Virus record (IMG/VR): IMGVR_UViG_3300002143_000235
Location: 249,709-313,708 of that record
Length of the DNA: 64,000 nt
Reading direction: 5' to 3' (one strand)
Shown: piece after piece, positions 1 to 64,000 of the stretch
Layout of the letters: every line of letters starts with the position of its first letter
Numbering within the stretch: the first letter of the stretch is position 1
Program-made: the position numbers and the translations under genes
Notes under the pieces: generated by a model
The model's database searches: none
Told to the model about the DNA's origin: nothing
Seen by the model: the letters and a program-made list of their open reading frames with translations, nothing else

Positions 1-404
1 ATTGCACAACCGATTCAACAATTGGGTGAATCCGTTCTTCTTGTTTCCAATTATGACACAAGAAGGTAAAGATTTTTTCTTGGACTATTACAAGAAAGAA
101 ATTACAGAAGTGATTCAGAAACAGAAGAATGTTGTTACCTATGCTAAAGCAAAGTTGAAAGCTGAGAAAGACGCACTTATTGAATTACAGGCGGCATTTG
201 TTGAACTCAAAAAATAATTTTAAATATGAAAATTAAGAATACTTACATCGTTTTTTATAGTTCTGGATACGGATTAGTAAAATTGTATGAATGTCATAGT
301 GAAAGTGAAATTTCAATTAAACGTAAATTTTATCTTGAATTAGGTCGAGGATTAACAGAAATTACTGAAAAAGAATTTAATAGGTTAACACAATAACTAT
401 AATT

Positions 405-770
405 ATGCAAGAACAAATAGTAAATTTTGAAACAGCTAAATTAGCAAAAGAACGAGGTTTTACTGAGTCTTGTTGGCAGTGGTACGACACCATCGGTAAT
501 ATCAAAGAACATAAATTTAGTACAACTAGCAATCGATATGACGATGAGCTAGCCGCTCCAACACAATCATTACTTCAAAAATGGTTAAGAGAAATACATG
601 GTATTCATATAGATTTTCAGTATGATTTAGAATCTGATATGAAAACAATAAATGTTTCGTTTTCTGTTATAAACAATGAAGGATCTTTATATAATGAGAA
701 AAAAGAATATCTTAAATATGAAGAAGCTTTAGAAGAAGGATTACAACAAGCATTAGAATTAATTCATTAA
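405..770 (+). CDS. Hypothetical phage protein (Bacteroidota-phage type, 'FETAKLAKERGF' N-terminus)
   Basis: 121-aa ORF with an N-terminus and APTQSLLQKWLRE block that I recall from Flavobacteria-phage hypotheticals. Confidence 0.5.
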   Translation: MQEQIVNFETAKLAKERGFTESCWQWYDTIGNIKEHKFSTTSNRYDDELAAPTQSLLQKWLREIHGIHIDFQYDLESDMKTINVSFSVINNEGSLYNEKKEYLKYEEALEEGLQQALELIH

Positions 771-773
771 ACA

Positions 774-1283
774 ATGCATTTACAACTCAAAACAATTCGT
801 GCATACATCCCATTCAAACCAACTGAAGAAATTCCTACATCATACGCACACACCGATTATAACACATATATTGATGAAAAGAAGAAATATGCACTAGAAC
901 AGTTAATTGAGTTACCAGAAGTCACCAAAATGCTTGCAGTGTCAACTGGTATGACGTTTGATGAACTTGTTCAACTTATTATTGATGTATATGATAAAGT
1001 AAAAGATAGCGATAGATTTACTATTTTGTATACACAATTGAACGATGTGATTGATTTTGTTTCAATGATGGGTTATGATGAAATTAAATCTGATAGTGAT
1101 GAAGCGTTTCATACTTATACACTATTGCGTTATAATTCTATATTGTGTATGTTTGATTTTTCATTGAAGAATTATATAGCATCATTAATTCATGCTTTTT
1201 ATATTAAATTAAAGTTTCCTACACCAGAAACAGAGCCAGCAAAGAAAGTTGTCATTCGACGCTTAAAAAAGAAAAAAATGTAA
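774..1283 (+). CDS. Hypothetical protein
   Basis: 169-aa ORF in a co-directional run. Confidence 0.5.
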   Translation: MHLQLKTIRAYIPFKPTEEIPTSYAHTDYNTYIDEKKKYALEQLIELPEVTKMLAVSTGMTFDELVQLIIDVYDKVKDSDRFTILYTQLNDVIDFVSMMGYDEIKSDSDEAFHTYTLLRYNSILCMFDFSLKNYIASLIHAFYIKLKFPTPETEPAKKVVIRRLKKKKM

Positions 1284-1762
1284 AATAATTTACGTATATT
1301 CGTATCATGGAAACATTTAATGAATACCTAGACGTTGCCGTCAATAATCTTTTAGAGATAGCTGTAGAACAACCTGAAATAATTCGTAACATTGTAAATA
1401 ATGATATTAATATTACGTATGATGAGTTTGTAATTATGTTACATAAACTAATTATTGAATTTCATGATAATCCAGAATGGACTAATCATTATAATAAAAT
1501 GATTAGAGCAATCCAATTACTTAATTCTTTTGGACAACCAGATGTGGCTGAAAAACTTTTTGATTCTTTTGGTGCTAAAATATTAGGAGAACTTTGTACA
1601 CAAATTACAAAAACTCTTTTAAAACCTGCAACTGTTAATTAAAAAATAATTTATTTCACTACTTATCAGACCGTTACATATTTTTTAAAATATATTTTAT
1701 CAATTATATTTTTTAATCAAAAAAAAGAATTATATATTCGCTTTCATTAACAAACTTTAATT

Positions 1763-2209
1763 ATGACAATAACTGATTTCAAAGCCGACATTCAAGCACA
1801 AACTGTTACTGCTATGAAAGAAAAGAACCAACTTCGTGTTGAAACACTTCGATCAATCACTAATTCTATTACAGTGCAGGAGAAAAAAACTCCAGGAAAA
1901 GATATTAATCATATTGATATCTTGTCAACTATGTCAAAACAACGTACACAATCCATTGATGCATATACTGCTGGAGGAAATATTGAAGCAGCAGACAAAG
2001 AACGTCAAGAACTTGTTATCTTACAAGAGTTCTTACCTAAAACAATGAGTGATACAGAACTTGTATTAGCACTTAACGAAGTTGTAAATTCAATCACACC
2101 GGTTCCAACCATCAAAGAGATGGGTAAAGTTGTTGCAACATTCCGTACAATGTATCCAGGTCAAGATATGGGTAAAGTATCAGGCATGGTTAAAACAATC
2201 CTTGCATAA
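1763..2209 (+). CDS. GatB/YqeY domain protein
   Basis: AMKEKNQLRVETLRSI, KQRTQSIDAYTAGG, EFLPKTMSDTEL and KEMGKVV follow the YqeY pattern. Confidence 0.85.
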   Translation: MTITDFKADIQAQTVTAMKEKNQLRVETLRSITNSITVQEKKTPGKDINHIDILSTMSKQRTQSIDAYTAGGNIEAADKERQELVILQEFLPKTMSDTELVLALNEVVNSITPVPTIKEMGKVVATFRTMYPGQDMGKVSGMVKTILA

Positions 2210-2955
2210 TGACAGATATCAACAACAAAGGTGAATTTTATTCATCTATGGTCAGACTACATAAAAAATGCGGTCAGGGAACTTCTGGAATTGTACGTAT
2301 GAATGTACAGTACAATTCCTATATGGATGAATTGATTGAAGAAGGTTTGATGACTGTTACACATAGCGGTGGATCAATTGGACATCCAGAATCAAACCAA
2401 TGGTATGTACCTACAGGTGTTTACAATGTATGGCAAGATGAAGGCACTGATGGTGAATATCAAAAATTTAAAGGACGCTATTTGCGTTTTGTGCGTTTCT
2501 TTTTAGGTATTCTTGAAGCTGAAGAGACAAGAACGATGTTAAGTTCTCCAGAATTCATGCAGAAATACGCTGAGTGGTTGGAACGTAACAAGGAAGCTCT
2601 TGATACAATGATTAATCAAGACGAAGCATATCCTGGTTCAACTGTTTTATCTAATGATGTCATTCAATGGGCAATGGAAAAAAAATGGTATGAAGAAAAT
2701 TTACCAATTAAAACATGTTACAAACAATCTGTTGAAGGAATGAATAGTACTGATCAACAAATCATCTCAATGACTAATGAACTAATTGATTTGTACAAGA
2801 AAAGTGGTAAACCAGAACACATAGAACAAATTACTGAAGCTGAACAAGAAATTTTACAAATGCAAGGTAATCGTAAAAAAATACATATTTGGTTTGAAAT
2901 GCAGGACCAAGAACTATTGATTCAAGATGCGTTTGCAACACTTACATCAGCATAA
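2209..2955 (+). CDS. Hypothetical protein
   Basis: 248-aa ORF coupled to the YqeY gene (TAATG overlap). Confidence 0.5.
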   Translation: MTDINNKGEFYSSMVRLHKKCGQGTSGIVRMNVQYNSYMDELIEEGLMTVTHSGGSIGHPESNQWYVPTGVYNVWQDEGTDGEYQKFKGRYLRFVRFFLGILEAEETRTMLSSPEFMQKYAEWLERNKEALDTMINQDEAYPGSTVLSNDVIQWAMEKKWYEENLPIKTCYKQSVEGMNSTDQQIISMTNELIDLYKKSGKPEHIEQITEAEQEILQMQGNRKKIHIWFEMQDQELLIQDAFATLTSA

Positions 2956-3550
2956 ATTTTATACCTTTTGCCTGGACCTAATTAGGTCCAGGCAAAAAAT
3001 CAAATCACTATTCTCTTTTTGGAAGATTTCTGCTGGTGATATTACAGGTTCGATTCCTGTCTTCTGTCTAAAAATTAATAAATGTATAAATATAACAGCC
3101 TACAAATATTTCTAAACGAGGAACGACAAAAAACACAAGACTTACTAATCGACAACAGCAACCACACCCGAATTACTGCTGAAATATTTGGATTATCTTT
3201 TAATGAATTTGTATCCAAATTTCTTACTGTAATTGATACTGCTCAACACAACAAAGAATTATGTGAAACATTTCATAAAATGAATGAATTACATGAAATG
3301 TTTGAAGATGAAGATAATAATATTCGTCAAATTGTTTTATCTGAAACAAACACGTTGGAAATTGCCTTGAATTTATTTAAAATGAAATCACGTCAACTTA
3401 TTTGGAATTCTTTTGTTAGTATTACAAAAATAAACAATGATGTCTTTATAGATGAACGTCAAGATGATATTGCTACAATTATTAAATTTTGGAACGACTG
3501 GAAGACTTTTTAAATTTTTAAAACACTATATAAAAGAAAATTCTTGAACT

Positions 3551-3934
3551 ATGTTCACAAAAATATCTGGCTATAAATTATCATTAAAAGAAAATTTTGA
3601 TTCAATTTTTAAAAGAACTGAGCAGGAAAAAATTGATTATCTTTTATCAAATACATCGACAAATGATTTATTATCTTTAAAGCAACAATTAAAAAATGAA
3701 TTAAATTTTGATTTTGTTTTTGAAAATTATGCTAAAGATGAATACGGTCAAAAACATTTAGTTATATATGGATCAACTGCTGAAAGTATTGCTGAAAATG
3801 ATAAATTATGTGAAATAGTCAATGTATGGGAAAAACAAAAAGGATTGACACAGACGATAGAATATAGTGGTAAACCAGATGAAGATGAATACGAGTATAT
3901 TGCAATTCGAATTAATCTTTTTCTTATAAAATAA
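3551..3934 (+). CDS. Putative internal head protein with CTS-like N-terminus
   Basis: N-terminus MFTKISGYKLSLKE shared with other acidic ORFs in the window. Confidence 0.45.
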   Translation: MFTKISGYKLSLKENFDSIFKRTEQEKIDYLLSNTSTNDLLSLKQQLKNELNFDFVFENYAKDEYGQKHLVIYGSTAESIAENDKLCEIVNVWEKQKGLTQTIEYSGKPDEDEYEYIAIRINLFLIK

Positions 3935-3946
3935 AAAAATATTTTT

Positions 3947-4540
3947 ATGTACACAAAAATATCTGACTTTAAAAAGTCACAATTGAATGAATCTTTTGGT
4001 TCTAATTATACAAATCATCCAATGTCAAATCATGTCATAACAGTTGATGATGCTAAAGCTTTATATGCTTTAGAAGAAAGAGATTTAGGACTTAATGGTG
4101 ATAATCTCGATATGGATTTTAATGAATTCTGTGAAGACATCGTTGGAGAAACTTTATCAAATTATGCTACATGGAGATGGCCAGACGAACCGCAACAACA
4201 ATTTGATATGGCACTTGAAGTATTAGGTAATAGAATGCATGAATCAAAAAAAATAATTGTTGAAGCACTCGATCGTACTCAAGTATTTAGACCGAGTATA
4301 GGTATGACTGTTGAAGACATAGCTGAAAATCTTTATGAAATTATTCAAGATGAATATTCTTCTGAAAATGATATTTCAGGTGTTAATGCAATAATTTCAA
4401 AATTGACTCCAGAAATATGTCAATATTATGTTGATACAGCAATATACGAGGGTGGTGATGATGATGATGAAGAATATAGTCGAATTTATAATGTTAAACT
4501 TGAAATATTAAAAGAATTGGGTATTGATGTAGAAGATTGA
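3947..4540 (+). CDS. Putative internal head protein with CTS-like N-terminus
   Basis: N-terminus MYTKISDFKKSQLNE; very acidic. Confidence 0.45.
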   Translation: MYTKISDFKKSQLNESFGSNYTNHPMSNHVITVDDAKALYALEERDLGLNGDNLDMDFNEFCEDIVGETLSNYATWRWPDEPQQQFDMALEVLGNRMHESKKIIVEALDRTQVFRPSIGMTVEDIAENLYEIIQDEYSSENDISGVNAIISKLTPEICQYYVDTAIYEGGDDDDEEYSRIYNVKLEILKELGIDVED

Positions 4541-4557
4541 ATTAATCTTTTTTTTAT

Positions 4558-4598
4558 AAAATCAAAAAGACCTCATAATGTGAGGTCTTTTTGATTTT
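4558..4598. terminator. Bidirectional intrinsic terminator
   Basis: AAAATCAAAAAGACCTCA-taatg-TGAGGTCTTTTTGATTTT between convergent genes. Confidence 0.85.
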
Positions 4599-4902
4599 GA
4601 ATCTTTTCATTATTTAGTACGATGCTTTTGGATTTTTCGAAGCTCTAAACATAAATCTAATGCATCATTGTATAGATCATCCATTGGCCAATTTTCAACA
4701 GAACCATCTGAATTAATATCTATTCGAATAGTGCCATAAATAAAATAATAACCAGTTAACTCTTGTTCAGCAATATCTAAACGAACACGAAGTGCTTCTA
4801 CATTATTGTTTACCAAACCTATAAACTCATCATCTGTGTTGAAAAGTTTTATTTGTGCCGGTGTGTACTGTCTAATCCTGATAGGATCATTGTTTGTATT
4901 TT

Positions 4903-5595
4903 TCATATTATTTTTTTATAGTGTAACAATTTATTTCTTACTTCAACACCATCTCTATGGTATTTACGTATTGGTAAAAGCGGATTTGGTGTATTATTGT
5001 CATCCATAATTTCGATTGGTGTGAATGAGATCCGAACGAATGTACGTTTAGTTCCATCAGGAATTTGTGTACGTCGGTGAACAATGTATGGATCCAATAC
5101 ATACAACATATTAGGTTCAGCAACTTTGATATCACTAGGAATGATATGATCATTGAAAAACAAATGAACATTATGCATGTCTGGATTGAAATCATTTGGA
5201 AAATCAAATGCACGTTCTACGTACTCTGTAGGATAACAATCACTAATGATATAGTTTTGCTCAGGAAGATGTGAAATAGTTGTTGAGAATCCATCTGTAT
5301 GCCACATATCATCATTTTCTGAACGTACAATTCCGTGTCGAACAGTTATGTAGCAAAATGGTTGGCGAATTCCCATTGCATTTTGCATATCGACAGCATC
5401 CATAATCATATCACTTAACCATTCAAGCTCGGTAGGAATTTTAAAATCCTGGTGTGGAACTTTAACAATCATACGTAAAATGTACTGATCGTCATATGGA
5501 CACTCAAATTTATATTTTTCTAATTTGACAATTTTGTTTGCGTCCTTAAACGGTTTAAGACTTAACATTTGTCTTGCTCTTTCGTCTAATGTCAT
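4903..5595 (-). CDS. Putative 2OG-Fe(II) dioxygenase-like protein
   Basis: WHTDG (HxD), distal IVH and RTFVRI fit the facial triad plus 2OG-binding Arg. Confidence 0.55.
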   Translation of the reverse strand: MTLDERARQMLSLKPFKDANKIVKLEKYKFECPYDDQYILRMIVKVPHQDFKIPTELEWLSDMIMDAVDMQNAMGIRQPFCYITVRHGIVRSENDDMWHTDGFSTTISHLPEQNYIISDCYPTEYVERAFDFPNDFNPDMHNVHLFFNDHIIPSDIKVAEPNMLYVLDPYIVHRRTQIPDGTKRTFVRISFTPIEIMDDNNTPNPLLPIRKYHRDGVEVRNKLLHYKKII

Positions 5596-6124
5596 AACTT
5601 ATTGTTTTGGAGATTTGTAAATAAGAAATTTTTTTTTATTACTATGCTCTATATACTTTTTGAATAAAGAATTCATTGTAATAAAGTTCACCTTTTTTAG
5701 CTCTTTTTTCAAGCTCGTCTTCGGCTTCTTTTTCAGAATCACATGAATATATTTCGACTAACATAACATCTTTATCTGATATGTCTGATTCGTCTCCTCT
5801 TAAAATAAATTCAACATCAATTAGTGCGAATATTACATATACCTTTTTCATATTAAATTTAAAATTTTGAAGTAAATCTTTCAATGAATTGTTCTTTTGT
5901 AATTTCTGTTACATCATATGAATAAAGAACATAAAAACGCTTAGTACAATTCGGACCGTGATGTCCAAGGCTTTTCATTTTTGTCAAAATTTCACTTGGA
6001 CTTAAATTTTCTGGATTATTGTAAAATATCATATGTAATTATTAATTGAACATTACAAATATAGTAAAAAAAATGATCCGTGGTATTTTTTTAGATAAAA
6101 AACTTTCTGTTCGATATATACAGT

Positions 6125-9100
6125 ATGACTACAGGATCTATCTCTTTATTACGTGCTAATGTTGCATTAACTACCAATGTGAAGCTCATGGTTGATTCCA
6201 AATATAATTTGTACCTTGAGAGCTACTCATCTAATACAGAGCTATCAGATCGTAAGTATAAGAAGTTTCAGATTGGTCCGGATGTGTTTATCTCTGAACG
6301 CTACGCTAAGTTCTACCAGGGACTTCCAGCTGATCTTGCTTTTGCTGTAAAGAATGATGTGAAGTCAGACAGCATCCAGTCAATGTATGGAAATCAGTTT
6401 GATGATATTTATTATTCAGGACCTAGAAATGTTGAGGACAACCGATACATTGAAGAATTTCAATACAATACAACATTAAGAATCAATCCAACAAAGCTTC
6501 CAAAATATTTCTTCATCTTCCGTAAAGATGAACCAGGATTATTAGATTTGAATCGTTCTAATGCCTCGAATTTTTTACACGATCTCAAATGTGTTAATGT
6601 TGTTGATTTAACACCAAAGACAACAATTGGTCAATTATGGAAAAAGAATTATATTGATGATGATGTAATCCCAGCTTCGCCGTTCGAATTAAATTTAAAT
6701 ACAGATGAATTTAGTCAATGGAATGGATACGATTATACTTCAGGTGGAACTGTTTCGAAATCGTTTTTACTTGATGATTTCATGCAAAATCAATTGTCTG
6801 ACTTTGAATTTGAATCATACCTTACAGACGGATTCAGAAAAAATGGTGTAATTGCATCAAATTATGCAAATATCTCTTACCTTTTTGATGATACTGTATC
6901 TGGTATTTTCATTCAATCAACACTGGGTGATGAGCATCGTTACTATGAAGACGAGTACCCATTTATATTTCAATTAATTAGATCTAATAAAATTACATCA
7001 AATCAGTATACAAAAAGTATAGATACTTCAGGTGTTGTTGGTCGTATTTACTACACATTTAATATACATATACCATATAGAAAAAAATGGACAATCAATC
7101 GTTATACAGGTTATTATGTTGATGATTTAAAACGTGTTGCACAATTATCATCTTACATGGGTGGTGTATTTGTCGATGATGCTGCAATAGAGATCATTGA
7201 TAATACTTTTATGAAATATGATTCAGGATTAGGTGAATATGTTTCAGTTTCTCCATTAGTTAATGCATTTGTAGATACACTACCAATTCACTTTAAGATT
7301 GGTGAAGTATTTCATCTAGTTGAAAAAGATGGAAACAATTATAGATTAGTTTCAGAGAATTCGATTAATGGTAACATGCTTGCGTTAAAATCTACTGGTA
7401 CACAATCTATTAAGATTGATTTTGAAGATTTTGGCTCTGGTGAATTCAAGAGTGTTTTAAAAAATGTAGATAATACATATTATTACAATAAAGATTTTAC
7501 AATATACCGCGATGGTATATGTGTAATTAAGCTGCTTGATACATATTATACATTACATATTGATTATTCCAACCAACAAGTTTACATCAATACAGATGAA
7601 TACATTACATGTGATAGTAACGTTCTTGTACGTCAATTAGGTGAAGGTGTAAAGCGATTTGATAATTTACAAGTAATTACAAAAGATAATGCTATTGAAT
7701 ACTTTGAAGTTTTCTTTTTACAATTTACAGACATTGCTGATTGGGATTTTAATCATACAGATACAGATCACACAAAGATTGAATATGATACAGATAATGC
7801 TATCAATTACAATCGTCCATTTGTGCATGCTTTAGATATCAAGGATCTTGCATTGCCTGTTGATTTACAGTACGAGAAAGATTACAACATTGTTGAACCA
7901 GGCGGTACACCAGTTATTAATTCACCATTTATATTTCCTGTAGCATCTGAGTATGCTGCAACTGGTGACTTGTACATGTTAGATAATATTAATAAATTGA
8001 CACGTATTTGGAATATTAATCAGAGTGTAAATAAATTTGGTCTTAGTGGATCAGTTGGTCCAAACAGTGTACCATATAAAATCAATAATAACTTAACTGT
8101 TTGGGGACAATTAAATTTAAATCCTAACATGTATAGTGCTTCAAAGAGTATTAGTGATTCAAATCTTGATTGGTTTTATACATTTGGAAGACCAATCGAT
8201 TACATAGATTATGATTCACTTGAAGCATATGATTTATCATATAATCCACATATTATTCAACGTACATTAAATATTGATACACCTCGAACAGTAAACATTA
8301 CTGGTGCATCAACAACAGTTCAGAATAATTTACGATTTAATTATAGATTTGATTTAGAATACTATAAACGACAATCAACAACGTTTGATTATTTTTCATA
8401 CATGATGGATATGCCGGTTTCATTAGATTCAAATGGTTTATTTGAATTTGATAAACGCATGACTACACGTGCTGCTGTTCTTTATCCAAATGATGGTGTT
8501 AATGGTCCAAGATTGTATTTACGCGGAATGTGTGCTTATTTAGAGTATGTAACATTAGCTAATCCAAATATCTGTTCCGAAGGTGTTACGCCTCGTCCAG
8601 CAGATGATTTGAGTGGTTATCGTTTTGGAACGGTATTTGCACCAAAATATACAGAAGATGTTGCTCTTTGGGGTAAATCTGGTATTGATATTGTATTGAA
8701 TAAAAAATTTAAAAACATACTTATTCACATTTATATTTATGTGCCGATCAATTCATATACATCACTTGATTATAGACGACGTGATGTAAATTATAATGAA
8801 GATCATGTCATGTATAGTTATTTTGATGCAACAATTAATGATATGGTATTTACTGCATCAGAGCTTGCCACAGCTGATTTGACGCTGAATAATTTTTTAA
8901 ATATTCTCAATAAATGCGAACTCGATTCAACTATTTTTACACTTGGTATTAATTATCAAGTATTGGATACAGTTCAGTCTGTTGGTTATTTAATAATTAA
9001 CGCTTATGAAGATCCTTTGGATACAACACGTCTTTTTATTGAATTTGAAAGTGAACCAAATCTTAAGGAACACGATTGGATGTATTTTGAATTATTTGGT

Positions 9101-10171
9101 ATTAATTTACAAATTGTTACTAAATTGAATAATCGTGTTTATGTCTTTAATATTCAAGATGGTACAGCTGCAACATATGCTGCTGCTATTATTGCCGCAT
9201 TAATTATTGATCCTGTCTATGTATTGAATGCTAAAAGTGTTTTACCATTTCGTTTTCGAATTATTGAACCCAATATTGTACGTATAAATACTAATGTTAA
9301 TATTGTTACAGGTGATGATTCATCACCAATTAGACCGATCAATAATACATACAATACTGTAAATCCAACAACAACACCTGGTGAAAGTGTATTTCCTAAT
9401 ATTTATAGAGATGATATGATATCAAGACGTAAATATGTTGACGATACACGTAAAACAACAACATTATCAGATATTAAAAATCTCCCAGGTATTGTTCGAT
9501 TTAGTGGTGGTTATGAACCAATTTTACGCATGCTTCCAATTTTTAATTCAACAACATTATTGTCAATGAATAATGCATCAGTAGCATCGCCAACTGTATT
9601 TATTAATGCAGCAAAAGTTCAAAAAATGTCATTAGTTGCAGTTCCTGTTTCAGTAGGTACAGGTTTCTATCTTGAAGTACATCTTATTGATGTACTTGAT
9701 CAACTTTTAAATGTGAAAGTAGGTGATGTATGGCATATGGGTGATGCAAATGCTTTTCCATATATTGCAGGACAAACCGGAGAAATTATTGAAGCTACAA
9801 CATATGTTCAAAGTTTAATAACTTATTACAAATATACATTAGATATTATTTATGATGTTGCTCCATTTATTGGTACAATTATTCCAGATAATACCCAACC
9901 ATCGTTCCTTTATATCATGCGTCAAATTGACAAAAATATGTATTTTGATTATCAATATGTAGATTTTGCTACAGTTACAGATTTAACAATAGCTAAAACT
10001 TATTCTGTTGTAAATCCTTTAAGATCATCAAAAACTGTAAACAATACAACAAATAGGTATCCGTTGATTGATGAGCATGGTTCAACAAACATTGATAGAA
10101 TGGCACTTAAATCATCATGGGATGAGATATTTTATTACATGACACTTTCTAACAAATACAACACATTATAA
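6125..10171 (+). CDS. Large putative virion structural (baseplate/tail) protein
   Basis: 1348 aa, N/D/Y/T-rich, no enzyme motif, preceded by an ATATATA late-type element. Confidence 0.5.
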   Translation: MTTGSISLLRANVALTTNVKLMVDSKYNLYLESYSSNTELSDRKYKKFQIGPDVFISERYAKFYQGLPADLAFAVKNDVKSDSIQSMYGNQFDDIYYSGPRNVEDNRYIEEFQYNTTLRINPTKLPKYFFIFRKDEPGLLDLNRSNASNFLHDLKCVNVVDLTPKTTIGQLWKKNYIDDDVIPASPFELNLNTDEFSQWNGYDYTSGGTVSKSFLLDDFMQNQLSDFEFESYLTDGFRKNGVIASNYANISYLFDDTVSGIFIQSTLGDEHRYYEDEYPFIFQLIRSNKITSNQYTKSIDTSGVVGRIYYTFNIHIPYRKKWTINRYTGYYVDDLKRVAQLSSYMGGVFVDDAAIEIIDNTFMKYDSGLGEYVSVSPLVNAFVDTLPIHFKIGEVFHLVEKDGNNYRLVSENSINGNMLALKSTGTQSIKIDFEDFGSGEFKSVLKNVDNTYYYNKDFTIYRDGICVIKLLDTYYTLHIDYSNQQVYINTDEYITCDSNVLVRQLGEGVKRFDNLQVITKDNAIEYFEVFFLQFTDIADWDFNHTDTDHTKIEYDTDNAINYNRPFVHALDIKDLALPVDLQYEKDYNIVEPGGTPVINSPFIFPVASEYAATGDLYMLDNINKLTRIWNINQSVNKFGLSGSVGPNSVPYKINNNLTVWGQLNLNPNMYSASKSISDSNLDWFYTFGRPIDYIDYDSLEAYDLSYNPHIIQRTLNIDTPRTVNITGASTTVQNNLRFNYRFDLEYYKRQSTTFDYFSYMMDMPVSLDSNGLFEFDKRMTTRAAVLYPNDGVNGPRLYLRGMCAYLEYVTLANPNICSEGVTPRPADDLSGYRFGTVFAPKYTEDVALWGKSGIDIVLNKKFKNILIHIYIYVPINSYTSLDYRRRDVNYNEDHVMYSYFDATINDMVFTASELATADLTLNNFLNILNKCELDSTIFTLGINYQVLDTVQSVGYLIINAYEDPLDTTRLFIEFESEPNLKEHDWMYFELFGINLQIVTKLNNRVYVFNIQDGTAATYAAAIIAALIIDPVYVLNAKSVLPFRFRIIEPNIVRINTNVNIVTGDDSSPIRPINNTYNTVNPTTTPGESVFPNIYRDDMISRRKYVDDTRKTTTLSDIKNLPGIVRFSGGYEPILRMLPIFNSTTLLSMNNASVASPTVFINAAKVQKMSLVAVPVSVGTGFYLEVHLIDVLDQLLNVKVGDVWHMGDANAFPYIAGQTGEIIEATTYVQSLITYYKYTLDIIYDVAPFIGTIIPDNTQPSFLYIMRQIDKNMYFDYQYVDFATVTDLTIAKTYSVVNPLRSSKTVNNTTNRYPLIDEHGSTNIDRMALKSSWDEIFYYMTLSNKYNTL

Positions 10172-10172
10172 T

Positions 10173-10916
10173 ATGAGAAAAGACGGCATTGTTAAGGAAT
10201 TCAAAAACGCTTCAGTTTATGGCGCATATGTTATGCGTGAAAAAACTAATTTTTTGTGTGGTAAAATGATGGATATTGAAGATATTATACATATTACTTA
10301 TCCATATACATATGATGAACTGTTAGGACTTATAGCGCTTGGACCTGTTAGTGAAACAATGGTAAAAAGTGCTTCTAACTATTCATATGATGAAGTGAAG
10401 AAAAAATACATTACTATAAAACCTGATCAAACACAAGCAACACAGGATGCCAATGCAAATACTCGATGGATATTTGAATTTGATTCTAAATCATTATTAA
10501 AAGATTATCTTTATAATGAAATTTATACAATAAATCCAGCATCACCATTCAAACAAATACCACTAGTACAAACACCAGCAAATAATGTAAGTACACTTTG
10601 TCTTGATTACATTAATGCGAATGTAATGGACAGATACAGATTAAAAGAATTTATTCTTTATGCCGAGTATTATGAGCTTAAGACTGGAACAGTTCCAGGT
10701 ACTGGTGGTGGATTTGATACACCTGTTCCATTATTGTATAAAAATCCTGTATTTCATTTAATTGCTATTCCTGAAACGAATTCAGATAAAAACAAAGAGA
10801 CAATTGCAATGAAAGAATACAATGATGGATTTTATGAAATTGCTTATAAACAAAAAAAAAGTTCACAATTTTATACATTTGTTTACTACTATGATGTAAT
10901 TTTTGAAAAGATTTAA
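10173..10916 (+). CDS. Hypothetical, probably structural, protein
   Basis: 247 aa, starts immediately after the 1348-aa gene. Confidence 0.4.
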   Translation: MRKDGIVKEFKNASVYGAYVMREKTNFLCGKMMDIEDIIHITYPYTYDELLGLIALGPVSETMVKSASNYSYDEVKKKYITIKPDQTQATQDANANTRWIFEFDSKSLLKDYLYNEIYTINPASPFKQIPLVQTPANNVSTLCLDYINANVMDRYRLKEFILYAEYYELKTGTVPGTGGGFDTPVPLLYKNPVFHLIAIPETNSDKNKETIAMKEYNDGFYEIAYKQKKSSQFYTFVYYYDVIFEKI

Positions 10917-10960
10917 ACTTTTGCTACATGTCTTGAATATAATAACATATTTAAGCATTT

Positions 10961-11464
10961 ATGACAACAATACAAGTAGCAAAATATAATGAAACACTTC
11001 TTCAAATTGTTGAAGAAAAACGTACAGAATGGACTGATAATATTAAAGGTTTAGCTCCACTTATTCGGAGTAAAGATCCACACGATATGACTGAAGCACA
11101 AGCTCTTGCTTTATCTTATCGTAGTATTATACTTGAAGAAATTGCATATTTTATAACAAAACTTGGTCAAACTCAGAAAACATTAAAAGTTTTAAAATCT
11201 GAACGTTTTACATTATATACAACTGGACATTTTCCAGATGGAACACGCGCAACAGGAAATGTTGCAGCTCATCCACTTATTGGAAACACTAAACTATCTG
11301 GTTCACAGCGTGATATGATTATTTCAGGTGATCTTGCAGATCATGAACACACTGATGATATTTTGGAACAGATTATTTTACATTTACGTGAATGTATTAA
11401 AACTATTGATCAATACATGTACGCAATCAAAAACAGACTAGAGTTATTTGTACTCTTTAAATAA
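10961..11464 (+). CDS. UvsY-like recombination mediator
   Basis: Helical 167 aa; C-terminus ECIKTIDQYMYAIKNRLEL resembles the T4-type UvsY C-terminus; a UvsW-like gene is in the same window. Confidence 0.5.
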   Translation: MTTIQVAKYNETLLQIVEEKRTEWTDNIKGLAPLIRSKDPHDMTEAQALALSYRSIILEEIAYFITKLGQTQKTLKVLKSERFTLYTTGHFPDGTRATGNVAAHPLIGNTKLSGSQRDMIISGDLADHEHTDDILEQIILHLRECIKTIDQYMYAIKNRLELFVLFK

Positions 11465-11973
11465 ATAAGTTTTAATACAAATGAATATAGAAGACAGAAG
11501 CGCACTAGCATTTAAGATTGGTGAAGCATTACGTATTTGGGAACAAATTACTGTTGATCAAGTTGTGCAACAGGTTGCAATCAATGGTGTGTCTGAATCG
11601 TGGATGCTTTATATTGAACGTGATATGCATGATCATAAAGAATGTCTAGAATTTCTTTACTTTGGATCAGACAAAAATACAGACAAATAACAATAGGAGT
11701 GTAAATAACATGAAAAGTAATCGAAGTTTAAGCAAAAGAGAAATCCGTAACGAATTGTTTGGAATATTAGCAATGTGTGATGGATTTACAGAAGATGGTA
11801 GTATGGCTGGCGGTAAAAGGAAGGAAGAATTAATTAAATACCTTCCTAAATTAATAGCATCAAGAATTATGGAACTACAAGATTTAATAGATAATTGTAG
11901 TTTGAGCGATTAATTTATTTAGTTGTTTTTGGCGGTAGTTGAATATGAATAAAATGTAAGAGAAAAAAAAATA

Positions 11974-12564
11974 ATGGAAGAATATAGAATAGATCGATCA
12001 GGTCGTGTTTGGACCAAAATGCAATATGTCTTAGCAAACAATCCAAACCATGCTATTAGTACCATTGGAATGAATGCTAAATGGGATGCGCTTACTCCAG
12101 TAAACATTCAAGCATATGATTCGAAAGCTGACACACTTGAACACATCAAACATGTGAATACGTTCTTGTTAAATTCAGCACATGAAATAATTGAACGTGC
12201 TAAGAAACATGATAACTCGAAACTTGATGGGATTGAGAAAGAATTGTTTGACAAGGAGACACCAGTTCTTAAAGGATTAACATATGGTTCACCAGAGTAT
12301 AAAGATTCATTAACAAGATTGAAACCAGCGCTTGACAATCATTACGCGAACAACTCACATCACCCGGAACATTGGAGTAATGGCATTGATGGAATGGACC
12401 TGTTTGATATTCTGGAAATGTTAAATGACTGGAAGGCTGCAACAATGCGCACAGCTGATGGTGACATCGTTAAGTCACTTGAAATTAACAAAACGCGATT
12501 CAATATTTCTGATCAAATGCAACAGATCTTATTGAACACTGTTGAACGTTACGGTTGGTTATAA
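11974..12564 (+). CDS. DUF5662-like HD-superfamily protein
   Basis: HDNSK, HYANNSHHPEHW and DILEMLNDWKAA motifs. Confidence 0.65.
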   Translation: MEEYRIDRSGRVWTKMQYVLANNPNHAISTIGMNAKWDALTPVNIQAYDSKADTLEHIKHVNTFLLNSAHEIIERAKKHDNSKLDGIEKELFDKETPVLKGLTYGSPEYKDSLTRLKPALDNHYANNSHHPEHWSNGIDGMDLFDILEMLNDWKAATMRTADGDIVKSLEINKTRFNISDQMQQILLNTVERYGWL

Positions 12565-12581
12565 ATAAAACAAGAACAAAT

Positions 12582-13145
12582 ATGCTGAAATCATTAGAAA
12601 CACCAATGCAACGAAAGTTGTTTTTTACTCAACAGGTGACACAGGCTTCTATTTCTGATCTTACACAAAAGATTATTGAGATAAATGACAATGATGAAAA
12701 ACTTGAACAAGTTACAAACATTTATGGTATGCACTATGAACGTTTACCAATTGAGATTTATATCGATAGTTATGGTGGTGCTGTTTATCCATGTTTTGGT
12801 TTATTATCAGTTATAGAAAATAGTGTAACACCAATTCATACAATTGTTACAGGTTCTGCAATGAGTTGTGGATTTTTAATTTTACTTAGTGGACATTTAC
12901 GTTTTGCTTATAAACTATCTACAGCAATGTATCATCAAGTATCTAGCGCAACTGGTGGTAAATTAAAAGATATGCAAGAAGATTTAGAGGAAACTGAACG
13001 GTTGCAACAAATTATTAATGATCACACGTTTAGTAAAACAAACATAACACAAAAAAAATTAGATAAAAATTTTAACGGAAAGAAAAATTGGTTCATTGCC
13101 GGTGAAGACCTTATCAAATTAGGAATTGTGGACAAAATTATTTAA
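12582..13145 (+). CDS. clpP: ClpP-like ATP-dependent protease proteolytic subunit
   Basis: IYIDSYGG, GSAMSCG (catalytic Ser), MYHQVS (His), LGIVDKII; ATG at 12582 preferred. Confidence 0.85.
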   Translation: MLKSLETPMQRKLFFTQQVTQASISDLTQKIIEINDNDEKLEQVTNIYGMHYERLPIEIYIDSYGGAVYPCFGLLSVIENSVTPIHTIVTGSAMSCGFLILLSGHLRFAYKLSTAMYHQVSSATGGKLKDMQEDLEETERLQQIINDHTFSKTNITQKKLDKNFNGKKNWFIAGEDLIKLGIVDKII

Positions 13146-13636
13146 TGTCACGATATCTGTATAGAAGTACAGCATTTAATATGCTTAATGTTGAACACGA
13201 GTTTGATGTGCTATGTTATCGTAAATCAAAATTTGAACAATTATTACGTGGTGTAGTTGATCAGTATAATGTTGAACAGACTGATGTTATGTATATTTCA
13301 ATTCTAAATGTTGGTGATGATACAGGCTATTTCAAGAAGAATTTTCAAAATGTTCTAGTATTGCATTTTGATGATATCACTGATGTCAGGTCTGATTTGG
13401 CATTTAATCAAGATCATGCCGAACAAATAATCGATTTCATTATCAAGAATAAGTATAAATCAGAATGTATGGTACATTGTTCTGCTGGAATTAGTCGTTC
13501 TGGAGCTGTTGGTCAATTTATTAATGCGTGTTTTGGCGTAAATAATGATTATTTTTTAAATATGAATGTCAACGTCAGACCAAATCCGATGATACTAGAA
13601 ACATTAGAAGAAGTTTTCAATAAATTAAATAAATAA
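13145..13636 (+). CDS. Protein tyrosine/dual-specificity phosphatase-like protein
   Basis: VHCSAGISRSGA (CX5R), LHFDD and RPNP. Confidence 0.85.
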   Translation: MSRYLYRSTAFNMLNVEHEFDVLCYRKSKFEQLLRGVVDQYNVEQTDVMYISILNVGDDTGYFKKNFQNVLVLHFDDITDVRSDLAFNQDHAEQIIDFIIKNKYKSECMVHCSAGISRSGAVGQFINACFGVNNDYFLNMNVNVRPNPMILETLEEVFNKLNK

Positions 13637-14928
13637 TTAATAATGATTTACAACAATATAAAAATTACAACAACCATGAGTGAAGAAAACAAATCACTCT
13701 TTATTACATCATTCAAAAACACTAAACGTGAAACTGGTGTTTGTTACGGTGCATATTTTGATGAAGATCCATGCATGGTGGGATTGTTTGCTACCAGTAA
13801 ACATATTGCATTCGCAATTACTGATATATACGTACTTGATGACGAGATGTTTATGGATATCAAAATATTATCAACATTCAATGGTAAGAAACTGAAAGAA
13901 CGCTTGCTTGGTAAACATGAATTTGGTGTAGATTTGCATACGGCAACATATGCCCAAATCACTGTAGATAAACAAGACATATCTACAGTCAGTAAATTTA
14001 TATCAATTAACATCAGCGAAACATATGTTGAAACTGATACAACATGTGGTGTCGTAGCTACAACCAGTACAATCAGTCAGGATCACTACGAACTCAAAGA
14101 ATCCGAATTAAACAATGTGGCATTTGATCCGTTTGAAAGCACTGATGATCTTGATATAAAGGCATTGGATTTTTTACAGATGAAATTAAATCTTGTGGAT
14201 ACGATGTATAACGCGTTCAAACGAGAAGATGATAAACCATATTTTCATCTTGATTTTTTACTACAAAAATACTTAGGTATGAGTCAGGCTGACATTGATA
14301 AGATGAAGAATACTGAAAAATAATTTACATGGGATGCATTTAGCATCCCATTTTTTTCTATCTTTGTAATATAAAACAATCAAATGAACCAAATAATTTC
14401 AAATAAACGCATGTGGGTGATTATGTCAAAAGATAGAACACTTATAGCAAAAGGAACAACGTATCGTCATTTAGTATCAGTGTCAAACAAAAGAGATGAG
14501 AAAAAAATCTTGACATATCGTTCTAAAGCTACTGCAGAAAATGCTTTTAAAAAATATGATTGGTTTTATGATACAGAATTAATTACAAATTATGATTCTA
14601 GTAAACCATTATCAGAATACTTAGAAGCTGTTGAGGTTTCGTTTAAAGTTGAAATTTTATAAATATGGAAACAATTTATCGTATGGAATTTGATTATGGT
14701 CGTATGGGATCATTATCTGGATTATTTATTGCAGAAAGTGATGAGATTGATACATTAATAACATCTGAACGCGAAATCAACTTTGGTGAAATTTTAGGTA
14801 AACATTCAGACGTATGTTGTTCACTAACTCGCAGTGATATTGATGTTATATCATCTGATCCCGCTGACATTGAGTTTTTTAAAAGACTTAATCTTCAAAC
14901 TGGTTATAATCCACTTGATTTCCTATCT

Positions 14929-14970
14929 GAAGAAGATTATGAAGAAGAAGATTATGAAGAAGAAGATTAT
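14929..14970 (+). repeat. 15-bp tandem repeat (EEEDY) inside ORF 14665-15342
   Basis: (GAA)GAAGAAGATTAT x3. Confidence 0.8.
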
Positions 14971-15331
14971 AACGATGAAGACAATGATATAGAAGACGAA
15001 CCTTCACCCGAAGAACAGTTGTTAAAAATACTTTCTGATGAAAATTATAATTCATTTCATAATCGTACAAAATATGAAAATCTTTTAACAAAATGTACCC
15101 AAGCAATTGAAAAGTACCCAATGTATGTTGGATTTAAACTGTTGATTATTGATGTCGAATGCCGACGTTTAGATTATGCAACGTTTGAATACTTAGAGAT
15201 GCAAAAGAAACCAAATGTTCTTAAACCATCTCATTGGACACCAGAGTGGATTGCAGAAAGAGAAATTGAATACAAACAACAATCAGAAAAACGTTGGGCA
15301 CAAAGTATTATTGATAAAGAAAAGTTATTGA

Positions 15332-15793
15332 ATGAAAATTAATGTACTCAGTAAAATAGAGTTTGAAGATCTCATGATCAACAAAAATATCGATGATTCT
15401 AATGTTGAATCGTTAGATACTATCATGTTCATTAGTATTCTCAATACAGATAGCGTTGGTGATAATATAGGTCATTTTAAACACAATCATAAAAATGTAT
15501 TGATTCTAAATTTTGATGATGTTGAATTTGATATTATTGATACTGATATAAAAGCTGTTGCTTTTACAGAAGAACAAGGACATCAATTGATGTCTTTTAT
15601 TGATAGCAACAAGGATAAAAATCAGTGTATAGTACATTGTTCTGCTGGTATTAGTAGATCAGGTGCTGTAGGAGCATTTATAAGCGATTACTTTAATCAA
15701 AGTTATGCAAGCTTTAAAAAAATTAATCCATACACTAAACCAAATCCTAGAGTCATGCGTATAATGAACAGAATTTTAAGACAAAAAGAATAA
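15332..15793 (+). CDS. Protein tyrosine/dual-specificity phosphatase-like protein (paralog of 13145-13636)
   Basis: VHCSAGISRSGA, LNFDD and KPNP. Confidence 0.85.
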   Translation: MKINVLSKIEFEDLMINKNIDDSNVESLDTIMFISILNTDSVGDNIGHFKHNHKNVLILNFDDVEFDIIDTDIKAVAFTEEQGHQLMSFIDSNKDKNQCIVHCSAGISRSGAVGAFISDYFNQSYASFKKINPYTKPNPRVMRIMNRILRQKE

Positions 15794-16227
15794 TGGAACC
15801 GATATTTACATGTGTGATTATTTACGATCTAAAGGTTATGCTGTAGATTGGATGGGATTAACGGTTAATCAAATGATTAATTACGGCTGGATTAAATTAC
15901 AAGAAGAACAATAAATTATGATTATTAAACCAATTACACCAGAAGAACTGGACGATATTATTCCAATTCCTGATTTTGTTATCGAAGCAATAAACAATCT
16001 TATTAAAAAAAATTATCGTGGGTCATCTTTTACTATTAAATTACAAGAAATTGTACAAGCAATTATTGCAAATAGTAGGGGTTCTATTACACAAGATAAA
16101 ATCTATGCTGAAAAATGGCTTGATTTTGAATACATTTATCGTAAAAATGGTTGGAATGTTATTTATGATAAACCAGGATATGATGAAACATATGATGCAT
16201 TTTTTAAATTTTCAAAACAAAAATAAT

Positions 16228-16821
16228 ATGAAAAAAATAATTATCATGTTGACAATATTATTGTCAACAATCTGTCTTGGACAGACATCGTATGAGTATC
16301 CAACTGAAGAGATACCAGTAAATAAATTGAATGCTGATTCACGTATTGTGTTACACTATGGCTATGAAAATATTTTGGCTATGGATTCAATTGATTTTGA
16401 AATAGCTAAATACTATTTAACAGAATCATATACAATGGATGTTATTGGATTTGATATTGAACATTTTGATATTACAAAATACGAAAGATATCGTTCTGAT
16501 TCAATTTATAACACACATTTTTTATTAAGTGGTGGTGTACAAGTTGTGTTTATTCCTCGTAGTATGATGACTTACAAAGTCAAACCTACATTTGAGTATA
16601 CATTTATCATATATAATGTACAGACAACAAGCATTGCAAAAAATGTTTACAATGAACTTTATAAGATTTTATCTAAAGATATTGTAAATTATTTATTTAC
16701 GAAAAATGTATTTACATTTCAATCTACAAAAAATATGAGTGAAATCTATTTTAGTGAATCAATGAGTAATGCTGGATATGTCGTAAAAGATTTTAATAAA
16801 AAACTTATCTTAAAACAATAA
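16228..16821 (+). CDS. Secreted hypothetical protein
   Basis: Signal peptide MKKIIIMLTILLSTICLG-Q; start at 16228 rather than 16018. Confidence 0.6.
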   Translation: MKKIIIMLTILLSTICLGQTSYEYPTEEIPVNKLNADSRIVLHYGYENILAMDSIDFEIAKYYLTESYTMDVIGFDIEHFDITKYERYRSDSIYNTHFLLSGGVQVVFIPRSMMTYKVKPTFEYTFIIYNVQTTSIAKNVYNELYKILSKDIVNYLFTKNVFTFQSTKNMSEIYFSESMSNAGYVVKDFNKKLILKQ

Positions 16822-16823
16822 CT

Positions 16824-17807
16824 ATGAAAAGCTTAAAATTATTTTTGTATGCTTTGATGTTGTGGTTCTCAATCGGAACAGCAGCAGCACAAACAGTATA
16901 TCCATCAACAGAACAATTCAATCCTGGAACGACTTGGACCTTTAACAATGGCTCAGGTGTGCAAAATTATGGTCCGCCTGAAAATTTTGCAACAACTAAT
17001 GTTGGAACAACTCCATATCCGAATGGAGCAAATATTACAATTACAAGTCCTACAATGAATTTAACAAATTGTTTAGGTGTTTTAACTGTTTCATTTCCTC
17101 TTACTGGAATTATTGAGAATGGATGGGATTTTCTACGTTTTCAATATCAAATAGGTGCAGGTCCATGGATTACAGTACAATCTTTTACTGGTAATCAAAA
17201 TGCAACTTTTAGTTATACTTCTCCAACAATTCCAAATACCGCAACACAATTTCGATTTTTATTACAAACAGACAACACAGTTAATACTTACACAACTGGT
17301 CCATGGTGGAATCCCACTACTAATGTTTACTATTATGATATAGCATATTTTAGAATTACCTGTAGTGCAGTTCTTCCTATTGAACTCGTTTCATTTAAAG
17401 GCGTATTTAATCAAAAATCAAATAATAATGATCTGACTTGGATTACTGAATCAGAACGTGATAATGATTACTTTACAATTGAAAGACGTGCAAATGATTT
17501 AGATGGAACCTGGGTAAATATAGCAACAATTAATGGTGCAGGCAACTCAATTGTTACATCCAATTACTTATTTCAAGACAATGAATATACAAGTAATGTG
17601 ATTAACTATTACCGCATTTCACAAACTGATTACGATGGTAAAAAAGAAGTATTTGATGATATGATTATTGCTATTGATAATCGAGATAAATATAAAAAAA
17701 TTATTAAGATAGTTAATATTTTAGGTCAAGAAATTAAATCAGATACACCTGGTGTTGTAATTTATATTTACGAAGACAATACAATTAAACGTTTTGTTAA
17801 TATGTAA
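16824..17807 (+). CDS. Secreted Bacteroidota-type protein with LPIELVSF module and T9SS CTD-like tail
   Basis: Signal peptide ending AAA-Q; LPIELVSF...LTWITESERDNDYFTIER...YYRISQTDYDG; terminal IIKIVNILGQEI. Confidence 0.7.
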   Translation: MKSLKLFLYALMLWFSIGTAAAQTVYPSTEQFNPGTTWTFNNGSGVQNYGPPENFATTNVGTTPYPNGANITITSPTMNLTNCLGVLTVSFPLTGIIENGWDFLRFQYQIGAGPWITVQSFTGNQNATFSYTSPTIPNTATQFRFLLQTDNTVNTYTTGPWWNPTTNVYYYDIAYFRITCSAVLPIELVSFKGVFNQKSNNNDLTWITESERDNDYFTIERRANDLDGTWVNIATINGAGNSIVTSNYLFQDNEYTSNVINYYRISQTDYDGKKEVFDDMIIAIDNRDKYKKIIKIVNILGQEIKSDTPGVVIYIYEDNTIKRFVNM

Positions 17808-17864
17808 ACTAATATACTAAACAAGAAAGCCTTTGCTCAATATAAAAACAAAGGCTTTCTTATT

Positions 17865-18203
17865 ATGAAACAATATCTTTATCACATTACACCCATACGA
17901 AACATTCACAATATTCAACAAGAAGGTATTATTCCTGCAGCTAATAATAGTGGAATCACCACAAGTTATGGAAAAAAACATAATACTGTATTTCTTACAA
18001 ATGATGTAGAACGAATTCTTGTTACACAATGTGGATCGGATTGGTTAGAACATAATCCAGTTGCAATTCTAGTTATTGATATAGAAGGATTAGATATAAA
18101 ACCACATGAGTATCACGGTGGTGGAACTTATACAATTTCAGATTTTGAATACACAACAGGCACGATTACACCTGATCGCATTGTTGAGATCAAGTATGTA
18201 TAA
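17865..18203 (+). CDS. ADP-ribosyltransferase-fold (Tpt1/DarT-like) small protein
   Basis: LYHIT...NIHNIQQEGI and VFLT motifs of the H-type ART fold. Confidence 0.45.
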   Translation: MKQYLYHITPIRNIHNIQQEGIIPAANNSGITTSYGKKHNTVFLTNDVERILVTQCGSDWLEHNPVAILVIDIEGLDIKPHEYHGGGTYTISDFEYTTGTITPDRIVEIKYV

Positions 18204-18243
18204 TTTGGTGATATTTAATATATAAGAAAACAACTTTTATATC

Positions 18244-18729
18244 ATGTATACAACTATAAATGAATGGAAAATGAATGAAAATTCTTCTAATATTGAATCA
18301 TTTTTATCATTAGAAGAATTAGAGCGAATTCATAATCAATTAGTACATTATAATTATAAAATAATTGATTCATCTACTATTGAATTTACTGCTAATGAAA
18401 CAATTGAAATTGATGGAACAGATATTCAAGGATTAGAAAATGTAATAGATATTGGATATATTTATAAATTTCAATATAATCAATCCGAAACAACATTAAC
18501 AGTTGATTTTATATGTGATGCTTCTCAAAAAGATGTTAATTGGACATGGAATTATAATAATCATAATGTAATCACGATTGAAGGTTCTATTGAGTCTACA
18601 ATTTTTGATTATCTTGATGATACATCAGAAATACAAGATGCAGATCACGACGCTGTTGAATCTCTTAGAAAATATATGGAGGAAGATGACAATTATGATT
18701 ATGAACCTGAAATGGCTGATTTATATTAA
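18244..18729 (+). CDS. Putative internal head protein with CTS-like N-terminus
   Basis: MYTTINEWKMNE; acidic; upstream AATATATAA. Confidence 0.45.
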   Translation: MYTTINEWKMNENSSNIESFLSLEELERIHNQLVHYNYKIIDSSTIEFTANETIEIDGTDIQGLENVIDIGYIYKFQYNQSETTLTVDFICDASQKDVNWTWNYNNHNVITIEGSIESTIFDYLDDTSEIQDADHDAVESLRKYMEEDDNYDYEPEMADLY

Positions 18730-18794
18730 GAAATAATTTGAATACTAAACATGAAAGGGTTTATTCTGTATAAGAGTAAACCCTTTTTCATGCT

Positions 18795-20438
18795 TTGAAA
18801 TTAGAATACCTTCCAGAATACGAACGCATAAAGATACACACAGCTGATAATACTGAGCTTAGAGGTATAAAATCATACCTTAACAGATATGTTGATGGTT
18901 ACATGTTTGATCCAATGTTTAAGAATAAACTATGGAACGGAAAACGAACACAGTACCATGAGGAAACTAACACCATCCCACTTGGACTTTGGAAAGAGAT
19001 ATTTAAGTGTTGTGAAGAATTCGGTTATCCATTTCAATTTACAAATAAAGAAGAATTTCCTATCAATCGTGAAATCAAGAAAGCTGACTTTATCAAGTTT
19101 ATCGATGAGTTCTTTGATGGATATATGATTGATGGTATTCCATTTAAACCTCGTGATTATCAAATCCGTGTTGCATTAAATATTCTTAAGAATCGTTACT
19201 GTAATATTGCTGTTGCTACATCTGGTGGAAAGACACTCATTTACTCGCTTGTGATGTTCTATTTAATGTCAAGGTATCCAAACCGTAAGTTTCTTCTTGT
19301 TGTGCCTTCTAAGACGCTCGTAACACAGTTTTACGATGATGTGAGCGCATTTAACTGGAGAAATCAACTTGATATCAATGCACTGGAAATATTTGCTGAA
19401 AATGAAAAACCAAGACAAACTGATCTTGAAAGAGAACCAAACTTTGTCATTGCTACATTCCAGTCATTGACTTATGAAGAGAAAGTACCAGATCCAAAAG
19501 CACGTAACAAAACAAAGACCCGAACAATTTTGAAATATGAAAAAAATTGGTTTAAACAGTTTTGGTCTGTTGTTGTTGATGAAGCGCACCGTGGTAAATC
19601 GGAATCATATTCTAAGAAAATTCTTAAATATACACTTAATAATGCTTATTACCGTTGGGGAATGTCTGGTTCATATCCTGATGAATCCACCTACGAGATG
19701 ATGGAAATCATGGCAAAAACTGGTCCAATTGTAGATACTGTAAAAGCACGTGTTCTTATGGATGAGGGATTCATTACACCTGTTAAAATTCGTGGTGTAT
19801 TGATGAAGCATAACGATTTTGAATTTACTGAACAACTAAAACTTGTTGCGAGTCGTGATAAGAAATCTGCATATGATCTTGAATGTACTAAAATACAAGA
19901 GTCTGAACAACGGTTATTGGTTATAAATAAAATTGTATCACAATGTAAATCAAACACACTTGTTCTTTTTCATAACACAGAATATGGACAGAAATTGCTT
20001 GCATACTTATCTGAACGGAATCCGGATATGGAATTTCATTATATTGATGGAAGTGTCAATAATAAAAAACGTAGTGTAATTAAACTTGCAATGGAAGATA
20101 CAAGCAAGGTAAAAATTCTTGTTGCGTCATTTGGGTGTTTATCAACAGGTGTGTCAATCAAGGCAATAACAAATATTATCTTTACACAATCATTTAAGAA
20201 AGAACAAGTAATCATTCAATCAATTGGTCGTGCACTTCGTCTTCATGCTGAAAAATCAATGGCATATATTTTTGATCTTGTTGATATTTTTAATGAAGAT
20301 GATTTTGCATCCAGGTATAAATTGACATTTAAAAATATACTTGCTACACACTTTGACAAACGATGCAAGATATATCAATCTGAACAATACCCGTACTCAT
20401 TTATTGAAATGAATTTAAAATCACCATACGACGATTAA
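18795..20438 (+). CDS. uvsW: UvsW-like SF2 DNA helicase
   Basis: PRDYQ, ATSGGKT, VVVDEAH, STGVSI, QSIGRALR; TTG start. Confidence 0.85.
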   Translation: MKLEYLPEYERIKIHTADNTELRGIKSYLNRYVDGYMFDPMFKNKLWNGKRTQYHEETNTIPLGLWKEIFKCCEEFGYPFQFTNKEEFPINREIKKADFIKFIDEFFDGYMIDGIPFKPRDYQIRVALNILKNRYCNIAVATSGGKTLIYSLVMFYLMSRYPNRKFLLVVPSKTLVTQFYDDVSAFNWRNQLDINALEIFAENEKPRQTDLEREPNFVIATFQSLTYEEKVPDPKARNKTKTRTILKYEKNWFKQFWSVVVDEAHRGKSESYSKKILKYTLNNAYYRWGMSGSYPDESTYEMMEIMAKTGPIVDTVKARVLMDEGFITPVKIRGVLMKHNDFEFTEQLKLVASRDKKSAYDLECTKIQESEQRLLVINKIVSQCKSNTLVLFHNTEYGQKLLAYLSERNPDMEFHYIDGSVNNKKRSVIKLAMEDTSKVKILVASFGCLSTGVSIKAITNIIFTQSFKKEQVIIQSIGRALRLHAEKSMAYIFDLVDIFNEDDFASRYKLTFKNILATHFDKRCKIYQSEQYPYSFIEMNLKSPYDD

Positions 20439-21106
20439 TATGTATTTACCAAAGATGAAAAATGGATGGCCTAACATAATGAATTTACCAAGTGTTAAGC
20501 CAATTTTAGCGATACAATCATATACACATGTAATTGACGGTATCGAGTATGAATTCATTCACTTAAATGATGGGCGATTTGTAAAATCATATGTGGAAGA
20601 ATTAGTAGGAAGTACAAGTAAAATGTATAATACTGTACCCTCAACAAAAGAAGAATTTAAACGATATAAGCCATGAGCATGACATTTACACCAAGAACAG
20701 GACCATCAATGGTTACAAAGATACATTATAAAAAATTTCGTATTCCACGAAAAAAGAAGAAAGCACTCAAGAAGAGAATGCAATACGAGAAGGAACCATT
20801 GCTCAGACAGGAACTACTTAAACGAATAACTGAAGCAGCTCACGCTATCACTAAATACGGCCGAATAAGCAAAGCTGATTATGTATTCCCTAACCCTGTG
20901 TATGCGCCATATCTTCCAATGGTTGAAACAATTCAAATAGACCCAAAAAATTTAGATATATCTAAATACAGTCGATATGTATCCGGAACATTTTACATAC
21001 CACCATCTCAAGAGATTATAATTGATATAAAAAATAATATGTATTGAATTAGTGATAAAATACGTCACTTGTTTTGTATATCATTTATTTTTTATATATT
21101 CGTGTT

Positions 21107-21727
21107 ATGAAAACAGGTAATGATTATTCAATAAATGAAATAGCAGAACAATTCAAAGACATTATTAGTCGTGATGAATTGTTTGCACTCATGCTTAAAC
21201 TTAAACAAAGTTCTGAATTTGGAATGCTTACAAATTGGCCATTATTATTGTCAACATTAGGTACTGTTTATAATATTGATCGGCCATTTTATGTTGCTAA
21301 AGAATACACGCTTGAGAACATGGGTCCGCATTATTTTATTGATAGTAATAATATTTTCTGTTTTGGTTCAAATACAGAAGGTAGACATGATGGTGGTGCA
21401 GCACTGTTTGCTGAAGACAACCTTGGTGCAATTTATGGACAAGCTCGTGGATTGCAAGGAAATTCATATGCAATTGTAACTATTGATTATACCGGAAACA
21501 ATAGTGTAACACTTGATACAATTGCTGAAGAAATAAATGAATTGTTTAAATTTGCACTTGAGAATCCTCAATTGAAATTTTATGTAACAAAAATTGGAAC
21601 AGGTATTTCTAAGTATAATATTCTTGATATTGCTAATTTATTTAAAAACAAAATTATTCCAACTAATATTATTTTACCTATAGAATTTGTAAATAGTGAT
21701 AACATAACACGTTTCAGATTCTTATAA
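21107..21727 (+). CDS. Macrodomain-like phage protein
   Basis: IFCFGSNTEGRHDGGAA, GQARGLQGNSYAI and FYVTKIGTGI. Confidence 0.6.
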   Translation: MKTGNDYSINEIAEQFKDIISRDELFALMLKLKQSSEFGMLTNWPLLLSTLGTVYNIDRPFYVAKEYTLENMGPHYFIDSNNIFCFGSNTEGRHDGGAALFAEDNLGAIYGQARGLQGNSYAIVTIDYTGNNSVTLDTIAEEINELFKFALENPQLKFYVTKIGTGISKYNILDIANLFKNKIIPTNIILPIEFVNSDNITRFRFL

Positions 21728-21737
21728 AACATTTACT

Positions 21738-22493
21738 ATGAAAAACATACACATAATTCCTACAGATAAACCAAGTAAAATATATTCTAAAGACCATAAT
21801 TATAAGTTAGCTAATAGTACTATAGCTATGGATTGGTATATATCATCAGTTGGTTATAAACCTCAAAACATCTACATCACTTCTGATGAAGAAATTAAAA
21901 ATGGAGATAGTGTTATTTTAAAAAATGGTAGATTAACTAAAGCAGAAACACGACATGGAACATTAGGGTTTCAAACTATTGATGGTATTGCATTTTTATA
22001 CTTTCAAGATGGTGATAAAAAAATTATCATAACAACAGACAAATATTTGATTGCTGTTGGTGTACAAGCTATTCCTGATGAGTTTTTAGAATGGTTTGTT
22101 AAAAATACACGTTGTGAGAGTGTTAAAGTTGAAAGTGTTTGTTTAGATGAAACATCTTTTATGTATAATATTATTACTTATGAAATAATCATTACAGAAG
22201 AAGAAATTAACCCATTTGAATTACCAAAAGCATTACCTGATGATGTTTTTAATGAATTTTTAGAACATAAACAGGAAACTCTTGCACAAGCTGCTCAAAA
22301 TTATTTACATAAAGTAGCCGATGGTTTAAGGACTACAGGTTATGCGGACGAAGATTTTGTAGAAGATGCTAAATGGCAAGCAAAAAACATGTATAGTGAA
22401 GAAGAAGTTTTAGAATTTCTTAACTTTTGGACAGACGCAAGTAAAGAGTGGGGGTTAGCTTCTGCATGGTTTGAACAATTTAAAAAGAAGTAG
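21738..22493 (+). CDS. Hypothetical phage protein
   Basis: 251-aa ORF; MKNIHIIPTDKPS / IYITSDEEIK type that I recall from Flavobacteria phages. Confidence 0.5.
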   Translation: MKNIHIIPTDKPSKIYSKDHNYKLANSTIAMDWYISSVGYKPQNIYITSDEEIKNGDSVILKNGRLTKAETRHGTLGFQTIDGIAFLYFQDGDKKIIITTDKYLIAVGVQAIPDEFLEWFVKNTRCESVKVESVCLDETSFMYNIITYEIIITEEEINPFELPKALPDDVFNEFLEHKQETLAQAAQNYLHKVADGLRTTGYADEDFVEDAKWQAKNMYSEEEVLEFLNFWTDASKEWGLASAWFEQFKKK

Positions 22494-22496
22494 TAA

Positions 22497-22985
22497 TTGA
22501 AAAATATTCATGCAATGATAGAATTACCAACACGTATACATTTTGATCCAAAAGACTTGACTCGCAAACACCAAGAGCAGCGTTCATGGAAACGTGTTGT
22601 CCTTTGTGAAACAGATTGTGACATAGAGTCTTATTATGCATGGTTTCTTAAAAAACGTTTCAATTTAAAATTGAATGCACCAATGCGTGGTGCTCATATT
22701 ACAATTGTAAATGATAAAGTGCCTGATATTGAATTATTTAATCAAATGCGAGAATTATTTCACAACAAGGAATTGATTTTTAAATTTGATCCATCAGAGA
22801 TTCGATCAAATGCACGACACTGGTGGATGCGTGTTCATTGTGAGGATGTTGCAAATATTAGAACAGTGCTTGGACTTGATCCAAAACCACATTTTGGATT
22901 ACATATGACTATTGGAATGGTAAATGATAAGAACTTATTTCATTCTCAATATATTCACGATACTATAATGCGTTACAGTTTATAA
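22497..22985 (+). CDS. 2H phosphoesterase superfamily protein
   Basis: Two HxT motifs (AHITIV, LHMTIG) about 70 aa apart. Confidence 0.7.
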   Translation: MKNIHAMIELPTRIHFDPKDLTRKHQEQRSWKRVVLCETDCDIESYYAWFLKKRFNLKLNAPMRGAHITIVNDKVPDIELFNQMRELFHNKELIFKFDPSEIRSNARHWWMRVHCEDVANIRTVLGLDPKPHFGLHMTIGMVNDKNLFHSQYIHDTIMRYSL

Positions 22986-24216
22986 TTATTTATTATGATA
23001 AAATTTAATAACATACAAGTAGAAGTCTCAACACATTTTGTTGAGCGGTACCGAGAACGTATGCTTGACATGGCTCCAGCTATGTGGAAGAATTATAGTA
23101 CCGATTATAAATACAAACTACGTACTGATATGCGTAATGTTATTCAAAAATGTGAGAAAATTTTGTTTCGTGACTTAGACAAGCCGATTCAAGATCGTAT
23201 TCATCAACGGTATAGAACAAACAATATGGTGTTTTTTAAACGTAATAATGTTTATTACGTTGGTGCTTATATTAAACATAGATTTACAAATCAAGAAACC
23301 GTACTTTTGGTTACGGTATTTCGTAACAAATAATTATGACAGAAGAAAATAAACTTCGATTGAAAATTTCGAATATCAATATCAAAATGGTACAATTAAG
23401 TATTGAAAAACGAGAACTTGAAAAACAACTTCTTAATTCTTATACAACAGATATAGAAAAATTCATATATTGGTTGCATTCAGATCAACAATCTAATCAC
23501 TTAGATCTAATTACATTCAGAACACTATGTCCTTTAACAAGCACAAATATAGAAAATAGATGGGATTTAGACAGATGTAAAACCTATGATTTAACTGAAT
23601 GGTTTGGTGATGATTTTTATTGGGCATTTGAAGCATCCGATGAAGAATTAGTTAAAGCTAATATTAAACGTGAAGAATATGTTGACATTATTCCCGTTGG
23701 TATAGAATTAATGAATGCTAATGTTAAATCTTTTACATATGATTGGTAAAATGGATAAGATAATTAAAGCCGCAAAAAATGAATCAGAATGGTTACAGCT
23801 ATACGTCAGGTTTTTCAGATGTAATTTTATCCTTTTTTGAGCGTGGGATGCTCGTAAATATAAATAATAAATAAAATGAAACCAAAAGTAAAAAAAGAAA
23901 AAACGTTGTTTGATGTTTACAGGAATCAAGCAAGTAAAGGATTTAATTATCCTACAATTGAAATGTGTAGTGATGGAGATGTGATTACCTATTTAAATTC
24001 AATTACATCTAAAAAAGTAAGTGAACTGATTAAATCTAAAGATTGTCCATTACCATTGGAAGTACTTCCAAACCAAATGGGAATAAATCTTTGTTCAGTT
24101 GAATCAGTTTCGTGGAACAAACAAAATGATGGACAATTGACAACATTAACAATAGAGTTTATTCCATCTGAAAAAAAATGATTAGAACAATGCGGTGGCA
24201 GGGATAAAATTATTTC

Positions 24217-24346
24217 TGCTAACGTATGGTGCTATACGAAGGAGGTGATTATTAGCACTAAAGTTGATGCGGAGTACAAATGTTGAATATAGCATAATGT
24301 TTCTGCGGAGTACCGAACCGCCTCTTTTGTATAGCATTTGTTATAA
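24217..24346 (+). mobile_element. attC-like site 1
   Basis: TGCTAAC...GTTATAA ends with the inner imperfect palindrome TGCTATACGAAGGAGG / CCTCTTTTGTATAGCA. Confidence 0.6.
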
Positions 24347-24358
24347 ACAGTTATTATT

Positions 24359-24550
24359 ATGAAAATTTTAGCAATTAACACAAAGAAAAAATTTATTGGA
24401 AATGCACCAAATGAAATGCACGACCATATACCAAACAAAGGTGATTCAATTTTGTTTGAAGAAAAAAAATATAAAGTTATTTCAAGACATTTCCAATACA
24501 GAAATGAAGAACTTGAAATAGTTAATGTATATGTAAGAAAATTGAAATGA
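24359..24550 (+). CDS. Small cassette-like ORF between two attC-like sites
   Basis: 63 aa; starts just after GTTATAA and ends just before TTATAAC. Confidence 0.6.
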   Translation: MKILAINTKKKFIGNAPNEMHDHIPNKGDSILFEEKKYKVISRHFQYRNEELEIVNVYVRKLK

Positions 24551-24568
24551 TGGGATTTTTATAATTGT

Positions 24569-24641
24569 TTATAACGGTTACACCTATACGTCAAGTTTTT
24601 CACAAAACAAAACAAAACCTGACGTATACGTGGTGTTAGCA
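24569..24641 (+). mobile_element. attC-like site 2
   Basis: TTATAAC...GTTAGCA ends; inner arms TATACGTCAAGTTTT / AAAACCTGACGTATA. Confidence 0.65.
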
Positions 24642-24729
24642 TCACAACCGGATCATTATGAATTATGGTTTTCTATTGGTCTTGAATTGATGCGTGAAAA
24701 TGTTAAATCTTTTGAATTTGATTGGTAAA

Positions 24730-25047
24730 ATGGATAAGATAATTAAAGCAGCAAAAACCGAATCAGAGTGGTTAAGACATTACTCACATACTGATTCCAA
24801 AAGAGACGAGCAGTTCGAAGACTTTCTATTCTACGATCGCATGCTTCCAAACGGTTATGCTAAAGTTTACATGCCGTTACATCAAAGATGTCCAATGGGT
24901 TACATACAAGGTTTAGATGTTACAGACAACAAAGATATTATTTATGGTCCTAGAAATCATGATAAAGGTATTTATACTGTATTAGAGTTTGTAATTTACA
25001 ACAAGCTTCCTGGATATCAAGAAATGATTGACTATGTGAAATCTTGA
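24730..25047 (+). CDS. Hypothetical protein
   Basis: ATG at 24730; its 5' end is duplicated at 23751. Confidence 0.5.
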   Translation: MDKIIKAAKTESEWLRHYSHTDSKRDEQFEDFLFYDRMLPNGYAKVYMPLHQRCPMGYIQGLDVTDNKDIIYGPRNHDKGIYTVLEFVIYNKLPGYQEMIDYVKS

Positions 25048-25456
25048 GATGAATATATATTACAAACAAAAATATTAATACTATGCCAATTCTATCAGCT
25101 ACGCACAAACTCGACAAATATATTGATGTTTCTGTTACAGACAGTCGCTATGATGATATTGAAAATTCATCAATTACATTTATTACAAGTTATATAGTTG
25201 ATGTTAATGTAGAAGGATTATCATTTGATATACAAGAAATAACTGATATTAAACTTAATTATACAGGTATTAATTTTACTGATGAAGATGATATAGAACA
25301 TCCAATATCATTTACAGTTCTTGATTTTAATAAAGAAGTAACTATTGATAATGCTGGGGGTGATCGTCAAATGCTTCAACCTTCTGAAGTTGAAATAAAT
25401 ATCGATGAAAGTAAAATTCGTTTTTATTTCTTGTATTAAATTCGTATGTTTACAGG

Positions 25457-25816
25457 ATGAAAATATCATTTGATTTTGACTCTTGTTTATCTACTAAACG
25501 TATACAACGTCTTGCAAAGACATATATCGATCAAGGACATGAAGTATGGGTTACAACATCTCGTTTTCCTAGTTCTGATGAAATTGTAAGTAAATGGCCT
25601 TGGATTAAGAATCAAAATCAAATGTTATTTGAGATTTTAACTGAACTTGGAATTCCACACGATCGTGTAAATTTTACAGCAATGGTTGACAAGTGGACAG
25701 TTCTAGATGGATTCGATATACATTTTGATGATGATCAAACTGAAATAGACTTAATTGATGAGAATCTTTCATCATGTATAGGTATTCTTATTTTAACACC
25801 ATATATTTACGAATAA
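25457..25816 (+). CDS. HAD-superfamily phosphatase-like protein
   Basis: ISFDFDSCL (DxD), VTTSR and HFDDD motifs. Confidence 0.7.
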   Translation: MKISFDFDSCLSTKRIQRLAKTYIDQGHEVWVTTSRFPSSDEIVSKWPWIKNQNQMLFEILTELGIPHDRVNFTAMVDKWTVLDGFDIHFDDDQTEIDLIDENLSSCIGILILTPYIYE

Positions 25817-26850
25817 TGAAGAGTAAACTGTTGCAGCAGCTTGAAGAACGCCCAATACTTGCTAAAACATATTGGAAAGATCTTTATAATATTGATATTG
25901 AGGAACTTAAAAAAATGTATTCACATCCTAGTCGTGGTTATCATAACTGGGAACATGTCGATAATGTACTTTACCATATTGAGCAGAGTATAGGTTACGA
26001 TGATAATGGAATGGTCCTCAGAATTGCTGCATTATTTCATGATGCTATTTATGATAGTCGTAGAAATGATAATGAGGTAAAGAGTGCTAAGCTTGTGCAT
26101 GATATCAAACTAAGTGATCCACTTAAGAAACGTATCATGGATATTATTCTGTTCACTACTTATACACGTGAGCCAGAAACGGAAGAAGAATCAATTTTTA
26201 TGGATGCTGATTTGAGTATCTTTAATGGTACACAAGAAGACATGGTAGCTTTTGAACTTGGTATTTTACATGAATATTCTTGGGTACCACTCAATGTTTA
26301 TATCGAAGAACGGTGCAAAGTGCTCGAGAAAATTCGAGACAAATTTCATATTGATACATGGTTTAATATTACATGGTTGAGAACAAAAATTTGGAATATT
26401 GGTGTCTATGCTGGATCTTTCTATCCAATGACTATCGGACACATGGACATCTTGAATCAGGCACGAAAGATTTTTGATCGTGTCATTGTTGTAAAAAGTT
26501 CAGACGATCGTGTACAACGTAAAACAAAATTTGAATGGGATGATTTTACATTTGGTAGATTAAATAAATGTCTTGACAATTTTGAAACGTATCAAGTAAA
26601 AGATTTGATCACTGACAACTTACGTGATATAAAGGAAATGTACGGTAGTGCAACACTTATTCGCGGGCTCAGAAATGGTTCAGATCTTCAATATGAACAA
26701 AATTATTTACAGACACTTCGAGAAATTGATCCATCTGTGCAGTTTGTAACATTTCTTTCCAGACCTGAATTTGCACACGTATCAAGTTCTATGGTTCGTG
26801 AGTTGTTATCAGTAGATCCTAAACTAGCAAAACGTTATTACGAGTTCTAA
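25816..26850 (+). CDS. coaD: HD-domain / phosphopantetheine adenylyltransferase (CoaD-like) fusion
   Basis: N-terminal YHNWEH..FHD..DAD; C-terminal GVYAGSFYPMTIGHMDI, IRGLRNGSDLQYE, HVSSSMVREL. Confidence 0.8.
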   Translation: MKSKLLQQLEERPILAKTYWKDLYNIDIEELKKMYSHPSRGYHNWEHVDNVLYHIEQSIGYDDNGMVLRIAALFHDAIYDSRRNDNEVKSAKLVHDIKLSDPLKKRIMDIILFTTYTREPETEEESIFMDADLSIFNGTQEDMVAFELGILHEYSWVPLNVYIEERCKVLEKIRDKFHIDTWFNITWLRTKIWNIGVYAGSFYPMTIGHMDILNQARKIFDRVIVVKSSDDRVQRKTKFEWDDFTFGRLNKCLDNFETYQVKDLITDNLRDIKEMYGSATLIRGLRNGSDLQYEQNYLQTLREIDPSVQFVTFLSRPEFAHVSSSMVRELLSVDPKLAKRYYEF

Positions 26851-26879
26851 TTCAAACTTTCTGAAATGTCTGTAGTATA

Positions 26880-27449
26880 ATGTGCATGAATAACAGCACA
26901 GTGACTACAGATCAAAAAAATCTTCCAAATACACGTATTAAACTCATTATAGCTATTGATAAGAACGGTGTAATGGGAATTGATAATAAACTTCCTTGGC
27001 GTCTTTCAGAAGACCTAAAACAATTCAAGAAAGAAACTGATGGATACCCATTAATTATGGGTTCTGCCACATTCAAATCACTTCCAGGTATTCTTCCTAA
27101 CAGAGAACATTTAGTGCTCTCAAAATCACTCTATGGAGACGAGGACAAGTCTGTCTTCACATCTATCAAAGAGTTAATTGATTACCTAAACGATTCAGGA
27201 TACGAAAGTGCTTATGTTATAGGTGGAGCAAATGTTATTTCTCAATTTACTTACATGAATCTTATTGATGAATTGATAATAACACATGTTGATTGTGAGG
27301 TAGAAGGAGACACTATTCTAAATATTGACACAGATCTTAAAATTCATTCTTGGTCACTTTATCGTAGTGAAAAATACACTAAAAACGAAAAGAACCAATA
27401 CGGCTTTACAATCAATCGATACACACGTACAAAAAAAAGATTCTATTAA
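26880..27449 (+). CDS. folA: Dihydrofolate reductase
   Basis: GIDNKLPWRLSEDLKQFK, IMGSATFKSL, LPNREHLVLS, VIGGA, EGDT. Confidence 0.92.
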   Translation: MCMNNSTVTTDQKNLPNTRIKLIIAIDKNGVMGIDNKLPWRLSEDLKQFKKETDGYPLIMGSATFKSLPGILPNREHLVLSKSLYGDEDKSVFTSIKELIDYLNDSGYESAYVIGGANVISQFTYMNLIDELIITHVDCEVEGDTILNIDTDLKIHSWSLYRSEKYTKNEKNQYGFTINRYTRTKKRFY

Positions 27450-28600
27450 CATATGACTATTAAAAACAAAATAACTGAAATACACAATCATTTGGTTAAG
27501 ATATTTACTGAGATAATGTCATATCCACAATTGTCAACTTATGACTACAATACATTCATAATTGCAACTTTAGATAGTGATCAATATTTACAACAGTTGG
27601 AAAAAGAACATTTTGCACCAGTTACACAATTTATTGATCAGTACATACAGATGGATCTAGATTGGTTAAATAATGTTCGTAATGATATCTGTTCGATGTC
27701 AAAAGCAGCATTTGATAAACGATTAAATTCTATCGATACTGCTCGTGATGTGCTAACTAGTAATGAGATTATTTCCAATTTAAAACAGATGTTAAAAGAA
27801 TCGAATAATTTTAAAGAAGCTCATATTGAATTTAAAGTCGAAAAAAATCCGACAAACGAATTCAAAGAACAAGAAATTGACAATGAACTGCTGGATAATA
27901 TTGCTGCTCGTGTTGATGATGCTTTTACTGAGAAATGGCCACTTCTAATGAATAAACATATCGTTAATCAAACATTAAAATGTAAAGAATTTGAAAAAAT
28001 ATTCATAACTGAGGCTGAAACATTAGAAGAACTTTTTGATATTGAAGAAGTAAGTAAACCAAATTACGTGCATGTTGATCTTGAAAATCGAGCAGAGTTA
28101 AAACTATTTGCAAACATGACAAATCTTGACATTAAACAATTAATTATTGATGACGTCAACGGATTGTTTTATGACACTACGAATGATGTAATTCTCATTC
28201 GTTACATAAACGGTAAATCAGAATTTCCAAGCCTTACAGAATATATGAATTCACAGGAACCATTTAGTGCTTCATTTTACCAAACCGACGGACAATTGTG
28301 ATGAGTATAAAAGAAAAAAAATCAACATCTTGCTGAGAATATTGATGCATTGATTACCGATTTTATAGAATCGTATCAATCTGGTCCAGCAGAAACACTA
28401 TACTATAATACGTATTCTACAACTTGTATAAAATATTTGAGTGAGTGTATTGACCTATTTAATACTTTTTTACCGTTTGACCCAGATAGTGAATTGTTAA
28501 AAGATTACGTGTACCTTCAATACTTACGCGAGATCATGTGTGATACGATGAAAGAAAGAAAGAAAATACTTAAAATGTTATGTTCCAGGTAACGAGCATA

Positions 28601-28636
28601 AAAAGGAAGAGGAGATCAATTGATCTCCTCTTTTTC
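28601..28636. terminator. Bidirectional intrinsic terminator
   Basis: GAAGAGGAGATCAA-t-TTGATCTCCTCTTTTTC hairpin between convergent genes. Confidence 0.8.
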
Positions 28637-28638
28637 AT

Positions 28639-30558
28639 TTATGATATTTTGTAATATCCTTGTTTTGTAATTCTAAAAACTATGGTTCCAGAATTATATT
28701 TTGTTAAAAATTTCACATAATTTATTAAAGCTGAAATACTACCAGCAGTAGCGCCTGAAACTGGTCCTTGTGGTGGATATACATAATGTATAACATCACC
28801 ATTTTGGTATTCCGGCCAGGCATCAGGTGTTTCTGTTTGTGTAAATATTCTAAAAGCTTGACCAGCACTATCAGTAATACGAGCCTGTAAAAATATATTT
28901 TTTAAATACTCAGCACCACTTACAATTTCAAATTCTAAAAATGGTGAAATTGTGTTGACACCAGAAATTGCAATTGATCCGAAATTAAAAGTTCCAAAAT
29001 TAGTTACGCCTGTGTTACCTGTAAATGTACATAACATACCAGGATTCTTAGCTGTAAAAACAAATGTACCGCCTGTTAATCCTGTAGTAACAGTACCTGT
29101 GGCTACAGTACCTGTAGCTGGTGCTTGTGCTGCAATTGACCCTAATAATGTATAATTAGTAGAAACAATTGGTTTTTTACGCAACCAATTATTAGAGATA
29201 CGACTAAATGTATCAGCATTAATTCTAGCATTTCTTAATGTCCCTTTTACATTGGGGTGAACACTATTATCAGTAAATGGACAATGTGTGAAAGTTACAG
29301 TTGTATTTGTTCCTGATGCTGAAACTGTATAAGTACCAATGTCACCTGTTCCTGTTCCAAATGCTGTAATATAAAATGTTGATGCACCAATAAAAAAATA
29401 ACTATTGATTTCTAATGGTACTACTGGTGATGACGTTACTGTAAGTGTTGTTCCACTGCGTGAACCTTGAACTGGGTATGTAATAGGTATTGATAGATCT
29501 GTAGGCTCAGAATATGATATCAGATCACTGCAAAATATTGTGTCATTATTATCTAATGATAATATGTAATCACGTATTTCCGCATAATTTGTTTTAAGTG
29601 TTGGTGTGGAATATGATAATGATGGGTGGGGGGTATTCAATAATATTTTAACACCAACCCATCGTTCCTGAACCATATTAATCCACTTATCAATTGAAAT
29701 TATCATCTGTGGTACTGTTTGTCCAGCGACAATATCATTTTCAACAAGTGCATACCCAATCGCAATATCAGGATATGGATTGTAATTTGCTAATCCAATT
29801 GGATTGAACCAATGTGTTTCTATATCACCAAGCATGGTAGCGAGAGTAGCTCCGCCTCTACCATAGATTCCAAATGCATCACAATATGTAGTTATAGTTG
29901 TTGGTGTGAACTCCATACATGAATCAGATATAGAATTTGCTATATGAATACCCTTTTGCATTCCTGATGATTGAGTAGATTGTGATAATACTGCAATAGA
30001 ATTTCCAAATGCTACAGCTTTCATTAAATTCATTGAATCAGAAATCAAAACATATTTTGTTCCGTTCCATTTGTATGTTGTTCCCGTTTCTAAATTCAAG
30101 TACAGTCTATTAGACATACCAGTATCTGGAAAATCCGCAACACTTGAATAACCAATTGTTGTAAAGAATGTACCAACTACAGCAGGAGTAATTGCTGATC
30201 TTGGATATTCATAACTCAAAAATGATATAAGATTACGTGGTTGATAGATATCAAGAAATGTTTCACTAACAGATGGAATTGCTGATAAATAATATCTATC
30301 AGTCCAATCAGCAGTTGGGATGTATTGATCAAAATCTGCTGCATCAATTTCATCACGTGTATATACAGCAAGATGACCGTCACGATCCGTATTCATAAAT
30401 ATGAAAAATTGTCTATAATCAAATGTTGGATCAGGTGTTGCTGGAAGTGCTGGTATAGATGATTCTTCTGGAAAAAATGTCTTGTATGCAAATAATTGTT
30501 CAAGCATTTTACGATCGTGATCATTTTCTGGTACAATTTTAAATGTTCTGCTAGCCAT
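28639..30558 (-). CDS. Putative virion tail/fibre-associated protein with SGNH-like domain
   Basis: LYLNLETGTTYKWNGTKYV linker; AFGNSI and DNSVHPN resemble SGNH blocks I and V; G/T-rich beta segments. Confidence 0.5.
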   Translation of the reverse strand: MASRTFKIVPENDHDRKMLEQLFAYKTFFPEESSIPALPATPDPTFDYRQFFIFMNTDRDGHLAVYTRDEIDAADFDQYIPTADWTDRYYLSAIPSVSETFLDIYQPRNLISFLSYEYPRSAITPAVVGTFFTTIGYSSVADFPDTGMSNRLYLNLETGTTYKWNGTKYVLISDSMNLMKAVAFGNSIAVLSQSTQSSGMQKGIHIANSISDSCMEFTPTTITTYCDAFGIYGRGGATLATMLGDIETHWFNPIGLANYNPYPDIAIGYALVENDIVAGQTVPQMIISIDKWINMVQERWVGVKILLNTPHPSLSYSTPTLKTNYAEIRDYILSLDNNDTIFCSDLISYSEPTDLSIPITYPVQGSRSGTTLTVTSSPVVPLEINSYFFIGASTFYITAFGTGTGDIGTYTVSASGTNTTVTFTHCPFTDNSVHPNVKGTLRNARINADTFSRISNNWLRKKPIVSTNYTLLGSIAAQAPATGTVATGTVTTGLTGGTFVFTAKNPGMLCTFTGNTGVTNFGTFNFGSIAISGVNTISPFLEFEIVSGAEYLKNIFLQARITDSAGQAFRIFTQTETPDAWPEYQNGDVIHYVYPPQGPVSGATAGSISALINYVKFLTKYNSGTIVFRITKQGYYKIS

Positions 30559-30608
30559 GTATCAATGATTTTATTTTTATATATAGAATAAAGCTAGTTT
30601 TCACTTAC

Positions 30609-31349
30609 ATGATCACATCAATAAACGAATTTAAACAATACATCAACGAAACAATAGATGTAAAAGACTCAGCATTTGATAAATTTATTAGGACTAATGC
30701 AGATAAATTAGTAAATAGAACATCTAAATATTTGCCACAAATAAATAAATTATTTGCTGGCTCTGGGTTTATGGTAATAATTGATGATAATAATAGTAAA
30801 TATAAGTATAAAATTATTAATGCAGCTGGTGAAACAGTATTATCTTCACGTATGTTTAGAGATTTAATGGAAAAAATTAGAGATCTTGCTCGTCCTTATG
30901 CAACATTAAAACAATCACATACTAAAGAAACACCTACAGTATTAAATAATAACGGAACAACAAAAGTATCTGTAACAAAAACACCAGTATTAAATACAGA
31001 AATTATGTCTCTTGAAGATCTTAGTAATAATTTAGAAAATAAAAGTTATAAGTCTGGTCGTTTTGACATTGATTTTGATATACAAAAAACTGGTGATAAT
31101 ATTAGATTATTAATTGCTGCACATGGTAAACGCGGTTATCCTAGAGAAGCATATTTAAAAGCACTTAGCACACCATTACCAACATTACCAAATGGCTATG
31201 AATATGTCGATCGTAAACCAAAAGATTATACAGGTAATATTATGACTCCAACGTCAATAAAATCTGATGATGATAATTATGATGATCGTGGTTATATCGA
31301 TTCAGAATTTTCTGGTGTAGTCTATTACAATGTACAAAAAACATCATAA
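30609..31349 (+). CDS. Putative internal head protein with CTS-like N-terminus
   Basis: MITSINEFKQYINE. Confidence 0.45.
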   Translation: MITSINEFKQYINETIDVKDSAFDKFIRTNADKLVNRTSKYLPQINKLFAGSGFMVIIDDNNSKYKYKIINAAGETVLSSRMFRDLMEKIRDLARPYATLKQSHTKETPTVLNNNGTTKVSVTKTPVLNTEIMSLEDLSNNLENKSYKSGRFDIDFDIQKTGDNIRLLIAAHGKRGYPREAYLKALSTPLPTLPNGYEYVDRKPKDYTGNIMTPTSIKSDDDNYDDRGYIDSEFSGVVYYNVQKTS

Positions 31350-31784
31350 AGTTTTTTATATCAAATAAAAATATTACATTTGAAAAAATTAAAAAAATGA
31401 TATTTATTATAATCGCAATATTTTTAATAATAATATTTACATGTACTATTAACATATACAAAAAAATCAAAATAGTTGATGATAAAATGTGGAGTTATAT
31501 TGCTACTCCATGTGAAACAATATTCAATGTAACTAATTTTAATAATTGGTTTTGTGATCCAAACAATAATGCTGTTTATGCACATAGTGGTATTTATGGT
31601 CGCTGTGATAAATTAAGTATTGCGCATATTGAAGATTATATGCTTAAATGTTATGGAATAAATGATAAGGATAAAACTTTATGTCATGGTCATTCAAAAC
31701 AACAACTGATTGATGATTTTTATCAAGATATTAGAAAAGATTGGTTAAAATAAAAAAATATTTTTTTATTTGAAAAAATAGTTG

Positions 31785-31792
31785 TACATTTG
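31785..31792 (+). promoter_or_regulatory. Bacteroidota-type -7 promoter element for the leader/tRNA operon
   Basis: TACATTTG matches TAnnTTTG; the same motif is at 14359, 33898, 35591, 39324, 45361, 46463, 63161, 63940 (+) and 6056-6063 (-), each upstream of a gene start. Confidence 0.7.
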
Positions 31793-31829
31793 TCAAACAA
31801 AAGAAGAATTAAAACATATATAACGTATA

Positions 31830-31919
31830 ATGAAAACAATTACAAACATATCATCAAGCTCACGCAGCCGACGCTCGTCATCAAGACGTAGTGGATATGT
31901 ATTGTCTGAGGTTTTCTAA
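31830..31919 (+). CDS. Ser/Arg-rich attenuator leader peptide MKTITNISSSSRSRRSSSRRSGYVLSEVF (29 aa, absent from the ORF track)
   Basis: ATG at 31830, TAA at 31917-31919; codons 8-21 are all Ser or Arg. Confidence 0.85.
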   Translation: MKTITNISSSSRSRRSSSRRSGYVLSEVF

Positions 31920-31984
31920 CATTATAGAAAAATATTATCTCTTAGGAGATGTTAAAGCCTCAGATATTATCTGAGGCTTTTTTT
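31903..31984 (+). promoter_or_regulatory. Transcription attenuator (alternative antiterminator and terminator)
   Basis: Terminator AAAGCCTCAGATA/TATCTGAGGCTTT plus T-run (31954-31984); TGTCTGAGGTTTT (31903-31915) can pair with the same 5' arm (13 bp, 2 G-U). Confidence 0.85.
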
Positions 31985-31999
31985 ATTTAATAAAATTAT

Positions 32000-32089
32000 G
32001 GAAGATGAATCAGTCCGGCGACTGACCCTGTCTTGAAAACAGTGGGTTCCTCAGAGATGGGGGATTGGGATCGACACCTACTTCTTCCT
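32000..32089 (+). tRNA. tRNA-Ser(TGA)
   Basis: GGAAGA/TCTTCC acceptor, loop CTTGAAA, long variable arm; atypical T-loop ATCGACA. Confidence 0.8.
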
Positions 32090-32121
32090 CATTGACTTTT
32101 TAGTGAAACAAATATAAAAAT

Positions 32122-32206
32122 AGAGAGTAAACTTGAATGGCTCAAGGCTCGCCTGCTAAGCGATGCGTACCCGAAAGGGTATTTGGTTCGACTCCAATTC
32201 TCTCTA
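32122..32206 (+). tRNA. tRNA-Ser(GCT)
   Basis: AGAGAG/CTCTCT acceptor, loop CTGCTAA, variable arm TACCC-GAAA-GGGTA, T-loop TTCGACT. Confidence 0.85.
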
Positions 32207-32212
32207 CTTAAT

Positions 32213-32283
32213 GCCTGCTTAGTGTAATGGAAGCACATGTGGATTCTACCCACAGAGTGAGGGTTCAAGTCCTTCAGCGGGTA
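32213..32283 (+). tRNA. tRNA-Arg(TCT)
   Basis: TGTGG-ATTCTAC-CCACA anticodon arm; T-loop TTCAAGT. Confidence 0.85.
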
Positions 32284-32290
32284 CTAAAAT

Positions 32291-32365
32291 GCGCTTGTAG
32301 TTTAATTGGAAAAATACTCGGCTACGAACCGAGAGACGTGACGGGTTCGACTCCCTCCAGGCGTA
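32291..32365 (+). tRNA. tRNA-Arg(ACG)
   Basis: CTCGG-CTACGAA-CCGAG; T-loop TTCGACT. Confidence 0.9.
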
Positions 32366-32370
32366 CTTAA

Positions 32371-32442
32371 GTTTCTGTAGTTCAACGGATAGAATGACCG
32401 GTTTCGGCCCGGTTGATGTGGGTTCAAATCCCGCCAGGAACT
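32371..32442 (+). tRNA. tRNA-Arg(TCG)
   Basis: ACCGG-TTTCGGC-CCGGT; T-loop TTCAAAT. Confidence 0.88.
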
Positions 32443-32989
32443 CTTTAAATAGTTGTATTCGATTCAGACTGGTCGTTGAGTTCTTGATTCAAATTATAAT
32501 CCTTGATCTCATCGACCTTTGCCGGTCTTAAGTCTGTACCTTCTGTATTCACATTAGCAGCGACAATCGTATCAGTTGCTGGTTGTGTGGTTCCTGTATT
32601 AACATTCTCAGTTGGATCCAATTCATTAGTCTGACGAGGTTCAGAGAAGTTCACATTACCAATATCAGAAGGAACTGTGTATGTGTAAACATCCATCGGT
32701 ACGTAATCAAGTGTTACAGGTTTTTCAATAGCTGCTGGTGCATTATTAACTTTCTTTAATGATTGTGCAGTAACTATTGGTTTATTATCTGTTTTATCAT
32801 AAACATTACCACCAAGTAATGGTTTAACTACTGGTGTAATATTATTTATATTTCCAAGATGCTTATTATTTTCATTTGGTGTTGTAGGACCATTAATATT
32901 TCCCAACGGCTTATTAAACGTTGAAAGATTTACTAACTGTAAATCTTCTTTGTATACATTTGTTACTGATTTTACCTGTCGCTTAGCCA

Positions 32990-33844
32990 TTATACAATCT
33001 CTTCATTATTTTCAATATCACCTAATACCATGAGTTGATTTTGAAACCATTCAGAACATTCAGATGTAATTCGTGTTTTATTTAACGTATAGAAGTCTTT
33101 GATGTAACGTTTGATAATCTCACCTGAAACATTCAAACATTTTTTACGTTGACCATTCATTGAATCGATCATGATTATATCTGTTTCATTATCAGTAGGA
33201 TAATCAAGCATAGCAAAGAAATTGTTTTTGAATTCTAAATCGTTAACTGTATCATCATCAGTAAGAGCTTCTGAAACTTTTGATTTAGAAAGATCTAAGA
33301 TAGGATTTTTTACAATTGGTGTTCCTTTGTGTGTTTTTATTTTCTTACGTTGTTTAATGCGTTCTTTAGGCAGAATTTCAAGTCCAATTGCATTAGCTGG
33401 AAGTTTCTTTTGTACTTTCATTTTTGTAGCTGGTTTATCACCAGAACCAAATGATCCCATCATTCCTGGAGTTGAATTGATACCAGGCATAACAACCGCA
33501 CCCATTCCTGCAGTATTAGCTGGTCCTGCAAGTGATGCATCTTCAAAAATTGTGGTAACGTCTTGCTCTTTAGCAATACGATCAACAAGTGAACCGATTG
33601 CATTTCTGAGGGTACGCTCATCAATTTTACATTTTTTTACAAATGAATGTGGTGTAATATCTTTAATAAGGTTTTTTTCAATAGCAATAGTTCTATAGAT
33701 ATACTGCTCAACTTTTGGATTCTCTTTATAACGAACACGTACAACGATAATACTATCTTGTACTTCAGTCACATCAAAATACCATTTATTATTGAGAAAA
33801 AGTTGATCACCGGGAACCAATACGTTTGTTTCAGTTGAATTCAT
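32990..33844 (-). CDS. Hypothetical protein (possibly virion-associated)
   Basis: 284-aa ORF with an upstream AATATATAA element, coupled to 32445-32990. Confidence 0.4.
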   Translation of the reverse strand: MNSTETNVLVPGDQLFLNNKWYFDVTEVQDSIIVVRVRYKENPKVEQYIYRTIAIEKNLIKDITPHSFVKKCKIDERTLRNAIGSLVDRIAKEQDVTTIFEDASLAGPANTAGMGAVVMPGINSTPGMMGSFGSGDKPATKMKVQKKLPANAIGLEILPKERIKQRKKIKTHKGTPIVKNPILDLSKSKVSEALTDDDTVNDLEFKNNFFAMLDYPTDNETDIIMIDSMNGQRKKCLNVSGEIIKRYIKDFYTLNKTRITSECSEWFQNQLMVLGDIENNEEIV

Positions 33845-34088
33845 GAATTATATATTAAAAATACAAAATATTGCAACCAACGTAACAGTATTATCACTAT
33901 ATTTGTATTCTAAATAAATGTCATGGATACACTTCTGTATAAAATGTTAGTCGACGAGCTTGCCTACTATAATGGTTTAAATCTTAAATGGGAACCAAAT
34001 GAGTATATAAAAAAGGTAACAACTAAAATTGATTACTTAGAAGATTTAATTGCAAAAGCTGATACTATCATTAAAAAACAAGAAACAA

Positions 34089-34496
34089 ATGCTTAAAATA
34101 TGTCATATCCTTCGAGCTGTGCCCGGAGCTGGAAAGTCTACACTTGCCGAATCACTTACAGACAATAATCGTTCATCAACAATTTGTTGTGCTGATGATT
34201 ACTTTATGCATGGTGACGAATACCGTTTTGATCCGGAAAAAATTGGAGCAGCACATCAATGGTGTCAGAAGATGTTTGATGACGCTACAACTGAAGGTGT
34301 TGAAATTGTAGTAGTAGCAAATACTAATACACATGAACGTGATGTGAATCACTACCGCAATCTTGCAATAGAACGTGGATATATGGTTTTTGTAACTATC
34401 GTTGAAAATTGGCACAATGGTAATGATGTTCATAATGTTCCATCTGAAGTAAAAGACAAAATGCGAAATGCTATTAAACAAAATATAAAACTTTAA
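34089..34496 (+). CDS. AAA_33 / polynucleotide-kinase-like P-loop protein
   Basis: RAVPGAGKST Walker A, CADDYF, VVANTN, HNVP. Confidence 0.75.
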   Translation: MLKICHILRAVPGAGKSTLAESLTDNNRSSTICCADDYFMHGDEYRFDPEKIGAAHQWCQKMFDDATTEGVEIVVVANTNTHERDVNHYRNLAIERGYMVFVTIVENWHNGNDVHNVPSEVKDKMRNAIKQNIKL

Positions 34497-35602
34497 TATG
34501 AATAAAATTCAATACATTAAGCTTCTTGAATTAAGAGGTGTTACAGTACTTAATGGTACAACTCTTGCTGACGCAGTAAAAAAAACAGGTGGTGATCCTA
34601 CTATAGCCGAAATGGTTGAAGTGAATAAATTATCAATGTTTTATTTTATGGAACAATATAATGAGCAAAAAGCATTAAATGAACAATTGAATACAGAAAA
34701 CATTAAATTACAGGAAAGATCTGATTGGTTATCATGTCTTGAAGCAGCTGGGGTTGATAACTGGGAAGGATATGACATTGCATACGATATGCAAGATGAA
34801 CTCTTTCCAAAATAAAAATAAAATGATTAATAGAGGGACATTAGGTAGTGAGAATCGGTATCCAGTTCTTAGCTATATTTATGATAATTACGAAAACTGC
34901 ACACCAAGTATTCAGAAACGAATTTTGAAGTTTGGCAAACTTGTTAACACATCTATTTGTGATCTGAACAATGTATCAGATAAATCATTTCGGATGCGTG
35001 TGATACAATTGTGTAAGAAAGAAGTGATTCAAATTGCACACGAATTATTTACATCTGATGAGAAAGAGATGTGTAATCGTTTATTAAATTTTACACATGC
35101 ACGATTTGCAAACATCATGCATGACACACGGGTATCACATACAATAGATATTAATAGATTCAAAGCTGAGCAACGCAGAATTTCATTAGAGCAAAATAAA
35201 AAAGAGAATATATAACATATGTTATTAAAAGTACGTGTTAAAGATAAGAAAGTTAAACAGCTTCAAATTAATCTGAAGCGTCTTCTCTTACATAATAATA
35301 CCATTTATATTATTCATAGTTTTCGTTCTGAAACTGAAATCAAACAACGTAATTTTCTTGGTATCAAAAGTGAAATAAGTAAAACATACATTAGAGAAAT
35401 TGATTTACGTATTTATAACCGTGCTAAAGATGAATACCAATCAATTGAGGATATTCCGATTATAATTGATTTCATACATGCAAACATTTTAGTGATGCGT
35501 TATAATTTCTTAAATTATATCAAATATCCATTAATGTGTCTTGGTGTTAATTTTTTGAAAGATTGATTTCTTTTTCTCGTTTTTTCTAGTTATATTTGTA
35601 AT

Positions 35603-36229
35603 ATGAAAAATTATATTATCTATTATTTGTATACACTAAAGTATACATTCACAATCCTTTTCAACTACCTCTTTGCAAAAGACGATTATCAACAAAGCTT
35701 ACACAGTGCAGAATGGTTTGCTTTTAAAGAACATTTTAAAGCACGTCAACGTTACGATAAAAAATATCCATATTATTATCATCTTTGTATGGTATGTGAT
35801 AATGTAAAGCGTTTTGGTAAAAATCTGAATCGTGAGGAATTTAGAATTGTCTACATCACAGCATTATTACACGATTTCATCGAGGATCTTACATTTACAT
35901 ATAACGATATTAAAGATTTGTTTGGTATTGAAATAGCTGATGCTGTATTTGCATGTACTGAACTTCGTGGAAAGAATCGTAGAGAACGTCACGGCCCATT
36001 ATATTACAAGGGTTTAGGTGAAAATCGACATGGTGGTTTTGTTAAATTATGTGATGTTCATGCAAATATGACAATGGGTAAACGAACTGGATCACGTATG
36101 CTTGATATGTATCAAAAAGACTATCCATTCTTCAAGAAAAAACTTACAATGTATACTACAGAATTTAAAGATGTTTTTCAATCTATTGAATTTGAATTGA
36201 TGCCAGCATCAACTCGTGGTACTTATTAA
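35603..36229 (+). CDS. RelA/SpoT-type HD hydrolase (Mesh1/small alarmone hydrolase-like)
   Basis: QRYDKKYPYYYHL, ALLHDFIED and VKLCDVHANM. Confidence 0.75.
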   Translation: MKNYIIYYLYTLKYTFTILFNYLFAKDDYQQSLHSAEWFAFKEHFKARQRYDKKYPYYYHLCMVCDNVKRFGKNLNREEFRIVYITALLHDFIEDLTFTYNDIKDLFGIEIADAVFACTELRGKNRRERHGPLYYKGLGENRHGGFVKLCDVHANMTMGKRTGSRMLDMYQKDYPFFKKKLTMYTTEFKDVFQSIEFELMPASTRGTY

Positions 36230-37109
36230 CAATTAAACACAAATATATGACTAAAGCGATCCAAACAAAGATCAATGAACAAAAATTAGACGATGCTAAA
36301 ACATTTTTAACTCGTGTTTATCGTGCCACTCATGAAGGATATACAACAATTGGTTTATCTGATTTAAGTGCAAAATTTAGCCTTGATCGTACATTTACAT
36401 CAAGAGCAATGGTTAATCTAAAAATTCTTGATGTTCAAGGTAAACTTCGTAGTACAAAATACCTGTGGACTAGTAGTGATATGCCAAATTTAAAAATGGC
36501 TGGTGACTTAATCCGTGAAATTACACGTTTAAGTATCAATTATCAAAACAAAGTAAATGAAGACAAGAAAGCTAAACAACTTATTGCTGATCGTTTGATT
36601 GAAAAATCAAAAGAAAAACGTAATCAAGTTGTTGTGCAACCTAAAACTACACGTAGTTCTATTTATGATAAGTATATTGATGTTTGTACGGCTTTTATCA
36701 ATAAATATAAAAAAACACCATTTGAAATATCAATGTCACAAGCTTTGATTGATTACAGTTTACCTCCATATTTTGGTGCAGTTTTAAATCAAAATGCTTT
36801 CATTGAAAACAAAAAAATTGTATCAAGTGTGACAGTTGACAATTTTTTATATTTAGCTACTAAATACAATTCTAATTTAGCTACTAAACGTACGTTGAAA
36901 ACAACAGTAAATACAGATGAACCAAAAACAGAATTTGAAAAAGTTATTGAAAATACTTCTTCAATTGTAACTGGTGTATCTATTCAATCATTAATTAATC
37001 GTCGTAATGAACTTTACGATACCATCAACAGTGCAACGACTGAGATTGAAAAAGTTGAAAAAGTTATTACAGCATACGAGGTTATTGAACAATACACAAA
37101 GAAAATCTA

Positions 37110-37952
37110 ATGTATATTGTTGGAATAACGGGATTAATGGGTTCTGGAAAATCTTTTATTTCTCAACATTTAGAAAGCATGGGTGACTGTGCTTTCTTCA
37201 ATTCAGATAAGATTGCAAAAGATATTCACAAGAATGAAATGCGTGAATTATTGATTGAAAGACATGGACCACAGTATTTCAAAGAAGACGGTGAGATTGA
37301 TGTAGAATACACTCGCCCACTTTACTTTTCTGGTTCCGATCTTGCAAAGGAGAATCTTGTATGGCACAAGGAAGTTATAAGTAAAATATTTGATGCTCGT
37401 TTAATAAAATTTGCAAAAGAGACAGACAAATCATATGTGCTTCTTGAGTCTGCATTACTTTTTGAATACAATCTTATTACTTATTGTGATGAAGTAATAT
37501 ATGTGGAGAATGAAGATGCCAAATTAAATGCAATAAATAGAGACGGAATATCTGAAGTTGAGTACAATAAACGAATGAGTACACAAATACCGCTTGAACA
37601 GAAGCAACGTGAGATTGATTACATCATCACTAATAGGACTTATGATGAACGTGTATTTGATTGTGTCGGTTGGGTAAATGAACAAATCGTTCGTCATGCA
37701 ACAGTTGATCAAGCAAGTTTCAAGGTGAAGAAGTTCGCAAGAATGATGGTTCGTGAGCTGTATGCAAATGAACATAAAGGAGACTGGCAAAATTTTACAG
37801 ATACCAACAATATCTTCATGGAAATTGATTGGCATCAACAAAAATTGAATGGCGCATTGGATATGGAAGATGTATCATGTATTAAAGAATACGCTGCAGA
37901 TTGCGCAAATAATTACATGTTCCTGCTTAATGCATTGGGACACTTAAACTAA
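37110..37952 (+). CDS. coaE: Dephospho-CoA kinase with a C-terminal extra domain
   Basis: VGITGLMGSGKS, NSDKIAK, ESALLFE, RDG...RMSTQ, DYIITN. Confidence 0.8.
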   Translation: MYIVGITGLMGSGKSFISQHLESMGDCAFFNSDKIAKDIHKNEMRELLIERHGPQYFKEDGEIDVEYTRPLYFSGSDLAKENLVWHKEVISKIFDARLIKFAKETDKSYVLLESALLFEYNLITYCDEVIYVENEDAKLNAINRDGISEVEYNKRMSTQIPLEQKQREIDYIITNRTYDERVFDCVGWVNEQIVRHATVDQASFKVKKFARMMVRELYANEHKGDWQNFTDTNNIFMEIDWHQQKLNGALDMEDVSCIKEYAADCANNYMFLLNALGHLN

Positions 37953-40696
37953 TAAAATCATGAAGAAAATAATTTTTGGTTTCATACTAGTGCTTGTTTT
38001 TTCATCCTGTAGTGATGGACCATTTACTGGTTATGTTGTAGGTAAGGAACATACAAGAGAACATATGAGCAATGAAAATGTGCAAACAGAATCTGTTTGC
38101 TCTATAACTGCTCCTACACCAACATTAACTTATGCATATATTCCAGTGCATGTTGCGTCGCACCCTAAATCACATAAAGTGAATGAATCATATGTACTAT
38201 ATGTTGCAAACAAACATACACTTCGACAGTTTAATGTTTCACAAAAAATATTCAATCAATATCATTGTGGTGATCAAATTACACTCAAATAAATAAAATG
38301 AAACAACATTTAATTAACAAAGAAGTAGCTGAAGATAGTGATGGATATTCTATCTATGCTAACCCAAACAAAGAGTTGAAACAAGAGATCATTGATTTTG
38401 TTGCGAACTATGCACCAACTGAAGTGACTATTGGTTGGCCACCAAAAAAGTGGGAAATCATTGAAAAAGATGGTGCAGATTATAAACTTCAAAGTGGACG
38501 TGATACAAAATATGTATCAGTAATTGAGGTTGAGGAAGCTAAAGCTGATGGATTAAAAGCAGCTGTGAATGAAACATTTATCACAGGAAAATATTTTCAT
38601 GAATGCTTCGGCACTTTGTATTATTATAAAGAATGCGATACGTCTCCATCATTACACATCATAAATATTACTGATGTTGTTGATATCACTGATACAACAA
38701 AATTTCCTAATTCAATGATGGCTGGTACTAAATTTACAAATAATGATCTCAATTGTTATCAATCAGATGTCGAGTATAAAATGGAAACATACAATGAAAT
38801 AACTATGAAAGTTAGACCTGGTGTATGTGGAATGTTTTTTTCTTTCACTAATGATGGTGATTTTCGTAATCGTAATTACAATAAAAATCTTAATTATTTT
38901 AACAACACTGTAATTGATCCACAAATCATGCTTGAAAATTTTAAAAACATGATTCGTACAAGTATTGGTAATAAGTTAGTTGTTAAAGGACTCAAAGGAA
39001 ATAATTACTTTACCGACAACATGCTTTACATTCCATATTTTGTTGATGATCGTGGTGATTATAAATTTGGTGTTGAAATGATTAAAAGTCGTGCCGATGG
39101 AATTTCCTATCAGGAGTGTTCTGGTTATACTATTTATAAAAAACCATCAAAAACTGTAGATGTAACCGTAGATGAACTTATTAATCATATTATGAGTTTA
39201 ATTCCAGTTGAAGTAATGAATTTTTTTAATTTGGAATTTGTACTTAATTATAAATACGACTTCAATTAATTATACATATTAAAAATAAATTGAGAACCTG
39301 GTACATTGTATCAGGTTTTTTCTTATATTTGTATCACTAACGTTTATTGTTCAATTAATAAAAAGATATTATGTCAACTTGGGTAACAGAAAATTGGGAG
39401 ACTATGTGTCCAAAAGCAGATAATGAAATTGCTGCTATTATTAGTGAATTGTCGAATAAACAAATTACAATATTTGATGCATTTTTAGCTCTTGATAGAG
39501 TGCCATATGAATTTCCTGATGCCGACATTGCCAAAGAGACCATCAACAAATTCATGAACTATGCCGAAGAAGTGACTGATATTTCAGCGGAAGAAATTGA
39601 AATAATTTATCATATTGTTCAATGGGTTACATATGGTGCATCAGTGTCTTCATTAACATTTAATATGGAAACATTACAACCAGGACGTTCAGAATTTGTA
39701 TCATTCTTTGTTGCAAAATTATTGAAAGCTTTCGGATACAATACACTTTGTGCTAATTACTACATGAGTTCTGGAAAATTCTTTGATTTTGAACGACCAG
39801 CAAATCACAATGCAGAGATGGGTAAAATTAAATACTCTGCACCAAATCCAATCGAAGCTAGAGCTTTTCTTGAAAGCAAAGGTGTAACATTTACAGAAGA
39901 TTAATTATGAAATATACACAAAAAGATATCGATGCGTACAATGAACGTGCAATCGAAGAAGAAGGATACGAATTTGAAAGTTGGTTAAAATTACAGCAAT
40001 TACGTCATGGACGTAATGTAGAGATATACCACAAGCAAATCAAAGGAAAATACAAAGACAATATAAAACCGCTCCAAGTCAAAGATCGTGTGACATTTTA
40101 TGTTACAAAAAATAAGAATGACGAAGTGGTTTTTATACGTGGTTTGTGGTATGAATCAAAAAACAAAGTTTCATTGATTGGTTATATTACAGCTATCAAT
40201 ACAAAAACCGTAACAGTGCAAGTTGGTGAGCGTGAATTTACAATGGCACCAAAATATGTTTATCCAAAACTATCTTTTCATAAGACGGATATTGAAATTC
40301 CTGAAGAATTGAAAAATGTATCTACTAAACGACTATTACAAATGCGTGATAGTTCTTTTAGTGGTTGGAGTCCAACTCACATGGGTACAGAATTTACCAT
40401 GGATCAAGTGTATGCTGAATTAGCAAATCGACCACATGTTCCCAACAAGAAAGAAAAGAAATTTTTTGGAAGTTTTAAAAAATAAAAATGAAGTACTGGA
40501 AAAGGTTTTTTAAGCGTTTATTTTGTGTTCATGATTATGAAATGACACACGAATTTGAAATTCCATCAAAAGCTGATATGATTTCTAGTTTGGGTCTCAA
40601 ACCAAATACACATACATCATTCAAACGCAAGTACATAACTGATATGAAGTGTACTAATTGTAAAAAACATAAACGTTTAACCGAATACACATCATT

Positions 40697-41497
40697 ATGA
40701 ATATTCATTTTACTGATAAAGAACTCTTTGAAAAACTGAAAGCGGCTTCGATCGTTCGTGTATTGGTTGGTTCTCATATGTATGGAACAAACAATGCTGA
40801 TTCAGATATTGATTATTTGTATATCTATGCTACTTCTGATAACGAGCTTAATTCGTTCATCCAGACGCATCATCAGCTTCAATATAAAGAAGAAGGTATC
40901 GATCATAATTTCGTATCATTACACACGTTCTTAAAGAACACAATCAATGGTGATTCACCAATGAATTTTGAAGTGATTCATTCTGGAAGCTTTCAAGGAA
41001 CTATGCTTGAGTTTTTGTATGACAATCGTAACAGATTCAATACGTACACTGTCTTAAAAGCATATTTAGGAATGGCTCGTCGTGATGCAAAATTTTATCA
41101 CAAAGAATCCACAACTAAAGGTAAAGCCAAAAAGCTTGGTCATGTACAAAGAGCTGATATTTATTGTCATACACTATTAAATCATAATTTTGATTTTACA
41201 ACATGTAACATTATTCTCAAAGATGTTATTAAAAATAATTTGACTTTAGTAGAAAACAATTTTGCGATTCGTTCAGCTGATGAAAATATTTCTCGATTGA
41301 GAAATTTAATGAATGATCACCTTAATGCTGGCACACTTGGTATGGCTCAGAAAATGGATATCATAGATTCAAAAATCTTGACATGTGCATTACAAGAGCT
41401 GATGATGAATAATACATATTTATCACATAAAGCAGTATTAGAAAACTTTGACATCGGAATGTTCTTGAATGCATTTGAAAATTGGGTTGAATACTAA
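40697..41497 (+). CDS. Pol-beta superfamily nucleotidyltransferase (RlaP-like)
   Basis: VGSHMYGTNNADSDIDY (GS...DxD). Confidence 0.75.
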   Translation: MNIHFTDKELFEKLKAASIVRVLVGSHMYGTNNADSDIDYLYIYATSDNELNSFIQTHHQLQYKEEGIDHNFVSLHTFLKNTINGDSPMNFEVIHSGSFQGTMLEFLYDNRNRFNTYTVLKAYLGMARRDAKFYHKESTTKGKAKKLGHVQRADIYCHTLLNHNFDFTTCNIILKDVIKNNLTLVENNFAIRSADENISRLRNLMNDHLNAGTLGMAQKMDIIDSKILTCALQELMMNNTYLSHKAVLENFDIGMFLNAFENWVEY

Positions 41498-42280
41498 AAT
41501 TATTATACATGTTTGATAAAAATATACGAGTTAACAACTCATCGCAACATTTTAATAATCAAGAACTAACTGTTAATAATAATCAAGAAGCTGTAGGTAA
41601 TATATCTAAAAGCTCCAATCAATCTCGATTTATCATTATTAATCAAAACAGTAAATCTTTTGCGTCGTTAAATTCACGTTCACCATACTATATAGAAACC
41701 ATTACAACTTCATCATTATTTAATGATGCACCACATCATCGACGTGATATGACATTTATAAGTAAAAAATATGTAATAGTCACCAATCATGTAAATGTTG
41801 ATGTTCTTAATATTTTAATTGTTGGTAAACTCATTACATTTGAAGTTGTTGAAAAAGATGTTATTGCAGTTGATAACGATTCAATATATCCATCTAATTC
41901 ATCATATAAATTTATAAGTGAAGGATCCTCTATTATTTAATTTCTATATGTCAATTTGAATTCGCATATTTGCTTAAAACATATTATACATGTCAGAATT
42001 TAAAACACGAGATGAACTAGCAATCAGCATGCCGATGGATGCATTACCTGAATTAAAAACTGCCCAAAGCATAGAAATAGCTGCAAAAATTGTTGGTATT
42101 GATATTGAAAATTTCAATGAAGATAATGAAGAAGAAGGTCTTATCATGATGTCAAATTTATCACATCGTTGGCACGCATATAATCGTTATCTCTATGCTG
42201 ATGCAATGATTGCAATGCGTGAGGAAACACTTAACAATCAATCAGATACAACTGATCGAGAAGGAAAAGCTTAATTTTAA

Positions 42281-42354
42281 GGTCCTGTAGCTCAGTTGGT
42301 TAGAGCATTCGACTCATAATCGACAGGTCGTGGGTTCAAGTCCCTCCGGGACCA
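42281..42354 (+). tRNA. tRNA with CAT anticodon (Ile2 or elongator Met)
   Basis: Canonical cloverleaf GGTCCTG/CGGGACC, loop CTCATAA, T-loop TTCAAGT. Confidence 0.9.
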
Positions 42355-42660
42355 CAAAACTATTAAAATGTCTAAAATAGAACAAAAATATAGATTCAAA
42401 CCAACCGAAATGAATTTACGTTGGAAAGAAGGTCTTGCATTATATAATTTCAAAAATAATACAAATCATACATATGATCAGTTTTTGAATGAGCTTGTTG
42501 ATGAAGATTTCAATTCAGCGTTTGATAAATGTGTTGATGAAATTCATGCTTTTGATAATCTTTTAATAGAAGATTATCAAAAAGCAATGAAATTGAAAGA
42601 TTCTAAATATGCATGTCTTGATTCATATTTAGAACTTGTTGAAGATAAATACAATTAATT

Positions 42661-43188
42661 ATGAGAACATCAACAGAATGGTGGGCTGAAACAAAAGCCG
42701 ATTCAGAAAAAATTATAAATTGGTTGAAGAACCAATACCACGGAGAAGCTGTTGCTTCCGAACGTATTCGTAAATTTATTCTTCCAACAATGGATGGAAA
42801 ATATCAATTTATGGTTGAACGTATTGCAGATGATGAGGAAAAACATGCATCATGGGTAGGCGAATTGCTTGCTACACGTGGAATTACACCAGCAATTCTA
42901 CAGAAAGAAGAACGTTATTGGAAAGAAGTAATTACAGAGGATTTTACATCTGATGGTAATTATGCTGCGGCTGTTGCTGCACATGCTGAAGAAATGCGAT
43001 TAGAACGCATCACAGTTATCATGAATGACGAAGAAGCTCCCGCTGATATAAAAAAATGTTTTACAAACATCTATAAAGATGAATTGTTTCATGCAAAAGG
43101 ATTCAAATTAATTGCTGGTGATACATATTACAACCAAGCATCAGCACAACATGCCAAAGGCTTAGAAGCTTTGGGTCTTATAGTATAA
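42661..43188 (+). CDS. Ferritin-like superfamily protein
   Basis: Two ExxH motifs (DEEKHA, DELFHA), each preceded by a helix Glu. Confidence 0.7.
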   Translation: MRTSTEWWAETKADSEKIINWLKNQYHGEAVASERIRKFILPTMDGKYQFMVERIADDEEKHASWVGELLATRGITPAILQKEERYWKEVITEDFTSDGNYAAAVAAHAEEMRLERITVIMNDEEAPADIKKCFTNIYKDELFHAKGFKLIAGDTYYNQASAQHAKGLEALGLIV

Positions 43189-44505
43189 GTTATGGAAACT
43201 ATCAAAATTGATTTATCGTTACAAGACAATCAAGTTTATCATAAAAAAACAAATAAGTTATTGCATTTTGAAGAATCTTTCATGTCTATAGATGAAACAT
43301 TAGCAAGATATTTTCTAGAGAATACAAAGCTTGATTTAAGTCAATTTAAAAATAATGAAGTCATTCGTTTAGAAGGTCGAAGAATTCATAATAATACAGA
43401 TGATTGGTTTAATATTGCAACAAAAAAAATAGAACACTGGCAAGGTAGTTCTAGTAGTAGACCTAAAATATATGGTATGTCTACATATAGCGGTTCTAAT
43501 GCTGAACACGCTATTTTGACAAAAGCTATTTTTGAGTTAAAAAAACAAACAGTGAACATTGCTATTGCTGACAAAAAGTTTTTCGTGGGTTTTTTGTCAG
43601 CGAAATATTGCAATCCTGATGAATTAGTATGCAAAGAATTTGAAGAAGGTCTAATTGAACGTCTTGACGAAGAACAAATTGCTAGTCGTAAACCAGGAAG
43701 TGGTTATTTTAACGATTTAGGTTATGCATTTAAGTATACCGATAACAAAGAAAATTACACTGATATCAATTATTTGATTGATTTAATCAAAGTAAATAAT
43801 TGTGAAATTAAAATATTTTAACTATGGAAATCAATTTTAGAAAAATAGAAGAATCACGTGCAGGTAAAGTTTATCTGAATGTTGTATACATGGGCGGTGA
43901 TGCTGATACATCACATCCAGAAGAAATCTTGTTAGATGGTATTACATTTGACAATATCGGTGAGAAGACTGAAGAGATTGCTGCGTTAATTAAACCGTAT
44001 GTAATTCTGCAAGACTTACTGGATGTTAATTCTTCAAGTTATACGGAAAATTATGCTGATGTTCTTGAGGAACATGGTGAAGAAATTGCAAAGTTATTTG
44101 ACAACGTACCAGGTGATCCTACAACAGATTTTCAGTATAACTGTAGTATACGTTATATTGAATTAGTAGGATATGATTCAACTGGTGCAAGACACAAAAG
44201 CGCAATTGATCTACGATAATGAACTGGAAATTACCACAGTTTGAACAGTTCTATGATATCGAAGAGAAGGTACCAAGTATTTGGTCGACTTGGGAAGAAG
44301 CTGGAATTGCATGTGCTCAAGCGATTGCTTTTACTTGGGATATCAAAGATGCTGAACTTATTCATAGTATTGCTATAATTAGTTATCGTGTACCAGGTTT
44401 AAAAATTACAAAACATGTTGATCCAATGTTATCATTTGCAATGCTATATCCTGCAGTAATGGTGAAATATGATCGATACGGAAATAAATATAACATTCAT
44501 TAAAA

Positions 44506-44778
44506 TGATCAGTGTAGGAATCGTAGTGGTTAGGCTTAGCCGTTGAAAGAGGTCAGTGACACGATGCAGGACTAATAGGGACTCAAGGTTTAAGTAACGT
44601 TGGTGCAAACCAGATACACCGAAGAGAAAACAGAATACCTGTGCTACACAATAAGGTCAGTTGACAGAACCGCATACTAGTTTGGTTTGGGTCAGGATGC
44701 AACTTTTAAAGGGAACACCGATTCAGTAATGATGATCACCCGATTAAGAAGCCGTCGGTTCGAGTCCGGCACTGATCA
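44506..44778 (+). ncRNA. About 270-nt RNA with tRNA-like acceptor stem and T-arm (tmRNA-like architecture, identity unresolved)
   Basis: TGATCAGT/ACTGATCA ends; GTCGG-TTCGAGT-CCGGC T-arm; GC-richer non-coding interior. Confidence 0.6.
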
Positions 44779-44791
44779 CTAATTTTTTACA

Positions 44792-45268
44792 ATGACAAAA
44801 GAAATTATTGAAGAACAAATAACAGTTATTGACGAGCAGCTTGAAAAATATAAAAATGCCTTAAAAGAGATAGATAATCTTAAAAAATAGAAAACACAAC
44901 TAAAAAATAAACTTGAGTTATTAAAACCAATACAAATTGAGGATTCACTTATTGTATCATTAACTGATGTTGAAGATAATAAAATTGATGCATTAATTAC
45001 AACTGCTATTAATGGTAAAATTAGAGATTGGGTTAATTATTATTTTGATGCTGATGATTTAGATGCTGATGATGTAATATATACAACACATATGCTTATT
45101 GGATCTAGATTATTTGTAGTTGATATTAATTATGAAACTGAATGGCTTTCTGAATGGTATTCAGTTGATAGTTCTACTGGTAAGTTTATAAGTAAAAAAG
45201 AAATTTTTAATTTCACGGTTAACTGGAATAATGATGATATGTTTAATGCTACTTATCCACGACAGTAA
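44792..45268 (+). pseudogene. 158-codon frame interrupted by one in-frame TAG (44888-44890)
   Basis: MTKEII...LKK*KTQLKNK...YPRQ; the frame stays open for 125 codons after the TAG. Confidence 0.65.
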
Positions 45269-45391
45269 TTAAATTTAGATATTATTTATTGTGTATTAAG
45301 CAGTTTAAAAATAAATCAAAAATATTTTCATAAAATAACGTTTGATTTAAAAATAATGTGTATATTTGTATCACAATCAAACGAGATTGTA

Positions 45392-45466
45392 GATAAGGTA
45401 GTTTAAGATAAAACATCCATAGAAGCTTTAACGCAGGATTTAAAGGTGCAAGTCCTTTTCTTATTA
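45392..45466 (+). ncRNA. tRNA-like RNA with expanded anticodon loop
   Basis: GATAAGG/TCTTATT acceptor, D-arm, ATCC-17 nt-GGAT, AAAGG-TGCAAGT-CCTTT. Confidence 0.55.
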
Positions 45467-45572
45467 CATATAAGTTCTTTGAAACTTGACTAGAGACGGC
45501 AGAGTAGAGTAATTATGTTGGTAATAAGACTTCATAATGAAATGAATTGTCGTTTCTCAGTTCTAAAAAAAT

Positions 45573-45747
45573 GCGTAACTAAAAGACAGGTAGTTAGTAA
45601 ACTAGATAAAAAATTTCGAAGCGATCGATAGAAGCACAATATATTCTAGTATGAAAGCAAACAATGGTTGTGTATCCTGCGCCGAAACATTGATGGAGAA
45701 TTCTAAGTCAATGTGGAATTAAATGGGTTCGAGTCCCTAGTTACGCT
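45573..45747 (+). ncRNA. About 175-nt RNA with tRNA-like ends
   Basis: GCGTAAC/GTTACGC stem plus GGG-TTCGAGT-CCC T-arm. Confidence 0.55.
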
Positions 45748-45842
45748 CAATTTTGCCGCCAAAAGGAGAACCGTGAGTCTGAGGTGTAAAAACTGTACGA
45801 CGAGCATACGTCATACCTTGCGGCGCCAAAACATTAAAAATA

Positions 45843-45924
45843 TTCTTGTGGTGTAATTAGCACGGTCCACTAAGTGGGAGAAGTTTGGGTAGGCGATTAA
45901 CGCTATTTAAATCCCAACAAGAGC
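45843..45924 (+). ncRNA. Aberrant tRNA-like RNA
   Basis: TTCTTGT/ACAAGAG acceptor, GTG/CAC D-arm, CCAC-TAA-GTGG arm, hairpin inserted in the T-loop. Confidence 0.45.
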
Positions 45925-46181
45925 GGTATTCCAGGTTATCAATCTCCTTATGATTGGTTAGTTATGTCGGCACTAAAAGTTCGATCCTTGTTTAAAGTTT
46001 TTTATTGGTTAACAAAAACTACTTTATCTGTTCAATATGCGTGAACAGACGGTTTTATCTTAAACCGTATGCATAGATCGTTTAGTATATTAGCGTCAAA
46101 ATATACAGACATACTAAGATATGTAACATCGTTGTCACTATACGCACTATGGAAATGTGTTTAAAAATGATGACGATAAAT

Positions 46182-46267
46182 GCGGAGGTGGCGAAATTGA
46201 TTAACGTTTACGGACAAGTTTTCGTAGATGAAAAAATTCAATGTTGGTTTGAGTCCAACCCTCTGCA
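46182..46267 (+). tRNA. Degenerate Leu-like tRNA (non-canonical anticodon loop)
   Basis: GCGGAGG/CCTCTGC-A, TGGCGAAATTG D-region, GTTGG-TTTGAGT-CCAAC. Confidence 0.55.
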
Positions 46268-46274
46268 CTAAAAT

Positions 46275-46345
46275 ACAGGGTTAGTTTAAAGTTAAAACGC
46301 GGATCGTTGGGATCCGAGATGTTGGTTCAATTCCAATACGCTGTA
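46275..46345 (+). tRNA. Atypical tRNA (Pro/Gln-like anticodon arm)
   Basis: ACAGGGT/ACGCTGT-A, CGGATC-GTTGG-GATCCG, TTGG-TTCAATT-CCAA. Confidence 0.55.
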
Positions 46346-47547
46346 CAAATATTATTGATTGAACACCAATAAACGCAATGGTGAGACGGTAGTAATACCG
46401 TCTCATACAGGACCGATAAAGAAATTTATTGGTCCTTTTGCATTTTATATCAGTATTTTATCTATATTTGTACAGTTCAATTAATAATTACAAATAATCA
46501 TGGAAGTAAATTTCAAACCTGAAAAATTTATCAATGCAGATCCACCAGAATTAACTGATGGAATGATTGATTGGTTTTATTCAAATCTGTGGTCTTGGCA
46601 ACGTAATCGCTATGAATTTTGCGATATAAAGAAAATTGATACAATTAATGTACGATTAAACACATCGTACAATGGTTGGACTATTATATATTTTTACATC
46701 TCAATCAATGGTGGTCCTGAATTTTGTGCTGAATTTGATAAAACATACTACAGTGATTTTCACGATCGTTGGAAGAAAAACTATGGACGAGCATTCAACC
46801 GCGATAAAGAACTTTGTACGCTTATTAATGTCAATGGTGTTGACATAGGTGATAATGGGCCAGTAGAACGTGAAGAAAGACGCATTGAACTTGCGGAATT
46901 AAAACGAAATGCAAAACAGCATGTTAAGCGATTACGTTCAACCTGGGAAAGTTACGTGCGTCTAAAAGCATATTTTAATATTGATTAATAATGTCTATTA
47001 TTTCTATTACATACGACGAACCAAATACTGACACGTACCAAAGTGTTAAAGCATCTTTAAGTTTTAAGGATGATAAACGTGAATTTACTTCAGGTAATTT
47101 TATTAAAGATTGGTATGATGCTATTAAGTTTCTTATACATGAATCAGAAGATGGAGAACCGTGGTCACAATCCTCAAGTGTTGATCATTTTATTATGGAT
47201 GGTGCACAATTTAAAAGTGCTTATTTATGTAAAGACAACTTGATTGGTGGATGGCATCTTGTTTATGATTACGATGAAGTATCTTATGGATCAGGTATTG
47301 AGTTTTTTGTTGAAAAAAATACTCGTCCAACGTGGGATGAATTTAAAAATGAAATGGAAAAAATTAATGTATGAATGAATACAGAAAAATAGATCTTGAC
47401 AAACTTATTTCACAAGCAGGAAAAGTTAAAGTTACAATTATTAACGATGAGACAGGAGCAATTTCAGAAACTACATTTACTGATTATGAAACAGCAGTAC
47501 ATGAGATTGAAATTCTTGAAAATGAAAATACAATTTACTTTTAAAAG

Positions 47548-48258
47548 ATGAATATTCCAATCACTAAAGAGCAACATGAACGATTTGCTGACGTTCATAA
47601 ATATGATCTTATTTTTGGATCACGATTATTCGGTGTACATAGAGAAGATTCAGATTTTGATATAATTTCACTCTATAAATACGAAGATGTTTTCGGACCA
47701 AAAATATATTATCATAGTCTTCCAAATATTCATTCATTTAAATATGAGGATACAGAAAAAAATGAGGATCGTATTTACATGACTTACGAGCAGTTTTGGA
47801 AAGCTTTCTATGATGGTGATGGTACAATGTATGCAGATATTATCTTGTTTGGTGATTATTTTGCTCTGGATGCACTCAAACTATGTAGAGCATATAAAGT
47901 TATTAAAGGTTATTGTGGTACAGCCAAACGCGATCTTTTAGCTGCTAAACGTTGCACACCAGAAGAACGAAAAAAGATTTTTCATCGTTCCGCAAAAAAT
48001 CTTTATATTACTGGTTGTCTTATAGATAATGAATATCCAGATATTGAACACATCAGAAATGTTATATTTAAACAAGCAGAAGGTGTCACAACATCAATAG
48101 ATACACTACTCAAAGTAGAAACATATCTGAGGGAGGAAGCCAATAAGCTCTTCAATTCACATGAGATTGAAAACTACCACATTCCGACAACTGACGATGA
48201 GCTGCTGAACATCATGCTCAGTGGTAACAACCTCAAAGAATACATCTTCAAGAAATAG
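47548..48258 (+). CDS. Pol-beta superfamily nucleotidyltransferase (paralog of 40697-41497)
   Basis: FGSRLFGVHREDSDFDI; shared YKVIKGYCGTAKRD vs YTVLKAYLGMARRD. Confidence 0.7.
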   Translation: MNIPITKEQHERFADVHKYDLIFGSRLFGVHREDSDFDIISLYKYEDVFGPKIYYHSLPNIHSFKYEDTEKNEDRIYMTYEQFWKAFYDGDGTMYADIILFGDYFALDALKLCRAYKVIKGYCGTAKRDLLAAKRCTPEERKKIFHRSAKNLYITGCLIDNEYPDIEHIRNVIFKQAEGVTTSIDTLLKVETYLREEANKLFNSHEIENYHIPTTDDELLNIMLSGNNLKEYIFKK

Positions 48259-48267
48259 AAAAGGACC

Positions 48268-48705
48268 TCAATTGAGGTCCTTTTCTTTTTGTGATGAGAA
48301 CCAAATCTCACCAGTTAATTCATCCATTACATGTATGCGATCATCATTGTGTGGTGATGGAAAACAATATTCCTTTGTAAAGGGAAGGTTTTTAGAACCA
48401 AGAATACAAATCTCACCAGTTGTATCATCGAACACAACATAGTCTTTATAATCAGTAATTAATTCTGAAATTTGTTTCTGTGCTTCTTCCACAGACAATC
48501 CATTTGTTGGAATAGTGTAGATTCGATGAATTGTTGATCCTGGATAATTTACCATCAATCTTGGATCAAACATGGGTTTGAATCTGAATGTCCCATCATC
48601 ATTCATTGGATAGAATGATGATAGATCAGGATTTAGAAGCCGATAGATTTCCATTCGAATACATTCAAACGTCAATCTCAATTTGAAGATCAAGTTACTG
48701 CGCAT
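48268..48705 (-). CDS. Small protein resembling an internal segment of T4-like portal protein
   Basis: RIYTIPTNGLSVEEAQKQISELITDYK...LPFTKEYCFPS recalls the gp20-type RIFYIDVGNL..KAEQY...EDFWLP segment. Confidence 0.4.
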   Translation of the reverse strand: MRSNLIFKLRLTFECIRMEIYRLLNPDLSSFYPMNDDGTFRFKPMFDPRLMVNYPGSTIHRIYTIPTNGLSVEEAQKQISELITDYKDYVVFDDTTGEICILGSKNLPFTKEYCFPSPHNDDRIHVMDELTGEIWFSSQKEKDLN

Positions 48706-49753
48706 TGAACAAGCGTGATCCTTTTTTCTTCTTCTTCATGTCGTACTCATGCACTTTAACAATTGCACCATCAAGTGTTTGAAGATTTAATTTGTTAATT
48801 GGTTTAATATAAATGTCATTTACTAATTCTGGTGAATGTGAACCAGTAATATCACTTTTCCAAAAATCAAACTTGAATAAGAACCCAATTAAATATGGAT
48901 CTTTTTTATTGTCAACTACTGCATACATATCAGTTTCCTGACGATTTTTTGTAATTTTCAAGTTTGTATCAGAAGTAGATTTCACATCAATGTTGTAATG
49001 TTTACCATTCTTGTGAACAACAATATCAATACCTAAATCATCGCCAGCAACCCAATCCATTGTAACATCTTCTCCATCTTTTAAAAGATTTAAATAGATC
49101 ATGATTTGTGCATAAAGCCCAGTTGCAATGTTTTTGATTTTAGTTTTTGTTGAACGTTGCGTTGTATCAGCAAAACGTTTGTGAAATTCTTCAGCGTATT
49201 TTTGACAAATATCTTTGATTTCTTTTTTACTATAGTGTGGTAAACATGTTACAAATACATCGCTTACCAATTGTTTTTTATTTTTACTGTATTTGTTTGG
49301 TAAATCTTTATTCCAAAAGTAAGTTGAGTGTCCGTTACGTCCACGTGACGCATTGTGGACAAAATCGTGTGCGCTGATCATAGCAAGAAATGCTATATCT
49401 TTACTAACATCGTCATAAAAATAAAGTGGACATTCAATAAGATCTACAATTTGATGATCTTCTAATCCTGTAAGCCATGTATGATCATTTGAATTAAGTG
49501 CACTTTTAACAACATTTAAGTAAGCATTGTTCCATGTGATTGTATTCATTGATGAAAATATCGGAAGGATGACACGTACAGGTTTATTGTCAATAGTGAT
49601 AACAAAAAGCGTTTCACATAAACCGTTGCGGTATTCGTTGCTGAATGTCAGCTTGTATCCTTTTGTTAGATCATTTTTATAACATTTTAAAATATTTATA
49701 AAATTTTGATCCGCTAGGATTTGATCAACAATTGATAATTTTGTTGTTGTCAT
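48695..49753 (-). CDS. Protein with a C-terminal PD-(D/E)xK nuclease-like domain
   Basis: DDLGIDIVV...NIDVKST. Confidence 0.5.
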   Translation of the reverse strand: MTTTKLSIVDQILADQNFINILKCYKNDLTKGYKLTFSNEYRNGLCETLFVITIDNKPVRVILPIFSSMNTITWNNAYLNVVKSALNSNDHTWLTGLEDHQIVDLIECPLYFYDDVSKDIAFLAMISAHDFVHNASRGRNGHSTYFWNKDLPNKYSKNKKQLVSDVFVTCLPHYSKKEIKDICQKYAEEFHKRFADTTQRSTKTKIKNIATGLYAQIMIYLNLLKDGEDVTMDWVAGDDLGIDIVVHKNGKHYNIDVKSTSDTNLKITKNRQETDMYAVVDNKKDPYLIGFLFKFDFWKSDITGSHSPELVNDIYIKPINKLNLQTLDGAIVKVHEYDMKKKKKGSRLFNAQ

Positions 49754-50371
49754 TACTATTTATCTCCGTCGACGAAGATTTTACATCCGTCTGTTTTTTT
49801 CTAATTGTACACGAAATTCCTCTATTTGTTTGGAATATTCTGTTTGTGTTTTTTCCCAAATTAAAGGAAAAAATGATTCTAAACGCTTTGTTACATTTGC
49901 AGCAATAAGTTGGTTCACTTGGTTATATACAAATGCATAGATTTCAACTGGTATTGTTGATGAGAAAGATGGATCATGAATATTATCATTCATATATTGA
50001 CAGAACAAATTATTTACAGCATTCATTCTTCTGTGTCTTTATGTTTTGTTGGATTACGTTTTGAATTTTCTTCAGTATTTTCCTCTTCTGTTTGACAAAA
50101 CAATTTAAACACTTTACCAGTATTTGGGCAAGTGAACTGTATAAAATTATTATCTGGTGAATTAATTAATTCAAAACTGATTGCATCATTGTTGTTGATG
50201 TCCTTGTAAAGAAGAACATCCTCATCATTATCAAAACGCACATAAACATTATATGTGCCTGATTTTGCACGTTCTTCTTCCTTTTTTTGTTCAGGACTTT
50301 TATAATTTCCTATTAGATCATCGAAAAGACTCATACCAAAACATTTTCAAATTTATAGAGTCTAAAACTCA

Positions 50372-52012
50372 TTAATCTATATATTGAACAGCATCTAATA
50401 CCCATTTTGGAAAATAATGACTATTCCAACGAAGAAGATCTGCAAAACAACCATCAAGAACATATGTTGATGCATGATCATCCATACTTCTAATTGATCG
50501 TCCATATGATTGAACTACATCCCTTACTGTAGCTAAAGGATAATATTCTTTCATTGTATCCATACGCTTTTTGATCTTTTTAGATCCAAGGTTTGGATAC
50601 GGTATTTTTAATATTGTTTGATGTCTGGATAAATCATCGGATAAATCTACACCAACCATCATAGATGGTGATACAAGTACTGTTGGTTCATCAATTGTCT
50701 GATGTTGTTGAAGTATTTCTGATCTGTTTGATGAATCGTGTGCAAGCATTCTGTTTGAATCAAATGCTTCGCTTACCCAACGTTGAAGTTCGTAATTTGC
50801 AGTATGAATAATGCCTTTCTCTTTTGCATGTCGCTTCATGATTTTCTTAAGAACCTCAAGCTGCTTGGGCCAGACAATTTCTTTTGTTTTAAATGTTTGT
50901 TTACCAACATTTTTAAAAAAATAAATTGGTCTATTTGCTACAGGAAAAGGTGAATCAATACAAATATAATCAGCCATACTAGCATCAATACCATTCATTT
51001 TTGAAAATGCAATCTTGTCTAAAATTGTACCAGACATAAAAATAATATAATCGTATCGACTCCAAACATATTCATCAAGATATGGATATGCCCAAACTGG
51101 TTGTGCTGTCATCTCTACATATTCATCACTAACACCACCACCTTTACTAAATTTTTTAATACGTTCAGCTTCTAAGATCCAATTGTCTTTTGTTTTTTCA
51201 AATTGTTCAGAAAGTGAATCCCATTTCATCATATTGTTTCCAAGTGATTGAATTGTATTTAACGCTTCCATACTACCTTCTTCGGCTTCACGTGATAAAC
51301 GATTCATTACTGATTTAGCAATATTCAAAAAAGGCTCTTTAACAATTTCAATGAATTCTTCAATTAAAAGATCTTCAGGATAGTCACCAAATAATGCCAT
51401 TGCTCGGTGTGTGTCATCATCAGTAAAGCCATTTCTTTTGAGTAATGGTTTACTTATTTTTGTTGTAATAAAGTCTGCGAATACATTTTCAAAGTCGTGC
51501 GCCTCATCAATAATAAGAACACGTGATTGTCTTTTCCAAGCCATAGGCATGAAGACTTTGTATGTTAAAAATAAATGAAAATTAGTTAATGCAACATCAC
51601 CATTTTCAAACTTATACTTTGCTTCTTTATACGGACAATTTTCACATTGAACACCCTGTATTTTACACCAATCCATTCCAGATCCACAGTCTGTATTGAA
51701 AGTTTCACAAGAATAAGATCCTTTTCCCCATAATGAATTCATGAAGTCAAAATCGTTTGTATATTGTTCTTGAAGAATTTTAGAATTTGTTAAAATATCA
51801 AAGTTTGCTGAAATATCATACTCTTTCTTAAACCAATCCATAAACATTACAGAATAGTACGACTTACCAATACCAACAGGTGCATCAATAAGAATAAATT
51901 TTTTATTATTCATAATTGCTTGTTTGGTAAAATTAAGCAATTCTGTTTGCTGTGGTCTTGGGTTTTTACTGAGCTTGATGCGCTCTATATTGTAGATGGA
52001 AACGTCTTTCAT
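50372..52012 (-). CDS. DinG/XPD-family helicase
   Basis: PRPQQ, APVGIGKS, Cys cluster, IIDEAH, SGT, GVD, KIPYP, QSYGRSIRSMDD; start MKDVS at 52012 preferred. Confidence 0.88.
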   Translation of the reverse strand: MKDVSIYNIERIKLSKNPRPQQTELLNFTKQAIMNNKKFILIDAPVGIGKSYYSVMFMDWFKKEYDISANFDILTNSKILQEQYTNDFDFMNSLWGKGSYSCETFNTDCGSGMDWCKIQGVQCENCPYKEAKYKFENGDVALTNFHLFLTYKVFMPMAWKRQSRVLIIDEAHDFENVFADFITTKISKPLLKRNGFTDDDTHRAMALFGDYPEDLLIEEFIEIVKEPFLNIAKSVMNRLSREAEEGSMEALNTIQSLGNNMMKWDSLSEQFEKTKDNWILEAERIKKFSKGGGVSDEYVEMTAQPVWAYPYLDEYVWSRYDYIIFMSGTILDKIAFSKMNGIDASMADYICIDSPFPVANRPIYFFKNVGKQTFKTKEIVWPKQLEVLKKIMKRHAKEKGIIHTANYELQRWVSEAFDSNRMLAHDSSNRSEILQQHQTIDEPTVLVSPSMMVGVDLSDDLSRHQTILKIPYPNLGSKKIKKRMDTMKEYYPLATVRDVVQSYGRSIRSMDDHASTYVLDGCFADLLRWNSHYFPKWVLDAVQYID

Positions 52013-53107
52013 ACAATCTTTTATCTGAAAAAGATTAAAGTGTTTAAAAAATAGAGAAAAGAAAAGAATTAAAAAATGTGCCACATATGTATTATATGCA
52101 TACACATGAGAAATATTAAATTATTTACGACCTACTATACTTGTTTTTTTAACTTTAAAAGGTGGTTGACCATAATATGGACTTGATTCCTCCATTTCAA
52201 CTGTTACACTATCTTTTCCAGAATTCGTAACTATTACTGATACAACGTCTTCTGTAATTGGATGATGAACAAATACTATATCACCTGCAGAAAGTTTCAT
52301 TCCTTCATATAAAGCTAAGAGTCTATCTTTACCATAAATGTGTATCATATGCTTCTATATATCAAAAAAACAATGTATCATTGCAACATTCAAAAGATTA
52401 TATGAAAGGCGTTATACTAGGAGTTAATCTCCATGATTACAAGACAGAATTAAAAACTGGTGAATTAGTTTGTATAGACAACGAGTTTTACAAATTAGAA
52501 AAAATTGATCCTACATTTGGAGATGTTAAATATTTTGTAAATTCAAAAATTAACAACGAACCAATGAATTTTGAAAGAAGTGAAATATCGAAAGCTACAA
52601 TACAGATTTTTGATTCATTGATTTATTATGGTGAAGGCAAACAAGTACGTATTGGATATTTATCGCCATCAGATATTCGAAATATGCGTGCTAAAACAGT
52701 TATTGAAATGGATCTTCCATCTTCAGAAATTGATAATATACACGATGTAGATCTTATTGGACATGAATTTGATGGTAATGTATTAATCAAACAAGAACAA
52801 GATTACGAATTTATTACACATCCTGTTGCTTATTTTAAAGTTTTAACATGATAATAGTAACAATTAGTGCGTGTATATTAATAATCGTTGGAATTATTAT
52901 AATGATGTCATATCTTCACCGTAAGGAAATTAAATTCTTTGAGGATGCAGAACGTATGGAAATTCTTTTAAAGACGAATAACATCACCTATGACGCTGCT
53001 ATTGAAGATTTGAACAAACTTAGGAAAAATGTTAAGAACCGCGACGAACGTCACAGGTACTATCAGATTGTGAAACTCATTGAACTCAAATTCAATACTG
53101 ACATTGT

Positions 53108-53962
53108 ATGAAAATTAGAACTGATATTAATGCTAACTATAAAGCGGTATTCTTCAACTATAAAACAGTTAGGATGCGTATCGATAATTCCAAACCAATT
53201 ACTGCTCCAAAACATCCAGAAATTGAAGATGTTGCAATCAATTCAAAATGTCTTGCTGCTTGTTCATACTGTTACACATCAGCTCTCAAAACAGGTGTAA
53301 ATTTTTCAGATATTGTAGGAAAGGCAACAGCTGTCTGGGGATCATTGAAACCAGAAGACAGACCGTTCCAGATTGCAATTGGTGGTGCAGGTGAATCAAC
53401 AATGCATCCAGATTGGGTTGATTTTGTAAAACATGTAAGTGAGTTGGGTATTGTACCGAATTATACAACAAATGGTATGCACCTCACACCTGAAGTTCTT
53501 GAAGCTACAGAAAAGTATTGTGGTGGTGTTGCATTAAGTTATCATCCACATATCAAAAAAGTATTCACTGAAGCAATGGATAAATTGAAGCAGATTGATA
53601 CTAAATTGAATACACATGTAATTATTGGTGATAAACAATCTTTGCTTGACTTACAAAACATTTTTGATACGTATAAAGACGATATGGATTACTTTGTAGT
53701 TCTTCCATATCAAGCTGCAGGTCGAGCTAAAGAAATTGATACAACAGAAACTTGGAAAGAATTGTTTCTCTGGATTGAAACTTTATCTGACGAACGCAAG
53801 AATCAATTTGCATTTGGTGCGCTTTTTTACGAATACCTGTTAATAAACAAACCAGGATTTGAAATTAATATCTATGAGCCTGAAATCTATTCTGGTTACA
53901 GACTTATGGATAATACATTTAACACATTAAGAAAATCGAGTTATGACCTCACAGAAAAATAA
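53108..53962 (+). CDS. Radical SAM protein
   Basis: CLAACSYC (CxxxCxxC), IGGAGE, NYTTNG. Confidence 0.88.
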   Translation: MKIRTDINANYKAVFFNYKTVRMRIDNSKPITAPKHPEIEDVAINSKCLAACSYCYTSALKTGVNFSDIVGKATAVWGSLKPEDRPFQIAIGGAGESTMHPDWVDFVKHVSELGIVPNYTTNGMHLTPEVLEATEKYCGGVALSYHPHIKKVFTEAMDKLKQIDTKLNTHVIIGDKQSLLDLQNIFDTYKDDMDYFVVLPYQAAGRAKEIDTTETWKELFLWIETLSDERKNQFAFGALFYEYLLINKPGFEINIYEPEIYSGYRLMDNTFNTLRKSSYDLTEK

Positions 53963-54350
53963 AGTACTTGCTTTCATTCGAATTGATTCGATAATTGACA
54001 TCATTACAAATTCTAGTTCAGAACTTTTTGTTATTGAGAACAAAATGGCAATTCCTATTTTAGTTGAAATGACAAACTCAGTGCTTTCAGGTACCGGTTT
54101 CTCTATCACTGAATCATGTGTGGAAAAACGCCTTGTTCAAGATCAACAAGATCACGAAACAGAATGGAAAATTAATGAAGCTCTTGTTTTGTTTCCTGAA
54201 CATGTTCGTGAAGAACTAAAAGCAAAGTATTTGACAGAACCAAACTGGTATGGTATTTCATTTGATCGTGATGATATTTATCGAAACAATGATGATATAA
54301 GAGGAAAATTAATAAGTATCGGTTATGAACTTATTGATACTGACTATTAA
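53943..54350 (+). CDS. 'IDIITNSSSELF' motif protein
   Basis: N-terminal motif shared with 55190-55717; overlaps the radical SAM gene end. Confidence 0.6.
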   Translation: MTSQKNKVLAFIRIDSIIDIITNSSSELFVIENKMAIPILVEMTNSVLSGTGFSITESCVEKRLVQDQQDHETEWKINEALVLFPEHVREELKAKYLTEPNWYGISFDRDDIYRNNDDIRGKLISIGYELIDTDY

Positions 54351-55189
54351 ATAACAAACAAATATGGGATTTTCATATCACAAAACAAAGGACGACTATT
54401 TTATCACAATTAATGATAAACCTTTCACTGATTATCATCCAAACGATGTAGCTTCATTGATTAATAGTCTTCCTGAAGATCAAAAAGTCATTGTAAAGGA
54501 AATGATTCGTCAAAAACCAGAGCATATGTATGAAGATATGACTGGTGTTGAACTACCTGATGATTATGCTGTTGCTTATGGACGACCGTCTATATCTGAA
54601 GTACCATTCATGGGTTCTGAAAATGATGGTTATCCATATCTTCCGGGTCATAATCCTATGTGTAATGGAAAACCATATCATAATGGTATGTGTAAATGTA
54701 AGTACACAGAGTGGAATATGCCTGATGGTAAAGTAGACCGATTTCATACACAAATGTGGCCAGGTGGGCCATGTATCGATGATTTTGATATGTAAATTAT
54801 GAATGTTCAATACAATAATACTAGAGAACTTGAACGATTTCTTCAACCGTTTGCTAAACTAGTATTGCTTAAGCGTGTTGGTAATCAAAAAAATAATTCA
54901 TATTTTTTAAATACTTTCAATCTAATCATTGAATTGAATAAAATAACATTTAAAGAGCATTTATACAGAAAAGATGCTTGGGGTCGTGGATATTTTGGGA
55001 CATGGTTAAAGGAACAATGTAAAACTGTAGGTTATCATTGTCATATAATTGATTTTAAACCATGTGAGGGTAATAAAAATCCCATCACTGGTGATAACTT
55101 AATATTTAGTAAATTGATGAGTGATTACGAAACACCTAGTTCAGAATATTATAACAATGTAGAATTTCAAATTTCAAAAATAGAAAACA

Positions 55190-55717
55190 ATGAGTAAAAC
55201 ACTTTATATTTTTAATGTCGATAATGCGATTGACATCATTACAAATTCAAGCTCTGAACTTTTCATTTTAAATGGTCAAAGCACAGAAATGGTCAATCAA
55301 ATGATTGAATCAGTGTATCCAGACTATAGATCTGAATACGAAGAAGTTGTTGCATTAAAAAATGCTTCACCAGATCAAATCAATACATACATTTCATGGA
55401 TTGAAGATCCATGGCATAGTAATTATAATCGTGATCGTAATTTAACAGAAAAAGAAAAACGAGCTAAAGAAATTAAAACTGCTGAGGATAAAGCTTTAAA
55501 ATTTGGAATGAAACCAGGTCTTTTCTATTCCAATTGGAATGAACGTAACAAAGATGGTTGGTGGTTTATTAATATTTCTGATCGAGGTCTTCGTAAAGCG
55601 GCTGAAATGTTAGATCCAAATGGAACTATCTTTATGTTATTTTCATTTGATGAGAATCCTAACTGGGACTATCAAGAAAAGTTGATGGATATTGGACAAC
55701 GCCATCACTTAGGATAA
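55190..55717 (+). CDS. 'IDIITNSSSELF' motif protein
   Basis: Identical 12-aa motif near the N-terminus. Confidence 0.6.
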   Translation: MSKTLYIFNVDNAIDIITNSSSELFILNGQSTEMVNQMIESVYPDYRSEYEEVVALKNASPDQINTYISWIEDPWHSNYNRDRNLTEKEKRAKEIKTAEDKALKFGMKPGLFYSNWNERNKDGWWFINISDRGLRKAAEMLDPNGTIFMLFSFDENPNWDYQEKLMDIGQRHHLG

Positions 55718-55861
55718 TGGCATATTTACCATGTGACTGGTGTGGAAAAATAACTGACACACAAGGAAGTTGGGATACACTAATAACAATTATATGTGGG
55801 CCATGCTATGATAAACGTGAAGCAAAAAAACAAAATAATACTACAGATAAAAAATCTACAA

Positions 55862-56113
55862 ATGAACACATATCCAGTAATCAACGGAATATATCAACAT
55901 TACAAAGGAGGAATCTATAAGGTACTGTTTCTCTCAAAACATACAGAGACTGAAGAGGTTATGGTAAATTACAAATCATTGCTCTTTGGTAGTTTTCATT
56001 CTCGTCCAATAGATAAATGGTTGGAAGAATTGGAAAAAGACAAACAGTCGGAGGTTCAAAAATCTCGTTTTTTGCTTATTAATGATCCAAAAGAATACGA
56101 GCCATGCGTATAA
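55862..56113 (+). CDS. DUF1653-like protein
   Basis: GIYQHYKGGIYKV, HTETEEVMVNY, RPIDKW. Confidence 0.75.
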   Translation: MNTYPVINGIYQHYKGGIYKVLFLSKHTETEEVMVNYKSLLFGSFHSRPIDKWLEELEKDKQSEVQKSRFLLINDPKEYEPCV

Positions 56114-56700
56114 ACCGTGTGAGTCCGTTGAATCCAATGCCGTCAGATATTCCAGGTAAAGGACATCCAGGAGGCTTTGGTACACCAAGAAAGTTTGATA
56201 TCCATACAGGAATTGATCTTTATTGTGAAAACAATGCCGACGTGTTTGCTATTGAACATGGAACAGTTGTTGCCATTGTAGGATTTACTGGACCATCAGC
56301 TGACTCTGCTTGGTGGAATGATACTGATGCAATCATTGTCAAGTCAAAGAAGGATGGAAAGTATATTGTTTATGGTGAAGTAATTGCATCATGTAATGTA
56401 GGTGAAGAAGTAAAAGCGGGTAATTTAATTGGACGTGTTGTAACAGTCTTAAAGAAAGACAAGGGACTTCCAATGAATATGCTTCACCTGGAGTATTATG
56501 ATACAGATTTCGATCTTGATCCGGTTGTGTGGAAACTTGATGAGTCACAACCGGAAACACTACTTCATCCGGGTCCGTTATTAGGGTTGTATCCACTTAT
56601 TGCAGAGACACCAAGACCATATCAGGAAATTGTGTTTGGAAGCACACCAGTTGGTATAGAACCACCATTTTCATCACATTATTATAAAAGAAAAATATGA
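56104..56700 (+). CDS. M23 family peptidase
   Basis: HTGID (HxxxD) and HLE motifs. Confidence 0.75.
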   Translation: MRINRVSPLNPMPSDIPGKGHPGGFGTPRKFDIHTGIDLYCENNADVFAIEHGTVVAIVGFTGPSADSAWWNDTDAIIVKSKKDGKYIVYGEVIASCNVGEEVKAGNLIGRVVTVLKKDKGLPMNMLHLEYYDTDFDLDPVVWKLDESQPETLLHPGPLLGLYPLIAETPRPYQEIVFGSTPVGIEPPFSSHYYKRKI

Positions 56701-57498
56701 AAACAATTTACGAAAGAACAGCAGAGAATTGGTACATTGAACAATTACCAGAAGGAACCCGTGTTATATTCAAATTTAATCCTGACTGTCAAGGTCAAGG
56801 TGTTATTCGTGGAATAGTTAATGATAGTGTTCCACTTTTGGGTAAAAAATATATTGTTGAAGTTGAAACTATGCATAATAGTATAAATGAAAAGTTAAAA
56901 CATAATTATACATGTTATGCCTTTTCTGAAGTTTTTTTACAAGTTATTTAATAAATTCAGTATGTCAGTAGCAACAACAATTAAAACAACAATCACTAAC
57001 ATTGACGATCTTCCGCTTGAAGTCAAAAATGAACTGGTAGTTATTGCACAATTAACAGAAGATGAAGCAGATCAAATTTTTTCAGACTACGATGAAGTTA
57101 TAGAATTAATTCGTGAATGTGGTGATAGGAACGAGACAAAAGATTCTTGTTATATCTACAAAGAATGGACAATCGATACACCATCATTTTCGATAACAGT
57201 ATTCGGTAGTAATTACCTGAAAGATCGATGCATCTGTGATTTAGAAATGAATGATGAAATTCAGATTATAAATCTTCAGTTACAAAAAGAAAGACAACAA
57301 TCAGATGCTGAACGACGCATTGCTAATAACCGATTATTGTGGGCACCAATTATAGAGGGTAAAACAACTGAAGAAATTTTAGATATCTTGCAGAATTTTA
57401 CACCAAAAAAGAAATAAATTTAAACTTTTTTGAGTTTAATTTCTATAATCAATCCGGTGCATGTATAATTGCATCAATCCAAAAAATAAATTTACAAG

Positions 57499-59175
57499 AT
57501 GTTTAGCAACAAAAAAACACAATTGTTCCCGACGCCTGCGAAAGCCGCGTCCTCGAACAGAGCATCTGCGACAACAAACGCATTTGTTGGGACTGCTATG
57601 AAGAAAGCAGCTGAGACACGTTCTGAGAACGGTGCTCTCAAATACAAAACTACAGGCGATGATTTCGTTGATCAATTCGGGAAACTGGGTGAAATGAAAC
57701 AACCGCGTTCATTTGCAACCATTGCAAAAGATCAGGCATTACTATGGTCACAAAACAAACTACTTACTGTAGCATTCACATTATACATCCGTATGATTAC
57801 TCGTGTAACTAATGTATTTGGAACTGAAACTTCTGTTTCACAGAAAGGTGCAGAACTTCGTCATGAGGGTATTATGCGAATGATTTGGTTGCATACAACA
57901 GCTCCAAAAACATTTTGGAATAACGTACCACTAATGGTATCAGTTGGTTCGTGGCAAGACATCTTTACGATGCTTCAATACGATCTTGTCTATAATGGAT
58001 GGGAAGGACGTAAACTTGACTGGACAAAGTTCGGTAAATTGATTCTTACTGGTCTTACAGATGAGACTCAAATGAACCTTGTTAAGAAATACCTTCCACA
58101 AATCAAAGCAAAATCAGCATGTAAGACTGTTGAAGCGCAAGCTGACAACATGATCGGAAAATGGTTGTGTTCTTTGATCTTCGGTACAAAAATTGGTCCA
58201 GAAGGTGCTACTTACAAAGCTTACCGTAAATTGAAAACTTCCGGAACAGCGCACGAGTGGCAGAAATTGATCTCGCAAGGTAAACACAAACTGGTTGATT
58301 TTAACACGATACACGGACGTGCTTTGAGTAAACTGGTACGTTCTAAATACTTAGCGAACCAGAATCTTACTGAGAAGTATGAAAGCTGGATCACAAAAGA
58401 TTCAACAACTGATGTGAAATACACTGGATTTGTTCACGAACTTTTCGCAGGTCTTCCATCAACAGAAGTTTCATTGGGTGTTGCAAAATCGGAAACGATC
58501 AACAAACAATTTGCAACACTTGTTAAGAAAGGTGGTAAAGGTGCAACAAACCTTATCGTTGTTCGTGATACATCTGGATCTATGGGTTCTACAGCAACAG
58601 GAACAAACATGAGCTGTTATAACATTGCGAAAGCTTTGGCATTATACTTCTCTGAGTTCTTGACTGGAACATTCCAAGATGCATGGATTGAGTTTAATAA
58701 TAATGCACAAATGCATACTTGGAAAGGTACAACACCAATTAATCGTTGGTACAACGACCGTTCAAGCTATGTTGGAGGCACAAATTTCCAATCTGTTGTT
58801 GACTTGTTCATTAACATGAAACGCCAAGGTGTTGCTGAATCAGATTTTCCATCAGGAATTCTGTGTATCTCTGATGGTGAGTTCAATGCATCAGATTTAG
58901 GTAAAACAAATGTTGAATCAGCTCGACGTAAGTTGACTGCTGCTGGATTCAGTGCTGAGTATGTTCGTAACTTTGTGATTGTTCTTTGGAACCTTCAATC
59001 TGGATACGGATCACGTGGCAATAAATTTGAAACCAACGGAGACGTTGAGAATGTATTTTATTTCTCTGGTTACTCAGCTGCAACTGTGTCGTTCTTAACG
59101 AATGATATCAAAACTGCTCGTGAGCTTTTCGAAGCTGCGATGAACCAGGAAGTTCTCTCAATGGTTCAAATCTAA
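57499..59175 (+). CDS. DUF2828-type TROVE/Ro60-like helical domain plus vWA protein
   Basis: 558 aa; SENGALKYKTTG start, GSWQD, KKYLP; C-terminal MIDAS DTSGSM, GGTNF, ISDGEF, WNL, SGYS. Confidence 0.7.
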   Translation: MFSNKKTQLFPTPAKAASSNRASATTNAFVGTAMKKAAETRSENGALKYKTTGDDFVDQFGKLGEMKQPRSFATIAKDQALLWSQNKLLTVAFTLYIRMITRVTNVFGTETSVSQKGAELRHEGIMRMIWLHTTAPKTFWNNVPLMVSVGSWQDIFTMLQYDLVYNGWEGRKLDWTKFGKLILTGLTDETQMNLVKKYLPQIKAKSACKTVEAQADNMIGKWLCSLIFGTKIGPEGATYKAYRKLKTSGTAHEWQKLISQGKHKLVDFNTIHGRALSKLVRSKYLANQNLTEKYESWITKDSTTDVKYTGFVHELFAGLPSTEVSLGVAKSETINKQFATLVKKGGKGATNLIVVRDTSGSMGSTATGTNMSCYNIAKALALYFSEFLTGTFQDAWIEFNNNAQMHTWKGTTPINRWYNDRSSYVGGTNFQSVVDLFINMKRQGVAESDFPSGILCISDGEFNASDLGKTNVESARRKLTAAGFSAEYVRNFVIVLWNLQSGYGSRGNKFETNGDVENVFYFSGYSAATVSFLTNDIKTARELFEAAMNQEVLSMVQI

Positions 59176-59720
59176 GAATAAATAAAACACTCAACTGTGA
59201 AAATGGTTGAGTGTTTTCAAAAATAATATCATGTACGGATTAACTATTGATTTTAAAAAAGAAGGTAATTTTTTTACAGTATCAAAAGATGTAAAAATTA
59301 CTCACGAGCAATTAGAAAAAATTTGCGATTTATTAAATTTTGATAAAATAAAATTTCAAGAAATTCCAGATTTTGAAGATATAGGTAATTTAACAATTGA
59401 AGCAGAATTTTACAATGAATGCACAATTGATGATCTATTTGATGATGATCATCAATTAGTTATGAATGGTTATGGACCTAATTTAGCATCATTTCTGTCT
59501 AATTTAGATTTTGGAATAGATTGGGATGAAGACACCAGTGAAGCTGTAACATCATTTAAAGCTACTATTGAAAATAAATATGTTATTACCTTTGATATTG
59601 AAGAAGGTGATTGTATTGAAGATAGAATCTATGAAACAGATGTAGTTAATCTTAAAATAATTAAAGTTTTACAGTAAACTAAAAGTACTCAATAGTCGAG
59701 CATAATTTAACAAAATAAAT

Positions 59721-60434
59721 ATGGCAATTAATTTAGAAAAGATTGAAGAACGTAAACAATCCGTTATAAATCTTAAAAAAAACAAAGGTATTGAAACACA
59801 GAAGGCACAAGTTGTTTTATGTTTGGATTATTCAGGATCTATGGATGGTCTTTATCGATCTGGTGTCGTACAAGAAACACTTGAACGTGTTTTACCGCTC
59901 GGTTTAGCATTTGATGATAATGGTGAAGTTGATTTTTATTTGTTTGAATCTGGTATTCGTAAGATGCCATCGAATATCACACTTGGAAATATTGATGGTT
60001 ACATCAATGAAAAAGTGATGAATAAATATAGTATGGGTGGAACAAATTATGCTCCAGCAATCAATGCTATTGTTAATGAATTTGCTGAAACTACTAAAAG
60101 TGGATTCTTTGGCAGTTCTAAACCAAAACAATTAGATCTTCCAGTATATGTAATTTTTATTACAGACGGTGAAAATTATGATGAAAGAGATGCAGAACGT
60201 GCAATGATTGAAGCATCTAAACATGGTATTTTCTTTCAATTTATTGGAATTGGTAATTCATCATTTCCATTTCTTGAAAAATTAGATGACATGCCTGGAC
60301 GTGTTATTGATAATGCAGACTTTTTCACTGTTCGTGATTTGAAAAACACATCAGACGATGATCTTTACAAAAAAATGATGACAGAATTTCCTGAATGGAT
60401 TAGAATGTCACGTCAAGCTGGACAAATTAAATAA
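59721..60434 (+). CDS. vWA-domain protein (Ter-associated vWA type)
   Basis: LDYSGSM, FDDNG, GGTNYAP, FITDG, FFQFIGIG, LDDMPGRVIDNADF. Confidence 0.8.
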   Translation: MAINLEKIEERKQSVINLKKNKGIETQKAQVVLCLDYSGSMDGLYRSGVVQETLERVLPLGLAFDDNGEVDFYLFESGIRKMPSNITLGNIDGYINEKVMNKYSMGGTNYAPAINAIVNEFAETTKSGFFGSSKPKQLDLPVYVIFITDGENYDERDAERAMIEASKHGIFFQFIGIGNSSFPFLEKLDDMPGRVIDNADFFTVRDLKNTSDDDLYKKMMTEFPEWIRMSRQAGQIK

Positions 60435-60756
60435 CATATGATTAATCAATTAGCTATCGAGTGTTACATGTTAACACAATCACATGAACCAATTATTCAG
60501 ATGCTAGAAGCAGCAGGAATTGAAACTGAAGATGGAGCAAGAATTGCATTGACTGGTGCAGTTAAATCTAATGTGGTTAGTGCTTTATCTTACGGATCTT
60601 CTTCAGCAGGAATTTCAACATCAAGAACAGCTGGACGTGTTTTAGAGCACTTCAGAAAAAAAGAAGAAAAAAAAGCATAAAAAAATTCAAACAAATTTCT
60701 GTTATGCGAATATAAAACGTATAATTGCATAACAGAACAAATGCGTTCATTGACAT

Positions 60757-61598
60757 ATTGGTACAAAAAAATAAAAAATAACATACAGCAATGTTTAATA
60801 ACGGTTATGTCCGAAAGGACCTGTGTGTGAGCTGTCATCTGAAAAGACACGTATTGTAAATGGGATTGAGTAGATAACTCATTAAACGCTTGGAACCGTC
60901 CTGAATTACTTTACGTTATAAGAACTTAGTAAGTAGCATATCATGCAGTGATTGAATTAGCAAGCAGACAGATTGACTTATCATTAGTCTGAAATTCTTG
61001 CATGTTATTTGAACAAAAGATTTCTTACAGCAAATATTCGTTTAAGCATCCTTATAGCTCGTGGTCGTAGGTTCGATTCCTGCTCTCGCAACAAATTAAA
61101 AAATAAATTGCGAGATAGCTCAGTGGTAGAGCACGTAATAACAAAAACAGAAATCTGATAAGATTAGTTACAGCAAACAAAACAAACATCAAACTTTTAC
61201 TTTGAACACGTTTAAAAACTCTAATCTGATAAGAAGTGTAACAGCAAAATCCTTTATGGTAAAAAATTTGACTCAAACTCAAAAATAGATGGTTCAAATC
61301 CGTCAGCTCGCCGGAGCATAAACGTCAACACTTCTGTACAAAGTCACTTACAGCAATTTTATAACACTGATTTTCTAACTCAATATGTTTAAAAATGTGA
61401 CTTGAAAAAAGAGCACTTACAGCAAACTTAAAACTTTACTTTTTTTGGATAAAAGACGGGCAGGTTCGATTCCTGCGGTGCGCGAACACTCTCGGTGCGG
61501 ATAAACTACACTGTGCTCTGATAAGGATACTTTCAGCAAATTTAAAAAAATTTCATTTGAAGAAAAAACAACACGTATCCTGAATTATTTGTACCAAT
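60757..61598 (+). ncRNA. Array of seven stem-closed RNA units with invariant CAGCAA and tRNA-derived interiors (candidate Y-RNA-like array)
   Basis: Units 60776-61010, 61018-61156, 61161-61227, 61232-61335, 61341-61403, 61410-61519 and 61524-61581, each with a different 7-9 bp terminal stem; outer helix 60757-60767/61588-61598. Confidence 0.8.
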
Positions 61599-61655
61599 TA
61601 TGCTTACTGCATAGTCAAAGAAAAACGACTAAATCCTGAGACGGAAATAGTTAAT

Positions 61656-61686
61656 AAAAAAGGCCAGTCAAATTGACTGGCCTTTT
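61656..61686. terminator. Bidirectional intrinsic terminator ending the RNA array
   Basis: AAAAAGGCCAGTCAA-a-TTGACTGGCCTTTTT. Confidence 0.88.
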
Positions 61687-61836
61687 TCTATTTCTTTAAT
61701 TTTGCAATACTAAAATTAGAATCAAGTCTGACTCGATTAGTACTTGGCTTCCATTTTATGGTTGGCGTAAATTCTATTCTTTTAGGTAATTCTGGTTTAC
61801 CTGAAGAATCTTTATAAGAAATAAAAACTTGTGCCA

Positions 61837-62421
61837 TTATTTAATATACTCTTCTTTAATAAGAGTATAAGTAAATGAATTCCCCCACTTGTCTCTAGCT
61901 TTTCTACAGATCGTCATGAATTCATTAAAATCCTTGATTCGTTTGAAAACAGAACAACCAGCTGACCAATTTTCAACTATTGATGAATCAACCCCACCTT
62001 TGTGAATATTAATTCCAAAGAGACCTTTCTCTATAGAATTCTCATCATAGATATTGTCTTTGTTACCATCACGGTATACAGCAACTTCTTTTTGTTGACA
62101 CAATGCTTCATATTTACCTTGGTGTAAACCAATACGGTGTGAACCTCTGTATTGTCCTGGTACCAATCTTGCACACCCTTTTGAGCTTAACAATTTCTTA
62201 AACATGTAAAATGATCCTGGATCGGTTGTGTTATTCCAGATATAAAATTGCCATACACCATCAACTTTGAATGATACAGTAATGTAATCATCAAATAGAT
62301 TTGTAACTTTATTTCCTTTTGTTCTAACTGCTACGATGTTAATATCGTAATCCCCACCTTCAAACCATTTATAACCTTTAGCTTTAACAGCTGTTTCAAT
62401 TTGTTCTCTTGTATACTTCAT
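61837..62421 (-). CDS. Putative endolysin / YkuD (L,D-transpeptidase)-like cell-wall enzyme
   Basis: GINIHKG...WSAGC (H-x14-C type motif). Confidence 0.55.
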   Translation of the reverse strand: MKYTREQIETAVKAKGYKWFEGGDYDINIVAVRTKGNKVTNLFDDYITVSFKVDGVWQFYIWNNTTDPGSFYMFKKLLSSKGCARLVPGQYRGSHRIGLHQGKYEALCQQKEVAVYRDGNKDNIYDENSIEKGLFGINIHKGGVDSSIVENWSAGCSVFKRIKDFNEFMTICRKARDKWGNSFTYTLIKEEYIK

Positions 62422-62449
62422 ATTTTTATTTTTAATTTAAGATTTTATT

Positions 62450-63124
62450 TTAATAGTCAGATTCTTCATCGAAATATTCATCATCTGTGTTGTCATATTC
62501 ATATTTAAACCATTCAACAAAGGCTTCAGTAGCTGAAAAATCTGGAGCGATTTTAGTAGTAACATCGAAATCATTTTTTATATTTAATTTATTATCAATA
62601 TAAATACCATATCCGTCGCCACTATAATCACAATCACCATTTGTGAATATTAAATCACCTTCGTCAAAAGTTCCACGTGACCATCCACCAAAATGCATCT
62701 TATCATAATTTATTCCAACTGATATTGATATGTTAAAGGAATTTTCAGAATCTTGATTTAAGTATTCACGAATAGTTGTAGATTCATTATTTTCATCGAT
62801 TTCAACACCTAAAATACGCTCGGTTTCTGTACCATTCATATAATACAATTCACCAAATGTAATGTCCATAAAATCATCTGCTGTTAATTTATTAAAATGC
62901 TCTACGCTATTAAATAAACCTTCAGCTTGGACAGAAGCTCGACCATCATCATAACCTAATGCACTAAATGTTTCAAATGGTATAACAGAGCTACTTATCA
63001 TACGCAACCCATTAGCATTAAGAATATATTCGGCATCAACTTGAACAGCATCAAGTGTTTTAAAAGTAATTCCGGCTCCACCGCCTTCATTCATTTTTTT
63101 CCATTCATTTATAGTAGTTATCAT
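62450..63124 (-). CDS. Putative internal head protein with CTS-like N-terminus
   Basis: MITTINEWKKMNE followed by GGGAG; acidic. Confidence 0.5.
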   Translation of the reverse strand: MITTINEWKKMNEGGGAGITFKTLDAVQVDAEYILNANGLRMISSSVIPFETFSALGYDDGRASVQAEGLFNSVEHFNKLTADDFMDITFGELYYMNGTETERILGVEIDENNESTTIREYLNQDSENSFNISISVGINYDKMHFGGWSRGTFDEGDLIFTNGDCDYSGDGYGIYIDNKLNIKNDFDVTTKIAPDFSATEAFVEWFKYEYDNTDDEYFDEESDY

Positions 63125-63172
63125 TGTACTGTTACTTTTATTTTTATATATTTATATTTGTATATTTGTAGA

Positions 63173-63919
63173 ATGAGAGCACCAAAAGCGTTTTTAGAAA
63201 AATGTGGCAAGGAATGGTTTGACGATTACGTCTACCTTGCACGTCAACCACTTGAAGATCGTGGATTTAATATTGTACCCTTTGATGGGACGTTCCTGGA
63301 TGACTTTATTGAACGAACTGTATTTGGACCTGACGATGTGCTTGTGGGCTCCGTAGAAGCAACGATTGCATTCTGGAAAGCGTTAGGTTTTAAAGTTCCA
63401 CGTTATATTGGATATCCAGTTGAATTTGAGAATGCTCTTTCACGTGCAATTACGATTTGCACATTTGAAGATATGGATTTAGAATTTCCATGTTTTATCA
63501 AACCTGCAAAAGATGTGAAGTTGTTTACAGGGTTTGTGATAGAAGACAAAAAATCATACAAACAGTTACACCTCACTTGTCCTGAATTAAAACCCGAAAC
63601 AGTAGTTTATATTTCAGAAGTCATTGATTTTAAAAGTGAATACAGATGTTTTGTTCATAAAGGTAAATTAGTTGGTATCAAGCATTATGCAGGTAACTAT
63701 CGTTTGTTTCCAGATATGGATTGGTTAGAAGAAGTTCTTGCTATAACATGGAAGCAAATGCCTGTTTCCTATACATTAGATATTGGTATAGATGATGGTC
63801 TGATGTACTTGGTTGAAATTAATGATTTCTGGGCTATTGGTGGATATGGATTAGATGGTAAGACTTATGTCAGAATGCTTGTCGATCGTTTTCAGGAAAT
63901 TAAATACAATAACATATAG
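63173..63919 (+). CDS. ATP-grasp domain protein (DUF4343/R2K-like)
   Basis: FIKP..DVKLFTG, SEYRCFV, YTLDIG, LVEIND; ATG at 63173 after a TATATTTG promoter. Confidence 0.75.
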   Translation: MRAPKAFLEKCGKEWFDDYVYLARQPLEDRGFNIVPFDGTFLDDFIERTVFGPDDVLVGSVEATIAFWKALGFKVPRYIGYPVEFENALSRAITICTFEDMDLEFPCFIKPAKDVKLFTGFVIEDKKSYKQLHLTCPELKPETVVYISEVIDFKSEYRCFVHKGKLVGIKHYAGNYRLFPDMDWLEEVLAITWKQMPVSYTLDIGIDDGLMYLVEINDFWAIGGYGLDGKTYVRMLVDRFQEIKYNNI

Positions 63920-64000
63920 TTTTTATCATTATTTTTCTGTATATTTGTAAAAAATTATTTAAACAATATGAAAAAATTAATTCTATTTATTTTTGGCGTT

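What the first reader, a model, noticed from the sequence alone, without database searches (positions are those of the whole stretch)
31785..32442. Leader-peptide attenuator that appears to switch on a phage Ser/Arg tRNA operon when those codons are translated poorly
Seen: promoter TACATTTG, then a 29-aa ORF missed by the ORF track (31830-31919) whose codons 8-21 are TCA TCA AGC TCA CGC AGC CGA CGC TCG TCA TCA AGA CGT AGT. An intrinsic terminator follows (31954-31984); its 5' arm can alternatively pair with the last leader codons (31903-31915, 13 bp). Five tRNAs come next: Ser(TGA), Ser(GCT), Arg(TCT), Arg(ACG), Arg(TCG). Every codon in the tract is read by one of these tRNAs, every tRNA is represented, and TCT/TCC/CGG/AGG are absent from the tract. 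Established: this is the geometry of trp/his-type attenuators, where a ribosome reaching the stop masks the antiterminator strand and a stalled one frees it. Inference: the phage senses loss of functional Ser/Arg tRNAs (starvation or host anticodon nucleases) and transcribes replacements on demand. I know attenuators for amino-acid biosynthesis and synthetase operons, but not for a phage tRNA operon.
Basis: partly seen in the sequence, partly recalled or inferred. Interest (0 to 1): 0.95.

Follow-up and report, generated by a model that had tools for sequence, protein, structure and literature searches.

The report
Leader-peptide attenuator for phage tRNA genes
A 29-codon mini-gene made almost only of serine and arginine codons, followed by a stop-transcription hairpin, sits in front of a phage's serine/arginine tRNA genes, and other phages of the same bacterial group have equivalent mini-genes that spell out whichever tRNAs lie downstream. 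This points to an undescribed way for phages to make tRNAs only when decoding is slow.

Summary
It is untested at the bench.

**In the window:**
- A Flavobacteriia-type promoter box lies at 31785-31792.
- A 29-codon ORF (31830-31919) follows. Codons 8-21 are all Ser or Arg.
- A strong intrinsic terminator lies at 31954-31987.
- Five tRNAs follow from 32000: Ser-UGA, Ser-GCU, Arg-UCU, Arg-ACG and Arg-UCG.
- The last ORF codons (31903-31915) can form 13 bp with the terminator's 5' arm.

**In relatives:** The window comes from a 313.7-kb uncultured jumbo phage. Eight diverged relatives keep the same arrangement. In them the ORF's 3' end changes together with both terminator arms.

**In unrelated cultured phages:** Cellulophaga phi38:1 and Calle_1, Tenacibaculum Gundel_1 and Maribacter Panino have the same kind of leader before each tRNA sub-cluster. 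Each leader lists the amino acids of its own downstream tRNAs. In phi38:1, for example, 16 consecutive Tyr/Asn/Phe/Ser/Trp/Cys codons precede exactly those tRNAs.

**Most likely mechanism:** trp/his-type ribosome-mediated attenuation whose output is tRNA. Slow decoding of cognate codons would give read-through.

**Open or corrected points:**
- The physiological trigger is open: feedback, tRNA loss or starvation.

I found no earlier description. I rate it a new variant of a known kind.

The parts
31764..31792 (+). Promoter-like region. It ends in the Bacteroidota-type -7 box TACATTTG (31785-31792).
   Evidence: One search gives the position. Six of the nine relatives have a TAnnTTTG-like box at the same alignment position. 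The stretch GAAAAAATAGTTGTACATTTG closely resembles the AAAAAGTTGTATATTTG that precedes every tRNA leader in phi38:1, Calle_1 and Panino. The motif is not enriched in the window overall, so the promoter is inferred, not shown.
31830..31919 (+). Leader ORF of 29 codons, ATG to TAA.
   Evidence: All 9 related loci keep an ATG, a length of 25-29 codons and a TAA stop. Only 1 of 49 long ORFs in the window has a Shine-Dalgarno-like motif, so its absence here is normal for this phage.
31851..31892 (+). Control tract of 14 consecutive Ser/Arg codons: TCA x5, AGC x2, TCG, AGT, CGC x2, CGA, AGA, CGT.
   Evidence: It is unique in the window and P is about 1e-13. By my own comparison of the codons printed (not a separate computation), differences between close relatives inside the tract are synonymous or stay within Ser/Arg, while flanking codons change freely.
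31872..31893 (+). Small predicted hairpin inside the tract (core CGUC...GACG).
   Evidence: minimum-energy fold. By eye, a CGTC/GACG-type inverted repeat recurs in relatives around the conserved AAGACG. Its role is unknown; a pause hairpin is my speculation.
31903..31915 (+). Antiterminator strand (region 2). It consists of the last ORF codons and mimics the terminator's 3' arm.
   Evidence: It forms 13 bp with 31954-31966 at -17.9 kcal/mol, against -14.6 for the terminator core. It co-varies with both terminator arms across relatives.
31936..31951 (+). Spacer hairpin between the stop codon and the terminator.
   Evidence: L181, L182 and L186 have a hairpin of different sequence at the same place. 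It would sit in the loop of the antiterminator helix.
31954..31987 (+). Intrinsic terminator: 5' arm 31954-31965, loop, 3' arm 31969-31980, T-run to 31987.
   Evidence: All 9 relatives have a terminator at the same position with a different sequence.
32000..32090 (+). tRNA-Ser, anticodon UGA.
   Evidence: Rfam 44.7 bits, E 2e-7; ARAGORN at relaxed threshold.
32122..32207 (+). tRNA-Ser, anticodon GCU.
   Evidence: (Rfam 43.6 bits, E 4e-8).
32213..32284 (+). tRNA-Arg, anticodon UCU.
32291..32366 (+). tRNA-Arg, anticodon ACG.
32371..32443 (+). tRNA-Arg, anticodon UCG.

Best explanation
This is a ribosome-mediated (leader-peptide) transcription attenuator that controls a phage tRNA operon.

Proposed steps:
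1. Transcription starts at the promoter near 31785-31792 and the 29-codon leader is translated as it is made.
2. If Ser and Arg codons are decoded quickly, the ribosome reaches the 3' end of the ORF and covers 31903-31915. The terminator hairpin 31954-31980 then forms and transcription stops before the tRNA genes.
3. If decoding is slow, the ribosome stalls inside the tract 31851-31892. This happens when too little charged Ser-UGA, Ser-GCU, Arg-UCU or Arg-ACG/UCG tRNA is available from host or phage.
4. The segment 31903-31915 then stays free and pairs with the terminator's 5' arm as soon as that arm is transcribed. The polymerase reads through into the five tRNA genes.

Because the output is the very tRNAs that the leader tests, the circuit is a negative feedback loop, an on-demand supply of decoding capacity.

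Shown by computation: the elements, their conservation, the co-variation of the alternative pairing, and the match between leader codons and downstream tRNAs across phages.

Inferred: that the leader is translated, that stalling gives read-through, and what the physiological trigger is.
For: 1. Anatomy in the window.

2. Conservation. I found relatives through a neighbouring 284-aa protein that is 36-49% identical. All 8 related loci long enough to include the tRNA cluster have an ATG...TAA leader of 25-29 codons with a Ser/Arg tract, then a terminator, then a cluster that starts with Ser-UGA. In L007 I identified that first Ser-UGA gene by eye only.

3. Coding signature, from my own comparison of the codons printed (not a separate computation). 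Changes inside the tract are synonymous or stay within Ser/Arg. Between L182 and L186, for example, they are TCA>TCG, CGC>CGT and AGT>AGC. Flanking codons change freely.

4. Three-way co-variation.
- The window has TCTGAGG in the ORF and the 3' arm, and CCTCAGA in the 5' arm.
- L181, L182 and L186 have TTTGAGG and CCTCAAA.
- The five other loci have CCTGGA in the ORF, CCAGG in the 5' arm and CTGG in the 3' arm.
- Leaders paired with terminators of their own group average -16.3 and -12.4 kcal/mol. Paired with the other group they average -6.4 and -3.4.
- In 6 of 9 loci no other window of the surrounding 2.9 kb pairs as well.

5. Folding snapshots. With a ribosome stalled in the tract and the 3' arm not yet made, the predicted fold contains the ORF-to-5'-arm helix in 9 of 9 loci. 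With the ribosome at the stop codon only the terminator forms.

6. No room for a separate promoter. The T-run ends 12 nt before the first tRNA, and no TANNTTTG lies on the + strand between 31793 and 32955.

7. Independent generalisation in cultured phages.
- phi38:1 has three leaders with the cores TDIRTKGVK, YNNFSWYSNCSFSSYN and LLHQEPLEQLRLP.
- The first precedes tRNAs Lys, Ile, Gly, Met, Asp, Thr, Val, Arg and Ile. The second precedes Tyr, Ser, Ser, Asn, Trp, Phe and Cys. The third precedes Pro, Glu, Gln, His, Leu and Arg.
- Panino, Gundel_1 and uncultured contigs behave the same way. One example is the core LYLSLSYSLLS before Tyr, Leu, Ser, Ser and Leu.
- Each of these leaders also has a terminator and an ORF-3'-end-to-5'-arm pairing.
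- Shuffling which tRNA set goes with which leader gives P = 4e-5. Within those cores, most codons are readable by the anticodons present.

8. Rare codons are enriched in the 9 Ser/Arg leaders, as in classical attenuators. TCG makes up 17 of 72 Ser codons against 3.7% genome-wide. CGC makes up 12 of 40 Arg codons against 6.6%.
Against: - There is no direct evidence of translation, stalling or conditional termination.
- In three relatives (L007, L188, L184) the antiterminator helix is short, 5-6 GC-rich bp at -10 to -12 kcal/mol, and it is not exceptional against local background.
- In full-length folds the terminator is thermodynamically preferred in all nine loci. Read-through would therefore have to be kinetic, as it is in trp.
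- An anti-antiterminator or pause hairpin is not clearly conserved.
- The codon-to-tRNA match is imperfect. L182 and L186 leaders carry CGY codons but their clusters lack Arg-ACG. TCT/TCC occur without a Ser-AGA or Ser-GGA gene. CGA/CGG do not track the presence of Arg-UCG.
- TANNTTTG is not enriched in the window.
- Other phages' tRNA clusters among the fetched loci show no such leader, so the device is confined to certain lineages.
Confidence: 0.74

Rival explanations
1. The architecture and mechanism are the same, but the signal that matters is amino-acid starvation (uncharged tRNA), as in biosynthetic operons, rather than tRNA abundance or integrity.
For: The geometry is that of trp/his attenuators, which respond to charged-tRNA levels. 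Stalling cannot tell a missing tRNA from an uncharged one.
Against: Making more tRNA does not relieve amino-acid starvation. Leaders in cultured phages list 5-8 different amino acids that share nothing except the downstream tRNA set. That fits tRNA supply, not a metabolic pathway.
Confidence: 0.1
2. The small ORF encodes a functional Ser/Arg-rich peptide that acts in trans, for example by binding RNA. The terminator merely ends its transcript, and the tRNAs are made by constitutive leak-through.
For: Arginine-rich peptides can bind RNA hairpins (my own knowledge, for example lambda N). The ORF is conserved in 9 loci.
Against: - The C-terminal residues fall into unrelated classes (...VLFEVF...LLPG......FLEIK) that follow the RNA pairing, not a protein motif.
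- The order of Ser and Arg residues is not conserved.
- Analogous leaders in other phages have entirely different compositions set by their tRNA sets.
Confidence: 0.05
3. Sensing happens at the RNA level without a ribosome. The run of codons in the leader RNA pairs directly with tRNA anticodons (T-box-like) to stabilise one of the two structures.
For: The leader lists triplets complementary to the downstream anticodons.
Against: - No T-box or other Rfam family matches. The best leader-type hit is Phe_leader at 29.3 bits against a gathering score of 55, and it covers only the terminator.
- The triplets are always in frame with a conserved ATG and TAA.
- Changes are at third codon positions (my comparison of the codons).
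- No conserved specifier-loop architecture is present.
Confidence: 0.04
4. It is chance or ordinary: a spurious ORF next to an ordinary terminator that ends the upstream gene 31397-31753.
For: Short ORFs and AT-rich promoter-like boxes are common in a window with 31% G+C. The absence of TCT/TCC is only P about 0.05.
Against: - The probability of the Ser/Arg run is about 1e-13.
- The arrangement is conserved with co-variation in 8 diverged relatives.
- It recurs with matching codon lists in unrelated phages.
Confidence: 0.02

Closest known systems
Leader-peptide transcription attenuators of amino-acid biosynthetic operons (E. coli trpL, hisL, leuL, thrL, pheL, ilv leaders)
   Same: A short translated ORF carries a run of regulatory codons, with rare codons preferred as in leuL. 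An intrinsic terminator follows. An alternative antiterminator helix has its upstream strand masked by a ribosome that finishes the ORF. Stalling gives read-through.
   Different: - The regulated genes are tRNA genes, not enzymes.
- The element is in a phage.
- The codons of two amino acids (up to eight in sister elements) are listed according to the downstream tRNA set.
- The antiterminator strand lies inside the ORF, just before the stop codon.
- A 1:2 anti-antiterminator is not evident.
- There is no sequence similarity to Rfam leader families.
pheST (phenylalanyl-tRNA synthetase) attenuator with the pheM leader peptide
   Same: Leader-peptide attenuation is applied to a component of the translation apparatus, sensed through cognate codons (my own knowledge).
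   Different: The output there is the synthetase, so the loop acts on charging. Here the output is the tRNA itself. pheM is a single-amino-acid leader in a bacterial chromosome.
T-box riboswitches
   Same: Conditional termination is linked to the state of specific tRNAs, with a mutually exclusive terminator and antiterminator.
   Different: T-boxes bind uncharged tRNA directly through a specifier codon and a conserved T-box sequence, without a ribosome or an ORF. No T-box match was found. They regulate synthetase and amino-acid genes, not tRNA genes.
Polycysteine leaderless short ORFs acting as cysteine-responsive attenuators in mycobacteria (bioRxiv 10.1101/834739, seen)
   Same: Short ORFs at or near the 5' end of the transcript use runs of one kind of codon to control downstream operon expression. 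The cultured-phage leaders here also appear to be leaderless or nearly so, with the promoter box 4 nt before the ATG.
   Different: Those control cysteine-metabolism genes in a bacterium and respond to one amino acid. These precede tRNA genes in phages.
Phage-encoded tRNAs as codon compensation or as counter-measures to tRNA-targeting host defences (eLife 2023, PMC10264068)
   Same: The gene class is the same. An on-demand switch would fit both proposed uses of phage tRNAs.
   Different: That work concerns why phages carry tRNAs and how their anticodon loops escape nucleases. It does not describe regulation of the tRNA genes by leader peptides.

Membership tests
Ribosome-mediated (leader-peptide) transcription attenuators | A short ORF with start and stop codons lies directly upstream of the regulated genes on the same strand. 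| tested here: met
   The ORF is at 31830-31919. All 9 related loci keep an ATG and a TAA.
Ribosome-mediated (leader-peptide) transcription attenuators | The ORF contains a cluster of codons cognate to what is regulated. | tested here: met
   All 14 tract codons are Ser or Arg, before Ser and Arg tRNA genes. The codon list follows the tRNA set in other phages.
Ribosome-mediated (leader-peptide) transcription attenuators | An intrinsic terminator lies between the leader ORF and the regulated genes. | tested here: met
   A 12-bp stem plus T-run lies at 31954-31987. It is present in all relatives.
Ribosome-mediated (leader-peptide) transcription attenuators | An antiterminator helix excludes the terminator, and its upstream strand is covered by a ribosome that completes the ORF. 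| tested here: met
   The helix has 13 bp and shares 12 nucleotides of the 5' arm with the terminator. It co-varies across loci. Folding snapshots agree. It is weak in 3 of 9 relatives.
Ribosome-mediated (leader-peptide) transcription attenuators | An anti-antiterminator or pause hairpin (1:2) enforces termination without translation and synchronises the ribosome with the polymerase. | tested here: inconclusive
   In the window the fold pairs 31842-31852 with 31894-31905, and GAAAAC at the start with GUUUUC at the ORF's end. RNAalifold on the 9-sequence alignment gave no consensus structure. I did not see this pairing clearly in the CCTGGA-type relatives.
Ribosome-mediated (leader-peptide) transcription attenuators | The leader is translated, and read-through depends on stalling at the regulatory codons. 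| not testable with these tools
   This needs Ribo-seq, Term-seq or reporter assays.
Ribosome-mediated (leader-peptide) transcription attenuators | The regulated genes encode amino-acid biosynthesis, transport or aminoacyl-tRNA synthetase functions. This is the scope of all described members known to me. | tested here: not met
   The downstream genes are five tRNA genes. For this reason I file it as a new variant, not an ordinary member.
T-box riboswitch | The conserved T-box sequence and specifier-loop architecture are detectable with the Rfam model. | tested here: not met
   No T-box hit at E <= 1 in 31300-32800.
Rfam Phe_leader (RF01859) | The match reaches the family's gathering score. | tested here: not met
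   The score is 29.3 bits against a gathering score of 55, and only the terminator hairpin aligns.

The most novel reading that the evidence does not exclude
Phages of Flavobacteriia carry a general, previously unrecognised class of regulator. Each tRNA operon is preceded by its own leader peptide whose codons enumerate the operon's tRNAs, so transcription of the tRNA genes is switched on only when any of those codons is decoded slowly. That would make phage tRNA supply a self-adjusting, host-dependent response. The conditions sensed could be a poor match to the host tRNA pool, host tRNA decay, or cleavage by defence nucleases. The window's Ser/Arg element is one member of this class.
Probability: 0.65. 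Interest if true: 0.92.

Novelty: new variant of a known kind. Interest (0 to 1): 0.88.

Why it matters
Why phages carry tRNA genes has been debated for decades. The proposals include codon compensation, replacement of degraded host tRNAs and escape from tRNA-cleaving defences (context: PMC10264068). How those genes are regulated is essentially unknown.

If this reading is right, it matters for three reasons:
- A leader that tests the very codons served by the downstream tRNAs would show that some phages measure decoding capacity and supply tRNAs on demand.
- It would extend classical attenuation from metabolism to the translation machinery's adaptor molecules.
- It would provide a compact, modular sensor of codon-specific translation speed.

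It is directly testable. The same device is present in cultured phage-host pairs: Cellulophaga baltica with phi38:1, Cellulophaga with Calle_1, Tenacibaculum with Gundel_1, and Maribacter halichondriae with Panino. According to PMC5335546, phi38:1 uses the host RNA polymerase, and infection transcriptomes already exist for it.

Tried and rejected
1. DNA search of the window's leader region against cultured phages found only a tRNA match and a promoter-like match.

2. A three-block DNA pattern built from the first three leaders was run on viral, metagenome and genome collections. After filtering it returned only the same three phages plus chance hits.

3. A profile of the 284-aa neighbour protein run on viral contigs gave no new loci. 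The large protein database plus contig look-ups did.

4. RNAalifold on MAFFT alignments gave no consensus structure, because the terminators were out of register. I replaced it with per-locus duplex and hairpin calculations.

5. TANNTTTG enrichment in the window was not significant.

6. Fine-scale co-variation was not clean. I tested CGA/CGG against the presence of Arg-UCG, TCT against Ser-AGA, and CGY against Arg-ACG.

7. Pfam found nothing for the neighbouring genes.

8. The window's other tRNA genes (42281; 45392-46345) have no comparable leader.

9. Tenacibaculum phage pT24 matched only through the promoter.

10. Nine literature searches found no description of leader-peptide control of tRNA genes.
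Full report
**Source and setting**

The window is part of IMGVR_UViG_3300002143_000235, a 313.7-kb uncultured phage contig. It has 31% G+C. Only 1 of 49 long ORFs has a Shine-Dalgarno-like motif upstream. Its few DNA matches among cultured phages are to phages of Flavobacteriia. The host is therefore probably a member of the Bacteroidota. That is an inference.

**Check of the observation**

- TACATTTG lies at 31785-31792.
- The 29-codon ORF lies at 31830-31919, and codons 8-21 are the 14 listed Ser/Arg codons.
- The terminator has a 12-bp stem at 31954-31980 followed by a T-run.
- The last ORF codons form 13 bp with the terminator's 5' arm at -17.9 kcal/mol. None of 553 other local windows pairs as well.
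- ARAGORN at default settings reports only the three Arg tRNAs.
- The two Ser tRNAs have long variable arms. They score 44.7 and 43.6 bits on Rfam's long-arm model with E about 1e-7. ARAGORN calls them Ser-UGA and Ser-GCU at a relaxed threshold.

Ser plus Arg make up 9.7% of the phage's codons. No other all-Ser/Arg 14-codon window exists in any of the six frames, and the run has a probability of about 1e-13. The absence of TCT/TCC from the tract is only marginal, at P about 0.05.

**Relatives of this phage**

A neighbouring 284-aa protein (window 32990-33844, minus strand) led to two other IMG/VR phages. Through the large protein database and contig look-ups it led to six more loci. These proteins are 36-49% identical to the window's, so the phages are well diverged.

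Every locus long enough to contain the tRNA cluster has the same unit:
- an ATG...TAA ORF of 25-29 codons with a central Ser/Arg tract;
- a terminator;
- 63-114 nt after the stop codon, a cluster that begins with tRNA-Ser(UGA) and contains Arg-UCU and Ser-GCU. In L007 I identified the first Ser-UGA gene by eye only.

Arg-ACG is present in 7 of the 9 clusters.

From my comparison of the codons printed, differences between close relatives inside the tract are synonymous or stay within Ser/Arg. Between L182 and L186 they are TCA>TCG, CGC>CGT and AGT>AGC. Codons on either side change freely. This is the signature of a translated, codon-constrained stretch.

The rare codons TCG and CGC are strongly over-represented in the nine leaders. 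This parallels the rare control codons of leuL, which I know from the literature rather than from a test here.

**Alternative pairing co-varies**

The 3' ends of the leaders fall into two types.
- In the window, L181, L182 and L186 the ORF ends ...TTG TYT GAG GTT TTC TAA, and the terminator arms are CCTCARA and TYTGAGG. The window's C pairs with G. The other three loci have T in both the ORF and the 3' arm, and A in the 5' arm.
- In L007, L008, L183, L184 and L188 the ORF carries CCTGGA, and the arms carry CCAGG and CTGG.

Leaders pair well with terminators of their own type (means -16.3 and -12.4 kcal/mol) and poorly with the other type (-6.4 and -3.4). The ORF segment uses the same 5'-arm nucleotides as the terminator.

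The folding snapshots agree with the model. When the RNA is folded with a ribosome stalled in the tract and the 3' arm not yet transcribed, the ORF-to-5'-arm helix appears in all nine loci. With the ribosome at the stop codon only the terminator forms.

There are two caveats:
- In L007, L188 and L184 the helix is only 5-6 GC-rich bp.
- In complete transcripts the terminator is always the more stable structure. Read-through would therefore be kinetic, as it is in trp.

**No separate promoter for the tRNAs**

The T-run ends 12 nt before the first tRNA. No TANNTTTG lies on the + strand between 31793 and 32955. The tRNAs must therefore be transcribed through the terminator.

The promoter call itself rests on two things. 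A similar box is conserved in 6 of 9 relatives. The sequence also resembles the AAAAAGTTGTATATTTG that precedes the analogous leaders of cultured phages. The bare motif is not enriched in the window.

**The unexpected generalisation**

One weak DNA hit led to Maribacter phage Panino. Panino's tRNA clusters are preceded by small ORFs unrelated in sequence to the window's leader:
- A leader with the core QRLHQELEQP precedes tRNAs Pro, Glu, Gln, His, Leu, Leu and Arg.
- A leader rich in Ala, Gly, Ile and Lys precedes tRNAs Ala, Lys, Ile and Gly.

Panino's relatives show the same arrangement. Cellulophaga phages phi38:1 and Calle_1 each have three units:

| Leader core | Downstream tRNAs |
|---|---|
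| TDIRTKGVK | Lys, Ile, Gly, Met, Asp, Thr, Val, Arg, Ile |
| YNNFSWYSNCSFSSYN | Tyr, Ser, Ser, Asn, Trp, Phe, Cys |
| LLHQEPLEQLRLP | Pro, Glu, Gln, His, Leu, Arg |

Tenacibaculum phage Gundel_1 has two units. In its second, an HNH endonuclease gene has been inserted between the attenuator and the tRNAs.

Each unit has a terminator and an ORF-3'-end segment complementary to the terminator's 5' arm. Within those cores, most codons are readable by the anticodons present under standard wobble rules.

The run probabilities range from 1e-2 to 4e-9. Shuffling which tRNA set belongs to which leader gives P = 4e-5.

A scan of IMG/VR with the promoter-plus-ATGAAAACA pattern added new combinations. One is the core LYLSLSYSLLS before Tyr, Leu, Ser, Ser and Leu.

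In a small census of 42 tRNA clusters among all fetched loci, runs of 10 or more appeared four times. With mismatched tRNA sets they appeared once in about 800 trials. Clusters of other phage types lacked leaders, so the device is confined to certain lineages.

The window's leader shares three features with these: the promoter type, the MKT start and a GAGG-T/A-TTTCT-like 3' segment. It probably belongs to the same family. That is an inference.

**Mechanism**

The best-supported reading is classical ribosome-mediated attenuation with a new output.
- Fast decoding of the listed codons lets the ribosome cover the antiterminator strand, and transcription terminates.
- Slow decoding leaves that strand free, and the tRNA genes are transcribed.

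Because the products are the tRNAs being tested, the loop is self-limiting. Leaders that list 5-8 unrelated amino acids make tRNA supply a more sensible signal than starvation for an amino acid. The data cannot distinguish simple feedback, mismatch with a host's tRNA pool, or loss of host tRNAs to decay or defence nucleases.

I considered three other readings and rated them low, for the reasons given under rivals: a trans-acting peptide, ribosome-free tRNA pairing, and chance.

**Comparison with known systems and novelty**

Four of the defining structural features of leader-peptide attenuators are met computationally. The pause/anti-antiterminator element is inconclusive, and translation-dependence cannot be tested here. 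The usual target class (biosynthesis or synthetase genes) is not met. There is no T-box, and no Rfam leader family matches.

Nine full-text searches found no report of leader-peptide control of tRNA genes in phages or bacteria. The papers that describe phi38:1, Calle and Gundel mention only tRNA counts or host tRNA expression. I did not read the Panino paper found. The library is incomplete, so prior description elsewhere cannot be excluded.

I rate the finding a new variant of a known kind, with high interest because cultured systems allow immediate tests.

Noticed in passing
L193 (Maribacter phage Panino PP540027.1) 1799-1879 and 2820-2894; L194 (Cellulophaga phage phi38:1 NC_021796.1) 819-896, 2280-2369, 3523-3612; L195 (Calle_1) same three; L196 (Tenacibaculum phage Gundel_1 NC_062747.1) 2875-2937 and about 3526-3597: Cultured Flavobacteriia phages have a short ORF plus terminator before each tRNA sub-cluster. 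The ORF's central codons list the amino acids of the downstream tRNAs. Several of these ORFs are unannotated, or are annotated only as hypothetical proteins from a wrong start.
   Followed up: yes
L194/L195/L193/L196, the 20-30 nt before each leader ATG; window 31764-31792: A strongly conserved promoter-like sequence (AAAAAGTTGTATATTT[G/A]) lies only 4 nt before the ATG in most cultured-phage leaders. This suggests leaderless or nearly leaderless leader mRNAs. In the window the same kind of box is 37 nt before the ATG.
   Followed up: partly
L183 6822-7664 (minus strand); L182 2173-3012 (minus strand); L186 5047-5889 (minus strand); L196 3730-4236: Protein genes are inserted inside or just before the tRNA clusters in some relatives. 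One has weak RAP / restriction-endonuclease-like Pfam hits, and Gundel_1 has an annotated HNH endonuclease. They are probably selfish endonuclease insertions that would be transcribed through the attenuator.
   Followed up: partly
window 45392-45466 and 46182-46267: Two further tRNA-like genes pass Rfam's tRNA threshold (34.9 and 34 bits), but ARAGORN calls them oddly: Tyr with anticodon ATA only at the relaxed threshold, and a gene with a two-base anticodon. TATATTTG lies at 45361-45368, just upstream of the first. No leader ORF is evident.
   Followed up: partly
window 42281-42355: tRNA-Met(CAT) follows an upstream ORF's stop codon by 7 nt. It is followed 14 nt later by the next ORF's ATG, with no leader or terminator. 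Not all tRNAs of this phage are under the leader device.
   Followed up: partly
window, all long ORFs: Only 1 of 49 ORFs of at least 150 aa has a Shine-Dalgarno-like 4-mer at -20 to -4, and the upstream regions are A-rich. This fits Bacteroidota-type translation initiation.
   Followed up: yes
window about 14950-15000 (seen as a run of Ser codons with stops on the minus strand): A short repetitive stretch lies inside the ORF 14665-15342. It was the only other place with many Ser/Arg codons in any frame, and there it is interrupted by stop codons.
   Followed up: no
L182 1996-2077 (minus strand): One relative carries a tRNA-Leu(CAG) inside the Ser/Arg cluster. Its leader has Leu codons (TTA and TTG) only outside the control tract and no CTG, the codon this tRNA reads. 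Gene content of the operon can therefore drift ahead of the leader.
   Followed up: no

What the first reader, a model, noticed from the sequence alone, without database searches (positions are those of the whole stretch)
45361..46440. Cluster of tRNA-ended RNAs with intact acceptor/T-arms but remodelled anticodon arms
Seen: about 1.1 kb without ORFs between a TATATTTG promoter and a terminator near 46410-46440. It holds 45392-45466 (17-nt anticodon loop), 45573-45747 (long insert between tRNA-like ends), 45755-45828 (GCCGC/GCGGC-G-CCA), 45843-45924 (3-nt loop, hairpin in T-loop), 46182-46267 (Leu-like, odd loop) and 46275-46345 (6-bp stem, 5-nt loop), plus several plain hairpins. Stems still pair, which argues against simple decay. 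Inference: tRNA scaffolds used as RNase P/Z processing tags, decoys or nuclease-resistant variants.
Basis: partly seen in the sequence, partly recalled or inferred. Interest (0 to 1): 0.7.

Follow-up and report, generated by a model that had tools for sequence, protein, structure and literature searches.

The report
Phage operon of anticodon-remodelled tRNA mimics
An uncultivated giant phage carries a 1.1-kb gene-free operon of tRNA-shaped RNAs whose acceptor and T arms are intact but whose anticodon arms cannot decode, together with a member of a conserved phage RNA family that is not in Rfam; it looks like part of the phage's tRNA-centred toolkit rather than random decay, but no RNA data exist to prove it.

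Summary
The observation largely holds. Window 45361-46446 is an ORF-poor unit with a Bacteroidota-type promoter box (TATATTTG) and a strong terminator. It lies in a jumbo-phage record of at least 313 kb.

- **tRNA homologues:** three elements pass Rfam's tRNA threshold: A 45392-45466, F 46182-46267 and G 46275-46346. All three have non-decoding anticodon arms.
- **Weaker cases:** D is cloverleaf-compatible. B has only a T arm and a 9-bp closing stem. Neither has model support.
- **Element C is not a tRNA relic.** It belongs to a conserved ~65-nt RNA motif found in at least 18 distinct sequences from uncultivated phage contigs, often sitting flush between tRNAs. The motif is absent from Rfam 15.
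- **The remodelling is genome-wide.** Ten tRNA-like genes in four islands have 1 mismatch in 120 acceptor and T pairs, yet all but one (a D-arm oddity) have abnormal anticodon arms. The loop design C32-R33-NNN-R37-G38 recurs three times here and twice in other phages.
- **Limits:** no informative orthologues and no RNA-seq were found, so function is inferred.

Best reading: processed, non-decoding tRNA mimics or nuclease-insensitive tRNA variants. Main rival: young pseudogenes or intron scars.

The parts
45361..45370 (+). Promoter-like box TATATTTGTA (the Bacteroidota -7 type, TAnnTTTG), 22 nt upstream of element A
   Evidence: 13 exact copies in the window, several just upstream of ORFs. The same box precedes RNA genes in L054 and L033. 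That TAnnTTTG is the Bacteroidota -7 consensus is my own knowledge.
45392..45466 (+). Element A: tRNA homologue with 7-bp acceptor, D and T stems, but a 4-bp anticodon stem with a 17-nt loop. The T loop is UGCAAGU and the D loop has no GG.
   Evidence: RF00005 34.9 bits with an 18-nt insert in the anticodon arm. Arm fold. Acceptor and T stems 12 of 12 paired.
45488..45562 (+). Long imperfect hairpin between A and B
   Evidence: Fold of 45467-45572: -21.6 kcal/mol, z = -1.9
45573..45747 (+). Element B: 175-nt RNA closed by a 9-bp stem next to a T-arm-like GGG-UUCGAGU-CCC. The interior is of unknown nature.
   Evidence: MFE -41.5 kcal/mol, z = -2.7. No Rfam hit. Does not align with the insert-bearing tRNA-Ile of relatives. 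The strain SNP at 45613 falls in an unpaired A run.
45754..45828 (+). Element C: member of a conserved phage RNA motif. Order: P1 closing stem, GAGAACC, P2, UGMGG, P3 hairpin, AUACGUCAUAC. Here P1 is extended by GCCGC/GCGGC and followed by GCCA.
   Evidence: Model R1 gives 61.5 bits, E 2e-12. 18 distinct family sequences, with covariation in P1 and P2. No Rfam family matches.
45843..45924 (+). Element D: cloverleaf-compatible RNA. It has a 7-bp acceptor, a 4-bp D stem, a 5-bp anticodon stem with triloop UAA, and a 5-bp T stem with a 23-nt loop that holds a small hairpin.
   Evidence: The centroid fold gives four arms. Arm energy -4.0 kcal/mol. No Rfam support.
45925..46181 (+). Region E: an anticodon-arm-like hairpin (45938-45958), a T-arm-like piece (about 45972-45992), and hairpins at 46028-46048, 46049-46068 and 46128-46177
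   Evidence: Folds (46011-46100 has z = -2.1). The strain SNP at 46152 falls in a predicted loop.
46182..46267 (+). Element F: tRNA homologue with G3-U70 and A73, a long-variable-arm shape, and its anticodon arm replaced by a 10-bp hairpin with a 6-nt loop. The T loop is UUUGAGU.
   Evidence: RF00005 34.0 bits. Fold z = -3.05. Arm energy -8.2 kcal/mol. 12 of 12 acceptor and T pairs.
46275..46346 (+). Element G: tRNA-Gln(UUG)-like gene with anticodon loop CGUUGGG (G33, and C32 can pair with G38). It has one G-G mismatch in the acceptor stem.
   Evidence: ARAGORN Gln-UUG and RF00005 47.6 bits. The arm folds as a 6-bp stem with a 5-nt loop, -8.3 against -3.4 kcal/mol for the canonical form.
46381..46446 (+). 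Two strong hairpins (46381-46406 and 46409-46436) followed by a T run: the operon's terminator
   Evidence: Terminator scan. Fold -37.2 kcal/mol, z = -7.9.

Best explanation
The region is a self-contained non-coding RNA operon in the tRNA-island system of a giant phage that probably infects a Bacteroidota host.

**Production (inferred)**
- It is transcribed from a host-type promoter at 45361 and ends at the hairpins at 46381-46446.
- The precursor of about 1 kb is probably cut at the tRNA-like acceptor and T-arm modules by RNase P and RNase Z.
- The pieces would then receive CCA, for which the phage has its own enzyme.

**Products**
- tRNA-derived RNAs that keep the tRNA body but carry a closed, enlarged or replaced anticodon arm (A, F, G, probably D). 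These cannot decode normally.
- A conserved RNA that is not a tRNA (C).
- Further structured RNAs (B and the hairpins).

**Function (inferred)**
- These are tRNA mimics in the conflict over tRNAs.
- The class that keeps its anticodon (G, and Pro and Lys genes elsewhere) would be nuclease-insensitive tRNAs or uncleavable decoys for anticodon nucleases.
- The class without an anticodon loop would be competitors or scaffolds for proteins that bind the tRNA body.

What is shown: the anatomy, the family membership of C, and the genome-wide pattern. What is inferred: transcription, processing and function.
For: - **Operon boundaries:** promoter box, terminator and lack of ORFs.
- **tRNA homology:** A, F and G pass Rfam's tRNA threshold.
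- **Anticodon-specific change:** 1 mismatch in 120 acceptor and T pairs in ten odd tRNA-like genes, against 7 in 276 in canonical ones. Nine of the ten have an abnormal anticodon arm, and several of those arms are more stable than any canonical arm, at -7.3 to -8.3 kcal/mol.
- **Recurrent loop design:** C32-R33-NNN-R37-G38 occurs in Gln (the window), Pro at 76358 and Lys at 77464. It also occurs in L009 and L109, while 123 of 126 other phage tRNAs have U33.
- **Related phages:** L009 and L023 have a syntenic ORF-free RNA cluster of about 1.1 kb that contains a tRNA-like gene with a closed anticodon loop. L054, a 483-kb phage, has a promoter-driven tRNA-like gene with a tetraloop-closed arm near the C motif.
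- **Element C:** a conserved family sitting in tRNA slots.
- **Phage genes:** it encodes a CCA-adding-type enzyme, RlaP and HAD_SAK_2 proteins, and a YrlA-like tRNA mimic at 61060-61135.
- **Composition:** GC reaches 40-43% over 45600-46000, against a genome mean of 32%.
- **Strain SNPs:** both fall in predicted unpaired positions.
- **Published parallel:** the idea that phage tRNAs carry anticodon-loop changes to escape host tRNases is published (PMC10264068).
Against: - No RNA evidence at all: no RNA run was listed.
- A, B, D, F and G have no detectable homologue in 1.1 Mb of related and other phage loci. Covariation could not be tested, and the content of the cluster differs between relatives.
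- D-loop and T-loop tertiary nucleotides are degenerate in A, D and F: no GG in the D loop, and T loops UGCAAGU and UUUGAGU.
- Region E looks like tRNA debris.
- Finding tRNA-like genes by their acceptor and T arms biases towards intact bodies.
- The host and its nucleases are unknown.
- No RtcB or Rnl2-type ligase was found in the record.
Confidence: 0.45

Rival explanations
1. A decaying tRNA island. A, D, F, G and the fragments in E are young tRNA pseudogenes whose anticodon arms were damaged first. One route would be imprecise loss of anticodon-loop insertions like those seen in tRNA-Ile of related phages. Only C would be functional.
For: - Relatives carry 125-165-nt insertions exactly in the anticodon loop of tRNA-Ile. 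This gives a mutational route aimed at that arm.
- Region E holds tRNA fragments.
- Loop nucleotides needed for the L-shape are degenerate in A, D and F.
- A, B, D, F and G have no homologues, and cluster content turns over quickly between relatives.
- Ascertainment bias favours elements with intact acceptor and T arms.
Against: - Insertion scars do not explain point-substituted 7-nt loops of one recurring design (C32-R33-NNN-R37-G38) in five genes from three phage lineages.
- Anticodon stems are lengthened and stabilised, not eroded.
- There is 1 mismatch in 120 body pairs.
- The only tRNA-Pro found by ARAGORN in the record has this loop and sits in a tight array of canonical tRNAs.
- The unit keeps its own promoter and terminator in a genome whose ORFs of 100 aa or more cover 86% of it.
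Confidence: 0.28
2. Pure processing punctuation. The tRNA-like modules serve only as RNase P and RNase Z cut sites that release the real products (the C motif, B's interior, the hairpin RNAs). Their anticodon arms drift because only the acceptor and T half is needed.
For: - In other phages the C motif lies flush between two tRNAs. In L048 it sits between tRNA-Ala and tRNA-Asp.
- Linkers are short: 7 nt between B and C, and 7 nt between F and G.
- The forms of the anticodon arm vary widely, as expected under relaxed constraint.
- tRNA-like processing signals are known elsewhere, for example t-elements in plant mitochondria (PMC1920247).
Against: - Anticodon-remodelled genes also sit inside islands made only of tRNAs (76-78 kb), where nothing needs releasing.
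- Canonical tRNAs do the same job in other phages.
- Drift does not predict a recurring loop design or hyperstable arms.
- In L054 the C motif needs no tRNA neighbour. It has its own promoter and terminator.
Confidence: 0.17
3. They are working decoding tRNAs with unusual anticodon arms, or need splicing or editing to become so. Examples would be G as tRNA-Gln, or A and B as intron-bearing tRNAs. One might even read through the in-frame TAG at 44888.
For: - ARAGORN calls G tRNA-Gln(UUG).
- Relatives have insert-bearing tRNA-Ile genes with a perfectly conserved CUGAUA anticodon-loop start.
- An ORF just upstream carries an in-frame TAG.
Against: - U33 is replaced in G, and in D and F if their arms are opened to a 7-nt loop.
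- Loops of 3, 5, 6 or 17 nt cannot present an anticodon in the standard way.
- No CUA anticodon was found in any element.
- The genome reads well in code 11, and TAG recoding adds almost nothing.
- A canonical tRNA-Gln(UUG) exists elsewhere in the genome.
- B does not align with the insert-bearing tRNA-Ile.
Confidence: 0.06

Closest known systems
Phage tRNAs with anticodon-loop substitutions proposed to escape host anticodon nucleases (van den Berg et al. 2023, eLife, PMC10264068)
   Same: Phage-encoded tRNAs with a normal body and altered anticodon-loop nucleotides next to the anticodon. G, Pro at 76358 and Lys at 77464 keep their anticodons but change positions 33, 37 and 38. From my own knowledge, Lys(UUU) and Gln(UUG) are classic anticodon-nuclease targets.
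   Different: Here the changes remove the near-universal U33 and allow a C32-G38 pair that closes the loop to 5 nt. That goes well beyond the single substitutions described. Other elements (A, D, F) have no usable anticodon loop at all. Host tRNAs are unknown, so no phage-host comparison was possible.
YrlA, the bacterial and phage Y-RNA-like tRNA mimic (Rfam RF02553)
   Same: An RNA that copies the acceptor, T and D part of a tRNA while the anticodon arm is replaced by another helix. This same window carries a YrlA-like element at 61060-61135.
   Different: YrlA is circularly permuted (T arm, closed acceptor stem, D arm) and is tied to Ro60/Rsr. A, D, F and G have the normal gene order with free acceptor ends. 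There is no YrlA hit in 45250-46520 and no TROVE gene in the record.
Stable RNAs C and D (species 1 and 2) of the phage T4 tRNA gene cluster (my own knowledge, not tested here)
   Same: Small stable RNAs of unknown function, co-transcribed with phage tRNAs and matured by the tRNA-processing machinery.
   Different: No sequence comparison was made. A representative family member (not the window's own copy) has no match in 50,697 GenBank phage records.
GOLLD and ROOL RNAs of phage tRNA islands (RF02032; PMC12286853)
   Same: Structured non-coding RNAs of unknown function embedded in, or next to, phage tRNA islands. A GOLLD RNA lies on the same contig as a C-motif copy in L055.
   Different: They are 400-800 nt or more and form multimeric cages. 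The C motif is about 65 nt. No GOLLD or ROOL match was found in the window.
tRNA-like processing signals: plant mitochondrial t-elements (PMC1920247), mascRNA, and the tmRNA tRNA-like domain
   Same: Acceptor and T-arm mimics that recruit RNase P or RNase Z, or alanyl-tRNA synthetase through G3-U70 (F has G3-U70 and A73).
   Different: No tag reading frame was found and ARAGORN makes no tmRNA call. Processing here is inferred, not shown.

Membership tests
tRNA (Rfam RF00005) | Covariance-model score at or above the gathering score (29 bits) | tested here: met
   A 34.9, F 34.0 and G 47.6 bits. Not met for B, C and D, which have no hit at E < 10.
tRNA (functional, decoding) | 5-bp anticodon stem with a 7-nt loop and U33 | tested here: not met
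   A has a 17-nt loop. D has a 3-nt loop. F has a 10-bp stem with a 6-nt loop. G has the loop CGUUGGG with G33 and a possible C32-G38 pair.
tRNA (functional, decoding) | Elbow nucleotides: G18 G19 in the D loop and a UUCRANY T loop | tested here: inconclusive
   G has T loop UUCAAUU but only one G in its D loop. A has UGCAAGU and F has UUUGAGU, both without GG in the D loop.
Conserved phage RNA motif defined here (model R1) | P1 closing stem, GAGAACC, P2 (GUKAGU with ACKAGC), UGCGG, P3 hairpin, AUACGUCAUAC | tested here: met
   C scores 61.5 bits, although it was one of the 15 training rows. GAGAACC and ACGUCAUAC are intact, UGCGG reads UGAGG, and P3 is divergent. Independent members score 62-71 bits: L058, L054 and L087.
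Conserved phage RNA motif defined here (model R1) | Structure supported by covariation | tested here: met
   86% of cells are paired, against 34-50% when partners are slid. 8 pairs show double changes. 0 of 500 shuffles reach the covariation score.
YrlA / Y RNA-like (RF02553) | Permuted tRNA-like domain, usually next to Ro60/Rsr | tested here: not met
   No hit in 45250-46520. No TROVE gene in the record. A sub-threshold YrlA match (35.6 bits) lies elsewhere, at 61060-61135.
tmRNA | tRNA-Ala-like domain with G3-U70 plus a tag reading frame | tested here: not met
   ARAGORN's tmRNA mode finds nothing. B has G3-C70. F has G3-U70 but is only 86 nt and has no tag frame.
tRNA gene with a group I intron | Match to the group I model; U before the 5' splice site and G as the last intron base | tested here: not met
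   No Intron_gpI hit in the region or in the insert-bearing tRNA-Ile of L009. B does not align with those genes. In L033 the insert ends in A under the junction that fits L009 and L023.
Nuclease-evading phage tRNAs (PMC10264068) | Anticodon-loop differences from the host tRNA at a known nuclease cleavage site | not testable with these tools
   The host and its tRNAs and nucleases are unknown. Only the phage side is seen: U33 replaced in 4 of 26 tRNAs, against 3 of 126 in other phages.

The most novel reading that the evidence does not exclude
Giant phages of Bacteroidota-type hosts deploy a battery of non-decoding tRNA mimics. These keep the tRNA body, but the anticodon is locked in a closed hairpin (C32-G38, purine 33) or replaced altogether. 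They would act as uncleavable baits or inhibitors of tRNA-targeting immune nucleases. The co-transcribed ~65-nt 'GAGAACC...ACGUCAUAC' RNA would be a new functional RNA class of phage tRNA islands, either a protein-binding RNA or a small ribozyme.
Probability: 0.22. Interest if true: 0.8.

Novelty: new variant of a known kind. Interest (0 to 1): 0.6.

Why it matters
- **Phage tRNAs and defence.** Phage tRNA islands are increasingly seen as counter-defence against host tRNA nucleases. This genome would extend that idea from tRNAs with single changed bases to a whole set of tRNA-shaped RNAs built not to decode.
- **A concrete signature.** The pattern (body intact, U33 lost, C32-G38 closure or arm replacement) can be searched for in other phages.
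- **An RNA family not in Rfam.** The work defines a conserved small RNA family of phage tRNA islands. It has strongly conserved loops and covarying stems, which makes it a clear candidate for biochemical study.
- **A warning for annotation.** tRNA counts in giant phages may include non-decoding mimics.

Tried and rejected
**Searches for relatives**
- Flanking proteins (162 aa and 209 aa) have no relatives in IMG/VR, and the 162-aa one has none among 5.8 billion proteins.
- The only close relative (L027) is 99.8% identical over the cluster and gives two SNPs.
- Helicase relatives at 66-76% identity either end before the cluster or hold different RNAs.
- DNA searches of the region found nothing useful in GenBank phages, five related records or 1.1 Mb of fetched loci, apart from element C.

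**Pattern scans**
- B's 3' end: no match.
- The tRNA-Ile insert: one chance match.
- Window-type C in JGI metagenomes: none, in two scans.
- The C motif in 185,579 species genomes: 8 chance matches, none confirmed by the model.

**RNA evidence**
- No RNA run was listed. The DNA contigs show only a 151-nt identical piece.

**Ideas dropped**
- Genome-wide stop-codon recoding.
- B as tmRNA.
- B as orthologue of the insert-bearing tRNA-Ile.
- The cluster as GOLLD or ROOL.
- Paralogy of the elements with the phage's own tRNAs.
- A 27-aa ORF with a Shine-Dalgarno-like sequence inside C. Neighbouring genes here show no such sequence upstream of their start codons, and C is a conserved RNA.
- C as a hairpin-ribozyme variant. 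There is a superficial likeness (AGAA and GUC), but no Rfam hit and the loop geometry does not fit.
- ARAGORN's low-threshold 'intron' tRNAs, which are not credible.
Full report
**Setting**

The window is the last 64 kb of a 313,708-bp IMG/VR virus record estimated to be 80% complete. The record comes from a JGI metagenome. A trace of the same sequence occurs in drinking-water metagenomes.

- The genome is 32% G+C.
- It reads normally in code 11: ORFs of 100 aa or more cover 86% of it.
- It carries about 29 tRNA-model matches in several islands.
- The motif TATATTTGTA occurs 13 times exactly in the window, several copies lying just upstream of ORFs. It fits the Bacteroidota -7 promoter consensus TAnnTTTG (my own knowledge).
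- Neighbouring genes such as those at 44792 and 46500 show no Shine-Dalgarno sequence upstream of their start codons.

Together these point to a Bacteroidota host. That is an inference.

**Checking the observation**

Between 45269 and 46499 the longest ORF is 47 aa. The promoter box lies at 45361-45370. Two strong hairpins and a T run lie at 46381-46446; the scan reports 46409-46436, and the fold has z = -7.9.

Rfam's tRNA model matches 45392-45466 (A, 34.9 bits), 46182-46267 (F, 34.0 bits) and 46275-46345 (G, 47.6 bits), all above the gathering score of 29. ARAGORN accepts only G, as tRNA-Gln(UUG).

| Element | Anticodon arm | Energy |
|---|---|---|
| A | 4-bp stem, 17-nt loop | -1.3 kcal/mol |
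| G | loop CGUUGGG (G33; C32 can pair with G38), folds as 6 bp with a 5-nt loop | -8.3 kcal/mol |
| F | 10-bp hairpin, 6-nt loop | -8.2 kcal/mol |
| D | 5-bp stem, triloop UAA | -4.0 kcal/mol |

The weaker cases:
- D folds as a four-armed cloverleaf in the centroid structure, but it has no model support.
- B has a 9-bp closing stem and a T-arm-like GGG-UUCGAGU-CCC (z = -2.7), and nothing else tRNA-like.
- 45925-46181 holds an anticodon-arm-like hairpin, a T-arm-like piece and plain hairpins.

**Element C is something else**

A weak match between C and a related phage contig (L009) led to a pattern scan of IMG/VR. That scan recovered a family of RNAs about 65 nt long.

- **Architecture.** A closing stem P1, invariant GAGAACC, then a helix P2 in which tandem G-A/A-G alternates with U-A/A-U. 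After that come UGCGG, a small hairpin P3, and invariant AUACGUCAUAC.
- **Covariation.** On 18 distinct sequences, 86% of cells pair, against 34-50% when partners are slid. Eight pairs show changes on both sides. No shuffle reaches the covariation score.
- **Model R1.** It scores the window's C at 61.5 bits, although C was a training row. It finds members that were not used for training in a 123-kb contig (71 bits) and in two giant-phage contigs of 483 and 312 kb (62 bits).
- **Position.** The motif often sits flush in a 'tRNA slot'. In L048 it lies between tRNA-Ala and tRNA-Asp, and in L097 after tRNA-Ile. In L054 it is a stand-alone gene with its own TAnnTTTG promoter, and P1 plus a U run serves as terminator.
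- **Absent elsewhere.** It is not in Rfam 15. No match to the pattern derived from it was confirmed in 185,579 species genomes. A representative member has no match in GenBank phages.
- **Copy number.** The phage has one copy.

**The remodelling is genome-wide and specific to one arm**

Other islands of the same genome hold tRNA-like genes with intact bodies and abnormal anticodon arms:

| Gene (genome coordinate) | Anticodon arm |
|---|---|
| Pro(UGG), 76358 | loop CGUGGAG |
| Lys(UUU), 77464 | loop CAUUUGG on a broken stem |
| Gly-like, 77884 | 10-bp arm closed by a tetraloop |
| 77213 | 3-bp mini arm |
| 52899 | 4-bp stem, 6-nt loop |
| 152060 | abnormal |

A tenth odd gene, at 52983, has a normal Ala (UGC) anticodon loop but an aberrant D arm.

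- Over the ten odd genes, acceptor and T stems show 1 mismatch in 120 pairs. The 23 canonical tRNAs show 7 in 276.
- U33 is replaced in 4 of 26 ARAGORN tRNAs here, against 3 of 126 distinct tRNAs from the other phage loci fetched.
- C32 with G38 occurs only together with a purine at position 33: three cases here, plus L009 and L109.
- The closed arms of G, F and Pro (-7.3 to -8.3 kcal/mol) are more stable than the arm of any canonical tRNA of the genome, which range from -0.5 to -5.7 kcal/mol.

Caveat: tRNA-like genes are found through their acceptor and T arms. Elements with decayed bodies would be missed.

**Relatives**

A sister-strain contig (L027) is about 99.8% identical over the cluster.
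- It shows two SNPs (45613 and 46152), both in predicted unpaired positions.
- It also has a roughly 575-nt insertion at 46480.

This gives no covariation information.

Phages whose helicase is 66-75% identical keep synteny up to about 48.3 kb of the window.
- L009 and L023 have an ORF-free RNA cluster of about 1.1 kb at the equivalent place, with a terminator.
- Each of the two clusters contains a tRNA-like gene with a closed anticodon loop, and L009's also holds a C motif.
- L009, L023 and L033 all carry a tRNA-Ile(GAU) with a 125-165-nt insertion in the anticodon loop. Its ends form a covarying 4-bp helix, and it matches no Rfam family.
- Apart from C, none of the window's elements has a detectable homologue in these or other fetched loci.

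No RNA sequencing run was listed.

**Context**

- The phage encodes a PolyA_pol/CCA-adding-type protein beside its largest tRNA island.
- It has two HAD_SAK_2 proteins, one of them inside that island.
- It has an RlaP nucleotidyltransferase about 4 kb upstream of the cluster.
- No RtcB, Rnl2-type ligase or TROVE protein was found.
- The window also holds a YrlA-like permuted tRNA mimic at 61060-61135.
- None of the tRNA-like genes encodes CCA. Only C ends in GCCA.

**Interpretation**

*Shown:*
- An autonomous, structured, ORF-free unit.
- Three bona fide tRNA homologues with non-decoding anticodon arms.
- One member of a conserved RNA family that is not a tRNA.
- A genome-wide remodelling pattern specific to the anticodon arm.

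*Inferred:*
- Transcription as one precursor.
- Cutting by RNase P and RNase Z at the tRNA-like modules.
- CCA addition.
- A role as tRNA mimics.

I favour tRNA mimics or nuclease-insensitive variants (0.45) for three reasons. The lesions are confined to one arm. They stabilise rather than erode it. They recur as one loop design in independent genes and phages. This fits the published proposal that phage tRNAs carry anticodon-loop changes to escape host tRNases (PMC10264068).

The rivals:
- **Young pseudogenes (0.28).** These could be scars of anticodon-loop insertions like those in the relatives' tRNA-Ile. Support comes from the lack of homologues, the degenerate elbow nucleotides and the debris in region E.
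- **Pure processing punctuation (0.17).** This fits the C motif's tRNA-slot position. It does not explain remodelled genes inside islands made only of tRNAs.
- **Normal decoding (0.06).** This is unlikely.

**Novelty**

tRNA mimics, variant phage tRNAs and non-coding RNAs in tRNA islands are all known kinds: YrlA, the T4 stable RNAs, GOLLD and ROOL (PMC12286853). What goes beyond the families compared here:
- The scale and form of the anticodon-arm remodelling.
- The C32-R33-NNN-R37-G38 design.
- The C-motif family.

I rate it a new variant of a known kind, with interest 0.6.

Noticed in passing
window 61019-61582 (+): A second RNA cluster. It has a YrlA-like permuted tRNA mimic at 61060-61135 (RF02553, 35.6 bits, E 6.6e-6, below the gathering score of 69). 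It also has five tandem stem-closed units carrying YUWCAGCAAW, which hit the Dictyostelium Class I RNA model (best 37.3 bits), and three CTGATAAG-N-WCAGCAAA repeats. The cluster is conserved in L009 (4239-4700) and L024. The homologous piece in L069 lies just upstream of a Ro60/TROVE-vWA gene, yet no TROVE gene is found in this phage record.
   Followed up: partly
window 44507-44777 (+): An ORF-free, 43% G+C stretch just upstream of the finding. It ends in a perfect T arm (GTCGG-TTCGAGT-CCGGC) and an acceptor strand with three possible 5' partners, 123, 227 and 271 nt upstream. No Rfam match, and the fold is not better than shuffles.
   Followed up: partly
window 44792-45268 (+), TAG at 44888-44890: A 32-codon ORF continues in frame through a single TAG into a 125-codon open frame (first ATG at codon 67 of it, the 58-aa ORF 45092-45268). 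The rest of the genome shows no sign of TAG recoding, and no CUA-anticodon tRNA was seen.
   Followed up: partly
own genome (G000:C1) 51700-53400, 75800-78000, 150200-153700: The other tRNA islands hold more oddities. Pro(UGG) has loop CGUGGAG and Lys(UUU) has loop CAUUUGG. A Gly-like gene has a 10-bp anticodon hairpin, and a 66-nt tRNA has a 3-bp anticodon arm. Gln, His and Met tRNAs are 85-88 nt long with long variable arms.
   Followed up: partly
L009 16200-16399 (-), L023 7000-7216 (-), L033 6090-6310 (-): Related phages carry tRNA-Ile(GAU) with a 125-165-nt insertion in the anticodon loop. It has a covarying 4-bp helix between its ends and a shared AGUCGACG...AAGGU core. It matches no Rfam family. 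The group I splice-site rule (U before, G last) fits two of the three.
   Followed up: partly
L054 7960-8320 (+) (483-kb IMG/VR phage): Three repeated promoter units (GGTAGAA...TATATTTGTAAGA). One drives a stand-alone C-motif RNA, where P1 plus a U run acts as terminator. Another drives a tRNA-like gene with a tetraloop-closed anticodon arm and a long variable arm. A long structured region follows.
   Followed up: no
L103, L055, L066, L109, L069: about 240 nt downstream of the C motif: A long RNA-like sequence, strongly conserved between these contigs, follows the C motif (it starts AAGACCCCACGATTAAC). It has no Rfam match at gathering. L055 also carries a GOLLD RNA 6 kb away. Arrays of tRNA-like units with identical acceptor and T arms but variable interiors occur in L068, L069 and L097.
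   Followed up: no
L010 2040-4812, L011 3457-8072: The DinG-like helicase gene that is intact in the window (50372-52105) is split into two or three pieces in related contigs. This suggests inteins or introns. A DUF723 gene sits beside the helicase in L022 and L031.
   Followed up: no
window 46480 and 42355-42436, compared with L027: The sister strain has a roughly 575-nt insertion with small ORFs just after the operon's terminator. It also has about 1.3 kb of extra sequence and a highly diverged stretch downstream of tRNA-Met (42281-42355).
   Followed up: no
window 40697-41497 (+) and 47548-48258 (+): An RlaP-family RNA-repair nucleotidyltransferase and a weakly Pol-beta-like nucleotidyltransferase flank the RNA cluster region. 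A CCA-adding-type gene lies at genome 155592, and HAD_SAK_2 genes at 153029 and 216085.
   Followed up: partly

What the first reader, a model, noticed from the sequence alone, without database searches (positions are those of the whole stretch)
61161..61581. Array units display different anticodon stem-loop mimics: a possible decoy panel against anticodon nucleases
Seen: unit 3 has TCAAA-CTTTTAC-TTTGA (61189-61205; Lys UUU). Unit 4 has TTTGA-CTCAAAC-TCAAA (61267-61283; Leu CAA), then 4 nt, then T-arm GATGG-TTCAAAT-CCGTC. Unit 6 has CTTTT-TTTGGAT-AAAAG (61439-61455; Pro UGG), then 4 nt, then T-arm GCAGG-TTCGATT-CCTGC. Unit 7 has TTTC-ATTTGAA-GAAA (61551-61565; Gln UUG). Unit 5 is weaker, TGAt-TTTCTAA-cTCA (Arg UCU). 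All are 7-nt loops with U at position 2 and A at position 6, as in tRNA U33/R37, yet none has a free acceptor end. Established: PrrC-type and other defence nucleases cleave specific tRNA anticodon loops such as tRNA-Lys(UUU). Inference: these are non-chargeable decoys or sensors for tRNA-targeting defence, or substrates for repair/modification enzymes.
Basis: partly seen in the sequence, partly recalled or inferred. Interest (0 to 1): 0.85.

Follow-up and report, generated by a model that had tools for sequence, protein, structure and literature searches.

The report
Phage Y-RNA-like array of tRNA mimics
The hairpins are real and belong to six tandem small-RNA units that share one conserved scaffold, display different pieces of tRNA, sit next to a distant relative of the Ro60 RNA-binding protein, and represent an unannotated RNA family found in many phages that closely resembles the "Class I" RNAs of Dictyostelium.

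Summary
They exceed chance modestly within the window (P about 0.0005 to 0.02) and strongly across the family.

Window 61019-61580 (+) holds six tiled units. Each has a unit-specific 6-bp closing stem, the motif UUACAGCAAA after its 5' strand, a variable payload, and a UGAUAA-like linker (6-8 nt here) to the next unit. The payloads are tRNA parts:
- a permuted T-arm/closed-acceptor/D-arm domain like that of YrlA
- anticodon-arm-like hairpins
- anticodon arm plus T-arm

I found 163 distinct units in 36 of 80 related viral loci, always on the strand of a conserved ~560-aa gene (window 57499-59175). This protein carries Pfam DUF2828 and DUF7788. By fold search and profile comparison it is a divergent Ro60 (TROVE plus vWA).

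Units also occur beside this gene in Escherichia phage HY02 (a Felixounavirus), Listeria and Enterococcus phages, and a cyanophage.

Best reading: these are Y-RNA-like partner RNAs of a Ro60-like protein that display tRNA mimics. The "decoy against anticodon nucleases" idea is plausible and untested.

The scaffold matches dictyostelid Class I RNAs feature for feature, but scores just under Rfam's threshold.

The parts
57499..59175 (+). Gene for a 558-aa Ro60-like protein: a helical N-terminal domain plus a vWA domain with a DxSxS MIDAS motif. Pfam DUF2828/DUF7788; PHROG 850 'RNA-binding protein'. Proposed protein partner of the RNAs.
   Evidence: Pfam. PHROG E 3.5e-36. AF2 model. Foldseek top 3 are phage phiRo60 9kop, D. 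radiodurans Rsr 2nvo and Xenopus Ro60 2i91. hhalign against a TROVE alignment gives 82% probability, E 1e-5, 240 colinear columns.
59721..60434 (+). vWA-TerF-like protein gene between the Ro60-like gene and the array. It is conserved at the same place in the close relative L151. Context only; no role shown.
   Evidence: Pfam vWA-TerF-like E 7.7e-61. Same gene order in L151.
60750..60779 (+). Sigma-70-like promoter match (TTGACA, 18 nt, AAAAAT) upstream of the RNA region.
   Evidence: 10 of 12 positions. This is a consensus match only. Other arrays (L061, L066, L160, L159) also have TTGACA-type promoters just before units.
60786..61018 (+). Leader, or a long 'unit 0'. It starts with AUACAGCAAU, and a possible outer stem AAUAAC/GUUAUU spans 60777-61009. 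It contains a conserved hairpin at 60867-60881. Unassigned.
   Evidence: The hairpin keeps pairing through changes on both sides in L151 (GAGU..ACUC becomes GUGU..GCAC).
61019..61155 (+). P1 is GAUUUC/GAAAUC, followed by the motif UUACAGCAAAU. The payload is a permuted tRNA-like domain: T-arm 61067-61083, a 7-bp acceptor-like stem 61084-61090/61109-61115 closed by an 18-nt loop, and D-arm 61118-61132.
   Evidence: Rfam YrlA partial match 61060-61135, 35.6 bits (gathering 69), E 8e-6, model positions 24-84. The minimum-energy fold shows all three arms plus P1. Coordinates.
61162..61226 (+). P1 is GAUUAG/CUAAUC. The payload is an anticodon-arm-like hairpin at 61189-61205 with loop CUUUUAC (UUU, Lys), set on a short second helix AAAC/GUUU.
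   Evidence: The payload is 100% identical in L151 while P1 changes on both strands. The family alignment A2 shows covariation.
61233..61334 (+). P1 is GAAGUG(U)/(A)CACUUC. The payload runs: D-arm-like 61252-61264, anticodon arm 61267-61283 (CAA, Leu), T-arm 61288-61304, extra hairpin 61306-61317.
   Evidence: Rfam tRNA partial match, 26.8 bits. The minimum-energy fold contains all of these hairpins, z -3.29. L151 has UAA at the triplet.
61342..61402 (+). P1 is AGUCAC/GUGACU. The payload is a weak hairpin at 61368-61382 with loop UUUCUAA (UCU, Arg) and a U-C mismatch next to the loop.
   Evidence: The loop is identical in L151. The hairpin is not in the minimum-energy fold.
61411..61518 (+). 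P1 is GAGCAC/GUGCUC. The payload is an anticodon arm at 61439-61455 (UGG, Pro), a T-arm at 61460-61476, and a conserved G-rich tail at 61477-61506.
   Evidence: The T-stem changes on both strands across L151, L072 and L154 (GCAGG/CCUGC, GACUG/CAGUC, GGCUG/CAGCC, GCCAG/CUGGC) while the loop UUCGAUU stays invariant.
61525..61580 (+). P1 is GGAUAC/GUAUCC, motif UUUCAGCAAAU. The payload is a hairpin at 61551-61565 with loop AUUUGAA (UUG, Gln).
   Evidence: Best Rfam Dicty_Class_I_RNA match in the window, 61525-61582, 37.3 bits (gathering 41.5), E 3.5e-5. L151 has AUUUGGA. The same loop AUUUGAA occurs in a Listeria phage unit.
61156..61161 (+). Linker UGAUAA between units. The other linkers are 61227-61232 UGAUAA, 61335-61341 UGUACAA, 61403-61410 UGAAAAAA, 61519-61524 UGAUAA and 61581-61587 UGAAUUA. 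Proposed processing site; it can also extend P1 by A-U and A.G pairs.
   Evidence: Over 163 units the consensus is UAA|G..C|UGAUAA(G).
61657..61695 (+). Intrinsic-terminator-like hairpin plus T-run closing the RNA region.
   Evidence: 14 pairs, of which 6 are G-C.

Best explanation
The region is a transcription unit of about 0.9 kb, running from a promoter-like site at 60750 to a terminator at 61657. It encodes an array of six small structured RNAs built on one scaffold.

The scaffold is:
- a unit-specific 6-bp helix (P1) joining the unit's two ends
- the single-stranded motif UUACAGCAAA directly 3' of the P1 5' strand
- the flanks UAA|G and C|UGAUAA

This scaffold is the constant 'handle'. 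I infer that it is bound by the Ro60-like protein encoded about 1.8 kb upstream, in the way Ro60 binds the terminal stem of Y RNAs.

The variable payload is the 'effector' end. Each unit displays a different tRNA part: a T/acceptor/D elbow as in bacterial YrlA, an anticodon arm alone, or an anticodon arm plus T-arm.

I infer that the array is cut in the linkers into separate RNAs. The resulting RNA-protein particles would present tRNA look-alikes to tRNA-recognising factors of the infected cell. They could tether such factors to the Ro60-like protein or titrate them. Anticodon nucleases are one candidate class of factor.

Shown here: the anatomy, the covariation, the family-wide recurrence, the linkage to the gene, and the Ro60-like fold.

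Inferred: expression in this phage, processing, binding, and the identity of the cellular target.
For: Anatomy:
- The six units tile exactly, each with a perfect Watson-Crick P1 and linkers of 6-8 nt.

Family:
- There are 163 distinct units in 46 tiled arrays from 36 of 80 loci fetched through the protein. All are on the protein's strand and none on the opposite strand.
- All 13 array loci found by the DNA motif alone lie on contigs that the protein search recovered independently.

Covariation between orthologous units of the window and L151:
- Six P1 pairs changed, all on both strands, with none disrupted, while payloads stay nearly identical.
- In the 22-unit alignment, P1 is 100% paired with 6 of 6 pairs covarying, and the anticodon-like stem is 91% paired with 5 of 5 covarying. 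Slid controls give 23-45% pairing.

Circular permutation:
- Aeh1, Ah1, L040 and L068 carry the same P1, UGAUAA and motif as a local hairpin in the anticodon-arm position of an otherwise complete tRNA-like gene.
- P1 therefore sits where Ro60-binding stems sit in YrlA.

Protein:
- Foldseek's top three hits are Ro60 proteins (E 5e-6 to 7e-5, full-length alignments), followed by generic vWA domains.
- hhalign against a TROVE alignment gives 82% probability, colinear through the MIDAS motif.
- PHROG 850 is named 'RNA-binding protein', and mycobacteriophage homologues are annotated 'Ro-like RNA binding protein'.

Precedent:
- Ro60 genes sit beside Y-RNA genes with tRNA-like domains in bacteria and phages (PMC4201824).
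- Thermus phage phiRo60, the best structural match, binds two adjacent Y-like RNAs and forms a complex with host PNPase (PMC12135203).

Expression in a relative:
- Listeria phage AG20 has three units behind a strong promoter directly upstream of its DUF2828 gene.
- In the related phage CKA15, three unannotated regions within 2 kb upstream of the Rsr-like gene are among the most highly transcribed in the genome. Its authors suggested Y RNAs (PMC12282133).

Breadth:
- Units lie beside the gene in Escherichia phage HY02, Enterococcus phage 21C1 and Leptolyngbya phage Lbo-JY46.
Against: - There are no expression, processing or binding data for this phage.
- The link to the CKA15 transcripts is by position only. 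I did not have CKA15's coordinates or sequence.
- The canonical Ro60-binding helix of Y RNAs is absent. Bxz1's Y RNA region has the GGUCCG-type sequence, and phiLo's has a CGAA bulge.
- The Rfam YrlA model matches only the tRNA-like core and stays below its gathering score: 35.6 and 39.4 bits against 69.
- Sequence-level homology of the protein to TROVE is only moderate (82%, low alignment diversity). The AF2 model is mediocre: pLDDT 72.8, N-terminal 67 residues unmodelled, TM 0.31-0.55.
- 44 of 80 related loci have no tiled array within 4 kb of the gene. In those phages the RNAs may be elsewhere, divergent or absent.
- Three ORFs lie between the gene and the array in this window.
- The AU-rich payload hairpins are weak in energy terms.
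- P1 pairing in the unit set is partly circular, because my scan required it.
Confidence: 0.6

Rival explanations
1. The units are free-standing, non-chargeable anticodon-stem-loop decoys or sensors. They absorb tRNA-cleaving defence nucleases such as PrrC, RloC, PARIS AriB, colicin-like or VapC-like enzymes, and the neighbouring protein is irrelevant to that action.
For: - Canonical anticodon loops recur far above chance, 25 against 1.7.
- The commonest are Lys UUU in 10 arrays and Thr UGU/CGU in 7, then CAU, CUU, UCU and GAU. These are anticodons ending in U36-A37.
- From my own knowledge, not checked here, that group includes the classical nuclease target tRNA-Lys.
- Each array carries several different triplets, and triplets turn over between related arrays: UGG to UGA, CAA to UAA. 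A panel under an arms race would behave this way.
- L154 has an Acb2/Tad1-like anti-defence gene and an RNA-ligase-like gene nearby. Listeria phage AG20 has RtcB and an RNA ligase downstream.
Against: - No nuclease, cleavage or rescue data exist.
- This model does not explain the conserved scaffold or the strict linkage to the Ro60-like gene.
- Many payloads are not anticodon arms: T/acceptor/D elbows, D-loop-like UUGG loops, UGCGGAU.
- Some loops (AUUUGAA, xUUGGAU) are conserved between phages of Listeria and of unrelated hosts. That fits a conserved partner better than host-specific nucleases.
- The stems are AU-rich and unlike real tRNA anticodon stems.
- This model can be combined with the best explanation, as decoys presented on a Ro60-like particle.
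Confidence: 0.2
2. An RNA-degradation particle like the bacterial Ro60/Y RNA/PNPase complex. The RNAs tether the Ro60-like protein to a host exoribonuclease such as PNPase to remodel or degrade host structured RNAs. The tRNA-like parts serve only as the nuclease-binding or gating module, and the loop triplets have no specific meaning.
For: - The best structural match, phiRo60, forms such a complex with its Y-like RNAs and host PNPase (PMC12135203).
- Bacterial YrlA has the same T/acceptor/D domain (PMC4201824).
Against: - It does not explain why arrays carry up to nine different payloads.
- It does not explain why anticodon-type loops keep U33, U36 and A37 invariant while their stems covary.
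Confidence: 0.12
3. Decayed tRNA genes or processing spacers within a phage tRNA operon, with no function of their own.
For: - The arrays lie in or beside tRNA and tmRNA gene clusters.
- The payloads are tRNA-derived.
Against: - The scaffold is conserved in 163 units across phage families whose Ro60-like proteins share only about 25-30% identity.
- Changes in P1, the T-stems and the anticodon-like stems preserve pairing.
- One payload is 100% identical between relatives whose P1 differs.
- Pseudogenes would not preserve these features.
Confidence: 0.03
4. A repeat-RNA array of another known kind: a type III antitoxin such as ToxI, a CRISPR-like array, or self-cleaving ribozyme repeats.
For: - Tandem units of 50-140 nt with a conserved junction.
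- CUGAUAAG superficially recalls the hammerhead CUGAUGA box.
Against: - The units are not near-identical repeats. Tandem Repeats Finder finds nothing here.
- No Rfam ribozyme, CRISPR or antitoxin family matches even at E up to 10.
- There is no ToxN-, Cas- or defence-type neighbour in Pfam or PADLOC.
- The junction is followed directly by P1 and the motif, which does not fit a hammerhead core.
Confidence: 0.03

Closest known systems
Bacterial and phage Y RNAs of the YrlA type with Ro60/Rsr. Examples: Salmonella rsr-yrlBA-rtcBA, M. smegmatis, mycobacteriophage Bxz1 gp220, Thermus phage phiLo phiRo60 with Yrl1/Yrl2. Rfam RF02553.
   Same: - Small RNAs are encoded next to a Ro60-fold protein (TROVE-like ring plus vWA with MIDAS).
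- The RNA ends pair in a terminal stem.
- The other end is a tRNA-like module in the same order, T-arm, closed acceptor-like stem, D-arm (unit 1; HY02 5930-6053; Enterococcus 4342-4461).
- There is more than one RNA per locus.
- RNA-repair genes (RtcB, RNA ligase) are nearby in the Listeria phage.
   Different: - The protein is a separate, very divergent family. It has Pfam DUF2828/DUF7788, with no TROVE or vWA_Ro60 hit.
- The handle is a short 6-bp stem plus single-stranded UUACAGCAAA, not the bulged GGUCCG- or CGAA-type Ro60-binding helix.
- Units come in tiled arrays of up to 9.
- Most payloads are isolated anticodon-arm or D-arm look-alikes rather than the elbow.
- A circularly permuted form exists with an open CCA-type acceptor.
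Dictyostelid Class I RNAs (Rfam RF01414; Kjellin et al. 2021, PMC7919456).
   Same: - A 6-bp terminal stem whose sequence varies with compensatory changes, and whose 5'-most G is conserved.
- The motif next to the 5' stem strand: CCUUACAGCAA against (N)UUACAGCAAA.
- The flanks AAG at the start and CUG(U/A) at the end.
- An AU-rich variable remainder.
- Length: 42-65 nt against 41-73 nt for the short units.
- The Rfam model picks out phage units precisely and on the right strand only.
   Different: - No phage unit reaches the gathering score of 41.5. The best are 39.3 bits in L157 and 37.3 in the window.
- Class I RNAs are single genes with their own DUSE promoter in a eukaryote, not arrays.
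- Their known direct binder is the RRM protein Rnp1A/CIBP.
- No tRNA-like payloads are described for them.
- They were reported as unique to Dictyostelia.
- Homology and convergence cannot be told apart here.
tRNA genes, including permuted or split tRNA-like molecules such as the tRNA-like domain of two-piece tmRNA.
   Same: T-arms with UUCGAWU loops, D-arms with GG, 7-nt anticodon-type loops with U33 and R37, and 7-bp acceptor-like stems.
   Different: - No unit has all four arms with a free acceptor end.
- ARAGORN finds none.
- Rfam's tRNA model stays below threshold in the window's array.
Phage-encoded tRNAs that evade or compensate for anticodon nucleases, and T4 tRNA repair by Pnkp/Rnl1. 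This entry rests on my own knowledge and was not checked here.
   Same: A phage-side answer to tRNA-targeting defence, centred on anticodon loops such as Lys UUU.
   Different: Those are functional, chargeable tRNAs or repair enzymes. These are non-chargeable mimics on a protein-binding scaffold.

Membership tests
Y RNA / YrlA (partner of Ro60) | Encoded next to a gene for a Ro60 (TROVE plus vWA) protein | tested here: met
   The gene at 57499-59175 has a Ro60-like fold and weak profile homology to TROVE. Arrays lie on the same strand within 4 kb in 36 of 80 loci, with none on the opposite strand. The protein belongs to a different Pfam family (DUF2828/DUF7788), not TROVE.
Y RNA / YrlA (partner of Ro60) | 5' and 3' ends pair to form the protein-binding stem | tested here: inconclusive
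   P1 closes every unit and covaries. The real RNA ends are unknown because no transcript data are available.
Y RNA / YrlA (partner of Ro60) | Conserved Ro60-binding helix sequence (bulged helix of the GGUCCG or CGAA type) | tested here: not met
   The handle is a 6-bp stem plus UUACAGCAAA. The outer part of the YrlA model does not align. Bxz1's Y RNA region shows the classical sequence instead.
Y RNA / YrlA (partner of Ro60) | tRNA-like domain (T-arm, acceptor-like stem, D-arm); Rfam RF02553 gathering score 69 | tested here: inconclusive
   Unit 1 has the domain in the right order but scores 35.6 bits. The best relative scores 39.4. The other five units lack this domain.
Y RNA / YrlA (partner of Ro60) | Physical binding to the Ro60 protein | not testable with these tools
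   Needs EMSA, RIP or cryo-EM.
Dictyostelid Class I RNA (RF01414) | Short (6-bp) terminal stem with a conserved 5' G and compensatory variation | tested here: met
   (G in 120 of 163 units, A in 42).
Dictyostelid Class I RNA (RF01414) | 11-nt motif CCUUACAGCAA adjacent to the 5' stem strand | tested here: met
   ACAGCAA is nearly invariant and UUACAGCAA is the commonest form, at the same position. The two leading C's are not conserved.
Dictyostelid Class I RNA (RF01414) | Conserved termini AAG... and ...CUGU | tested here: inconclusive
   The DNA context is UAA|G...C|UGAUAA in 163 units, the same letters as in Class I RNAs. The mature ends are unknown.
Dictyostelid Class I RNA (RF01414) | Rfam gathering score of 41.5 bits | tested here: not met
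   Best scores are 37.3 in the window and 39.3 in L157. None of the 13 loci scanned at the gathering threshold matched.
Dictyostelid Class I RNA (RF01414) | Dictyostelid genomic context (DUSE promoter, single genes) and binding by Rnp1A | tested here: not met
   The context here is a phage array with sigma-70-type promoters. Protein binding is not testable here.
tRNA | Complete cloverleaf with a free acceptor stem | tested here: not met
   ARAGORN finds none in 60700-61700. Rfam's tRNA model gives a partial match of 26.8 bits, below 29.
Type III antitoxin, CRISPR or ribozyme repeat arrays | Near-identical repeats, a cognate nuclease gene, or a match to a ribozyme family | tested here: not met

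The most novel reading that the evidence does not exclude
The scaffold (AAG, a 6-bp stem, UUACAGCAA, and a CUG end) is the recognition handle of an ancient ribonucleoprotein built on DUF2828-type Ro60 relatives. This protein family has both phage and eukaryotic members.

Under this reading, the abundant dictyostelid Class I RNAs, described as unique to Dictyostelia and of unknown mechanism, are the eukaryotic counterparts of these phage RNAs, whether by descent or by transfer from phage or bacterial prey. One of their four pull-down partners, DDB_G0281243, has no known function and would be a candidate for the cognate DUF2828-type protein.

In phages, the same handle is used to mount exchangeable tRNA-part mimics. 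This would give a programmable panel of anticodon-arm decoys or adaptors presented on a Ro60-like particle.
Probability: 0.25. Interest if true: 0.93.

Novelty: new variant of a known kind. Interest (0 to 1): 0.8.

Why it matters
- It gives a candidate RNA partner and a working model to a very common phage protein of unknown function. DUF2828/DUF7788 matches 706 records in the phage collection, including Felix O1, P100-like Listeria phages used in food safety, Enterococcus, Staphylococcus, Vibrio and mycobacterial phages. Eukaryotic relatives exist.
- It defines an unannotated family of small RNAs with a clear, searchable signature. These are likely to be the very highly expressed unexplained early transcripts seen in a Listeria phage.
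- It shows a modular design: one protein handle carrying many interchangeable tRNA-part displays. This makes the long-open question of what bacterial and phage Y-RNA tRNA mimicry is for directly testable in E. coli and Salmonella phages, including the idea of decoys against tRNA-cleaving defences.
- It offers the first lead outside Dictyostelia for the mechanism and origin of Class I RNAs.

Tried and rejected
- Tandem Repeats Finder finds no repeat array in 61000-61600, because the units are too divergent.
- ARAGORN and Rfam at the gathering threshold find nothing in the array.
- megablast of 14 kb against the phage collection finds no near relative. blastn found only Aeh1-type phages through a short tRNA-like stretch. 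That stretch revealed the permuted form.
- The motif scan of viral contigs returned 67 loci, but most were chance hits in coding DNA. Only those with a T before CTGATAAG, a 5-6-nt stem and further units nearby were real.
- The scan of bacterial genomes gave 18 hits and no tiled array.
- Hammerhead or another ribozyme: rejected. The core does not fit and there is no Rfam hit.
- ToxI-like or CRISPR-like array: rejected.
- RtcB for the 408-aa ORF downstream of the arrays in L003 and L005: no Pfam hit.
- Sequence searches of the protein and its profile against PDB found nothing. Pfam at E up to 1 shows no TROVE hit. Only profile-profile and fold comparison reach Ro60.
- The neighbouring genes 46500-56700 show no RNA-repair functions. 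PADLOC finds nothing relevant.
- T4 stable RNAs C and D: rnaD has a hairpin UUCC-CUGAGUAA-GGAA followed by UUGCGUUAAUAA, which loosely recalls the junction. It is too weak to claim and I did not pursue it.
- I could not obtain DDB_G0281243 or any dictyostelid DUF2828 sequence with these tools. Burroughs and Aravind 2016 and Avesson 2011 are not in the library.
- A text search for the motif in papers found nothing relevant.
Full report
**1. Checking the observation**

All loops have 7 nt with U at position 2 and A at position 6.

None of the units is a complete tRNA. ARAGORN calls five tRNAs elsewhere in the window and none here. Rfam's tRNA model gives only a sub-threshold partial match at 61252-61304, 26.8 bits, covering model positions 10-63.

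Chance within 61161-61581:
- Stems of at least 5 bp, 7-nt loop, U at position 2 and a purine at position 6: 4 observed. Dinucleotide shuffles give 0.39 (P = 0.0005). The rest of the window gives about 0.9-1.0 per equal length.
- Two of the four are T-arms.
- The total number of 7-nt-loop hairpins is not unusual.

On its own the window therefore gives moderate significance. Energy-based folding supports the G+C-containing arms, but not the AU-rich hairpins of the three short units or the UGG arm of unit 5.

**2. What the hairpins sit in**

The hairpins are payloads of six tiled units at 61019-61155, 61162-61226, 61233-61334, 61342-61402, 61411-61518 and 61525-61580.

Each unit consists of:
- a 6-bp Watson-Crick stem (P1), different in every unit
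- UUACAGCAAA, or a close variant, directly after the P1 5' strand
- the payload
- the P1 3' strand
- a linker UGAUAA or a variant of it

A sigma-70-like promoter match at 60750-60779 and an intrinsic-terminator-like hairpin at 61657-61687 bracket the region. Between the promoter and unit 1 lies a 230-nt leader that begins with the same motif and that I could not assign.

Rfam has no family for these units. The best sub-threshold matches were unexpected:
- The Dictyostelium Class I RNA model hits five of the six units, at best 37.3 bits against a gathering score of 41.5.
- The core of the YrlA (Y RNA-like) model hits unit 1.

Unit 1 holds a T-arm, a 7-bp acceptor-like stem closed by a loop, and a D-arm. 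This is the permuted tRNA-like domain known from bacterial Y RNAs (PMC4201824).

**3. Relatives**

Positions 50291-64000 of the window are identical to the locus (L063) fetched from a 313,708-bp viral contig. There is no close relative among cultured phages.

A motif scan of viral contigs and a protein-guided fetch of 80 loci gave 163 distinct units in 46 tiled arrays of 2-9 units from 36 loci. All are on one strand and none on the other. The consensus is UAA|G-N4-C|WWACAGCAAAU...|G-N4-C|UGAUAA(G).

Unit lengths are bimodal. Units of 41-73 nt carry a single hairpin payload. Units of 77-259 nt carry tRNA-like domains.

The close relative L151, whose neighbouring protein is 94% identical, has orthologous units:
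- Six P1 base pairs changed, all on both strands.
- The Lys-type payload is 100% identical.
- In unit 5 the T-stem changes on both strands across four arrays while its loop stays invariant.

In Aeromonas phages Aeh1 and Ah1, and in two viral contigs, the same elements occur circularly permuted. P1 is capped by UGAUAA as a local hairpin and followed by the motif. This module sits in the anticodon-arm position of an otherwise complete tRNA-like gene with an open acceptor stem. P1 and the motif therefore form a structural module that replaces an arm of a tRNA-shaped RNA.

**4. Are the loops anticodon-like beyond chance, and are they conserved?**

Family-wide counts:

| Measure | Observed | Mononucleotide shuffles |
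|---|---|---|
| Units with a hairpin of at least 5 bp and a 7-nt loop | 91 of 163 | 33.4 +/- 4.7 |
| Loops of the form Y32-U33-NNN-R37-A38 | 25 | 1.7 |

The 25-against-1.7 count includes any T-loops that fit the pattern. The recurrent types below were tallied with T-loops set aside:
- CUUUUAA, CUUUUAC and AUUUUAA (UUU, Lys): 10 arrays
- CUUGUAA and CUCGUAA (Thr): 7 arrays
- then CAU, CUU, UCU and GAU

An alignment of 22 Lys/Thr-type short units shows U33, U36 and A37 invariant. All five stem pairs change on both sides, with 91% paired. Slid controls give 23-45%. One caveat: these units were selected because they have such a hairpin, and my scan required P1 pairing.

Between the window and L151, four of five triplets are kept and CAA becomes UAA, both Leu. 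At greater distance the orthologue of unit 5 shifts from UGG to UGA.

A second recurrent class of payload loop contains UUGG or AUGG and looks like a D-loop rather than an anticodon loop. A third, UGCGGAU, is shared between a metagenomic array and coliphage HY02.

**5. The neighbouring protein**

Every array locus found by DNA motif alone lies on a contig that the protein search recovered independently. The window's copy of the gene is at 57499-59175.

What the searches show:
- Pfam sees only DUF7788 and a weak DUF2828 match.
- PHROG 850 calls it 'RNA-binding protein'.
- Sequence searches against solved structures find nothing.
- The AlphaFold model (pLDDT 72.8) has an all-helical part at residues 70-345 and an alpha/beta part at 352-523, with an invariant DxSxS MIDAS motif.
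- Foldseek's three best PDB matches are Ro60 proteins: Thermus phage phiRo60 9kop, D. radiodurans Rsr 2nvo and Xenopus Ro60 2i91. E-values run from 5e-6 to 7e-5 with full-length alignments. Generic vWA domains follow.
- A profile comparison with a TROVE alignment seeded from mycobacteriophage Bxz1 gp220 gives 82% probability over 240 colinear columns, including the MIDAS elements.

I conclude that this is a very divergent Ro60-type protein.

Ro60 genes are typically adjacent to the genes of their Y RNAs in bacteria and phages (PMC4201824). phiRo60 binds two adjacent Y-like RNAs and forms a complex with host PNPase (PMC12135203).

**6. Cultured phages and expression**

The protein family occurs in 706 phage records. 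Units lie next to the gene in four cultured phages:

| Phage | Units |
|---|---|
| Escherichia phage HY02 (Felixounavirus) | 4 single units interspersed with tRNAs, one with a permuted tRNA-like domain |
| Leptolyngbya phage Lbo-JY46 | 5-unit array |
| Enterococcus phage 21C1 | at least 2 units |
| Listeria phage AG20 | 3 units behind a strong promoter |

All four proteins pass Pfam's cut-offs for DUF2828 and DUF7788. AG20 also has RtcB and an RNA ligase just downstream.

In the related Listeria phage CKA15, three unannotated regions within 2 kb upstream of the Rsr-like gene are among the most highly transcribed of the genome. The authors speculated that these are Y RNAs. The protein was found in virions (PMC12282133). 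I could not check CKA15's coordinates, so the identification with the three units is an inference.

**7. Mechanism**

- Shown: a conserved handle (P1, motif and flanks), variable tRNA-part payloads, and tight linkage to a Ro60-fold gene.
- Inferred: the protein binds the handle; the array is cut in the linkers; the particles present tRNA look-alikes to tRNA-recognising factors.

The flanks allow P1 to be extended by A-U, A.G and U-A pairs (UAA-G...C-UGA). The linker UGAUAA is self-complementary with two G.A pairs.

Which factors are targeted is open. The deep conservation of some loops across unrelated hosts, together with the elbow-type payloads, fits a conserved partner such as an RNase or a modification enzyme.

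**8. Dictyostelium**

Class I RNAs are described as follows (PMC7919456):
- 42-65 nt long
- a 6-bp terminal stem that varies by compensatory changes, with an invariant 5' G
- an 11-nt motif CCUUACAGCAA next to the 5' stem strand
- conserved termini AAG and CUGU
- a variable remainder
- reported as unique to Dictyostelia

The short phage units share each of these features. In 62.9 kb from seven loci, searched on both strands, 9 of the 10 Rfam RF01414 matches with E up to 1 coincide exactly with units. The best score overall is 39.3 bits, still under the gathering score, so membership is not established.

The protein family has eukaryotic members. The Aeh1 gene was annotated as similar to an Arabidopsis protein, and DUF2828 is mentioned in plant papers. 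One of the four proteins pulled down with a Class I RNA, DDB_G0281243, has no known function. I could not obtain its sequence. Homology and convergence remain undecided.

**9. Verdict**

The structures are tRNA-part mimics, but they sit on a Y-RNA-like scaffold tied to a Ro60-like protein, and the decoy function is untested.
- The system is a new variant of the Ro60/Y-RNA kind, with a distinct handle, array organisation and modular payloads.
- I found no description of the RNA family in Rfam 15 or in the searchable literature.

Noticed in passing
window 45392-45466 and 46182-46267 (+): Rfam's tRNA model scores 34.9 and 34.0 bits here, above its gathering score of 29, but ARAGORN does not call these as tRNAs. 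They lie next to tRNA-Gln 46275-46346 and may be atypical tRNAs or tRNA-like genes.
   Followed up: no
window 60786-61018 (+): A 230-nt leader precedes unit 1. It starts with AUACAGCAAU and has a possible outer stem AAUAAC/GUUAUU (60777-61009), which is conserved in L151. It contains a hairpin at 60867-60881 whose pairs change on both strands in L151, and two further CUGAAWU sites at 60900 and 60988. There is a weak Rfam DUF2693-RNA match at 60745-60850 (23.6 bits, gathering 81.3). A 2026 preprint reports that the related DUF2693-FD RNA is a tRNA mimic.
   Followed up: partly
L151 7312-7451: The closest relative has one more unit than the window. It is a second permuted tRNA-like domain with a different T-arm and D-arm, inserted before the orthologue of unit 1 and re-using the P1 GAUUUC/GAAAUC. 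Arrays therefore gain and lose units.
   Followed up: partly
L085 6922-7281; L024 1-337 (-); L159 891-1238: Phage tmRNA genes lie directly next to the arrays or the Ro60-like gene in several phages. L085 encodes a 28-residue tag. Real tRNA clusters flank the arrays in L075, L156 and L160.
   Followed up: no
L001 2720-2840 (Aeromonas phage Aeh1): A tRNA-like gene has a normal acceptor stem and D-arm, but two T-arm-like hairpins (GGUUCGAUUCC and GGUUCGAAUCC) and a long insert. It lies next to two tRNA-like genes that carry the permuted P1/UGAUAA/motif module. One of those two is annotated as an intron-containing tRNA-Val.
   Followed up: partly
L070 5054-5172 (-) (phage T4 rnaD, species 2 RNA): T4's stable RNA D, whose function is unknown, contains UUCC-CUGAGUAA-GGAA followed by UUGCGUUAAUAA. 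This loosely resembles the permuted junction (stem, CUGAUAAG, stem, UUACAGCAAAUAA). It is too weak to call homology.
   Followed up: partly
L160 8108-12554 (Listeria phage AG20): Just downstream of the Ro60-like gene lie an HD-type phosphohydrolase, RtcB (Pfam 204 bits), a 'tRNA amidotransferase' and an Rnl2-type RNA ligase. This RNA-repair neighbourhood recalls the Salmonella rsr-yrlBA-rtcBA operon.
   Followed up: partly
L162, L165, L170 (Campylobacterota MAG contigs): Three related contigs share a conserved intergenic site: UCUGAUAAG, 5 nt, UUACAGCAAA, then a short complementary stretch, which could be a minimal unit without payload. The other 15 hits in bacterial genomes look like chance matches in coding DNA.
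   Followed up: no
window 59721-60434 (+): A vWA-TerF-like protein gene and two small ORFs lie between the Ro60-like gene and the array. L151 has the same order. A second vWA protein next to a vWA-containing Ro60 relative may be part of the module.
   Followed up: no
linkers, e.g. window 61156-61161: The consensus linker UGAUAA reads as two consecutive stop codons (UGA UAA). It is also self-complementary with two G.A mismatches, so adjacent linkers could pair with each other. Its significance is unknown.
   Followed up: no

What the first reader, a model, noticed from the sequence alone, without database searches (positions are those of the whole stretch)
61018..61156. Circularly permuted tRNA inside array unit 2 (YrlA-like topology)
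Seen in this order: variable-loop-like TGGTC, T-arm GTAGG-TTCGATT-CCTGC (61067-61083), acceptor 3' strand TCTCGCAA, a 16-nt A-rich loop, acceptor 5' strand TTGCGAGA, TA, and a canonical D-arm GCTC-AGTGGTA-GAGC (61118-61132). The 3' half precedes the 5' half, the acceptor stem is loop-closed, and the anticodon arm position leads to the unit's terminal stem. Established: this is the topology described for bacterial YrlA Y RNAs. It is the strongest independent link between the array and a Ro60-like protein.
Basis: partly seen in the sequence, partly recalled or inferred. Interest (0 to 1): 0.8.

Follow-up and report, generated by a model that had tools for sequence, protein, structure and literature searches.

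The report
Ro-like protein's tRNA-mimic RNA array
Next to a Ro60-like RNA-binding protein, a giant freshwater phage encodes a row of small RNAs that share one docking "handle" and carry different pieces of tRNA; the flagged piece is a real, circularly rearranged tRNA look-alike, and the handle matches the hallmark of the unexplained Class I RNAs of social amoebae.

Summary
Window 61019-61158 folds into a terminal stem enclosing V-loop, T-arm, a loop-closed 7-8 bp acceptor stem, UA and a D-arm. Rfam's YrlA model aligns to this tRNA-like part only (35.6 bits, below its cut-off of 69).

It is not two tRNA remnants. At least 15 distinct relatives keep a perfectly paired but different acceptor stem, and the T and D stems co-vary.

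The unit is one of about seven head-to-tail units. Each has a "handle": AAG, a 6-7 bp stem, NNACAGCAA, a variable body, the stem's other strand, then CUGA.

The same arrays lie beside homologues of the 558-aa protein at 57499-59175 in 14-17 of 19 loci found by protein alone. I also saw them in a cyanophage, Listeria and Enterococcus Herelleviridae, FelixO1 and, circularly permuted the other way, T4-like Aeromonas phages.

The protein's model matches Ro60 structures over its full length.

The handle is not the YrlA Ro-binding motif. It matches dictyostelid Class I RNAs and scores just under that Rfam cut-off.

Best reading: a new Y-RNA-like family, with a Ro-like-protein handle plus interchangeable tRNA-part mimics. 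Binding, expression in this phage and function are inferred, not shown.

The parts
57499..59175 (+). Gene for a 558-aa Ro60-like protein (helical TROVE-like ring plus vWA domain with a DxSxS MIDAS motif; Pfam DUF7788, weak DUF2828; phrog_850 'RNA-binding protein').
   Evidence: Pfam. PHROG 3.5e-36 over the full length. D357/S359/S361 invariant. AF2 model pLDDT 83, pTM 0.84. The Foldseek top 8 PDB hits are all Ro60/TROVE, E 2e-7 to 1.4e-5, with 509-597 aligned columns. Atlas structural neighbours include TROVE plus vWA_Ro60.
60750..60779 (+). Promoter-like site in front of the array (TTGACA-18-AAAAAT). It is weak evidence and overlaps the proposed start of unit 1.
   Evidence: 10 of 12 matches, but no more sites than in shuffles.
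60777..61012 (+). Tentative unit 1 (236 nt): stem AATAACA/TGTTATT, ATACAGCAA, a large unexplained body, then TGA.
   Evidence: Unit finder. Only a partial R1 hit at 60773-60843, 18.5 bits.
61019..61158 (+). Unit 2, the finding. Handle: GATTTCT 61019-61025, TTACAGCAA 61025-61033, AGAAATC 61149-61155, TGA 61156-61158. It encloses a circularly permuted tRNA-like module: V-loop 61062-61066, T-arm 61067-61083, loop-closed acceptor 61084-61115, UA, D-arm 61118-61132.
   Evidence: The orthologue L072 5980-6118 carries compensatory changes in the acceptor and T stems.
61162..61229 (+). Unit 3, a plain 68-nt unit (GATTAG/CTAATC). Its body holds an anticodon-arm-like hairpin TCAAA-CTTTTAC-TTTGA.
   Evidence: R1 56.9 bits. 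Rfam Dicty_Class_I 24.5 bits. Hairpin.
61233..61337 (+). Unit 4 (GAAGTGT/ACACTTC). Its body is a normal-order tRNA body without an acceptor stem (D-arm-like, anticodon arm, T-arm).
   Evidence: tRNA model positions 10-63, 26.8 bits at 61252-61304. Unit finder.
61342..61405 (+). Unit 5, a plain 64-nt unit (AGTCAC/GTGACT).
   Evidence: R1 47.6 bits. Rfam Dicty_Class_I 18.5 bits.
61411..61521 (+). Unit 6 (GAGCAC/GTGCTC). Its body holds a lone T-arm GCAGG-TTCGATT-CCTGC at 61460-61476.
   Evidence: The orthologue L072 6265-6375 has a co-varying T stem GGCTG/CAGCC.
61525..61584 (+). Unit 7, a plain 58-60-nt unit (GGATAC/GTATCC). It is the window's best match to the dictyostelid Class I RNA model.
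   Evidence: Rfam RF01414 37.3 bits against a cut-off of 41.5, E 4e-5. R1 63.8 bits.
61657..61687 (+). Strong intrinsic terminator closing the array transcription unit.
   Evidence: 14-bp stem followed by a T run. An equivalent terminator follows the array in L072.

Best explanation
Unit 2 is one member of a phage family of modular, Y-RNA-like non-coding RNAs.

Each RNA has a constant handle: AAG, a 6-7 bp stem that starts with a G-C pair, NNACAGCAA immediately 3' of the stem's 5' strand, and CUG(A/U) after the 3' strand. I infer that this handle docks on the phage's Ro60-like ring-plus-vWA protein (DUF2828/DUF7788 family).

Each RNA also has a variable body that copies a part of tRNA. In unit 2 the body is the elbow and acceptor half of a tRNA, written in permuted order. 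The RNA's own ends therefore lie in the handle and the acceptor is closed by a loop, as in bacterial YrlA. Other units carry an acceptor-less tRNA body, a lone T-arm, or anticodon-arm-like hairpins.

The array is probably one transcript (promoter-like site to terminator). It may be cut at the UGA/UAAG junctions.

The likely job is to present tRNA look-alikes on the Ro-like protein. They could tether it to tRNA-recognising enzymes, as Y RNA tethers Rsr to PNPase. Or they could act as decoys for tRNA-directed host nucleases or defence systems.

Shown here: the structure, its conservation and co-variation, the gene-RNA association, and the protein's Ro60 fold. Inferred: binding, processing and function.
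For: Structure.

Permuted modules with different but perfectly paired acceptor stems occur in at least 15 distinct RNAs. T and D stems are 98% paired, with 45 double-change cells against 10.8 in shuffles.

The handle stem is 100% paired in 63 distinct sequences, with 146 double-change cells. ACAGCAA is invariant or nearly so.

Association: 14 of 19 loci fetched by protein similarity alone (38-76% identity) carry 2-8 units on the gene's strand within about 2 kb. Three more have model hits.

The same units lie beside the gene in Leptolyngbya phage Lbo-JY46, Enterococcus phage Bill, Listeria phage A511 and FelixO1. The model trained on jumbo-phage and cyanophage units detects them there.

Aeromonas phages Aeh1 and Ah1 hold the reverse permutation: open acceptor, handle closed by a UGAUUAAG loop. 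This argues that the handle is a binding platform and not only a processing site.

Protein: Ro60 fold, MIDAS motif.

Bodies of plain units are enriched in 5-bp/7-nt hairpins: 24 of 52 against 6.5 +/- 2.3 in shuffles. Sixteen have U33 and R37, against 1.3.

Literature on relatives: the Ro-like protein of Listeria phage CKA15 lies just downstream of three very highly transcribed non-coding regions (PMC12282133). Bas63 gp130, described there as Ro60-like by structure and directly upstream of tRNA genes, counters the Ppl defence (PMC11482910); other Felixounavirus phages carry DUF2828-family proteins, but I did not check gp130's family.
Against: There are no expression or binding data for this phage. 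The only RNA-labelled runs were probably DNA and held only fragments.

The handle does not resemble any known Ro60-binding site, and the protein is not a Pfam TROVE hit.

Neither Rfam family reaches its cut-off.

In this window three ORFs (about 1.5 kb) separate the gene from the array.

Two of the 19 protein-defined loci (L087, L089) showed no units.

The promoter-like site overlaps unit 1's 5' strand.

The units used to train the model were chosen by a finder that required a paired stem. The pairing statistics therefore lean towards the structure.
Confidence: 0.7

Rival explanations
1. The two halves are leftovers of two adjacent ordinary tRNA genes: the 3' half of one and the 5' half of the next. 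This is the 'dimeric tRNA' false positive that Chen et al. warn about.
For: The halves are at least 85% like ordinary tRNAs of other organisms, which match them in normal order with Asn-GUU or Val-GAC anticodon arms between. Phage tRNA clusters are common, and the window has seven tRNA-model hits elsewhere. Aeh1 L001 4820 is a real case of such a false positive.
Against: The 'two' acceptor strands pair 7-8/8 with each other. The pairing is kept through compensatory changes in the orthologue (TCTCGC/GCGAGA becomes TCTCCC/GGGAGA) and in at least 15 unrelated copies. True tandem tRNAs pair 0-5/7. The missing halves are nowhere nearby. The module is framed by a co-varying handle stem.
Confidence: 0.02
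2. It is a true circularly permuted tRNA gene that matures, by end-joining and cleavage in the acceptor loop, into a working tRNA, as in the red alga Cyanidioschyzon (from memory).
For: The 3' half precedes the 5' half. The acceptor has 7 bp plus an unpaired loop that RNase P and RNase Z could open, as happens to M. smegmatis YrlA (PMC4201824). Aeh1's relative has an open acceptor ending in CCA and is annotated tRNA-Val.
Against: There is no anticodon arm. The position is occupied by about 35 + 16 nt that lead to the handle stem with the conserved ACAGCAA motif. Sister units carry the same handle with no tRNA parts at all. In Aeh1 the anticodon-arm position holds the handle hairpin, not an anticodon loop.
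Confidence: 0.03
3. The RNAs act on their own and the neighbouring Ro-like gene is only a syntenic passenger of the tRNA region. Possible roles are sponges or decoys for host tRNA-cleaving defence nucleases or tRNA-modifying enzymes, or processing punctuation of a tRNA-cluster transcript. The handle would then be a recognition site for a host factor or RNase.
For: In Herelleviridae and FelixO1 the units sit inside or at the edge of tRNA gene clusters. The junction UGAUAAG is single-stranded and A/U-rich. Anticodon-arm look-alikes are enriched.
Against: The gene-array linkage survives across phage groups whose other genes and gene order differ: jumbo phages, a cyanophage, Herelleviridae, Ounavirinae and Straboviridae. 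The array is always on the gene's strand. The Aeh1 form closes the junction into a hairpin loop, so cleavage there is not required. Ro60 proteins are known to work with tRNA-like partner RNAs (PMC4201824).
Confidence: 0.15

Closest known systems
YrlA Y RNAs of bacteria and mycobacteriophages (Rfam RF02553; Chen et al. 2014, PMC4201824)
   Same: Encoded next to a Ro60-type protein. Both are modular: the terminal stem formed by the RNA's ends is the protein-binding part, and the distal part is a tRNA mimic in the order V-loop, T-arm, loop-closed acceptor, UA, D-arm. The canonical T-loop, the D-loop GG and a possible G15:C48 pair are all present in unit 2.
   Different: The handle is different: AAG/ACAGCAA/CUGA instead of the GNCGAA(N)G strand. 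Only model positions 24-84 of 114 align, at 35.6 bits against a cut-off of 69. The protein belongs to DUF2828/DUF7788, not Pfam TROVE. The RNAs come as head-to-tail arrays of up to 8 units, most without the full tRNA-like module.
Class I RNAs of dictyostelid social amoebae (Rfam RF01414; Kjellin et al. 2021, PMC7919456)
   Same: Shared features are a start at (AA)G, a 6-bp terminal stem whose first pair is G-C, (CC)UUACAGCAA directly after the 5' strand, an A/U-rich variable body, the 3' strand followed by UG, and a size of 50-70 nt for plain units. Compare DdR-21 or DdR-31 with the phage units. Of the five motif positions conserved in all dictyostelids, C6, C9, A10 and A11 are invariant in the phage units. 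The Rfam model hits 5 window units and units of 3 other phages at 33-39 bits.
   Different: No phage unit reaches the Rfam cut-off of 41.5. The phage RNAs are arrayed, lie next to a Ro-like gene, have no DUSE promoter, and many carry tRNA-like inserts. Class I RNAs were reported as unique to Dictyostelia, with Rnp1A/CIBP as the direct binder.
Circularly permuted tRNA genes and two-piece tmRNA (from memory: Cyanidioschyzon merolae permuted tRNAs; alpha-proteobacterial permuted ssrA)
   Same: The 3' half of a tRNA-type fold is encoded upstream of the 5' half, with the acceptor strands joined by an intervening loop.
   Different: Those genes yield a complete tRNA or a functional tmRNA after processing. 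Here no anticodon arm exists and the permutation serves to put the RNA ends in a protein-binding stem.
Aeromonas phage Aeh1/Ah1 tRNA-like genes (one annotated tRNA-Val, 122 nt)
   Same: The same two modules occur downstream of a DUF2828/DUF7788 gene: acceptor, D-arm, V-loop, T-arm plus the handle (GGAATC-UGAUUAAG-AUUCU UUACCGCAAA).
   Different: The circular permutation is the opposite one. The ends lie at an open acceptor stem with CCA, and the handle is closed by the UGAUUAAG loop where the anticodon arm would be.

Membership tests
YrlA (RF02553) | tRNA-like domain in the order V, T-arm, loop-closed acceptor stem, D-arm | tested here: met
   Rfam alignment to model positions 24-84. Independent MFE fold. 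Co-variation in relatives.
YrlA (RF02553) | Ro60-binding module: terminal helix whose 5' strand carries GNCGAA(N0-1)G (Chen 2014) | tested here: not met
   The flanks do not align to model positions 1-23 or 85-114. The 5' strand region instead reads GAUUUCUUACAGCAAAU.
YrlA (RF02553) | Score at or above Rfam's gathering cut-off (69 bits) | tested here: not met
   35.6 bits. No hit at gathering in the window or in 15 related loci. Relatives score 29-32 bits.
YrlA (RF02553) | Encoded adjacent to a Ro60 orthologue and bound by it | tested here: inconclusive
   A Ro60-fold protein gene lies 1.8 kb upstream on the same strand. It belongs to DUF2828/DUF7788, not TROVE. Binding cannot be tested here.
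YrlA (RF02553) | [quoted passage not shown] | not testable with these tools
   Unit 2 has a 7-8 bp acceptor and a canonical T-loop, so it is a plausible substrate. There are no data.
Dictyostelid Class I RNA (RF01414) | Short terminal stem (6 bp, first pair G-C) joining the 5' and 3' ends | tested here: met
   6 pairs, 100% paired in 63 distinct units, first pair G-C in 54. Unit 2: GAUUUCU/AGAAAUC.
Dictyostelid Class I RNA (RF01414) | Conserved 11-nt motif CCUUACAGCAA adjacent to the 5' strand of the stem | tested here: met
   UUACAGCAA at 61025-61033 and in units 3, 5 and 6. ACAGCAA is invariant or nearly so over 45 units. The two leading C's are not conserved in phages.
Dictyostelid Class I RNA (RF01414) | Conserved ends: start (AA)G, end CUGU | tested here: inconclusive
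   The genomic flanks read AUAAG...CUGA(U), and CUGU in A511. The RNA ends themselves are unknown.
Dictyostelid Class I RNA (RF01414) | Length 42-65 nt; score at or above the Rfam cut-off of 41.5; DUSE promoter about 60 nt upstream | tested here: not met
   Unit 2 is 140 nt and scores 21.8 bits. The best phage units score 37.3 and 39.3 bits, with none at gathering. Units abut each other, so there is no individual eukaryotic promoter.
tRNA / permuted tRNA gene | Complete cloverleaf including a 5-bp anticodon stem with a 7-nt loop | tested here: not met
   No ARAGORN or RF00005 call at 61019-61158. The anticodon-arm position leads to the handle.
Ro60 / TROVE proteins (for the neighbouring gene) | Helical-repeat ring plus C-terminal vWA domain with a MIDAS motif | tested here: met
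   Foldseek's top 8 PDB hits are Ro60/TROVE over 509-597 columns, TM 0.34-0.56. DxSxS is invariant. Sequence-level TROVE was not detected.

The most novel reading that the evidence does not exclude
The phage handle RNAs and the Class I RNAs of dictyostelid amoebae may be one RNA family, the Y-RNA-like partners of the DUF2828/DUF7788 branch of Ro60-like proteins. That branch also occurs in eukaryotes: plant homologues are on record.

If so, Class I RNAs are not unique to Dictyostelia. Their long-sought function would be that of a Ro-type ribonucleoprotein. The uncharacterised pull-down protein DDB_G0281243, or another dictyostelid DUF2828 protein, would be the missing partner. The phage arrays would show that the variable body of such RNAs is a slot for tRNA-part mimics.

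I could not test whether dictyostelids encode a DUF2828 protein.
Probability: 0.3. Interest if true: 0.9.

Novelty: new variant of a known kind. Interest (0 to 1): 0.8.

Why it matters
Ro60 and Y RNAs are a classic ribonucleoprotein, and their bacterial and phage versions are only partly mapped.

This locus shows that a large phage branch of Ro-like proteins has its own partner RNA family. The branch gives hundreds of hits in sequenced phages, including FelixO1-type, P100/A511-type and Enterococcus therapeutic phages. The RNA family has a defined handle and swappable tRNA-like cargo, is not in Rfam, and is partly mis-annotated as tRNA or as ORFs.

That gives concrete candidates for three open observations:
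- the "unannotated, very highly transcribed" regions of Listeria phage CKA15;
- the proposed Y RNAs of Bas63, whose Ro-like gp130 counters the Ppl defence;
- the 122-nt "tRNA-Val" of Aeh1.

The match to dictyostelid Class I RNAs would, if it reflects common descent or a common partner, make a 20-year-old question about those abundant RNAs directly testable.

Tried and rejected
- **Single-sequence AlphaFold** of the protein was useless (pLDDT 35). It was repeated with an alignment.
- **Sequence search of the PDB** found nothing.
- **Megablast of 24 kb of the window** against GenBank phages found only a tRNA, so the phage itself is not in that collection. The window is IMG/VR contig 3300002143_000235.
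- **The exact junction pattern in viral contigs** gave 67 loci, many of them single chance hits. Only clusters were used.
- **The same pattern in 185,579 prokaryotic genomes** gave 120 single hits with no arrays and no protein.
- **Public runs**: there is no RNA evidence for this phage. The runs labelled RNA are probably DNA and hold fragments or other organisms' tRNAs.
- **CRISPR-like reading** of the 35-nt "repeat" found by the repeat finder was rejected. The repeat is the junction of two co-varying stems, and the "spacers" are conserved structured RNAs.
- **The antisense ORF 61052-61297** (81 aa, TTG start) was set aside without a homology search. It runs antisense across the conserved T-arm and D-arm.
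- **Literature**: nothing on DUF2828, DUF7788, UCP015417 or DDB_G0281243 function. Avesson 2011 is not held.
- **Dictyostelid DUF2828 gene**: I found no tool route to ask whether one exists.
- **Typing Class I RNA sequences into a tool** for a reciprocal model search was not attempted.
Full report
**1. The observation**

- TGGTC: 61062-61066.
- T-arm GTAGG-TTCGATT-CCTGC: 61067-61083.
- TCTCGCAA: 61084-61091.
- 16-nt A-rich loop: 61092-61107.
- TTGCGAGA: 61108-61115.
- TA: 61116-61117.
- D-arm GCTC-AGTGGTA-GAGC: 61118-61132.

ARAGORN and the Rfam tRNA model call no tRNA here.

A permissive Rfam scan of 60500-61800 aligns 61060-61135 to the YrlA model (RF02553). The score is 35.6 bits, E = 9e-6, and only model positions 24-84 of 114 align. 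Those positions are the consensus "closing pairs, V, T-arm, closed acceptor, UA, D-arm". The family cut-off is 69 bits, so this is a partial, sub-threshold match to the tRNA-like half only.

RNAfold independently predicts an 8-bp outer stem (61018-61025 with 61149-61156), the T-arm, the closed acceptor and the D-arm, in both the MFE and the centroid structure (z = -2.0). It predicts the same for the closest relative.

The module also has U8-A9, the D-loop GG, a canonical T-loop and a possible G15:C48 pair (sequence).

**2. It is not two tRNA remnants**

I anchored on T-arms and the next D-arm without regard to acceptor pairing. I then compared the 7 nt after the T stem with the 7 nt before the D-arm spacer.

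Of 53 distinct cases in all loci held, 15 pair 7/7, and the window's unit is one of them. Genuine tandem tRNAs pair 0-5/7. This includes the Aeh1 case, which is a real "dimeric tRNA" artefact. The mean is 4.3 against 2.9 +/- 0.18 when partners are shuffled.

The acceptor sequences all differ. Examples are TCTCGCA/TGCGAGA here, TCTCCC/GGGAGA in the 76%-identity orthologue L072, and CATTAGA/TCTAATG, ACGTTGG/CCAATGT and TGCCACC/GGTGGTA elsewhere. Loops range from 3 to 174 nt.

On an alignment of 19 modules, the T and D stems are 98% paired, with 45 double-change cells. Shuffles give 10.8, and slid registers give 25-45% pairing.

**3. The array**

Unit 2 is one of about seven abutting units between 60777 and 61584.

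Each unit has the form G-stem5' (6-7 nt), NNACAGCAA, body, stem3', then (C)UGA. Exactly three bases (UAA) follow before the next G.

The stems all differ and are all complementary:
- unit 2: GATTTCT/AGAAATC
- unit 3: GATTAG/CTAATC
- unit 4: GAAGTGT/ACACTTC
- unit 5: AGTCAC/GTGACT
- unit 6: GAGCAC/GTGCTC
- unit 7: GGATAC/GTATCC

Bodies differ between units. Unit 2 holds the permuted elbow-plus-acceptor module. Unit 4 holds a normal-order tRNA body without an acceptor (tRNA model positions 10-63, 26.8 bits). Unit 6 holds a lone T-arm whose stem co-varies in L072. Units 3, 5 and 7 are plain 58-68-nt RNAs. Unit 1 (236 nt) is tentative.

A promoter-like site precedes the array, but it is weak and overlaps unit 1. 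A strong terminator follows at 61657-61687. L072 has the same layout, bracketed by terminators.

**4. Relatives**

The window is IMG/VR contig 3300002143_000235, 313.7 kb. By the samples that hold related sequence, it is a freshwater jumbo phage.

Twenty viral contigs were fetched by similarity to the 558-aa protein alone. One is the window's own contig. Of the other 19 (38-76% identity), 14 have 2-8 units on the gene's strand within about 2 kb and none on the other strand. Three more have hits of the covariance model. L087 and L089 showed none.

I built a covariance model, R1, from 45 plain units. It finds 80 matches at E < 0.01 in 91 loci. Its E-values are rough.

On the resulting alignment the 6-bp stem is 100% paired in 63 distinct sequences, with 146 double-change cells. 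One caveat applies: the training units were picked by a finder that required pairing, and the alignment is fitted to the model.

Unit sizes are bimodal: 52-75 nt for plain units and 86-300 nt for units with inserts.

Outside this clade I found the same units by eye in several phages. R1, which was trained without these phages except Lbo-JY46, then detected them there.
- **Leptolyngbya phage Lbo-JY46.** Five units directly after the gene.
- **Enterococcus phage Bill.** Three units directly before the gene. Two have permuted tRNA-like modules, and each unit has its own TTGACA promoter-like site. The region is conserved in 29 Enterococcus phages.
- **Listeria phage A511.** Three plain units ending in CUGU directly before gp57.
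- **Salmonella phage FelixO1.** Two units inside the tRNA cluster about 1 kb after the gene. One has a permuted module and lies under an annotated antisense "ORF94".

In the T4-like Aeromonas phages Aeh1 and Ah1, the tRNA-like genes downstream of the homologous gene have normal order and an open acceptor. One ends in CCA and is annotated as a 122-nt tRNA-Val. Their anticodon arm is replaced by GGAAUC-UGAUUAAG-AUUCU followed by UUACCGCAAA.

That is the handle closed by the junction sequence as a hairpin loop. It is the exact circular permutation of the window's unit.

So the two modules are constant, and only the position of the RNA ends changes. The junction sequence need not be cut.

**5. The protein**

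ORF 57499-59175 matches Pfam DUF7788 (3e-12), weakly DUF2828, and phrog_850 "RNA-binding protein" over its full length. It has no sequence-level PDB relative.

With a 34-sequence alignment, AlphaFold gives pLDDT 83 and pTM 0.84.

Foldseek's eight best PDB matches are all Ro60/TROVE structures. They include 9kop (an entry titled "Crystal structure of the Trove domain"), Xenopus Ro and human Ro60, with E from 2e-7 to 1.4e-5, TM 0.34-0.56 and 509-597 aligned columns. Isolated vWA domains come next.

A DxSxS MIDAS motif is invariant. The ESM Atlas places the family among viral DUF2828/DUF7788 clusters, with TROVE plus vWA_Ro60 clusters as structural neighbours.

The family is large. More than 2,000 proteins match at E <= 1e-3. 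tblastn of the Enterococcus member hits 707 GenBank phage records, among them mycobacteriophage proteins annotated "Ro-like RNA binding protein".

The distant members score strongly on both Pfam models.

**6. The handle and Class I RNAs**

The handle is not the YrlA Ro-binding strand (GNCGAA(N)G).

Unexpectedly, Rfam's only other consistent match is Dicty_Class_I_RNA (RF01414). Five window units match, the best at 37.3 bits with E = 4e-5. Units of three other phages score 33.5-39.3 bits. The cut-off is 41.5, and none passes at gathering.

Kjellin et al. 2021 define Class I RNAs by these features:
- length of 42-65 nt;
- a 6-bp stem joining the ends, with an invariant 5' G;
- the motif CCUUACAGCAA next to the 5' strand, with U3, C6, C9, A10 and A11 conserved in all dictyostelids;
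- a variable body;
- conserved ends AAG and CUGU.

The phage units show all of these except the leading CC/U3 and the eukaryotic promoter. C6, C9, A10 and A11 are invariant in 45 units. The flanks read AUAAG and CUGA/CUGU.

The published sequences are built the same way as the phage units GUUGGC-UUACAGCAAAUU...GCCAAC-UGA and others. An example is DdR-21, GUUGAC-CUUACAGCAA...GUCAAC-UG.

Class I RNAs were reported as unique to Dictyostelia. Rnp1A/CIBP is their direct binder. GuaB, NdkC and the uncharacterised DDB_G0281243 were also pulled down.

DUF2828 proteins exist in plants. Whether dictyostelids have one I could not test.

**7. What the bodies are**

Besides the tRNA-derived inserts, 24 of 52 plain units contain a 5-bp stem with a 7-nt loop, against 6.5 +/- 2.3 (maximum 13) in shuffles. 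Sixteen have U at loop position 2 and a purine at position 6, as anticodon loops do, against 1.3 (maximum 5).

Examples are TCAAA-CUUUUAC-UUUGA in window unit 3, and loops CUCUUAA, CUUCUAA and CUGAUAA elsewhere.

The array thus looks like a panel of tRNA parts (elbow plus acceptor, T-arm, anticodon arm), each mounted on the same handle.

**8. Mechanism**

Most likely (0.7): this is a Y-RNA-like system. The handle binds the Ro-like protein. The body recruits or distracts proteins that recognise tRNA.

What is shown is the fold, its conservation, the gene-RNA linkage and the protein's fold. What is inferred is binding, processing at UGA/UAAG, possible opening of unit 2's acceptor loop by RNase P or RNase Z (as in M. 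smegmatis YrlA), and the biological role.

Relatives give indirect support.
- In Listeria phage CKA15 the Ro-like protein is present in virions. Three non-coding regions just upstream are among the most transcribed of the genome. In A511 one of the three unannotated gaps holds the unit array, and another holds a ROOL RNA.
- In Bas63 the Ro-like gp130 counters the Ppl defence, and its authors guessed that neighbouring "tRNAs" are Y RNAs.

The rivals are scored in their own sections of this report: tRNA remnants, a true permuted tRNA gene, and protein-independent decoys or processing signals.

**9. Novelty**

The concept of a Ro protein with a tRNA-mimicking Y RNA is known, and so is the permuted topology.

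Several things appear new, judged by Rfam 15 and by the literature searches:
- the handle;
- the arrays;
- the variety of tRNA-part cargo;
- the two circular permutations;
- the link of this RNA family to the DUF2828/DUF7788 branch of Ro-like proteins;
- the resemblance to Class I RNAs.

I file it as a new variant of a known kind. It is not a member of YrlA or of RF01414, because defining features were tested and not met.

**10. Limits**

- There are no expression or binding data for this phage.
- Neighbouring genes give no functional hint.
- Three ORFs, one of them vWA-TerF-like, separate the gene from the array in this window but not in L072, L073 or L095.
- The bacterial-genome scan was uninformative.

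Noticed in passing
L094 1498-2049 (Listeria phage A511): The unannotated gap between tRNA-Pro and gp59, about 1 kb upstream of the Ro-like gp57, matches ROOL RNA (RF03087) at 87.5 bits, E 2.8e-16, just under the cut-off of 99.1. It is probably one of the very highly transcribed non-coding regions reported for the related phage CKA15.
   Followed up: partly
L091 5990-6205 (Salmonella phage FelixO1): Two handle units lie inside the tRNA cluster. The second has a permuted tRNA-like module at 6130-6181. The annotated minus-strand 'ORF94' (6072-6302) lies across them and is probably not a gene.
   Followed up: partly
L001 4994-5115 and L001 4730-4990 (Aeromonas phage Aeh1); L002 likewise: The 122-nt 'tRNA-Val' is a tRNA-like RNA whose anticodon arm is replaced by the handle hairpin. 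Two more unannotated tRNA-like RNAs lie upstream, one with two T-arms in tandem.
   Followed up: partly
window 60777-61012: Tentative unit 1 has a 236-nt body with an inner stem ACGGTT/AACCGT and the string AUGUCCGAAAGG, reminiscent of the GGUCCGAAGG of metazoan Y RNAs. Its fold and conservation were not examined. L073 has similarly large units (228-292 nt), one with a 174-nt insert inside the acceptor loop.
   Followed up: no
window 59207-60680: Three ORFs sit between the Ro-like gene and the array here but not in relatives: 156 aa with no match; 237 aa vWA-TerF-like (PF10138, 7.7e-61; phrog_5359); and 80 aa.
   Followed up: partly
window 61477-61505 and L072 6328-6356: After the lone T-arm of unit 6 there is a conserved direct repeat, GGTGCG, about 10 nt, GGTGCG. 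Its meaning is unknown.
   Followed up: no
L093 3330-3760 (Enterococcus phage Bill): Each of the three units is preceded by a TTGACA promoter-like site and a conserved hairpin (GTTCC...GGAAC, with co-varying variants) followed by AUAAAG. It may be a processing or start signal.
   Followed up: no
L088 6540-6755; L080 2514-2599; L093 340-690; L025 1-337: Related phage contigs carry a group I intron (91.9 bits) just after the array, a Hatchet ribozyme (68.6 bits), and phage-encoded tmRNAs.
   Followed up: no
window 61064-61132 (read laying, runs X13, X14, X2): Contigs of other organisms match the two halves of unit 2 in normal tRNA order, with ordinary anticodon arms (GTT, GAC) between them. One wastewater contig joins D-arm and V-loop with only 5 nt (GATCT), an anticodon-arm-less tRNA-like sequence.
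   Followed up: no
window 45392-45466 and 46182-46267: Two weak tRNA-model hits (34.9 and 34.0 bits) that ARAGORN does not call. One has an 18-nt segment where the model's 13-nt anticodon-arm core would be. They may be further tRNA-like RNAs.
   Followed up: no
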